A stretch of 29,516 nucleotides of DNA from Candidatus Hadarchaeota archaeon (GTDB taxonomy: Archaea; CAYQAE01; CAYVLA01), in contig CAYVLA010000030.1 of assembly GCA_964452145.1 (NCBI GenBank), positions 1-29,516 of the forward strand. The letters are read 5' to 3'. Below the pieces are notes generated by a model. It saw only the letters and a program-made list of their open reading frames with translations, was not told the DNA's origin and ran no database searches. Made by a program: the position numbers and the translations under genes. Shown one piece after another: positions 1 to 29,516 of the stretch. Each line of letters starts with the position of its first letter. The first letter of the stretch is position 1.

Positions 1-864
1 CGCCAGCTCTTCTCCCATCGCTCGCGAAGAAGTCAGAGCATCTATTAAGGTCTTCCGTCGAGCCGAGCCGTCGAGGAGAACTTCATTTCTGATTCTGAGG
101 CAGTCAGCTGTGCGCTCAAGTTAAGTTAGGTGTTAACTGCTGTTGACGCTCATCACCCTGACGGATCAGCGGATCAGAAGAGGTTCGCTACCTAGCTTGG
201 GTCCGGGTCGATCGGGGCGAAGCCAGGAAAAGGCACCAATAAACCCCCGCGAGGCCGATGGACAGGAGGACCCATGCCCAGTAGAGAATGGTCAGAAGCA
301 GGGCCCATGCAAGAGGATAGATGCCGGGGAGAAAGGTCATATGGATGCTTATACTATATACACCAAAAAACGGCTCGACAGCCCTTCTACAAACAGGGAA
401 AACTTTTCGGAAACGGAAAAACGGTCGATAGCTCCGAGAGGACCGGCCATTTTACCCCAAAATCGGCATAGGTTTCCCCATGGCTCGGCTCAAGCAACCC
501 AATGCCCATAGGAGAGTCCTTGTCTAAGCGAATGAAGCCCGGACACAAAAAACCCTCGGTCAAATAACGCCACAGCAACCACCAAATCAGAAAACAAGGC
601 CAGAAAAGTGCGACTCCCGACCCTCTTAAGGTTCCACTCACGGTTGCCCACCGGAGGGTGTGTTTGCCTCGGGTCGAAACTCAGTCACCAGGATGAGACA
701 CTGAAGGTGACGGATAGTTTGCCAGGGAGTGACCCAGCGTTCCTCAGCACCCACTTATAGGCATCTCTCAGGGACAAGATAGCGGAGTTCCACGGGGAGA
801 AGAGGTTTGATCCGGAGAGGAAGGAGGCGCTGGAGGTCTGGATCACCCTCTGCGGAGGCGAGGT

Positions 865-1197
865 GTGGTCAACGTCGGGGCTGGAACATGTGCCTGCGAC
901 CTGAAGAACACGTATGGCCCGATACGAGTATCGACCACTAGCGGATTCGTTGAGACACGCCTAGCCAAGCTCGGTTGCTTCGTGGGCGACCACGCCAAGC
1001 TGGCCGCCGGCACCGTGGCATACCCCGGGAGCAGCGTGGGCGTCGCAAGCCACGTCTACGGGGTCGTCGCGGGAGACGTTCCCTCCTTCACCACTTGGTC
1101 TGGCTATCCGGGGAGTCAGCGGATGGCCCTCACCCTCGACTCGGCCCTGGAGACTCGACGGAGGATGATGGCGAGGAGACGGTTGTTGGTGTCCTGA
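865..1197 (+). pseudogene. Decayed fragment of a left-handed beta-helix (hexapeptide-repeat) protein, resembling the C-terminal part of a sugar nucleotidyltransferase
   Basis: The translation is rich in G/V/A hexapeptide-like repeats (VNVGAGT..GFVETRLAKLGCFVGDHAKLAAGTVAYPGSSVG). All three upstream frames are closed by stops within ~100 nt and there is no plausible N-terminal catalytic domain. A second frame at 782-900 reads like a displaced upstream piece. Confidence 0.25.
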
Positions 1198-1440
1198 TCT
1201 TCATGGGTATCCCAGTTGCTCCAGTCTCTCAATGCTTCCATACCAGCGTGGGGCAACGGCTGGCGGGCGTTCGAGGACGAAGAAAGAGCGATATTTAAGC
1301 CTTCCAGAGACCTTCGGCCTCCAGCCCTATGGGGAACAGGGGTCGAAGGTAGCGTCGGGGCGTGTTCGCGACGCGCCCTGAGCAGGGTCCTTTGATCTCT
1401 CTCAGACCTCTGACGCAGACCCTGTTCGGAGGGAGGGGAG

Positions 1441-1674
1441 ATGAAAGACGACGAGAAAGGCGAGGAGAAAGAGAAGGGGAAGGGCAAGGCGAAGCTAGGC
1501 CCCTATGACATGCTTCAGGTTGTGAGGGAGGAGATCCGTAGGTCGCTGTCCCTCCTAGAAGAGGGAAGCCAAGCGGCAGCCGCTGTTCGGCTCACTCAAC
1601 TGAGGTGGGATCTGGACAGCTTCTTGGGCAACAAGGAAGCGACGCCTTGGACGTGGGTTCGAGTGCGTAGATAA
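1441..1674 (+). CDS. Small hypothetical protein with a K/E-rich N-terminus
   Basis: A 77-aa ORF whose ATG is preceded by a strong purine-rich ribosome-binding site (GGAGGGAGGGGAG). It has no recognisable domain. Confidence 0.3.
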   Translation: MKDDEKGEEKEKGKGKAKLGPYDMLQVVREEIRRSLSLLEEGSQAAAAVRLTQLRWDLDSFLGNKEATPWTWVRVRR

Positions 1675-1802
1675 GCTGCTCAAGCTTCGGTGTGGTCAGC
1701 TTCTGACCCCTGGCGAAACCCCCCTCTCCATAGACCACGTTCCAGAGAAGTGAGTCACCGAGCCACCTTATCCGGGTTAGCCGTACAGGGAAAGTCTGTC
1801 CC

Positions 1803-2129
1803 TCACGAATCTCTCACGTAGGAGATGTCCTCCAAGAGGTCTAAAACCCTCGGTACTTTCTCCCTACAGGAATATCGGATGTACCTATTCACCATGCTTG
1901 CCAGAGATATCTCGTTGAAGGCGGTCATTCCCTGGCATGGCCGGAGGCCCTGCTCCTGAGACCCGTCACAGAACATGGAACCAGGCTCGAGCTCGGACCC
2001 GCAGCTCGGGCACTTCGCCGGCTCCGGCATGGACCTCGGCCCGCAAGCGAGATGTCTGCGGCAACTACCTATATGAATCGGTGACCGGTCTCCGGGCGCT
2101 TCGGAGGCAGATGGCGATGGGGCCGGCAT
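1803..2129 (-). CDS. Hypothetical zinc-ribbon protein
   Basis: The ORF contains a CPSCG...C motif (MPEPAKCPSCGSELEPGSMFCDG). The true start may be the internal Met. Confidence 0.25.
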   Translation of the reverse strand: MPAPSPSASEAPGDRSPIHIGSCRRHLACGPRSMPEPAKCPSCGSELEPGSMFCDGSQEQGLRPCQGMTAFNEISLASMVNRYIRYSCREKVPRVLDLLEDISYVRDS

Positions 2130-2197
2130 GGAGCAATGCCGCGAACTGCCGAGCAGACCGGAGCCATGTCAAACGAGATGCACCCAGATCGTCCCTT

Positions 2198-2641
2198 TCA
2201 GCCGCCCGTCTCACATAGTGCTCTTTCCAGTTCCGAACAAGTCACCGCCCTTACGAACCGGGTCGCTGCTCGTTGCAGCTTCTCGTCCTCGGTTACGAGA
2301 GTGGCCTCCATCGACTCCGCTGCCACGATGTATGAGGCATCGTAGAAGGTCATGCACTCTTCGTGTGCCATCTTTAGCGTGCGGGCCATGTCAAGCCGAC
2401 GGAAGTCAAAGGCCTCGATGATTCCCCGGACCGCCAGCTCCTTGACCGTGACGGCAAGGTCAAGGGCGTCCTCCAGGGATATCTGCCCAAGCAGCCTGGC
2501 AAGTTTCCAGAGGGCGTTGCAGGCCTCATAGATCGCCAGATCGGTCGTAAGGAGGTCCGTACCTGGAGCCTCGGCTATCAGCCGCCTCCCGCGCCCGACG
2601 ATGAGGGGAACCAGCGCTGAGGCGTCGAGAACATACCGCAA
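2198..2641 (-). CDS. vapC: PIN-domain ribonuclease, type II toxin VapC
   Basis: The N-terminus MRYVLDASALV with acidic residues spaced as in PIN domains, a ~147 aa size, and an upstream antitoxin ORF 3 nt away. Confidence 0.8.
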   Translation of the reverse strand: MRYVLDASALVPLIVGRGRRLIAEAPGTDLLTTDLAIYEACNALWKLARLLGQISLEDALDLAVTVKELAVRGIIEAFDFRRLDMARTLKMAHEECMTFYDASYIVAAESMEATLVTEDEKLQRAATRFVRAVTCSELERALCETGG

Positions 2642-2644
2642 GTC

Positions 2645-2869
2645 TCAGTGCGCCTCCCTGTCCTCGCGCACAACCCTGGCCATCAGCTCTGGATCGAGTC
2701 GCCCACCTAGGCGTTCCTTCAGGGATTCGAGCCTGTCAGCCAGTTCCTTCTGTTCCAGCTCCAGGATATGCTTGTCAAGAAGGCTCCTCACTACTTCGCT
2801 GATGTTGACGTTGTATCTGCGAAGCTTCTTCTTCACATCCTCTGGGAGCCTGACCGTGACCACGTCCAT
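2645..2869 (-). CDS. vapB: Ribbon-helix-helix (CopG/VapB-like) antitoxin
   Basis: A 74-aa protein with an N-terminal beta-strand followed by a helix (MDVVTVRLPEDVKKKLRRY...), typical of RHH antitoxins. It sits immediately upstream of the PIN gene. Its upstream region carries TGTCATAC direct repeats. Confidence 0.7.
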   Translation of the reverse strand: MDVVTVRLPEDVKKKLRRYNVNISEVVRSLLDKHILELEQKELADRLESLKERLGGRLDPELMARVVREDREAH

Positions 2870-3018
2870 GCCAGCCCACCGTCAGCATCAACTGTCATAC
2901 GCTGTGTCATACAGCCTGAAAAATCTATCTGGAGCTCTGGCACTCTGCGCATAGGTCTGGAGGAGGCTGCCCAGAAACCGCGCTTCCTCAAACAGATCGC
3001 GGAAAGTGCCTGACATGC

Positions 3019-3097
3019 TGCCGGGGTGACCGAGTGGTTGAAGGTGTCCGGCTGATAGGATGATCAACCCTTGCGGGTTCAAATCCCGCCCCGGCGA
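3019..3097 (+). tRNA. tRNA-like gene with canonical 5' and 3' parts but a non-canonical anticodon region (possible intron, class-II-like, or disrupted/att-site tRNA)
   Basis: The 5' part is canonical: GCCGGGG acceptor strand, U8, A14, the GAGTGGTT D-loop and a 3-bp class-II-like D stem. The 3' part is also canonical: T-arm GCGGG-TTCAAAT-CCCGC followed by CCCGGCG and a discriminator A. A 5' anticodon stem TCCGG with loop CTGATAG (anticodon GAU) is readable, but no complementary 3' strand follows. Instead GGTTGA pairs with TCAACC across the loop. Isotype is not assigned. Confidence 0.5.
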
Positions 3098-3428
3098 CCC
3101 TCTCCGGCACTACACTCATTCTACTGGCACGCAGCAAGTATCCTCCGTGCCCATCCCGCATCCCCCTTGCCGAGTTCGGGAAAGTCGCCGGCTGAGGCCG
3201 AAGTGACAACTCTCTTGACTTTGATTCTTAATTGAAGAAGGAGAACATCTCGTTGGTGTCGGCGACGAGCCTCATTCACATCAAACCCAACCCTCGAAGT
3301 TCCTCCGCCCTACCTCGCTTTATCGCTCGCCCAAGTTCCACCAACTCTTCCTCACCCAATTGGCCTGGGGGATGTGGCCTTGCGGCTCGGCCGGACGCAC
3401 AAGGAGGCGGTCGTTTCCCTCGGGCACC

Positions 3429-3920
3429 CTAGCGCATTCTCGCTTCTATGAATTCGTGGTATCTTCTGACATCTTCCTCGGGGAATGGGTTGACGACGGT
3501 GATCTCTCTCACCTTCGCGAGTTCCCTGTCCAGCGAGAAGACTACCGTTGATCCGAGGCTTCTTGCCAGTGAGATGAGATACCCATCCCAGGACTCCACC
3601 CCGTATGTCGATGCGTAGTCAAGCGCATCCACCGCCATTCGAGGCGTCATGTTGGGGTGGAGAGCCGGTGATCCGGACTCCAGGATTCCCTGGAGTATCA
3701 TCCTGGCGGTCATCCTGGGCACCCTCAAGTAGCGGGTCGCTATGTGGTAGGCTCCGAGCACCACGGAAACCGGTATCACTGCCCTCCTTTCCTGTCTCAA
3801 CGCCTCGGAAATGAAGGCAATGCTGTGGTCCTTCAGAGGGTTATCGAAGCAGGAGGGCATGACTATGCCGGTGTCTACTACTCCCTCAGGATAGGCCCAT
3901 CTTTCTCCTTGCGTATTCAC
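3429..3920 (-). CDS. vapC: PIN-domain protein, VapC-family toxin
   Basis: The N-terminus VVDTGIV resembles the PIN motif. The gene is ~160 aa and overlaps by 35 nt an upstream AbrB-type antitoxin gene. Confidence 0.75.
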   Translation of the reverse strand: MNTQGERWAYPEGVVDTGIVMPSCFDNPLKDHSIAFISEALRQERRAVIPVSVVLGAYHIATRYLRVPRMTARMILQGILESGSPALHPNMTPRMAVDALDYASTYGVESWDGYLISLARSLGSTVVFSLDRELAKVREITVVNPFPEEDVRRYHEFIEARMR

Positions 3921-4173
3921 GGCTCATCCACTTCCAGCTCTCGCTCGGCTCCTCGGTGAAGATCTCTGCCTTGAGGCTTCTGGATAGTTCCTCCCATTCC
4001 TGCACCCTCTTCCTGACATCCACCTGGACGGGCTCGAGGATGACGCTGGAGCCGTCGAGTCGAATGGTGAGTTCTCCCCCGTCCTTGATTCCGAAGGCCT
4101 TCCGCACGTGAGAAGGAAGCACCAGCCTCCCCTGCCTGTCCACTTTTATGGCATCTTCCACATTACTCGCCAT
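3886..4173 (-). CDS. vapB: AbrB/MazE/SpoVT-family antitoxin (VapB-type)
   Basis: The sequence RLVLPSHVRKAFGIKDGGELTIRLDGSSVILEP is a classic swapped-hairpin AbrB/MazE fold. A TATA-like ATTTATGA lies ~25 nt upstream of the ATG on the minus strand. Confidence 0.75.
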   Translation of the reverse strand: MASNVEDAIKVDRQGRLVLPSHVRKAFGIKDGGELTIRLDGSSVILEPVQVDVRKRVQEWEELSRSLKAEIFTEEPSESWKWMSREYARRKMGLS

Positions 4174-4200
4174 ATGGCATGTAGTCGGGGGCTCATAAAT

Positions 4201-4506
4201 GTGAACCCGATCATCTCAACGGGGAACCGGCCCACATCTCCAGGGCTGGAAGGACTGCCCACGCAACAAGAGCAGAAGTGCAGAGAGGCCCTCAAGAGAC
4301 TTGGAGAAGATCCGTTTCGGTCTGGGTCCGAGGGAGACATCAAGAAGCTGGAGGCGGGTCGAGAGACCGCATGGCGGCTGAGGGTAGAACACAGATTCGT
4401 TTACAGGATCTATGAGGACGTGCGGGAAGTGAAGGTGACTGACGCTTTTCCGAGGGGGACGGGGATATCGCCTGTAGCGTGTACGACCGCCGAGGCCGTC
4501 TCCTGA
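4201..4506 (+). CDS. relE: RelE/ParE-family type II toxin (mRNA interferase), apparently orphan
   Basis: The C-terminal part ...DIKKLEAGRETAWRLRVEHRFVYRIYEDVREVKVTDAF matches the RelE/ParE core. I trimmed the annotated 4108 ATG to the in-frame GTG at 4201 to avoid overlapping the convergent vapB. I see no partner antitoxin ORF. Confidence 0.55.
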   Translation: MNPIISTGNRPTSPGLEGLPTQQEQKCREALKRLGEDPFRSGSEGDIKKLEAGRETAWRLRVEHRFVYRIYEDVREVKVTDAFPRGTGISPVACTTAEAVS

Positions 4507-4827
4507 GCAGGTCTTCCGAGGCTTCCCGGTCGTGTGTTCAAAGAGGCCGTTGACCGCGCAGACCTCTGGGGCGTTCCGGGTGAACCTGTTCCTATCCTAG
4601 GCCTCCCATAGGTCTATCCGAGGAGGACTGGAACAGACAGGGATCACCCTCCGCAGCCTCTGTTTCTCCACCACCCGTCCCTGCCCAAGACACGAGAGCG
4701 AGTCGGAGCGCGAACAGCAATGCCATACGCCTGATCAATTCCAGGAGAGGTGTCGGAATCCCCGGCGGGCGGATGAACCACAACCCAGTCCGAACCCAGG
4801 TACTCGGGCCGTGGCCCGTGCCGGACG

Positions 4828-5226
4828 CTAGCGAAGCGGGATCGCGTCCCGCTCTGATACCAGGTGGGAGTCGCCTGTAAGGATCCTGGCATCGACCTTC
4901 TCGGAGCTTCTCAGGATGATGGCGTCAATGAGCCCGAAGCCGGGGATATCCCTTCTCCTCATCTTGAGGGCCCCCGCCTCGGACATCTCCCCCGCATCCA
5001 AGGTTACGAGGATCGAGTTAGCCAGTATGAAGTTCTCGATCTGGATCCAGCTCAGGCGGGTCTGGAGCCCGCCCCTGTGGAAGACGTCCGAGATCTCGGC
5101 TAGGCTCAGGATCGATGTGTAGACCTGGCACTCCCGGTCCTCCAAGAAGCGCCTTGCGGACTCGCCCTTCTCTGAGCCCTCCAGGTACTCGACCCACGCG
5201 CTGGTGTCGAAGAAGATGGCCTTCAA
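4828..5226 (-). CDS. vapC: PIN-domain ribonuclease, VapC toxin
   Basis: The motifs MKAIFFDTSAWVEYL and GFGLIDAIIL, with conserved acidic residues. It overlaps the upstream antitoxin ORF by 4 nt. Confidence 0.8.
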   Translation of the reverse strand: MKAIFFDTSAWVEYLEGSEKGESARRFLEDRECQVYTSILSLAEISDVFHRGGLQTRLSWIQIENFILANSILVTLDAGEMSEAGALKMRRRDIPGFGLIDAIILRSSEKVDARILTGDSHLVSERDAIPLR

Positions 5227-5417
5227 AGCCTGTCCTCGTGCTCCCTTCCGTAGCTCGTGCTCAGCCCCTTGACCCCGCCGAAGAGGGATTTCGGTATGTC
5301 CATATCCTTCCTTGCGATTCCACCCAGCAGATCGTCAAACGACCTGGCTCCCCTCTCCTCCTTCAGCCTCTCCAGCATCCTTCGGGTTGCCTGGCTGACG
5401 TTAATGGTCGTTGACAT
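5223..5417 (-). CDS. vapB: VapB-type antitoxin (64 aa); only the C-terminal part of the annotated 273-aa ORF
   Basis: MSTTINVSQATRRMLERLKEERGARSFDDLLGGIARKD has antitoxin-like size and charge and overlaps vapC by 4 nt. Upstream of the Met the long ORF is P/G/R-rich antisense-like sequence. A tandem TG(T/C)AAT hexamer array abuts the start codon. Confidence 0.55.
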   Translation of the reverse strand: MSTTINVSQATRRMLERLKEERGARSFDDLLGGIARKDMDIPKSLFGGVKGLSTSYGREHEDRL

Positions 5418-5946
5418 TGTAATTGTAATTGCAATGCAACAATGTATCCATCGCCCATCGCGCATCGCCCGTGGTCCATTCCGGGTCCTCCAAGTCGAGC
5501 CGACGAGATCCGTTGAGAGGGGCTGCCCACAATGCCACGGATCTGCCGGTCCGTTCCCGGGGGTCGAGGAGGCCCGACCCTGGTTCTGGGCCCTCTGCAG
5601 GCTGGCACAGGTCCTTGACATTGCTCCCCCTTCGTGGAACGATTGACATGCTGGGATTATCACGCCTGGCCTTGGCCCAGTTGACCGCCCAGGCTGGATC
5701 GTCCAGGCCTTGAACACGGGCCCGGAGGAATCGGGTCCCCCCTCAAAGAAAGCCCCTCGGACTAATAATGTTGGTCCTGTCCCCTGATATGCGTGCGCAC
5801 CCGGATGGAACCCCCAGTCTGGGCATCTCACCGTTGTTGGGCCGGATGCCTTCCCAAACCTTGGCACAGCCCGACCGAATGGCAAGGTGATACTGGCGAT
5901 CCTGATCCAGGGCGATTTATATGGCCGAGCGCCTCTATTGAAGTAG

Positions 5947-6138
5947 ATGTCCTCAGCAGAAGTCATGGAAGCTCTGCGCCAAGTGAATACCAAACTCGAC
6001 GTGATCCTGGTCAGACTAGGGGCGCTGGAGGGAAGGATACTCAAGGTCGAGGAGCCCGAGCCCGAGGACGTTGACGCCTATCTGGAGGCGGAAGTAGAGC
6101 TGAGGAAAGGCGAGCTGAAACCCTTCAAGAGACGCTAG
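5947..6138 (+). CDS. Small antitoxin-like protein upstream of relE
   Basis: A 63-aa helical acidic protein ending 6 nt before the RelE gene. A TTTATATG TATA box lies ~45 nt upstream. Confidence 0.5.
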   Translation: MSSAEVMEALRQVNTKLDVILVRLGALEGRILKVEEPEPEDVDAYLEAEVELRKGELKPFKRR

Positions 6139-6144
6139 AAGCCG

Positions 6145-6442
6145 ATGTCCTTCACCTTGTACATGACCAGCAGGGCCTCGAGGCAGTTGGAGAGCCTGCC
6201 CACGGACGCAAGGGACAGGATCTGCTCCAGGATTGAGCCGCTCATGGCCAACCCTTTTCCCAGAGATACCGCGAAGCTAAAGGGCCTCGCGGATGCCTAC
6301 AGACTGAGAGTCGGCCAAATACCGCGTCCTGTACAGGGTGGCCTGGGAGGAGAAGGCTGTCGTCATTTTCAGGATAGCTCCCAGAATTTGTGGGGATGAT
6401 CCGCTGTGCAAACTGCGGTCGAGAGACGGATCAGAAGCTTGA
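6145..6442 (+). pseudogene. relE: RelE/ParE-family toxin gene with an internal frameshift
   Basis: The annotated frame gives MSFTLYMTSRASRQLESLP...AYRLRVGQ and then degenerates. Shifting +1 near 6318-6325 (the caaata run) restores a canonical RelE C-terminus, YRVLYRVAWEEKAVVIFRIAPR..., which ends at 6442. Confidence 0.6.
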
Positions 6443-6488
6443 CCTCTTCGAAGCCTGAGGAGGTGCGGACGGCCGAGGGCATAACCAG

Positions 6489-6522
6489 GGACTTGCTAGG
6501 AAACAGGACTTGCTAGAAAACA
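6489..6522 (+). repeat. Tandem direct repeat, 2 x 17 bp: GGACTTGCTAG(G/A)AAACA
   Basis: I read the two copies directly at 6489-6505 and 6506-6522 with one mismatch. They lie ~95-125 nt upstream of the 6615 ORF. Confidence 0.6.
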
Positions 6523-6614
6523 GTGAAAAGATACACACGAGCTACCGATTTGTTGGGGTTTTCACAAAAGACAGCGGGCCAAAGCAACGATAGTTTTAAG
6601 GAATCCGGGTCAGG

Positions 6615-7073
6615 GTGATGCGGACTTACAAGTCCGCGAGTCCTCCCAAACAGTATGTGGGAGGGAAAGAAGCCCCTGCTCAGGGGTTGGAAGGAGGTGT
6701 TGCAGTGAAAGAACCAAGCAGCAAAGAACGGTCAGAATCCGCTGGAAAGGCTCCAGTCAAACTAGCTTCCAAGAAGAAGCCAAGGGAAGTCGGTCAGAAG
6801 GGAGTGATGGCCAAGGTCCGGGCCGCCGAAAGGGAGAGGAAGCGGTTCGCACAGGACGCCAAGGAGATGAGACAGGATGCGAGAAAGATATCTGACGGTG
6901 CCCAGGACTTCTCCCGGAGCATCGCGGCGAAACGCAAAGAGATCCACGCGGGCGCCACCACGATTGTGGACCAGGCAAAGGCAATCGTGGAGGCGGGCAT
7001 CGGATTCCAGAGGGATATTCTTAGATACTGTCAGGAAGTGGGAACCTTCGTCAACGATTTCTACTTTGGCTAA
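6615..7073 (+). CDS. Hypothetical protein (basic N-terminus, helical C-terminus)
   Basis: A 152-aa ORF that is the first gene of a plus-strand cluster. A TATA-like AGTTTTAAGG lies ~25 nt upstream. I recognised no domain. Confidence 0.45.
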   Translation: MMRTYKSASPPKQYVGGKEAPAQGLEGGVAVKEPSSKERSESAGKAPVKLASKKKPREVGQKGVMAKVRAAERERKRFAQDAKEMRQDARKISDGAQDFSRSIAAKRKEIHAGATTIVDQAKAIVEAGIGFQRDILRYCQEVGTFVNDFYFG

Positions 7074-7750
7074 CCTAGCGCCGCTATGGCATTCGCGCGA
7101 CCGCGACCGTTCCTCTCACTTTGACGGCAGGGCTGATTTGCAGTGATCCACTATCTGCAATTTCGCAACATCGCTTAGGCTAACCGAGAAACGAGGTGAT
7201 GACGGTTGTACGCATCCAACGGAAAACGGACGAGGATCCCCGGCCTAGAACTCGCGGAGAGGGCCTGGATACAGACTGACAGGTCCGAGGCTCGCAGGCA
7301 GAGGCTGCTCAGGCAGACGGCAAGAATCCTCAGACAGCGAATCCTGGAAGGGGAAAGGTCCCGAGGGTTCACGGTCAGGACAGAGGACACCCTGACCCGG
7401 GAACGGACAGATCCGGCGGACAGGCCTCCCAGCAGTGAGAATCAGACAGTCTTGAGCCAAGGGAAAGCCACGGTGCCAAGGATTCGGCGCGATGAGTCGA
7501 TAGGAAGCATAAGGAGCGCAAGATGGGAAAGAAGACAAGCGAGATGGAATCGCAGAATGGCCCTCTTGGATCAACGCCTGAGGCTGAAGGCCGAAAAGAG
7601 AGGGCCAGACAAGCCAATCGAGATGCAGACCAAGTACTAGCACATCCTCTACAAGAAGCGCAATTGGTTGCTCGCGCCGGAACCTCTTCGCGGCCCCAAG
7701 CAGTAGGCCCGGTCCGCAATGCGGGGTCCTCGCGACTGAGGCAAACTACG

Positions 7751-7790
7751 AACGAAATATTTATATTTCCGAACGCATTTCGTATATTAC
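7751..7790 (+). promoter_or_regulatory. Archaeal promoter with two TATA boxes embedded in nested palindromes, upstream of the Hsp20 gene
   Basis: AAATATTTATATTTCC (TTTATAT TATA preceded by the BRE-like CGAAA) and TTTCGTATATTACC. GAAATATTTATATTTC is a perfect 16-bp palindrome flanked by CGAACG direct repeats. The AGGAGA ribosome-binding site lies 9 nt before the ATG at 7835. Confidence 0.5.
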
Positions 7791-7834
7791 CGTACAGGCA
7801 ACCTGTCGGAGCGAACGTGTAGGAGAAAGCTACA

Positions 7835-8326
7835 ATGACGGAAAGAAGGCAAGAGGAGGACAGGCCGGTTGTGGACATCGGCCTTAACCTGGGAGGCATC
7901 TTCAAGGGGATCGGCGACCTGATCGATCTGGTATCCAAGATGCCCGAGTCGGAGCTCGGGGAAAGCCGCCAGGTGACCAAGGGGGTCTACGGCTTTCAGG
8001 TAAAGGTCGGATGCGCCGGAAGGCCCCTGAGCATCGAGAGGTTTGGCACCCTGAAGCCCCGGACCCCAACAGGCGGAGAAGAAGTGAGGGAGCCCCTCGT
8101 TGACATCTTCGACCAGGGATCCGAGATAGTCGTGATCGCGGAGGTCCCGGGAGTCGAGGAGAAGGACATCAAGATCGAGGTCAAAGAACGCGAGCTGAGG
8201 ATCTCGGCGGAGGGGGAGGGGCGGAAGTACGATAAGACAAGCCAACTCCCGGCGAAGGTGGCCGATGACAGGAAGGTTTCCTGCAGGAACGGCGTCCTCG
8301 AGCTCAGGATGAAAAAGGCAGAATAG
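7835..8326 (+). CDS. Hsp20/alpha-crystallin-family small heat-shock protein (GvpH-like)
   Basis: The alpha-crystallin-domain signature VDIFDQGSEIVVIAEVPGVEEKDIKIEVKERELRISAE...NGVLELRM. It sits adjacent to the gas-vesicle cluster. Confidence 0.8.
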   Translation: MTERRQEEDRPVVDIGLNLGGIFKGIGDLIDLVSKMPESELGESRQVTKGVYGFQVKVGCAGRPLSIERFGTLKPRTPTGGEEVREPLVDIFDQGSEIVVIAEVPGVEEKDIKIEVKERELRISAEGEGRKYDKTSQLPAKVADDRKVSCRNGVLELRMKKAE

Positions 8327-8404
8327 GCTCACCCCCGCTCTAGGAAGGGCAGGCAGGAAACCGTAGGATCCACCCACCACCGTCAGCCAGCTGGTGAAGG
8401 AGAG

Positions 8405-8980
8405 TTGGAGGAAGACCTGAGAAGGCAGGTAGAAGAGATCAGGAACGAGATCCTGAAGCTCAAGCGCCAGGTGTCGAGCCAGTTGGGGGATGCCGCAGGG
8501 GCGGAACCGGCCCTGACCGGAAAGGCGGAGACAAGAGGGCTGGTCCTGGACGTCGGGGATTGGATCGAGGACATCCTGGATGCGGTGAAGGCGGGCGTAC
8601 GGGGAGAGATAAGCAGATCGATTTTCATCGGCCTTCCAGGCGTTCAGTCCGGCAAGGCGGCTCCGAAGCGGATCGGGGGAGAAGGCGAACCGAGCCCCCA
8701 GCAGATCGCATCGGTGATGAGCGCCCTAGGGAGCGAACACAGGGTCATGGTCTTGATGGGCCTTTCCCAGGGCGGCAAGTACGCGGGCGAGTTGGAACAG
8801 GAGCTGAAGGAGATAAGCCCAAGCACGCTCTCGGGACATCTAAGGAAGCTGGTGGATGCCGGGCTCATCTCCCAGGATTCCGCCCGCCGCCGGTACCTCA
8901 TCACGATTCCCGGCAGATTCGCACTGGGCATGGCCGTCCGAACCGCGCGTCTTCTGCAACAGGGAGATCGTGAAACCTAG
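8405..8980 (+). CDS. ArsR/SmtB-like winged-helix regulator with an N-terminal coiled coil
   Basis: The C-terminus IASVMSALGSEHRVMVLMGLSQGGKYAGELEQELKEISPSTLSGHLRKLVDAGLI matches the ArsR wHTH. The N-terminus is heptad-like (EEDLRRQVEEIRNEILKLKRQV). The only available start is TTG, and it is in frame with the upstream Hsp20 gene, separated only by a TAG. Confidence 0.55.
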   Translation: MEEDLRRQVEEIRNEILKLKRQVSSQLGDAAGAEPALTGKAETRGLVLDVGDWIEDILDAVKAGVRGEISRSIFIGLPGVQSGKAAPKRIGGEGEPSPQQIASVMSALGSEHRVMVLMGLSQGGKYAGELEQELKEISPSTLSGHLRKLVDAGLISQDSARRRYLITIPGRFALGMAVRTARLLQQGDRET

Positions 8981-9038
8981 CAACAATCTGCCCAGTGAGA
9001 GTGTAAAACCGGATGGCCGGGCCGCCCGGTGGTCAAAG

Positions 9039-9626
9039 ATGAGAACGTTGATCCAGATACGTACAATCCACACCCCGTCGGATATGGGTTCGATGAGTGA
9101 TGCCCTCATCCAAGAAACCGTGGACAGGGTGGGCTACAAGAGGTGGAAGCAAAACGCAAGGAAGATCGAAGCGTTCTGGGACAGGCTCGAAGGCAGGATC
9201 CGGGATCTTAACTTGGACTGGCGTGAGGTCAGGATATACCAGGACGGCCTCCCCGACGTCGGAGACGAGATGGGGATCAGGATCGTCCGGGATGCTGCAG
9301 ACAAAGGCAGCCGGAACTACAGGCTGATAAAGGGGCTGGCGGAGCTGGGAGCCAGGATAGAGGGAACGGAGGACCCCCAGCTACTCAAGGGGGAGTACGA
9401 CCACATCGAGGCCATCGCCAACGCGAAATCCGCCAAGGAGAGGGCCGATGCGTGGCGCCGATACGGCTCGGTGAAGAAGGACCTAATCGACAGGCGCGAC
9501 GACTACATCGCGAAGAAGATCCACTTGACGCTCCAAGAGGGCGGGATAGGCCTCCTGTTCATCGGGGCAGCACACGACCTGGCCAGGAGGCTGCCGGAAG
9601 ACATCCAGATCAGGGAACTGTCCTGA
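9039..9626 (+). CDS. Hypothetical protein (195 aa from the internal Met)
   Basis: Protein-like composition. I started the gene at the ATG at 9039 rather than the annotated 8856 start, which overlaps the previous gene. No domain assigned. Confidence 0.5.
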   Translation: MRTLIQIRTIHTPSDMGSMSDALIQETVDRVGYKRWKQNARKIEAFWDRLEGRIRDLNLDWREVRIYQDGLPDVGDEMGIRIVRDAADKGSRNYRLIKGLAELGARIEGTEDPQLLKGEYDHIEAIANAKSAKERADAWRRYGSVKKDLIDRRDDYIAKKIHLTLQEGGIGLLFIGAAHDLARRLPEDIQIRELS

Positions 9627-9648
9627 TGGATCGTTCCTTTCACTGCCG

Positions 9649-10272
9649 CTACAGTAAAGCATTCGGTGCCGCGCAGACGATCGTGTCATGCTCTAGGCAT
9701 TCACCCGATGCTTCAACCTGACTCCGAAGGGACTGGGCCAGGCAGGATATGTCCGCGGCGTTCAGAAGAAGCGTCGTTCCCGATCTTAGATCGATGCACA
9801 GCCTTTCCAGCGGGGTGCCGATGAAGGTGTCGTCCTTGGCAACCCGCAGTCCCCTGACCTCTCCGAGGGGTATCTCGCGGATAACGCGGGCTGGGCACTT
9901 CGCGGCGAGCACGAGCCGCCTGTCGGTCAGATGGATGTGGGCAGGCCTCCAGGCACAGCTCGGTCCACCATAGCGGTAGGAACCGAACACGCGGAGAGAC
10001 AGCTTCTCGCCTTCGAGGAGGGCAAGGCCCTGGCTCTGGGCGAACTCGTGCCCGTAGTGCCTCCTGACGGTCTCGTCCCATGCCTCCATCATGCCGTACC
10101 TTATCATCGTCTCCATGCCGGCTATCGCAGCTCTAAGGTTGATCCCTATGAGCGGAACGCCGCCCAGGCTTACTATCACGTCTGCGGCGATGATTGCCCC
10201 CTTGTCGAGGATCCTTTCCACCAGGTTGGCTATGGTGCAATCCAGGTTTCGCGTGGGCTGCAATGAGATCAA
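9649..10272 (-). CDS. GvpA/J/M-family gas-vesicle protein fused to a C-terminal ~130-aa PH/GRAM-like domain
   Basis: The N-terminus LVERILDKGAIIAADVIVSLGGVPLIGINLRAAIAGMETMIRYG is the GvpA-fold core. The C-terminus (HLTDRRLVLAAK...EIPLGEVRGLRV...LLLNAADI) looks like a bacterial PH-like domain. It is the last gene of the gas-vesicle (gvp) operon. Confidence 0.7.
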   Translation of the reverse strand: MISLQPTRNLDCTIANLVERILDKGAIIAADVIVSLGGVPLIGINLRAAIAGMETMIRYGMMEAWDETVRRHYGHEFAQSQGLALLEGEKLSLRVFGSYRYGGPSCAWRPAHIHLTDRRLVLAAKCPARVIREIPLGEVRGLRVAKDDTFIGTPLERLCIDLRSGTTLLLNAADISCLAQSLRSQVEASGECLEHDTIVCAAPNALL

Positions 10273-10300
10273 GTCCCCGGCCTAAGCTTGGGATCCAGAT

Positions 10301-11119
10301 CTAGGCCTCCGTGCTCGATCCAGCGAAGGAGAACGGGGCCCATGGCCCCGTGAAGCGAACGGAGAACTCCTCCCGACCGTTGATCGTTTCCAGTTCATCG
10401 CCCAACGACTCAACGTCATCCCTGTGGACCAGGCAGGAGAGGTTAAGGAGCATCTCCATGCCCTCCATTCCCTCCGACGTCCTTGTCTTGGGAGGCTCAA
10501 CCCTGACTTCCTCTGCATGGACGCTTATCCGGCTGTAGAGGTCCTCGCGCAACGTCTCCATCTCCCTGTTCAACAGTTCCTCGACCATGCTCTTGACCCG
10601 CCGCTCCATCATGTATGCGATGCCCTTGGGCTTTGAGCCCAACTCGTTCCTAAGCTTCCTCACCTCTTGGTTGTTCTCCTCGATTCTCCGGCCCGCGGCG
10701 TCCCTGTCCCAGAAGACTTGAACCCCGTACTCGGCCCTGTCCTTGAGCCTATCCAGGTCTTGTTTCAACTCGCCGTAGTGCTCGATCAACCACTCCTCCA
10801 CTCTGCCGTCATCCCCCTTGACTATGGTGTCAAAGCCGAAGGGAAGCACCGTTCCGAACCTCTCGGTTGCCATGTCGACGGTGTGTTGGTGGGCGAGGAT
10901 CCACTGCTTCACGGTTTTTTCATCACCGGACTCGTAGGGCTCGGCTGGGCAAGCGTGGACGATCGCCGCTATCTCTCGGACTGCCACGGCGTAGACCTGT
11001 TCCCTGTTGATCCCTATGGGGCCAAAGCTTGCCCTTGTGCCGGCGTTCACAATGCAGTAGAGGTATCTCCCCTGCGTGGTCCTGTCTCCGTTGGTTCTGG
11101 CTTCGTCCATCTTCCCCAC
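10301..11119 (-). CDS. gvpL: Gas vesicle protein GvpL/GvpF family
   Basis: The N-terminus YLYCIV and the C-terminal signature FTGPWAPFSFA of the GvpF/L family. Confidence 0.85.
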   Translation of the reverse strand: MGKMDEARTNGDRTTQGRYLYCIVNAGTRASFGPIGINREQVYAVAVREIAAIVHACPAEPYESGDEKTVKQWILAHQHTVDMATERFGTVLPFGFDTIVKGDDGRVEEWLIEHYGELKQDLDRLKDRAEYGVQVFWDRDAAGRRIEENNQEVRKLRNELGSKPKGIAYMMERRVKSMVEELLNREMETLREDLYSRISVHAEEVRVEPPKTRTSEGMEGMEMLLNLSCLVHRDDVESLGDELETINGREEFSVRFTGPWAPFSFAGSSTEA

Positions 11120-11123
11120 TCAC

Positions 11124-11453
11124 CTAGGACTGGGTGTTCGGGATCGTTTTCCCCCAGCTCACGGGGTCCATGATCCTGACGACATCTGATGCGATCTCGT
11201 CCAGCCCGTCCCTGACGTCCCGGACGACGCCATCCAGTCCGTGCTCCCTCTTTATCGTCTCGATGGCCTCCTCAAGATCCATCAGGGCCTCGCCCAAGCG
11301 GTTGATCTCCTCCTCGGTCAGGCTTCCCCCCTCCATCCTCCTCATGGCCTGTCCCTGGAGGACGTCCTTGATCACCTCAACCAGCGCGACGACTAGCCCC
11401 AGCAGCCCCCTGCTGAGGTTCTCCTCGTCGATCTCGATCGGCACCTTCATCAT
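11124..11453 (-). CDS. gvpK: Gas vesicle protein GvpK
   Basis: LLGLVVALVEVIKDVLQGQAMRRMEGGSLTEEEINRLGEALMDLEEAIE matches the conserved GvpK pattern. Confidence 0.8.
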   Translation of the reverse strand: MMKVPIEIDEENLSRGLLGLVVALVEVIKDVLQGQAMRRMEGGSLTEEEINRLGEALMDLEEAIETIKREHGLDGVVRDVRDGLDEIASDVVRIMDPVSWGKTIPNTQS

Positions 11454-11495
11454 CCCCTGGAATGCCTCGATGACAAGACGTTCACTCCTCGGTCC

Positions 11496-11855
11496 TCACG
11501 CCGTTGAGATCTCCCTTGCGGTCAGCGGGCTCACCCACCCGCATACCGGGCAGCCCTTCTCAAGAAGAGCATCTTCCTCCCTGCGGTTCCCACATCCCGG
11601 GCAGCTGATCAGGGTCTTCTGGGCCTCCCTCCACCCTGCTGTGTCGAGGTTGGTCCCCGAGGGGAATTCAAGGCCGTACCTTGCAGCCGTATCGAAGGAC
11701 GCAACGGCGGCCCTTATCTTGATGCCCAGCAGCTCGACTCCTGCAAGCGAAACCACTATGTCGGCGTTTATGACCAGTCCCTTGTCCAGGATCCTGTCTA
11801 TGGCACCGGCCAGGCCGCCATTCGTGGACTGCTTGGTCGGGTTAAGACCTGTCAT
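11496..11855 (-). CDS. gvpJ: GvpA/GvpJ-family gas-vesicle protein with a C-terminal C4 zinc ribbon
   Basis: The GvpA core AIDRILDKGLVINADIVVSLAGVELLGIKIRAAVASFDTAARYG, followed at the C-terminus by CPGCG...CPVCG. Confidence 0.8.
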   Translation of the reverse strand: MTGLNPTKQSTNGGLAGAIDRILDKGLVINADIVVSLAGVELLGIKIRAAVASFDTAARYGLEFPSGTNLDTAGWREAQKTLISCPGCGNRREEDALLEKGCPVCGWVSPLTAREISTA

Positions 11856-11866
11856 GATAGCTCCTC

Positions 11867-12214
11867 CTATCTCGGTTTCCAGCGTCGATCCGACGACTTA
11901 CCGTTGCCCTGCCCTTGACGAGGGCCAGCCAGCCTGTCCGTCCTGGTCCTAAGGTCCATGCTTTTCCACTGTTCCGCGAAGTCAAGCTTGGCCAAAAGGT
12001 CGTCCCTTTTCGTTACGTATTCTTCCTCCGATATCTCGCCTAGCTCGTGCAGCATCTGGTTCTCCTTCATCCTGTCTCTCAACACGTCGGGGTCGTACAT
12101 CTGGGAGCATGCAAGATCCCTCAGCCTGGCGAGGAACATCGACCAGGGCATGCCGGTTACCAGGTACCCGGTCAGGTCGATCAGGTCATCGATCACCAAT
12201 ACCGTTGGATCCAC
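11867..12214 (-). CDS. gvpG: Gas vesicle protein GvpG
   Basis: LVIDDLIDL...MYDPDVLRDRMKENQMLHELGEISEEEY matches the GvpG motif pattern. Confidence 0.7.
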   Translation of the reverse strand: MDPTVLVIDDLIDLTGYLVTGMPWSMFLARLRDLACSQMYDPDVLRDRMKENQMLHELGEISEEEYVTKRDDLLAKLDFAEQWKSMDLRTRTDRLAGPRQGQGNGKSSDRRWKPR

Positions 12215-12218
12215 CCCC

Positions 12219-12947
12219 CTACCATCTCGTTCTCCCGCCTCGGGGACCCGATCCCGCTATCTTGATGCTTACGAAGCTGTACGGGGCCCATGGCCCGGTG
12301 TATTGAACCTTCAAGAAGGGGTGCCTGTCATCCAGCTCCCCGAGAACTTGGGAGAACTCTTCCACCCGGGCCTTGTCGACCAAGAAGGACGCGTTCAAGA
12401 CCAGCCTGCTGCTGAAAAGCCTGCCCTCCCTTGACTGTGAGGCCGCCTTCTCCAGCGCGGAGAGGAATTCCGTCGCGGCCTCTTGACGGACTCGATCGTT
12501 TGCCTCCGGGCTGACGTTATCTGGCGAGCCAAACTCTTCCTTGGGCAGGATCACCTTGACGCCGAGCTCAACCTTGCCGTCCACAGCCTCCAGGCTCTTC
12601 ATTATGGCTTCGTAGGACGCCTCCATGACCGAGATCAAGGTCGTTTCATCCTTGAACACCATCCCGAATGCCAGCGGCACAACGGTCGAGTCAGCCATCA
12701 CAACCCTTATCGCCGAGTCGTGGGCCATGGCGTTCTGGGGGTTTGGCTCGTACTCCTTCACCGGCGAGTCGCTCACCACGGCGGCCGCCGCCCTATGGTC
12801 TATCGTGTACACCTCGCCTGAGGTTTCGATGCCGATGTTCCCGAAGCTCCTTCTCATCCCGGTCGATGGGGTGAAGCAGTACACATATCTGCCCTTCATG
12901 TCCTGACCCGACACACCTGACGCCTCCATGTTCCTCGTTGTCTTCAT
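12219..12947 (-). CDS. gvpF: Gas vesicle protein GvpF/GvpL family
   Basis: The N-terminus YVYCF and the C-terminus YTGPWAPYSFV. Confidence 0.85.
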   Translation of the reverse strand: MKTTRNMEASGVSGQDMKGRYVYCFTPSTGMRRSFGNIGIETSGEVYTIDHRAAAAVVSDSPVKEYEPNPQNAMAHDSAIRVVMADSTVVPLAFGMVFKDETTLISVMEASYEAIMKSLEAVDGKVELGVKVILPKEEFGSPDNVSPEANDRVRQEAATEFLSALEKAASQSREGRLFSSRLVLNASFLVDKARVEEFSQVLGELDDRHPFLKVQYTGPWAPYSFVSIKIAGSGPRGGRTRW

Positions 12948-12962
12948 GTTCTTCGTCCCACC

Positions 12963-13856
12963 TCAAGACAGCATCTTTCGCAGCAGGCTGTTCACCTGGA
13001 GCTGATCGGCAAGCATTCCACGGATCTGGCCCTGGCGGTCGCCGTTCGGCCTGTACACCTTCTTCTTTATGCCGTACTCGCATTCCAGCAAGCCCTTGCT
13101 CTGCAGGCTGTGAAGCATCGGGTACATCGTGCCCGGGCTTATCAGGACGTTGAAGTTCTTGTGGATCGTCTTCATGATGTCGATGCCACACATCGGCGTG
13201 TCCATGATCAGGCCCAGCACGACCATGTCAAGGTAGCTTCTGACGAATCTCTCCACGATGGACTGGTCGGCGTTCTCCAGCTCCCCCAGTTCCGGGGATG
13301 AGAGAAGGGTCAGCTCGTTCCTCGTAAGCATCAGTCTGTCGTGACAGGCCGCAAGCTGTCTGGTCATCCCGGCATCCAGCTTGAGAACGTCGTATGTGCA
13401 CAGCACGGAGTGGGCTTGGCCCAAGCTGGACAGCAACTTTTCAACCAGCAGCGCGGCTGGCCTGGCTCCGCGCTTCGCAGACTCGTTGCCTGCGTGATCG
13501 CATGGTCCCGGGCAAAGCGAGGACCCATCCATGACGATCCTCAGCCTGGGCTTTGAGGAGGGGTCCAGATGCTCCACACCATCAAGGTCTACGAAGCCTA
13601 TCGCGATCTCCGGCCTGCCTAGCCGGCTCAACACCGTGTCGGGGTACTCGCCGGTTATGTACACTGCTTCTTGGTCCCGTCCTGAAGCGGCAAGGAAGGC
13701 TACGTGTATCGCGTACTTGTCGGTCGGTGGGGCGTAGAGGTGTAAGACATGTCCAGTTTCCGCGACGCTGGCCAAGAGCCCCGCGATGTCCGTTCTGACG
13801 GTTCGGGCCGTGTGTTGATTGCCGTATCCAGACGCCTGATCCTCCGAGCCAGCCAT
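12963..13856 (-). CDS. Two-domain regulator: an N-terminal MEDS-like sensory domain fused to a C-terminal PadR-family wHTH
   Basis: The C-terminus LGLIMDTPMCGIDIMKTIHKNFNVLISPGTMYPMLHSLQSKGLLECEYGIKKKVYRP is a PadR wHTH. The N-terminus HVLHLYAPPTDKYAIHVAFLAASGRDQEAVYITGE is MEDS-like. It sits inside the gvp operon, separated by 6-nt and 16-nt gaps. Confidence 0.6.
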   Translation of the reverse strand: MAGSEDQASGYGNQHTARTVRTDIAGLLASVAETGHVLHLYAPPTDKYAIHVAFLAASGRDQEAVYITGEYPDTVLSRLGRPEIAIGFVDLDGVEHLDPSSKPRLRIVMDGSSLCPGPCDHAGNESAKRGARPAALLVEKLLSSLGQAHSVLCTYDVLKLDAGMTRQLAACHDRLMLTRNELTLLSSPELGELENADQSIVERFVRSYLDMVVLGLIMDTPMCGIDIMKTIHKNFNVLISPGTMYPMLHSLQSKGLLECEYGIKKKVYRPNGDRQGQIRGMLADQLQVNSLLRKMLS

Positions 13857-13861
13857 CTGGG

Positions 13862-16081
13862 TTAAACCCCCTTTCCCACCTTCGGGGAGCCCGTTCCTGC
13901 GAAACTGCGCGCGATCTCCTCGAACCGGTTTAAGTTCTTCTGCAGGGCAACTGGTCTTAGGGATCTCATAGCCACATCGAAGTGCTTTCTCGAGATCGCG
14001 ATGCCCTTCAGGTTCTCCTTCGTGGGGAGGCGGCCCTTGCTCCCCTTCATGAACTCCCTGAGCGCGAGCATCGCCGCTCGCCTGCAGAGGGCCTCGATGT
14101 CCGAGCCAACGTATCCATCCATTGCCCTGGCAAGCTCCTTCTCGTCCACATCTGGGGCCAGGGGCTTCCCGGCCAGATGGACGCGGAGGATCTCGCTTCG
14201 CTCCCTCTCGTCTGGTATCGGCACGTGGATGAGCCTCTCCAATCTGCCGGGACGCAAGAGCGCTGGGTCCACCAGGTCGGGGCGATTGGTGGCCGCCAAG
14301 ACGACAACCTCCTTCATATCCTCTATCCCGTCAAGCTCGCTTAGGAGCTGGCTGACAACCCTGTCGGCCACCGGCGAGTAGGGGCTGCCGGAGCGGCTTT
14401 GGGCCAGGGATTCGATCTCGTCGAAGAATACGATGGCGGGCGCAACCTGTTTCGCCTTCCTGAAGATCTCCCTAACGGCCCTCTCCGATTCCCCCACGTA
14501 TCTGTTGAAGAGCTCCGGGCCCTTGATGGCGATGAAGTTGGTTTGGCTCTCCGTAGCCACCGCCTTTGCCAGCAGGGTCTTGCCGGTCCCTGGGGCTCCA
14601 AAGAGCAGTATCCCGCTTGGGGGTCTGGTTCCCAGCATCTCGAATGCCTCCGGGTACTTTAGCGGCCACTCCACCGCCTCCACCAGCTCCGTCTTGGCTT
14701 CCTCCAATCCCCCGACGTCACCCCACCTCACCTTGGGAACCTCGACGAAGACCTCTCTCATCGCGCTTGGCTCCACATTCTTCAGGGCATGGTCGAAGTC
14801 CTTCCTGGTGACCCTGACCTCGTCGAGGACCTCGGGCGGGATCTCCTTTTCGATGTCGATCTTGCGCGCGATCTTGCGTAGGGCGTGCATCGCCGCCTCC
14901 TTGCAGAGGGAGGCTATGTCCGCGCCCACGAACCCATATGTCACGTCCGCCAGATCCTCGAGATCGATGTCCTCGGCCAGCGGCATCCCCCTGGTGTGTA
15001 TCTGGAGTATCTCCATCCTTCCGTTTCGGTCTGGTACCCCGATCTCGATCTCGCGGTCGAACCTGCCACCCCGTCTCAGGGCCTCGTCTATCAGCTCGGG
15101 CTTGTTGGTGGCGGCGATGACTATCACCTCTCCTCGAGATTTCAGCCCGTCCATGAGTGCCAGAAGCTGTGCCACCACCCGCCTTTCCACCTGCTTCTCG
15201 CCGCTGACATCCTCCCTTTTGGGAGCGATAGAATCGAACTCGTCGATGAAGATTATGGCCGGCGAGTTTGCCTCCGCCTGTTGGAAGATCTGTCTGATCC
15301 TCTCCTCGCTTTCACCGTAGTACTTTGCCATGATCTCGGGCCCGCTGACGAAGATGAAGTTGGCAAAGGTCTCGTTTGCCACCGCCTTTGCGATCAGGGT
15401 CTTTCCCGTTCCCGGCGGTCCGTACAGCAAAACCCCCTTGGGCGGCTCTATACCTATCCGCTGGAAGAGCTCGGGACGCCTGAGGGGGAGCTCCACCATC
15501 TCACGTACGAGGTCTATCTCGCGCCTGAGGCCGCCGATGTCCTCGTAGGTGATCCTGGTCGGCTTTCTCTCCTCAACCACCTCGGTGCTTACCACTACCT
15601 GGGTGGTGCGGGAGACCAGGACCGTGCCGGAGGGCTCGGTGACCGTCACGGTGAAGGTCAGGGGGTTACCGAGGATCTGCATTCCTATGGTTTGTCCTTT
15701 CACCACGGGGCGGCCCTCCAGAACCCGGCGAACGTAGTCGGCCCCGCCCGCTATCTTGATCCGTTGGTTGGGGCTAACCGTGATCTTCTTTGCTTTTCTG
15801 GCTTCTGCCTGTCTGACGGTGACCTTGTCGTCTATGCCGGCTTGCAGGTTGCCCCTGATGCTTCCGTCAACCCTCAGGATCTGCCGCCCGGCGTCCTCCG
15901 GATAGCCGGGCCACGCAATCGCCGGCACTGGGACCTTTCCTTCGATCTGGACCACGTCACCGCTGACTAGGCCGAGTTGGCCCATCAGCGAGGCATCGAT
16001 TCTCGCAATCCCTCTGCCTACGTCCCGGGGGCGGGCCTCTGCAATGCGCAGCACCGCCTCCGAAGCCTGTCCGGATGTCAT
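13862..16081 (-). CDS. cdc48: CDC48/VCP-family double-AAA+ ATPase (N-domain plus D1 and D2)
   Basis: Two Walker A motifs ([16 protein letters not shown]), second-region-of-homology (SRH) regions and a CDC48-type N-domain, for 739 aa in total. It is embedded in the gvp operon. Confidence 0.9.
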
Positions 16082-16100
16082 CGTGATCCTTCCGCCTTCC

Positions 16101-16484
16101 TTAACGTCTTGCCAAACGTCGCTTCTGACATCGAGGAGATCTCGTAACCAAAGATCCGTTCCACCTAACTGGTCGCTGTTGCCCTCCGGTCTGAGGGAAC
16201 CTTCGGGTTCCTCTCAGCTTCTGGTACGCGTTCACGATTCCAAGCCTCCGCTTGATGGTGGCCACGTTTGCCATGTGCTTTCTCTTCGCGGCCAGCTGTT
16301 GGGCCCTGGCACGCCCTATCATCTCTTGGATGCTCGCCGTGCCCCTCTTCTTCCTCTTCTTCCTGTTCCCAACGGATGTCCACCTTGTAGACGTGCTCAA
16401 TTCTGTCACATCCCAGATCTTGGCCATGGCCTGGTTGTCCGTCCGGCATCCCCTTTGCTGAGGAGTCCTCCTTGAACGCCGCAC
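16101..16484 (-). CDS. Small, highly basic hypothetical protein (GTG start; possibly shorter, starting at the MAKIWDV Met); a candidate GvpI-like protein
   Basis: An R/K-rich 127-aa ORF packed ~20 nt from both gvpO and cdc48, which argues for operon membership. The alternative 110-aa frame is low-complexity E/G-rich. It has no recognisable domain. Confidence 0.4.
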
Positions 16485-16503
16485 CTCTTTTGTTCACAAG
16501 CCC

Positions 16504-16890
16504 CTAACGTAGATTCTCGCCCGGTCGAAGATCGCATCGGTGTCTGAGACACAGCCGCCTATATCCCAGAACCTCGCCCCTGTCGTTCATCCTGATCTCG
16601 TATTCGCCGAGGATGTCCTGGGTGTCGGGAACCGCCTTCCTCTCGATGCTCTCGACCACCACGAGCCATTGGTCCCCGTCCTTCTCCACGCCGATGACGT
16701 CGGTTGCTCTCTTGTTCGTGCTGAGGAGACTGTCAAGCACCTCAAGCCCTTTGCGCCCTATGTCCCCGATGGGAATGGGGCTGCCCAGTGGCTCCTCGGC
16801 CAGGAGGTCCTCGACCTCAGGGAATGCTTTCGATCCCGTAGGACGAACCCTTTCTTTCACAGCTTCGTCGGCTTCGGCCATTCTTCTCAC
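16504..16890 (-). CDS. gvpO: Gas vesicle protein GvpO
   Basis: VIGVEKDGDQWLVVVESIERKAVPDTQDILGEYEIRMNDRGEVLGYRRL matches the conserved GvpO C-terminal pattern. It overlaps gvpN by 4 nt. Confidence 0.7.
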   Translation of the reverse strand: MRRMAEADEAVKERVRPTGSKAFPEVEDLLAEEPLGSPIPIGDIGRKGLEVLDSLLSTNKRATDVIGVEKDGDQWLVVVESIERKAVPDTQDILGEYEIRMNDRGEVLGYRRLCLRHRCDLRPGENLR

Positions 16891-17924
16891 CCTGCTTGTC
16901 TGCTCCTTCGTAGTGCCTTCTCTACGAGTCCCTTCTTCCGTTTCAGGTCGTCAAGTCCTTTAGTCTTTGAAGTCAGAACGTCCAAGATCAACTGTTCCAG
17001 ATCGGCTGGGCCACGATCATCAAGTCGCTCAAGTGCTCGTGCAACCATTATGCAGGCGCGAGTCCCGGGCCTCTCGCCTTCGTCCAACTCTTTTCTGAGA
17101 GCTCTGAAGATCTCCACGATCTTCCTTGCTTCACCCTCGGCCAGCCCTGTATGGGCCGTAACGATCCGAACCTCCGTGTCTAGACCGTAGTAGTCCATGC
17201 ACAGACCCACAATGCGGTCGAGAAGAGCATCTTGCGCCCTGTGTATGCCGGCATATTCGACGGAGTTGCTGGTGAGAATCGCCCTGAAGTTGGGGTCTAC
17301 CTTCACGTACCTCTTCTGCCCGGCCATTGTTGGGAGTTCTAGGATCCTCTCCTCAAGGACCGAGAGGAGGACGTTGTTCGCTTCCGGCTTGGCTCTGGAG
17401 AATTCGTTGTAGACGAAGGTGTATCCGTGCTTGCACGCGATGGTTAATGGGTTGTCGACCCAGATCGCGCGCATCATGTCCCTACCCTTGAAGACGTTGT
17501 GGACGAATCTGTCTCGGTATGTCTGTTGCTCAAATTCCTTGTAACTTCCGACGAGATCTTCAGTGGTGATCTGGTCGTCTCCGTTCACCCACGTGACGGG
17601 CCGACCAAGTTCGTACGCTATCTCCATCGCCAGCGTGGTCTTGCCGCATCCCGTTGGTCCGATTATGTGAATCGGGCAGCCAGCCGACAGCCATCGCATC
17701 GCGCGGCTCTTGATATCCTTCACTTCACCCGTTTCAACGAACAGCGGGCGGTTTGGGGCAAGGTGTTCAGGCTCAACCGGGTTGACATCCCAGGTCTCTG
17801 GCCCCGCCGGGTTCTCAGCTGCTGCTGATGCCAGTCGCCCAGAACCATGTAGCGAGTGTGGGGGATCTTCCAGCAACGTTTGCCCAACGGCCCTTCTTCT
17901 GGATACCGATCTTTCGACTCTCAT
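16887..17924 (-). CDS. gvpN: Gas vesicle protein GvpN (CbbQ/NirQ/MoxR-like AAA ATPase)
   Basis: Walker A IIGPTGCGKTTLA and Walker B DEFSRA, with a length typical of GvpN. It lies directly downstream of gvpA. Confidence 0.9.
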   Translation of the reverse strand: MRVERSVSRRRAVGQTLLEDPPHSLHGSGRLASAAAENPAGPETWDVNPVEPEHLAPNRPLFVETGEVKDIKSRAMRWLSAGCPIHIIGPTGCGKTTLAMEIAYELGRPVTWVNGDDQITTEDLVGSYKEFEQQTYRDRFVHNVFKGRDMMRAIWVDNPLTIACKHGYTFVYNEFSRAKPEANNVLLSVLEERILELPTMAGQKRYVKVDPNFRAILTSNSVEYAGIHRAQDALLDRIVGLCMDYYGLDTEVRIVTAHTGLAEGEARKIVEIFRALRKELDEGERPGTRACIMVARALERLDDRGPADLEQLILDVLTSKTKGLDDLKRKKGLVEKALRRSRQAG

Positions 17925-18112
17925 TGTTCACACCAACTCCAATCTTGCGCCCACCTGCACAATTGTTCCATGCCACATAGACCCAGGAGCCCGGCCGTTT
18001 TCCCATTTACCTCAGTCTGAGGAGAGACGGTTCTCGTAACGAAACTCGATACAGAACCCCATCTTATTTGACGGTCATTGCGGATTCTTGTGATTCAGCA
18101 GCCGGGTGGCTT

Positions 18113-18156
18113 TCGAGAAAAAGGGGAGGACCCATGCTTTGGGCGTGGGCCTCCCA
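18113..18156 (-). terminator. Hairpin plus oligo-T attenuator/terminator between gvpA and gvpN
   Basis: On the plus strand GGGAGGaCCCA-(11-nt loop)-TGGGCCTCCC forms a stem of ~10 bp with one bulge. It is immediately preceded by GAGAAAAAG, which reads as CTTTTTCTC after the hairpin on the transcribed minus strand. It lies ~40-80 nt after the gvpA stop. Confidence 0.4.
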
Positions 18157-18195
18157 CCGAGAGAAGGGGCGGCGTTACTCTCAGAGTCCCCTCAG

Positions 18196-18417
18196 CTATG
18201 CGGCGGGGGCGCTGATCGTGGCTTGCTCTATCTTGGCCATCTCTTCAGCGTAGTGCAGGTAGGTGTCGACTGATGCGACGACCACTCTGGCCTCAACGCT
18301 CAAGATCTCGATGCCGACCAAGGACACCCTGACCCAGGCATCGATAACCACGCCTTTGTCCAGGATCCTGTCCAGCACCTCAGCAAGGCTGGAAACATCC
18401 GGCTGTTGCGTTACCAT
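18196..18417 (-). CDS. gvpA: Major gas vesicle structural protein GvpA
   Basis: [48 protein letters not shown] is a near-canonical GvpA, 73 aa. A GGAGGTGA ribosome-binding site lies 7 nt before the ATG. Confidence 0.92.
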
Positions 18418-18487
18418 TTGCTTTTCACCTCCGATAATTGTTTGGGATAACTGCGGACTCCTAGGCCCGTGGGCTAAGGTATCTGCT

Positions 18488-18506
18488 AATGGTATAAAAA
18501 TATCAC
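18488..18506 (-). promoter_or_regulatory. Candidate gvpA promoter TATA box
   Basis: On the minus strand GTGATATTTTTATACC lies ~75 nt upstream of the gvpA ATG. The same TTTTTATAC motif recurs before abiEi and the IS transposase. Confidence 0.45.
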
Positions 18507-18679
18507 GGATAATCGGCGCGGGATTTGCAACTTTTCACAATGATAAGGGCTGCACGGGAAGACACGCTTCAAGGACTGCCGTAGAAGGGCGGAGCACATC
18601 GACGAGGCGCAATAATCATAGGATACTGGTACTCGGACCTAGGTCTGTCTTGGTCGCTCCTAGAGCAATCTGGACAGTT

Positions 18680-19420
18680 TCACCAGACAGTCAACGTGCC
18701 TCCCATAGTCCAGGAACCTGCAGTAATAGGGGTCGTAGTACTTGGCAGACCTGCGAAAAGGCTCCCCCACAAACCCATCATGTCTATCCATCCGCAGAAA
18801 CGCCCAAGCAACAGCAACCATCGTGGACATGTCAGGGGTTTACCCAGTCTTACGGGCGGCGATGAATATGTGTAGGCCGTCCTTGTTTTGAGGTCTCGGT
18901 ACAGGGCTTTCTCGATGGCCGCTATCTTGTCTGTGTTCTGTCTGGCGAACTCGGCAAGCTTCATAGCTTCCAGGAATCGTTCGTCGAGCAGCATGTTAGG
19001 CACAACATCGGGTGACATCCCATAGACGAGCTTGTGCAGGTTGCCCAGAGAGGCGGTTCGAAGGATGCTTAGATCGGCTTCTCGGAACAGTTTCTCAAGA
19101 TCTTCGATGTCGAAGAACCATGCCACCTTTCCTTCCCTCGATACGGACTCCTTCTCGACCAGAGCCTCCATGAGTGTAGGTGTGTGGAGGGCGTAGGAAG
19201 GTACTACTGTGCCGTCACCAAGGCTTGTCTTCACACCCATCCCCTGGATAAGGATCTCCTCGCTCTGAAGGTCGATCCTTTTGCCATCCTTGGTGTGGTC
19301 GTAGAAGAGCTCTAAACGATCCCGGCCTTCCAGCAGGGCAGCTATTCGCCCGGACGGATCTAGGAAGATCATCTCTTTGATCTGTTTCTTGTCCGCATCG
19401 TATCTTCTCTCAAGGAGCAC
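18680..19420 (-). CDS. Hypothetical protein, possibly with a C-terminal hydrophobic segment
   Basis: A 246-aa ORF that is protein-like for most of its length. The last ~60 aa are W/G/L-rich, which could be a TM helix or a frameshifted tail. Confidence 0.4.
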   Translation of the reverse strand: MLLERRYDADKKQIKEMIFLDPSGRIAALLEGRDRLELFYDHTKDGKRIDLQSEEILIQGMGVKTSLGDGTVVPSYALHTPTLMEALVEKESVSREGKVAWFFDIEDLEKLFREADLSILRTASLGNLHKLVYGMSPDVVPNMLLDERFLEAMKLAEFARQNTDKIAAIEKALYRDLKTRTAYTYSSPPVRLGKPLTCPRWLLLLGRFCGWIDMMGLWGSLFAGLPSTTTPITAGSWTMGGTLTVW

Positions 19421-19518
19421 AGACCCTGTTTGGTCTCTCGCCAGCGAACCAAGGGATGGGGACCTTTGCCTGGTTGCTTCTGGAAGGGGGAGAAGAGGAA
19501 AAGAGATGAAGCGAGATC

Positions 19519-20004
19519 ATGCCATGGAGTTCGGAGGATGGGATGCTTACGGTATATCTGGTTGCGAAGGAGGATGTCTTCCTCTTCAAAGGGCTAAGTG
19601 AAGGAGAGCTCGACTTGGAGGATATGCGGATTATCGCAGAGAGCGGGGTTGACTGGGGGACAGTAATTCGGGAATGCATCGCCCAATCTGAATCATCCGA
19701 ATCCGTATGGGAAGCCTTCCTCTACGATAGGCTGGTCGAACTCGAGGAGAAATATGGGATCAACGCGCCTGTCAGCAACAAACTCAGAAAGATAGCCGAA
19801 GAGAAGATGGCTCAGAGAATGCTGATCAGGAAGATAGGGGAGGGGAAAGACACCGTGAGAGAGATCGCGGAGGAGTCGGAGTTCTCCGAGTCGTGGGTGA
19901 GGATAGAGCTTGACAAGCTAGCCAAGAAGAGACTTCTCACGGTTGACAAGAGCAAACGTCCTTACCATTACCAACTGCAACAGAAGACCCCATTGGCTGG
20001 GTGA
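19519..20004 (+). CDS. Hypothetical protein with a possible C-terminal winged-helix
   Basis: A 161-aa ORF. The C-terminus DTVREIAEESEFSESWVRIELDKLAKKRLLTV is HTH-like. Confidence 0.4.
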   Translation: MPWSSEDGMLTVYLVAKEDVFLFKGLSEGELDLEDMRIIAESGVDWGTVIRECIAQSESSESVWEAFLYDRLVELEEKYGINAPVSNKLRKIAEEKMAQRMLIRKIGEGKDTVREIAEESEFSESWVRIELDKLAKKRLLTVDKSKRPYHYQLQQKTPLAG

Positions 20005-20205
20005 GGCTTCGCATCAGCTCAGCAACACCAGAGCGTATCGTGCTTGCCCGGAGATAGTGGTGGCCCGGCAGGCCGTCAAGACACGCATTTGGAGATGGGG
20101 AGTTTCTCGCAGAACCGGTGGACAGCCCGGCTGATTCAGTGCCGGGAGCTGATTGACTCAGTTCTGCGGCACGCCCGGAGAGAAAGAAAGCGATCCATCA
20201 GGTTC

Positions 20206-20913
20206 CTACCCTGTGTACCCGCACATTCCAACACGCGGGGAGTTGACCACTGGGAGGAGCATATCTTCGCCGCAGGGGTGCTTGCGCCCACACTTGTTGC
20301 AGAGCCATCCCCCGTCATCCCAGATGCATTGACTGCAGACCCGCGTGGCGATCTTCCCGCATGCGTTGCATATGATCAAAGGGGGGTCATTTCTCGCCAG
20401 CAGCTGAATCGCCCTGCCACTGGCCTTGCCTTGCCGTTCTCCCACCACCTTCAATCTGAGCTCTGTCGTGGTCCCGAAGTCGTACTCGTAGTCGAACTTC
20501 AGCCCGGGAGAGAGGACCTTGTTCAGGGCGACATCCATATTCCTCCCGCCGGGCACAAGGCCTACGCCTATCCACATCGCGTCTATCCCTGCGCCGGCTA
20601 TGTACCTTCTTTCCTGTATTGTGAACGCGCTCATATGTCCGCAACACTCCACCCAGGTGTCCCTGAGGAAACCGTCCAGGTCCCTAAGCGTTGCTCTAGA
20701 TGGTGCTTCGAGGTGCATCCAATACTGGGGGAGGTAGCTCCCTTCCACCGTGATATGGAGCAGCATCGTTCTCCTCTCGCTGCGCTTGTCCCGCGATAAC
20801 GGTAGCGTGGGGTCCCGTTTCCTGCATGCTCGCAGGTGTCTAGTCATGGCCGCCTTCCCGAAGCTGGACCTGCAGAGCTCGCACCGTCCTTTCGACGTCC
20901 TCCTCTCTGCCAT
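20206..20913 (-). CDS. pRiA4b ORF-3-like family protein with N- and C-terminal zinc-ribbon motifs
   Basis: The pattern MLLHITVEGSYLPQYWMHLEAPSRATLRDLDGFLRDTWVECCGHMSAF ... FDYEYDFGTTTELRLKVV matches the PRiA4_ORF3 pattern (L.I.L.g..P.iWRr...L.dLH..iq...gW...HLH.F ... Y.YDFGD.W.H). The cysteine clusters are CELC...HLRAC and CNACG...CSQC...CNKCG. Confidence 0.55.
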   Translation of the reverse strand: MAERRTSKGRCELCRSSFGKAAMTRHLRACRKRDPTLPLSRDKRSERRTMLLHITVEGSYLPQYWMHLEAPSRATLRDLDGFLRDTWVECCGHMSAFTIQERRYIAGAGIDAMWIGVGLVPGGRNMDVALNKVLSPGLKFDYEYDFGTTTELRLKVVGERQGKASGRAIQLLARNDPPLIICNACGKIATRVCSQCIWDDGGWLCNKCGRKHPCGEDMLLPVVNSPRVGMCGYTG

Positions 20914-21183
20914 TCCTTCGACACCATGCCTCCCGCTCTCCCTACACTCTTAACGGTATCGAATGCGGAATGCGGTGTCAGTGACGCCGATCCCGGGGGG
21001 CCTTCCGCGTCACAGTCACAGGATGGCGGAATCGCTGTTGACAGAGGCTCTGAGACGCATCAAAGCGGCTCCGGCCCGCGGTCGATGACGAGAGAAGCGT
21101 TGTTCTGGTCTTGGAAAGTAAGTAGGACAAGAATCGGAAAAGGTCCCGGGGCTCTGAGAAAACGCGGATCTTCACCCCGTGTA

Positions 21184-21212
21184 ATCTTTTTATACGGTTT
21201 GTATATAACTTA
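21184..21212 (+). promoter_or_regulatory. Promoter of abiEi with tandem TATA boxes and a short or leaderless transcript
   Basis: CTTTTTATACGG sits at -32 and TGTATATAAC at -18 relative to the ATG at 21218. Confidence 0.45.
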
Positions 21213-21217
21213 GTTAC

Positions 21218-21952
21218 ATGGAAAGTACATCGGTGTCCAGGCGAGAAGGGGAGGTCGTCCACCAGATCAGGTCAAGGGATATGGTGATATTCACGGCCCG
21301 GGACATAGGCAGATTTCTGAAAACGTCGAGGGTGAACACCCACCGCATAATCTCCAGCATGAAGAAAAAGGGACTGATGAAGAGCGTGGAGAGGGGCAAG
21401 TACGTGCTGACCGAGGCCTGGGAAGAGCTGGACGTCTACGAGATAGTGCCCGAGATATTCAAACCTTCCTATATCGGTTTCTGGAGCGCCCTCCATTACC
21501 ACAACATGACCGATCAGGTGCCGAGAACGGTGTTCGTGGCGACGACCAAGAGGAAGAAGCCACTCCAACTGCAGGGGCAGACGATAAGATACGTTACGAT
21601 CAAGAGTCGCCTCTTCTTCGGCTACCAGCGGTTCGGGAAGGCGCTCGTGTCGGACAGGGAGAAGACGGTCATCGACTGCCTTGGCCATTTGGAGTATTCG
21701 GGGGGCATCGGCCAGGTATACGAGGCCGTAACGGACCAACTCGACCCGGGAAAGATGGTGGACTACTGCCTGAGAACAGGAAGCTCGGCCATAGCGTCCC
21801 GGCTGGGATACCTCATGGAGAGAAAGGGACTCGATTTCGAGAAAGACGGACTCAAGGCAATGCTACGTACCTACGCCAAGCTGGACTCCGGGGGAGGGTA
21901 CTCGGACCTAGTACGGGATTGGAAGCTCTACGTGAACAAGGAGATAGCATGA
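21218..21952 (+). CDS. abiEi: AbiEi-family antitoxin/transcriptional regulator (type IV toxin-antitoxin/abortive infection)
   Basis: An N-terminal wHTH region and a COG5340-like body. It overlaps the following AbiEii gene by 4 nt. Confidence 0.75.
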   Translation: MESTSVSRREGEVVHQIRSRDMVIFTARDIGRFLKTSRVNTHRIISSMKKKGLMKSVERGKYVLTEAWEELDVYEIVPEIFKPSYIGFWSALHYHNMTDQVPRTVFVATTKRKKPLQLQGQTIRYVTIKSRLFFGYQRFGKALVSDREKTVIDCLGHLEYSGGIGQVYEAVTDQLDPGKMVDYCLRTGSSAIASRLGYLMERKGLDFEKDGLKAMLRTYAKLDSGGGYSDLVRDWKLYVNKEIA

Positions 21953-22722
21953 TTACGAGAAGACAGCTGAGGGAGATACACCGCGTCGACCTGCCGCTGC
22001 ACATACTGGAGCAGGACTATATCCAATCGCTGTTCCTGCGCGAACTGTACCGGGGGGTTGACACACTCGTGTCCAAAGGGGGCACTTTCCTGAGGCACGC
22101 CTACGGCCTGGACAGGTACTCCGATGATCTGGATTTCACGCTCCACGGAGAGACCGAGCTTGAGAATGAACTTGCGCGTTCGGCATTGGAGCTTGGCTCA
22201 TATGGCATCGAGGCCGTGATCGATGAACGGGACGACAGTGGTCTGTCTTTCACTGCCAGACTGAGGTACAAGGGCCCGCTGTATGATGGGTCCGAACGGT
22301 CGGTTGGAAGCACCAGCATCGAGGTTTCCCGTAGGGATGATGTGTTTCTTGAGCCGGCATGGGTAAGGCTGTTCTTCGAGTACCCGGAAACCAGAGTCGT
22401 GAACGTCTTGGGCCTGCAGAAGGAGGAGGTACTGGCCGAGAAGCTTCGAGCTCTCAGCACGCGTGGGAAGGGCCGCGACCTTTACGATGTCTGGTTCCTG
22501 CTCAAGCAGGGGGTGGAGGTGAATAGAAAGCTCTTCGAGCGGAAGATGGAAGTGATGGGCCGCCCTCCCGAGATAACCCTCTCCGTGCCGGAATCGGAGT
22601 GGAGAAGAGACCTCCGGGTACTGCTCCCCAGGCCTCCGGAGTACTCCGAAGTCGTGGAAGAGGTCGTCAACGCGCTGCAGAAGAGCGGTCACGGGTGGTC
22701 GGGACGGCCTTGCATCCAATAG
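21949..22722 (+). CDS. abiEii: AbiEii/AbiGii-family nucleotidyltransferase toxin (DUF1814)
   Basis: GTFLRHAYGLDRYSDDLDFT (the NTase GS..D.D motif) and ...GRDLYDVWFLL are typical of AbiEii. I placed the start at the internal ATG at 21949, which overlaps the abiEi stop. Confidence 0.8.
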   Translation: MITRRQLREIHRVDLPLHILEQDYIQSLFLRELYRGVDTLVSKGGTFLRHAYGLDRYSDDLDFTLHGETELENELARSALELGSYGIEAVIDERDDSGLSFTARLRYKGPLYDGSERSVGSTSIEVSRRDDVFLEPAWVRLFFEYPETRVVNVLGLQKEEVLAEKLRALSTRGKGRDLYDVWFLLKQGVEVNRKLFERKMEVMGRPPEITLSVPESEWRRDLRVLLPRPPEYSEVVEEVVNALQKSGHGWSGRPCIQ

Positions 22723-23184
22723 TGCCAACGCGCAGGAGGCGCCTCGCGTCGGGAATCGGTTGGACCCCTCCTCTTTTCAACCCGTCTTGCCTGGGACCTT
22801 CTCCTATGGATTCCCTCTCTCCCTTCTCCCCTTCCCCTACTCCATTAGATCATCCTTCGCCCGGATGGCCGGCTTGATTGTCCCCAGGCAACTGGTGGCC
22901 TTGTGAACCGTCCGGCAAGATGGTCCGAACCCCGACATGAGACGTTGAAGCATCGCTGCTTTGACCCATCTTTTGTTACCCCTCTTCTACACAGCAAGGC
23001 AGCAAGGTGAGACTTCTTCAACCTGCCTCGTGGTCCGTCGGTGGCCAAGTCGTAGGACACTTGCCATCGCCAGATGGGCCGGCATGGGAACTTGCAGAAG
23101 CGCGGTCGGCGGACTCCTTTCGCGCAGATTCTAGCCCAGTTCGTCTATGCCCGATCTGACAATCATGTAACGGTGCCAGATCTC

Positions 23185-24066
23185 CTACCGTCGTAGGCCC
23201 AGTGCTTCCCGCAGCGCGGCGCTGCTGGCTACGGTGTAAGCTTGTGCCAGTAATGATGCAAGGTTGTCCTTCCCAACCGTGAAAGGAGCATCTCCCAACC
23301 TCGTGAGAACGGCATTGTCAACCTCGGGGAGCATAGGCCTGACGGTGAGGGAATCCAGCGCTTCTCCCGCCTGCCAAAACGTACCCAGTGATTTCCCAGA
23401 AATGACGCCGCCTTCCGGCAGGTCGGCTTCGATAGGCGTCGGGGCCTCACTTTCCGGGAGCGTATGCACCCTTTTCTCCCGAAGCATCCTCATCATCCGG
23501 TCCTTGGGCAGGCCGCGCAGTCTGAAGATCAAGAAGGGGTCCTCATCAAACCTCTCCGCCAAGAGGTAGTAGACGGCGGCGATGTGCTTGCAGGGGTTGG
23601 CCCAGTCCGGGCAGGAGCAGTCGGTGACGAGTTCCTTCTTCGAGGTCGGGAAAAGGTGGACCTTCGCTTCAGCAAAGGCTTCCTCGATATTTCGAGGCAT
23701 CTCGCCCGAAAGCAACTTGGCTGCAAATACGGCCTGGGAGGCCATCGCATTCGTGGCCTGATCCCAATCCCTCCTGGAAAGTGGTTTCAGGACGATCTTC
23801 ACCGAGTAAGGTTTTGCCCGCGTCCCCTGAACCTTCGCGGTGACGATGCCCTCTTGAACATCGATGGAGACTACCTGTCCCCTGCGGGCGTACGAGCGAC
23901 CCCGACTCAGCCTAGGCCCCATGCCGAAGGACTCGAGCACCGCGATCCAACGCCTGGACCACCAGGTCTCGCCAATCTCCCCACGCTGGCTTCTTGCCTT
24001 GATGCCATCTCTTACCGGCTTCGGCCGGGCCGGCTTGTAGTAATCCCAGTGCTCCCATCGACCCAT
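23185..24066 (-). CDS. SWIM zinc-finger protein (partner of the SNF2 helicase)
   Basis: CSCPDWANPCKHIAAVYYLLAERFDEDP is the CxCx(n)CxH SWIM signature. It starts 2 nt after the stop of the SNF2 gene on the same strand. Confidence 0.8.
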   Translation of the reverse strand: MGRWEHWDYYKPARPKPVRDGIKARSQRGEIGETWWSRRWIAVLESFGMGPRLSRGRSYARRGQVVSIDVQEGIVTAKVQGTRAKPYSVKIVLKPLSRRDWDQATNAMASQAVFAAKLLSGEMPRNIEEAFAEAKVHLFPTSKKELVTDCSCPDWANPCKHIAAVYYLLAERFDEDPFLIFRLRGLPKDRMMRMLREKRVHTLPESEAPTPIEADLPEGGVISGKSLGTFWQAGEALDSLTVRPMLPEVDNAVLTRLGDAPFTVGKDNLASLLAQAYTVASSAALREALGLRR

Positions 24067-24067
24067 C

Positions 24068-27000
24068 TCACTCCTCCCTCACTGCCTCGCGGCTCAATGC
24101 GAACATCTCCCTGAGCTGATCGGTCGACATTTCGGTGAGCCAGGCTTCCCCGGCGCCGACGATGCTTTCCGCCAGCTCCTTCTTTCGCTCGGTCATTTCG
24201 TCAATGCGCTCCTCCAAAGTGCCGAGGCACACAAACTTGTGTACCTGAACGTTTCTCCTCTGCCCTATGCGGAAGGCCCTGTCGGTGGCCTGGTTCTCCA
24301 CCGCCGGGTTCCACCAGCGGTCGAAGTGAAAAACGTGGTTGGCTTCCGTCAGGTTTATCCCGAATCCGCCGGCTTTGAGGGAGAGGACGAAGAGAGGCGG
24401 CCCCGTGCGTGGCCTTTGGAAGCGCTGGATCATGACATCTCTCTGCCTCTTCGTTGTGCCACCGTGGAGGAAGAGCGTCTCGCACCCAAGGGCCTCCCGT
24501 AGATGGTCCCGCAGCATTGCGCCCATCTCCGCGAACTGGGTGAAGACCAGTGCCTTGTCTCCCTCTGCCAGGGCTTCCTCCAACATCTCCTCCAGGCGGG
24601 TGAGCTTCCCGGAGCGTCCCGATAGCCTGCTGCCATCGTGGAGGAACTGCGCCGGGTGATTGCAGACCTGCTTGAGCTTGAGCAGAGTGGAGAGCACAAG
24701 TCCTCTACGCTCGATTCCCTCGGAGTTCGCAATCTTCTCCAGCATCTCCTCGACCACGGCCTCGTACAGGGTTGCCTGTTCCCGGGTGAGGTTGCAGACG
24801 ACCTTCATCTCCATCTTCTCTGGCAGGTCGTTGATGATCGACGGATCCGTCTTTGTGCGCCGCAGCGTGAATGGCTGGATCAGACTCTTGAGGGTCTGGG
24901 CACGGGTGGGATCACGGTATTTCTCGATGGGGATGATGAAGCGCGTGCGGAAATCATCTGCAGACCCAAGATAGCCGGGATTGAGGAAGTCCATAATGGA
25001 CCAGAGTTCGGATAGACGGTTCTCCACGGGCGTGCCGGTCAGGGCCACCCTGTAGTCAGCGTCAAGGCTTTTGATTGCACGGGTCTGTTTGGCCGCGGGA
25101 TTCTTGATGTTCTGGGCTTCGTCCAGGACAACGCACTCCCAGCCAACCTGGGAGAGAAGTTCCCGGTCCCGGAACGCGAGGGCATATGTGGTGATAACCA
25201 GGTCGTGCTGCCCAGCCTGGCGTTCAAACGCTTTCCCGGACAGCCTGTCGGCGCCGTGATGGATCATGGTCCTAAGCGACGACCCGAAGCGCTCGACCTC
25301 CTTCCTCCAGTTATCCACAACCGACATCGGGCAGATCAGCAGCGTGGGGCCGGGCCGCGACTTTCGCCGACGCCCTGCGCGTTCATGGAGCATGAGAGCT
25401 ATGAACTCGATCGTCTTCCCCAACCCCATGTCGTCTGCCAGGCAGGCACCGAGCCCGAACCGTCTGAGGAAAACGAGCCATGAGAGCCCTTTGACCTGAT
25501 AGGGGCGCAGCTGGCCGTTGAAACTCGATGGCGGCTCAACCTCAGATATCCTGACGCCGCGGGAGAGTCCGCCCAGGAAGTCCGCAGGCCATCCCTCGGC
25601 CTCGATGCCCATCACGGGCAGACCTACCTCGCAGACCTCCTGCCCCAGGCCAATTCGAAGGGCTTCCCTCAGCTTCATTTCGTCCCCGGCATGTCTGCGT
25701 TCAAAGAAGGCGATGGCCGCCTCGATCTCCTCCGGTCTGAGCTCGACCCACTGACCCCTTACCCTAACCAGAGGCAGCTTCAGCTCGGCCAATCTTTCGA
25801 ACTCCTCCGGCGAAAGAGTTCTGTCGCCCAGGGCGATCTCCCAGTTGTAGGCCACGATGCTGTCCATGCCCAGAAGCCCGGAACCAACCACCTGGGCATG
25901 GGTCTTCGGTTTCAGGTTCAATCTAGCGGTGAGACGGGTTTGGGGCTTCCGCCACCATGCCGGAAGCAGAACGCCGAATCCCCCTTGTTCCAGAAGCGGC
26001 GCGGACTGGCGCAGGAAGGAGTAGGCTTGCTCGGTGGTCAGACCCACGCCCACGGGGCACGCCGTTTTCAAACTCTCCTCGATCGCGGGGAACGCTCGCG
26101 AAGCCTTGCCCAGGTCAGCGAGCAGCCGATCCTGTGGGTTCTCAAACTTCCGCTTCAGAAAGGTGAGGACGTCCGACCTCGTGGCCCAAACCCTTTCCGC
26201 GGGAACCAGCAAGCTTGGGTCATCGCTGGCTTGGAGATGAAAACTGGCCCTCCACTCCCGAGCATCGTCGTTTGGCGGGTCAAGCCTGAAGCAGGTACGA
26301 AACGGTGCATCCGAGGGGATTGGTTGAACCCGGCTGAGCCAGGACCTCATCTCTTTGGAGAAAGAGGCCAACTCCTCGCTGGACCCCTCAAGTCCAGGAT
26401 CCTCAGATGAAAGGGCTTTCAGCCACTGTTCCGGCAGCGAGAGCCTCCGACGGCCCCGGCGAGGGGTAAGAAGCGGTGTTGAGGAGAGGGCTCTTCGAAC
26501 GAAGGCATCCACGGTTCGGTTGAGGAAACTTGAAACCAGGTCGGACGGCGATGACCATTCCCCCTCTGATAGCAGGATTGCGCCACAACTCGGAGGCATC
26601 GAGCTTGATAGCAGCTGCACTCGTCTGGAATCCTGCTCATCGATGACCGCCTCCCAGGCAGCTCGAACGGACCGGACGCCCCCTCGTTTCTCTTCCATAA
26701 TTGCTGGTGCAAAGCATTGCCTGGCGATCAGCTCAATCGAGAACTTGGCCGCTTCGACCCAGAAGCGCAGAGAGCTACCGAAGGCAACCCCACGGGGGCA
26801 CCTGCTTGGCAGCGAGAGGAGGCAATCCAGGACGGCATCTGGCTCGAGAGCCGCGGTTTCTATACTCCAAGGGGCCAATATGATCTCGTCGCTGTCTTCG
26901 ACCGAGTCCTCTTGGATCAATTCAGGAGAGGGCAGGGGTCGCCTCCGAGTGGATGGCAGAAGGACTGGAACGTCTGCTGGTTTGGTGCTCTTTGGGCTTG

Positions 27001-27187
27001 GATCGCAGCAAAGTCTCTGGACGGCTTCCCTCAGCGGATCAACGGCTAGTGAAAAGGGGTGCGGCGGCAGTCTGTCAGACTTCGGCGCTTTGCGTCCGGG
27101 AGCTTCAGCGGGTAGGGCAGAGGACTCGGCCCAGAGATGGAACTTGTCAGAGGCAATGTCATTCCACAGGGCATGCAGGACTATCAT
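24068..27187 (-). CDS. SNF2-family helicase/ATPase with a ~500-aa N-terminal extension
   Basis: [39 protein letters not shown] covers motifs I and Ia. DEAQNIKNP is motif II. The helicase C-terminal block includes [11 protein letters not shown] (motif VI). 1039 aa. Confidence 0.9.
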   Translation of the reverse strand: [1039 protein letters not shown]

Positions 27188-27730
27188 GCGTTCTCTGCTG
27201 GGTGGATTCTCTCTTAAAACTGACGCGGCTTGCCGCCGTCGCCCATGCCCGTGTCATCGGGGCCGAGATGAGCGGCAGTAGACCTTGGGTCCAGCACCTT
27301 TGCTCGCCTTAACCAAGACATCGCAGAAACGGTTTGGTACTCCTTCGAGCAAGCTCAACGCGGGAGGCTAGCTCCTCGGAACGCCGTTTACTGATTCCTT
27401 GGGCTAGCGGGAAGGTTCCAAAGGACATCTTGTTATCGGCTGTATCAGGTCGAGAACTCTCTGGGGAAGACGCCAGGATGGCAAACGTTGGGCAAGGAAG
27501 AAGGCTCTGAACCCAGGAGGGCCGAATGGATAGGTCGAGCTGGAACTGCCGCCAGAAACCACAGACAACCCGCATCTCTTGATCCCGGGATGGGGCAGCG
27601 CGGGAAACCCGGTCCACCCTTGGGATAGTCTACGTTGTTCCGTTGTTAACACCGATTCTTGGGTGAATCTCCCAGTGAAGTTCCCAATCCTGGGGTCTGA
27701 AGCCCGGAAAATTTGCGACCTTCACAGTTC

Positions 27731-27763
27731 TGACTTGAATTGATCGCTTGCGATTATTCAAGT
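27731..27763 (+). promoter_or_regulatory. Near-perfect 33-bp palindrome upstream of the 27784 ORF
   Basis: GACTTGAATTGATCGC-TT-GCGATTATTCAAGTC. The outer arms GACTTGAA/TTCAAGTC are perfect. It lies ~20-50 nt upstream of the ATG. Confidence 0.45.
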
Positions 27764-27783
27764 CGAACGGCTTCTGAAATGTC

Positions 27784-28305
27784 ATGGACGAGAAGTTCCA
27801 GCAGCTTGACTTGGCTGCGATGTTTCACAGCCTCCTGTTCGCCTATCAGAAGACGCTGGGTGACGTGATGGGCACCAAGGCGACCCAGGCCTTGCTTCCC
27901 CGCGTAACCTCTTACTTGGAGAAGGCGGGGGCCACGACCGCCCTTGGATCGATAAGGTCTCGGAATCCCGAGGAAGCGCTGAAGCAGTTCGGGGAGCTTC
28001 TCGTCCGATCGGGCATGGTGGGCGAGGTATCGGTGCATAGTGCCGAAGGCGGATTCCAGTTCGTGGTGAAACACTGCATGTTTGCAGAACATGTTCACGA
28101 ACTGCTCCAGCCAAGAGACGTCACCTGCCCATACGCACTGCTCGCCATGTTCTTGGTCAAGAAGAATACCGGACGCGAGGTCGAAGACAGCCTCTCAGCC
28201 TTCTCCAAGACCGACAGCCACACCCCTATCAAGTTCGTACAGGAACCAGATGTGCTTGACCACCTCCGAGAATGGGCCGGAGTCGGCAACCGCGGCGAGG
28301 CATAG
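27784..28305 (+). CDS. Hypothetical protein, possibly V4R-like
   Basis: 173 aa. The segment FVVKHCMFAEHVHELLQPRDVTCPYALLAMFLV weakly resembles V4R-domain proteins. Confidence 0.4.
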   Translation: MDEKFQQLDLAAMFHSLLFAYQKTLGDVMGTKATQALLPRVTSYLEKAGATTALGSIRSRNPEEALKQFGELLVRSGMVGEVSVHSAEGGFQFVVKHCMFAEHVHELLQPRDVTCPYALLAMFLVKKNTGREVEDSLSAFSKTDSHTPIKFVQEPDVLDHLREWAGVGNRGEA

Positions 28306-28671
28306 AACACCCATGCCCACGGGTACCGTGTATAACTGTGTGATCGGGCAGAAGAAGTCGCTCCGAAACGGCTGCCCCTTGGACAGCGGGGAACGTCCGC
28401 GGCACGAAGCGCAGAAGCGTGAAGGGTGCAAGAGGTACAGTTGCAAACCACCCGACTTGTGGTGTGCGGTTCGGGCAAGAGGAATATCCCACATAAGCGG
28501 TTTTGAGATAATATTCATGAAGCAGGATCGAGTCACGCCCGTACCTTCAAGAACCGAACTCCCAAGCCGCATCCACAATCTGGCTGCAACGGCGCAGGCC
28601 AATGAAAAGCGGTTAGCTACTTCCCGAAGAGCGCTTTCGATCCTCTGCTTTTCGGGTCCGTACACGTATTC

Positions 28672-28812
28672 TTAGTAGACGTATTCGAGTAGTTCCTCCG
28701 TGGGCATACGGAGGGAGGTTTCCGCCAAGGAGTCCACGACGGCGGCATGGCCTTCCAAGAGATTATCTGCGTTCTGTTCAATCCAGGCGGATTCCTGAGG
28801 ACTAAGGGCTCG
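28672..28812 (-). pseudogene. Possible C-terminal remnant of a gene truncated beside the IS
   Basis: The minus-strand frame reads a protein-like ...LSPQESAWIEQNADNLLEGHAAVVDSLAETSLRMPTEELLEYVY*. It has no start codon, and the frame is closed by TGA within the IS-proximal sequence. Confidence 0.25.
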
Positions 28813-28864
28813 TAAATGAATAAATGATCACCTTTTTATACTTGCTGTGCTAGCTATGTGATGC

Positions 28865-29516
28865 ATGATACGACAGGAGACCGTGTCAGCCATCCACAAC
28901 AAATACGAAGCGTTGAGAACCGATCTGAACGAGCGCACCCGGAGGCACTGGGCCGCCAGCGAGGCAATGGTGCTCGGGCATGGAGGCATCACCGCCGTGC
29001 ACAAGGCAACAGGCATCGCGGTAAGCACCATTCGCAGAGGACTACGCGAACTCCAGGACCAGAACCAGGGCCAGGACCAGGACCAGACGGTTTCCACCAA
29101 GCAGGGCGCCCGTCAACGAGTTCGTCTTCGTGTTCGCAGAGAAGGTGGAGGACGCAAATCACTGATCGAGCATGACCCGGGGATAGTTCCCGCCCTGGAA
29201 TCTCTCGTCGAGCCCTTCACGCGCGGTGATCCCACCTCGCCGCTGCTCTGGACAGGCAAGAGTACAAGAAGCCTTGCAGAAGAGCTGCGCAGCCAGAGGC
29301 ACGAGATCAGCCACGCCAAGGTCTGGGACCTGCTGCGCGGCATGGGGTACACCCTCCAGGCTAACAAGAAGACCAAGGAAGGCCCCAGCCACCCGGACAG
29401 GAACGCCCAGTTCGAGTACATAAACGATTCAGCCAAGAAAGGACTGGCTGCGGGGGAGCCGGTGATCTCGGTAGACTCGAAGAAAAAAGAGCTGGTCGGT
29501 GAATTCAAGAACCTGG
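28865..29516 (+). mobile_element. ISAzo13-family IS element, left part; the transposase ORF is partial and runs off the window end
   Basis: An open frame from the ATG at 28865 to the window edge with no stop. The ORF track does not list it because it has no stop in the window. The translation ...RRHWAASEAMVLGHGGITAVHKATGIAVSTIRRGLREL...GGGRKSLIEHDPGIVPALESLVEPFTRGDPTSPLLWTGKSTRSLAEEL...HPDRNAQFEYIN matches the conserved N-terminal half of ISAzo13 (DDE_Tnp_ISAZ013) transposases. The TATA CTTTTTATAC lies ~25 nt upstream. Confidence 0.75.

Follow-up and report, generated by a model that had tools for sequence, protein, structure and literature searches.

What does a CDC48-type unfoldase do inside a gas-vesicle (gvp) locus, next to a regulator of the PadR type? 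A review of gvp clusters from 2022 names GvpN as the AAA ATPase, gives regulation to GvpD/E or GvrA-C (methanogen clusters being without gvpDE), and makes no mention of CDC48 (PMC9501494); this agrees with the earlier note on this DNA, in which GvpN was the sole AAA+ protein, and GvpD/E or GvrA-C the regulators, of known clusters. In the window (the whole stretch of 29,516 nucleotides that was analysed), all 12 open reading frames (ORFs) proposed in that note are present at their coordinates on the minus strand, between 9649 and 18417. Profile searches (Pfam and NCBIfam, with family bit-score cut-offs) give the order gvpA-N-O-[basic ORF]-CDC48-[MEDS-like::PadR]-F-G-J-K-L-[GvpM::PH-like]. From its 5′ end, the cluster holds the following features.

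18493..18500, minus strand: TATA-like element TTTTTATA, archaeal, about 75 nt upstream of the gvpA ATG
18196..18417, minus strand: gvpA, major gas-vesicle shell protein, 73 aa (Pfam Gas_vesicle, E=4.4e-17)
18117..18155, minus strand: GC-rich hairpin, then CUUUUUC, downstream of gvpA (centroid fold)
16887..17924, minus strand: gvpN, MoxR-type AAA+ ATPase (TIGR02640, 345.6 bits against a cut-off of 266.8; AAA_5)
16504..16890, minus strand: gvpO (Pfam GvpO, E=1.1e-17), with a 4-nt overlap with gvpN
16101..16484, minus strand: putative small, very basic protein, 127 aa, pI ~12; an orphan, weakly supported ORF
13862..16081, minus strand: CDC48/VAT-type double-ring AAA+ unfoldase, 739 aa (TIGR01243, 1011 bits against 802.65)
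12963..13856, minus strand: one-component regulator, degenerate RecA/KaiC-like (MEDS-like) N-domain and PadR winged helix (PadR, 32.5 bits against 27)
12219..12947, minus strand: gvpF (Pfam GvpL_GvpF, E=3e-51)
11867..12214, minus strand: gvpG (Pfam GvpG, E=1e-12)
11496..11855, minus strand: gvpJ, with a C-terminal CxxC...CxxC zinc-ribbon tail (Gas_vesicle, E=7e-16)
11124..11453, minus strand: gvpK (Pfam GvpK, E=1e-20; alignment)
10301..11119, minus strand: gvpL (NF045778, 223 bits against 200)
9649..10272, minus strand: fusion of a GvpM-like N-domain and a PH-like (GLUE/GRAM-type) C-domain (Gas_vesicle, E=2e-13)

We take the window to hold a complete gvp locus, from an uncultured member of the Halobacteriota related to methanogens, in which CDC48 and the MEDS-like::PadR gene are integral, conserved members. 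The previous calls of gvpA, N, O, F, G, J, K and L were upheld by the profiles, and GvpA is 81% identical to the GvpA of a cluster in a Methanocellales metagenome-assembled genome (MAG; locus L001). The true start of gvpN may be further downstream, since homology begins at about residue 50, and the gvpJ product has weak matches to DUF7560 and to the HVO_0416 zinc finger. As to the last gene, taken before for a J/M::PH fusion, the Gas_vesicle N-domain was recovered, with halo GvpM as the closest profile (85.6 bits, under the 109-bit cut-off); the PH-like C-domain has no Pfam match in the window protein itself and passes Pfam cut-offs only in full-length homologues (Vps36 GLUE in the L044 and L045 orthologues, GRAM also in that of L044). 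Homology to the L045 and L041 orthologues is full-length.

The gaps of 3-40 nt described previously hold approximately from gvpN to the last gene (-4 to 42 nt), but not between gvpA and gvpN, which on the longest ORF lie 271 nt apart, with the hairpin and, after it, a T5 run in between. With z=-1.06, the fold is not statistically distinctive; it may be an attenuator or a terminator of the kind that follows gvpA in Halobacterium. A ribosome-binding site (GGAGGTGA) lies immediately 5′ of the gvpA ATG, and the sole match to TTTWTAWM on the minus strand of the cluster is upstream of gvpA. No such element stands in front of CDC48 on its strand, a separate promoter being what the earlier note had counted against its reading; the genes are presumably co-transcribed.

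Of the previous description, the small basic protein stands up least well. The 127-aa ORF exists and resembles a syntenic, very basic 175-aa ORF of L041 (BLASTP E=3e-5; score reached by 1 of 2000 composition-preserving shuffles, p=0.0005), and this similarity is the sole, weak support for its being a gene. Its codon-usage score is non-genic (-0.06, against 0.37-0.96 for the other 11 genes), it matched no Pfam or NCBIfam family, a search of 1.84 billion representatives gave no homologue, and in a Logan assembly of the same sequence the gene caller took an overlapping frame instead.

CDC48 itself could be an ordinary housekeeping gene that came to lie in the operon by chance, with no functional tie to it. 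In fact, it is canonical by every profile, with CDC48_N, CDC48_2, two AAA and two AAA_lid_3 domains (Pfam), and it shares only 61-69% identity with every relative, linked to gvp genes or unlinked, being only slightly nearer to the linked ones. Such a hitch-hiker is nevertheless strongly disfavoured and, in our judgement, highly improbable, as the linkage recurs from both directions, across phyla and at varying cluster positions. All eight of the nearest homologues with readable context lie inside gvp clusters, the gene order of L041 is identical to that of the window, and CDC48 and gvp genes are also paired in five Planctomycetota MAGs and one Altiarchaeota MAG. Starting from CDC48, gvp genes were found within 10 kb in 8 of 40 genome loci, for which a rough model gives a chance of ~2e-8. 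The context inside the neighbour-joining clade, counting the eight nearest homologues plus L001 and L005, is 10 linked and 0 unlinked, against 1 and 21 outside (Fisher p=1.7e-7). Starting from metagenome loci that were retrieved through GvpK only, independently of CDC48, CDC48 was found in 14 of the 29 loci that span 8 kb or more, in 9 of the 12 that span 12 kb or more and in 7 of the 8 that span 16 kb or more. Finally, the Methanocellales MAG (JASEEV01) carries, besides its gvp-linked copy (L001), a separate, unlinked and HbYX-bearing CDC48 (L047).

Consequently, the neighbourhood comparison proposed in the earlier note, for which a lack of conservation beside gvp genes would have been adverse, came out in favour of co-occurrence, and the window CDC48 is very probably a dedicated component of the cluster. 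No description of this link was found in the literature searched. A single linked clade has a bootstrap of 131/200, and the L001 copy is nearer to the unlinked paralogue in the same MAG (79% identity) than to other linked copies; recruitment may therefore have been more than one event, and specialisation may be shallow.

What distinguishes the linked copies is found at the C-terminus and in the D1 pore. Archaeal CDC48/VAT is reportedly the unfoldase of a Cdc48-20S proteasome, and the HbYX tail serves for docking on the 20S particle. The window protein ends in ...GKGV, without this motif. The penultimate Y/F of HbYX is found in 4 of 47 members of the linked clade against 57 of 69 outside (p=3e-16), and in 0 of 14 complete, uninterrupted C-termini from GvpK-anchored loci; many archaeal paralogues outside gvp clusters are likewise without HbYX. 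Ahead of the D1 pore-loop lysine stands Ser in 12 of the 12 unlinked proteins examined and in 0 of 14 GvpK-anchored ones, the window having Ala at the place of this housekeeping Ser. Together with the consistent loss of HbYX, this argues for some specialisation of the linked copies, all of which keep, in D1 and in D2, the Walker A/B motifs and an aromatic pore loop (KYYG and RYVG, respectively, in the window).

We therefore propose that the gvp-linked paralogue is a proteasome-independent unfoldase or disaggregase for GvpA-family proteins, accompanied by the MEDS-like::PadR regulator. As its function rests on guilt by association, we give this statement as a whole, mechanism included, about an even chance of being right. 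An active-looking double-ring unfoldase that lacks HbYX would most likely work alone, off the 20S proteasome, and we infer that its action is to thread and unfold, or to disaggregate, the very hydrophobic, aggregation-prone GvpA, GvpJ or GvpM, or their assembly complexes. In this way, subunits would stay fit to enter the growing shell and mis-assembled material would be removed. Likely partners are the HSP20 holdase and, possibly, a conserved protein (c194), both encoded on the opposite strand of the window.

9039..9626, plus strand: c194, 195-aa conserved protein, compact member of the EreA/ChaN/TIKI/TraB fold superfamily
8405..8980, plus strand: ArsR/HTH_20-type regulator, start uncertain (HTH_20 and HTH_5, E ~4e-9)
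7835..8326, plus strand: HSP20/alpha-crystallin protein, GvpH-like holdase (Pfam HSP20, 25.9 bits against 20.8)
6615..7073, plus strand: 152-aa protein ending ...NDFYFG (tblastn match to L001 903-1241, E=5.7e-5)

HSP20 and c194 are frequent neighbours of linked CDC48 genes, and both flank the window operon. By contrast, the ArsR/HTH_20 protein is without a homologue in the fetched loci, and its membership in the gvp system is therefore uncertain. The 152-aa protein may, with weak support, be a relative of the ORF next after gvpA, at the place of gvpC, in L001, L043 and L045, with which it has a common C-terminal NDFY[FY]G / KDFYYG motif.

The c194 gene raises the question of direction, as the same unfoldase could extract GvpA from collapsed or unwanted vesicles, with c194, a putative hydrolase, degrading or processing it. 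Active disassembly or recycling of this kind would provide an ATP-driven means of losing buoyancy. The gene adjoins CDC48, co-oriented, in 9 of 18 loci; H11, E111 and H179 (the latter in a G-A-x-H motif) are conserved; its fold superfamily takes in proteases such as RRSP and TIKI; and the loss of HbYX is compatible with a protease partner other than the proteasome. However, the superfamily also includes the non-proteolytic, haem-binding ChaN and the esterases EreA/EreC, catalysis by c194 is putative, and in the window the gene is convergent with the operon end, on the opposite strand and 4.2 kb from CDC48. Linkage does not separate an assembly aid from disassembly, and we consider the latter unlikely.

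The HSP20 gene bears on a different possibility, namely that an Hsp20-CDC48 proteostasis module is co-expressed with gvp genes as a general stress buffer that absorbs proteotoxic load, with no specific Gvp substrate or adaptor. The window HSP20 is 62% identical to that beside the L041 cluster and has matches in 78 fetched loci, and an HSP20 gene is immediately upstream of CDC48 in 9 of 14 GvpK-anchored loci. An Hsp20-CDC48 pair is found on pNRC200, away from gvp genes, and the module is thus a pre-existing one; in L047, too, CDC48 is followed by HSP20. Additionally, the linked CDC48 sequences differ little from housekeeping copies, and heterologous vesicle expression is reported to result in proteotoxic stress (PMC12848028). 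The positions of HSP20 and c194 beside CDC48, along with the ArsA, HSP70 and GvpL-DnaJ fusion of related gvp clusters (ArsA and Hsp20 in L045, L048, L049 and L050), form a chaperone context that counts in favour of the unfoldase proposed above. We regard a mere buffer as quite improbable, given that the pairing is kept across clusters of Halobacteriota, Thermoplasmatota, Altiarchaeota and Planctomycetota, and that the linked copies consistently show the tail and pore-loop differences described above.

A third possibility concerns the regulator. Its PadR part, as previously described, is above cut-off, while the N-domain reaches 21.2 bits with the MEDS profile, under the cut-off of 29.8, and is better called MEDS-like (of 24 family members, 23 match the profile at E<=1). 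An AF2 model (mean pLDDT 77) searched with Foldseek relates the C-domain to PadR structures and the N-domain to FlaH, Rho, RAD51 and RadA, a RecA/KaiC-like fold without P-loop; no GvpD or GvpE profile match was obtained. As to the question of the earlier note whether such genes co-occur with gvp genes, homologues lie directly upstream of gvpF in eight loci (L041, L042, L043, L044, L045, L048, L049 and L050). DNA is probably bound by the winged helix, the degenerate domain would provide the input signal, and the whole protein would take the role that GvpD/GvpE have in haloarchaea, its targets being likewise inferred. CDC48 could then set the level or activity of this regulator, as GvpE is degraded when GvpD is present (PMC9501494): the N-domain belongs to the RecA/KaiC fold class, and the two genes are separated by 5 nt in the window and overlap by 4-11 nt in L041 and L044. 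This is very unlikely, however, since CDC48 is at the far cluster end from the PadR gene in L043, L045, L048 and L050, the PadR gene is present in only 3 of the 29 GvpK-anchored loci (CDC48 in 14), and no PadR homologue was detected in Planctomycetota gvp loci.

The reading of CDC48 as an unfoldase for GvpA-family proteins has to accommodate that the characterised systems of Halobacterium, Anabaena, B. megaterium and Serratia make their vesicles with no CDC48 in the cluster (PMC9501494); it would therefore be accessory, not universally required. Nevertheless, its pairing with gvp genes in many uncultured archaea and bacteria points to an undescribed step in vesicle building or maintenance, and the meaning that the earlier note attached to the placement of CDC48 and the regulator is supported by their recurrence in relatives.

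Compared with archaeal CDC48/VAT, the window copy has the same N-domains, AAA rings, Walker motifs and pore loops, and differs in its missing HbYX, its location in a gvp operon and its Ala before the D1 pore-loop lysine. Small heat-shock proteins and Hsp100 (ClpB/Hsp104) form a bi-chaperone disaggregation system, which provides a working analogy for HSP20-CDC48: in both, the gene of a small holdase stands beside that of a double-ring AAA+ threading motor, although the AAA+ family is another, no Hsp70 is encoded in the window, and a disaggregating activity of HSP20-CDC48 is putative. The regulator resembles GvpD/GvpE in tying a RecA/KaiC-type domain to gvp transcriptional control, with a gene just upstream of gvpF, but combines a degenerate P-loop and a PadR winged helix in one polypeptide. 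In bacteria, gvp clusters have gvpFGJKLMNOW, hsp20 and arsA, with no CDC48, PadR or c194 listed (Castillo and Saier 2010, PMC2963123); their embedded extra ATPase and chaperone genes, read there as energising biogenesis, parallel those of the window, which is without ArsA. Finally, the clusters of M. barkeri (gvpAAA-NOFG-JHKLM) and Halobacterium (gvpACNO and gvpDEFGHIJKLM; PMC9501494) share with the window the set A, N, O, F, G, J, K, L and M, a nearly identical N-O-F-G...J-K-L-M order, a leading gvpA followed by a terminator-like hairpin, and an associated HSP20 (GvpH-like). The window differs from them in having no gvpC, gvpD or gvpE, in its GvpM::PH-like fusion and GvpJ zinc ribbon, in HSP20 and c194 being on the opposite strand, and in the CDC48 and MEDS-like::PadR genes that stand between gvpO and gvpF.

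The region from 9649 to 18417 is filled by 12 ORFs on the minus strand, and the 11 other than the basic ORF were confirmed with Pfam and NCBIfam profiles:

18196-18417 (-): GvpA, profile match
16887-17924 (-): GvpN, TIGR02640, 345.6 bits against a cut-off of 266.8
16504-16890 (-): GvpO, profile match
16101-16484 (-): basic ORF of 127 aa
13862-16081 (-): CDC48-family ATPase, TIGR01243
12963-13856 (-): PadR-domain protein, PadR profile
(-): GvpF, GvpG, GvpJ and GvpK, profile matches
(-): GvpL, NF045778, 223 bits against 200
(-): 207-aa protein with a GvpM-like N-terminus, profile match

An earlier note had called a gas-vesicle operon here, and its gvp gene calls are borne out, as the flanking ORFs do match Gvp profiles. 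Three window proteins carry a Gas_vesicle domain (the product of the shell gene gvpA and its paralogues GvpJ and GvpM; E=4e-17, 7e-16 and 2e-13), and the accessory gvpF/L, gvpG, gvpK, gvpN and gvpO all pass their Pfam cut-offs, with GvpN and GvpL also passing the NCBIfam equivalog cut-offs. The window cluster has the full set of eight essential Halobacterium gvp genes (A, F, G, J, K, L, M and O), and gvpC, gvpD and gvpE are missing from it. By gene content, the region is identified as a gas-vesicle (gvp) gene cluster. The C-terminal 128 aa of the GvpM-like protein, previously labelled PH, gave no match to PH-superfamily profiles. Full-length homologues from two other gvp loci do pass such cut-offs: that of L044 for Vps36 (33.5 vs 24.1 bits) and GRAM (29.1 vs 23.6), and that of L045 for Vps36 (27.4 vs 24.1 bits). 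The window protein aligns end to end with the latter (39% identity, E=2e-42). Additionally, GvpJ (11496-11855, -) has a CxxC...CxxC zinc-ribbon tail at its C-terminus, with weak matches to DUF7560 and HVO_0416.

The tight same-strand spacing that had been described holds from gvpN on, where gaps range from -4 to 42 nt, but gvpA and gvpN are separated by 271 nt. Within this gap, a GC-rich hairpin precedes CUUUUUC, an arrangement that would fit strong expression of gvpA and partial read-through. The fold energy of the hairpin is ordinary (z=-1.06), and a terminator scan gave results at or below shuffle expectation. On the minus strand, the cluster has a single archaeal TATA-like element, TTTTTATA, which lies ahead of gvpA at 18493-18500; the same search found none ahead of CDC48. 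An operator search upstream of gvpA returned just an 8-nt direct repeat and a 10-nt imperfect inverted repeat, which are unconvincing, and a sigma-70 promoter scan is inapplicable to an archaeon.

The most unusual member of the cluster is the 739-aa ATPase. It matches TIGR01243 over residues 10-726 (1011.4 bits vs 802.65) and contains CDC48_N (E=5e-24), CDC48_2 (E=7e-16) and two AAA domains, with the ring motifs GPPGTGKT / IIFIDEFD / KYYG and GAPGTGKT / IVFFDEIE / RYVG. It is consequently assigned, from its sequence, to the CDC48/VAT family of AAA ATPases, with a predicted double-psi-barrel N-domain followed by the two AAA domains. All the copies encoded inside or near gvp clusters (hereafter, linked copies) have intact Walker A/B motifs in both rings, along with the aromatic pore loops of each. 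They look like active threading motors.

To what extent is this ATPase associated with gas vesicles elsewhere? A scan of a genome collection with the window CDC48 gave 40 loci. The loci of this analysis were picked up through short peptide patterns, do not represent a random sample and bear the taxon labels of the MAG submitters. In 8 of the 40, gvp genes lie within 10 kb (chance ~2e-8 under a rough placement model), namely in Methanocellales L001 (order A-N-O-CDC48), L005, Altiarchaeota L019 and five Planctomycetota MAGs (L014, L020, L022, L024 and L037). The best match in species-representative genomes was 67% identical; a protein search returned one identical sequence only, the next best reaching at most 69% identity, and haloarchaeal megaplasmid copies found in a plasmid search are at most 56% identical. 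Eight of the nearest homologues were looked up for gene context and are arranged as follows:

P0003 (locus L041): GvpA-39aa-N-O-175aa-CDC48-PadR-F-G-J-K-L-GvpA-like, the window architecture
P0005 (L044): N-122aa-O-CDC48-PadR-F-G-G-HSP20...J-J...K-L
P0011, P0014, P0021 and P0057 (L043, L045, L048 and L050): CDC48 at the far end of the cluster
P0055 (L049): from a Thermoplasmatota MAG; gvp genes in two divergent sets, plus HSP70 and a GvpL-DnaJ fusion
P0022 (L046): CDC48 directly after J-K-L-F

An ArsA ATPase gene adjoins CDC48 in L045, L048 and L050. Another homologue, P0031, falls outside this group and has an ordinary gene context. It shares a MAG (JASEEV01) with the linked copy of L001, and this organism therefore carries both a housekeeping and a gvp CDC48. 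The placement of CDC48 had been proposed to be meaningful, and this idea is strengthened by the linkage in the nearest relatives and by the second, unlinked copy in JASEEV01; the rival view, that CDC48 is a hitch-hiker in the gvp operon, is strongly disfavoured. In L046, on a contig labelled 'Halobacteriota archaeon', genes for sigma-54 DNA-binding and Pup-ligase proteins (19647-22133) lie beside the gvp-CDC48 cluster; the contig may be bacterial or mis-binned, a hint that the whole gvp-CDC48 module has been transferred between domains.

The association was also approached from the gvp side: metagenomes were scanned with an alignment of GvpK, a query blind to CDC48, and 80 loci were obtained. 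The share carrying CDC48 climbs with the visible length of the cluster: 14 of the 29 loci of at least 8 kb (one of these 14 being a fragment at a contig edge), 9 of the 12 of at least 12 kb and 7 of the 8 of at least 16 kb. The GC content of the CDC48-carrying loci ranges from 35 to 56%, and so many organisms must be involved. CDC48 behaves as a near-constant component of this class of gvp clusters.

The linked copies also differ from other CDC48s at the C-terminus, where HbYX (with its penultimate Tyr) serves for docking to the 20S proteasome. The window protein ends in ...VGKGV, which is not an HbYX motif. Among the top 120 homologues, a penultimate Y/F occurs in 4 of the 47 members of the neighbour-joining (NJ) clade that holds every linked archaeal copy vs 57 of 69 outside it (p=3e-16), where tails such as -AYA, -MYV and -TYA are typical. 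Likewise, HbYX is found in none of the 14 complete, uninterrupted CDC48 C-termini of the GvpK-anchored loci. A further difference concerns the residue before the D1 pore-loop lysine, which is Ser in all 12 unlinked copies examined and A, H, G or N, never Ser, in the unbiased GvpK-anchored set. The shared D1 signature 'MAKYYG' is partly an artefact, because PEIMAKYY served as a retrieval pattern; the absence of Ser still holds in the unbiased set.

With regard to ancestry, the window CDC48 is 61-69% identical to all its relatives. NJ groups the archaeal linked copies with a bootstrap of just 131/200, and the closest relative of the L001 copy is its own unlinked paralogue in the same genome (L047, 79% identity). 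A gvp-specific clade is thus recovered, though not a clean and well-supported one, and for this reason we do not claim a single origin. The Planctomycetota copies and one from Patescibacteria form a separate, well-supported deep clade, which groups further with Altiarchaeota L019 and L021.

Linked CDC48 genes have recurrent companions, and two of these, together with a possible regulatory gene, lie just past the end of the window operon on the opposite strand:

7835-8326 (+): HSP20 (GvpH-like), 62% identical to the HSP20 beside the L041 cluster
8405-8980 (+): ArsR-type HTH gene
9039-9626 (+): c194, a conserved 195-aa protein, converging on the gvp operon end

Given the HSP20 and ArsR-type genes, the functional gvp locus probably reaches beyond 9649-18417. 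An HSP20 gene is directly upstream of CDC48 in 9 of the 14 GvpK-anchored loci. The pairing also occurs away from gvp genes, for instance on Halobacterium salinarum pNRC200 (L131, 164190-166840), where Hsp20 directly precedes CDC48, and in L047, where CDC48 is followed by HSP20. It looks like a general archaeal holdase-unfoldase gene pair that gvp clusters have captured.

The c194 family comprises 120 homologues, every one annotated as 'hypothetical', including one from the gas-vacuolate bacterium Enhydrobacter aerosaccus. It is present in 25 fetched loci, and of the 18 with both c194 and CDC48, 9 have the two genes side by side on the same strand; c194 beside CDC48 was recorded for L020, L022, L024, L025, L037, L062, L069, L082 and L108. 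Its AlphaFold2 (AF2) model is confident (mean pLDDT 93) and makes it a putative member of the EreA/ChaN/TIKI/TraB fold superfamily; H11 is near-invariant, and E111 and H179 (the latter in a G-A-x-H motif) are invariant. It may be a hydrolase, a protease or a binding protein, and a role as cofactor or hydrolase partner of the unfoldase is possible. Other chaperones are frequent as well: HSP70 is present in 12 of the 29 GvpK-anchored loci. In the Thermoplasmatota cluster L049, a GvpL/GvpF-DnaJ fusion (18114-19106) adjoins HSP70, and such arrangements suggest that Hsp70 is recruited directly to the GvpF/L assembly platform. Separately, a 152-aa protein (6615-7073, +) that ends in ...NDFYFG resembles the ORF after gvpA, the gvpC position, in L001 (870-1241), L043 (2305-2826) and L045. 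Those ORFs have internal repeats and end in ...DFYYG; the window protein may be a GvpC-like shell-associated protein encoded apart from gvpA.

Directly downstream of CDC48 is the 297-aa regulator, a member of a small family of 24 proteins with at most 45% identity to it. Its PadR domain passes the Pfam cut-off (32.5 bits vs 27, residues 213-269), and Foldseek places its C-domain with PadR structures (TMt 0.71-0.80). The MEDS half of the proposed MEDS::PadR fusion fared less well: PF14417 is sub-threshold in the window protein (21.2 bits vs 29.8, residues 132-172 only), though it recurs at E<=1 in 23 of the 24 family members (best 2.4e-7). In the AF2 model (mean pLDDT 77), the N-terminal alpha/beta domain resembles RecA/KaiC-type ATPases (FlaH 4yds, E=7e-5; also Rho, RAD51 and RadA). 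The Walker A motif (GxxGxGK[ST]) is absent, the loop after strand 1 reading PPTDKY (family consensus PNVNKY), and an invariant Asp ends the Walker-B-like strand. From this P-loop-less fold and the PadR domain, the protein is read as a one-component regulator in which a degenerate RecA/KaiC-like domain would act as sensor, joined to a PadR winged helix. Homologues are directly upstream of gvpF in L041, L042, L043, L044, L045, L048, L049 and L050. In L050, CDC48 is closely followed by genes for a KaiC-type ATPase (PF06745) and for another PadR protein (12707-14543), which is a split version of the arrangement fused in the window regulator.

The proximity of both genes raises the possibility that CDC48 has a regulatory role towards the PadR protein. 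This is less favoured than a dedicated unfoldase, because CDC48 is common in clusters without a PadR gene (CDC48 in 14 vs PadR in 3 of the 29 GvpK-anchored loci) and its position relative to that gene varies. The most economical reading, drawn from gene neighbourhood, motifs and predicted folds as are all our functional readings, is that CDC48 would be a proteasome-independent unfoldase/disaggregase dedicated to the cluster. Its substrates would be the GvpA-family proteins, which are hydrophobic and self-assemble, or the complexes in which these are assembled, and it would work together with HSP20. Two alternatives are inseparable by sequence from the dedicated unfoldase, namely active vesicle disassembly, with CDC48 and c194 as unfoldase and hydrolase, and a non-specific stress buffer. 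A more specific version is also conceivable, but rather improbable. In it, the HSP20 holdase, the proteasome-independent CDC48 and c194 (as a TraB/TIKI-fold hydrolase) would form an ATP-driven remodelling machine that extracts GvpA-family subunits from mis-assembled or collapsed shells, in a large class of gvp clusters from mostly uncultured archaea and bacteria. If true, cells would actively control the quality of their gas vesicles and turn them over, for an organelle regarded as lost only via pressure collapse and dilution, and the poor expression of many mined clusters in heterologous hosts without HSP20, CDC48 and c194 genes would be explained.

The small basic ORF (16101-16484, -) is the least certain gene of the cluster. 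It has no Pfam or NCBIfam match, GvpI included; phmmer found no homologue among 1.84 billion representative proteins, and tblastx and tblastn against all fetched loci gave nothing at database-level E-values. Its codon-usage log-ratio is -0.06, vs 0.37-0.96 in the other eleven genes, and in a Logan assembly with the same sequence the gene caller chose an overlapping 110-aa frame. L041, with identical gene order, has a 175-aa ORF (pI 11.6) in the same slot, and around 40 residues align. This is the sole significant similarity and comes from a targeted, single pairwise comparison (BLASTP E=3e-5), whose score was reached by 1 of 2000 composition-preserving shuffles. The basic ORF that L043 carries in its gvpI position showed no similarity to the window ORF. 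The small basic protein that had been proposed thus keeps its syntenic counterpart, against a non-genic codon score and the alternative frame; the ORF is probably real and fast-evolving, and its likeness to haloarchaeal GvpI is one of size, charge and cluster location only.

Upstream of the cluster, 20206-27187 holds many mobile/defence-type genes:

20206-20913: PRiA4_ORF3-like protein
21218-22722: AbiEi/AbiEii toxin-antitoxin pair
23185-27187: SWIM zinc-finger protein and SNF2/DUF3670 helicase

The gvp locus may lie in a variable genomic region. At 3020-3096 (+), Rfam reports a tRNA (30.6 bits vs a threshold of 29) and ARAGORN no tRNA in the window.

The assembly of gas vesicles, whose GvpA shell is 3 nm thick and may or may not be actively dismantled by cells, is described as elusive in an interaction study from 2024 (PMC11445434). 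As a second, far stronger threading motor, conserved in most fully visible clusters of this class and with recurrent HSP20 and c194 partners, CDC48 is a concrete candidate for a missing chaperone/segregase step. Gas vesicles are also used as acoustic reporters, and their heterologous expression is limited by proteotoxic stress (PMC12848028); CDC48, HSP20 and c194 are relevant to the engineering of such expression. Furthermore, a CDC48 without HbYX, in an operon with its candidate clients, offers a tractable case of proteasome-independent CDC48 function in prokaryotes, including Planctomycetota.

In the literature searched, whose coverage left most subscription journals outside, no paper ties CDC48 or PadR to gvp clusters. 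ArsA and Hsp20 were already recorded in gvp clusters in 2010, and CDC48, PadR and c194 were not (PMC2963123). A 2022 review presents GvpN as the AAA ATPase, does not mention CDC48 and states that methanogen gvp clusters are without gvpDE (PMC9501494). For such methanogen-type clusters, the MEDS-like::PadR protein offers a candidate regulator. It had been described as unrelated to GvpD/GvpE, and this stands by profile, as the GvpD profile matched none of the 24 family members at E<=1. The clusters described here form a class of gvp clusters in which a CDC48-HSP20-c194 module is embedded, together with a MEDS-like::PadR regulator that takes the genomic and logical place of GvpD/GvpE and is by profile a homologue of neither.
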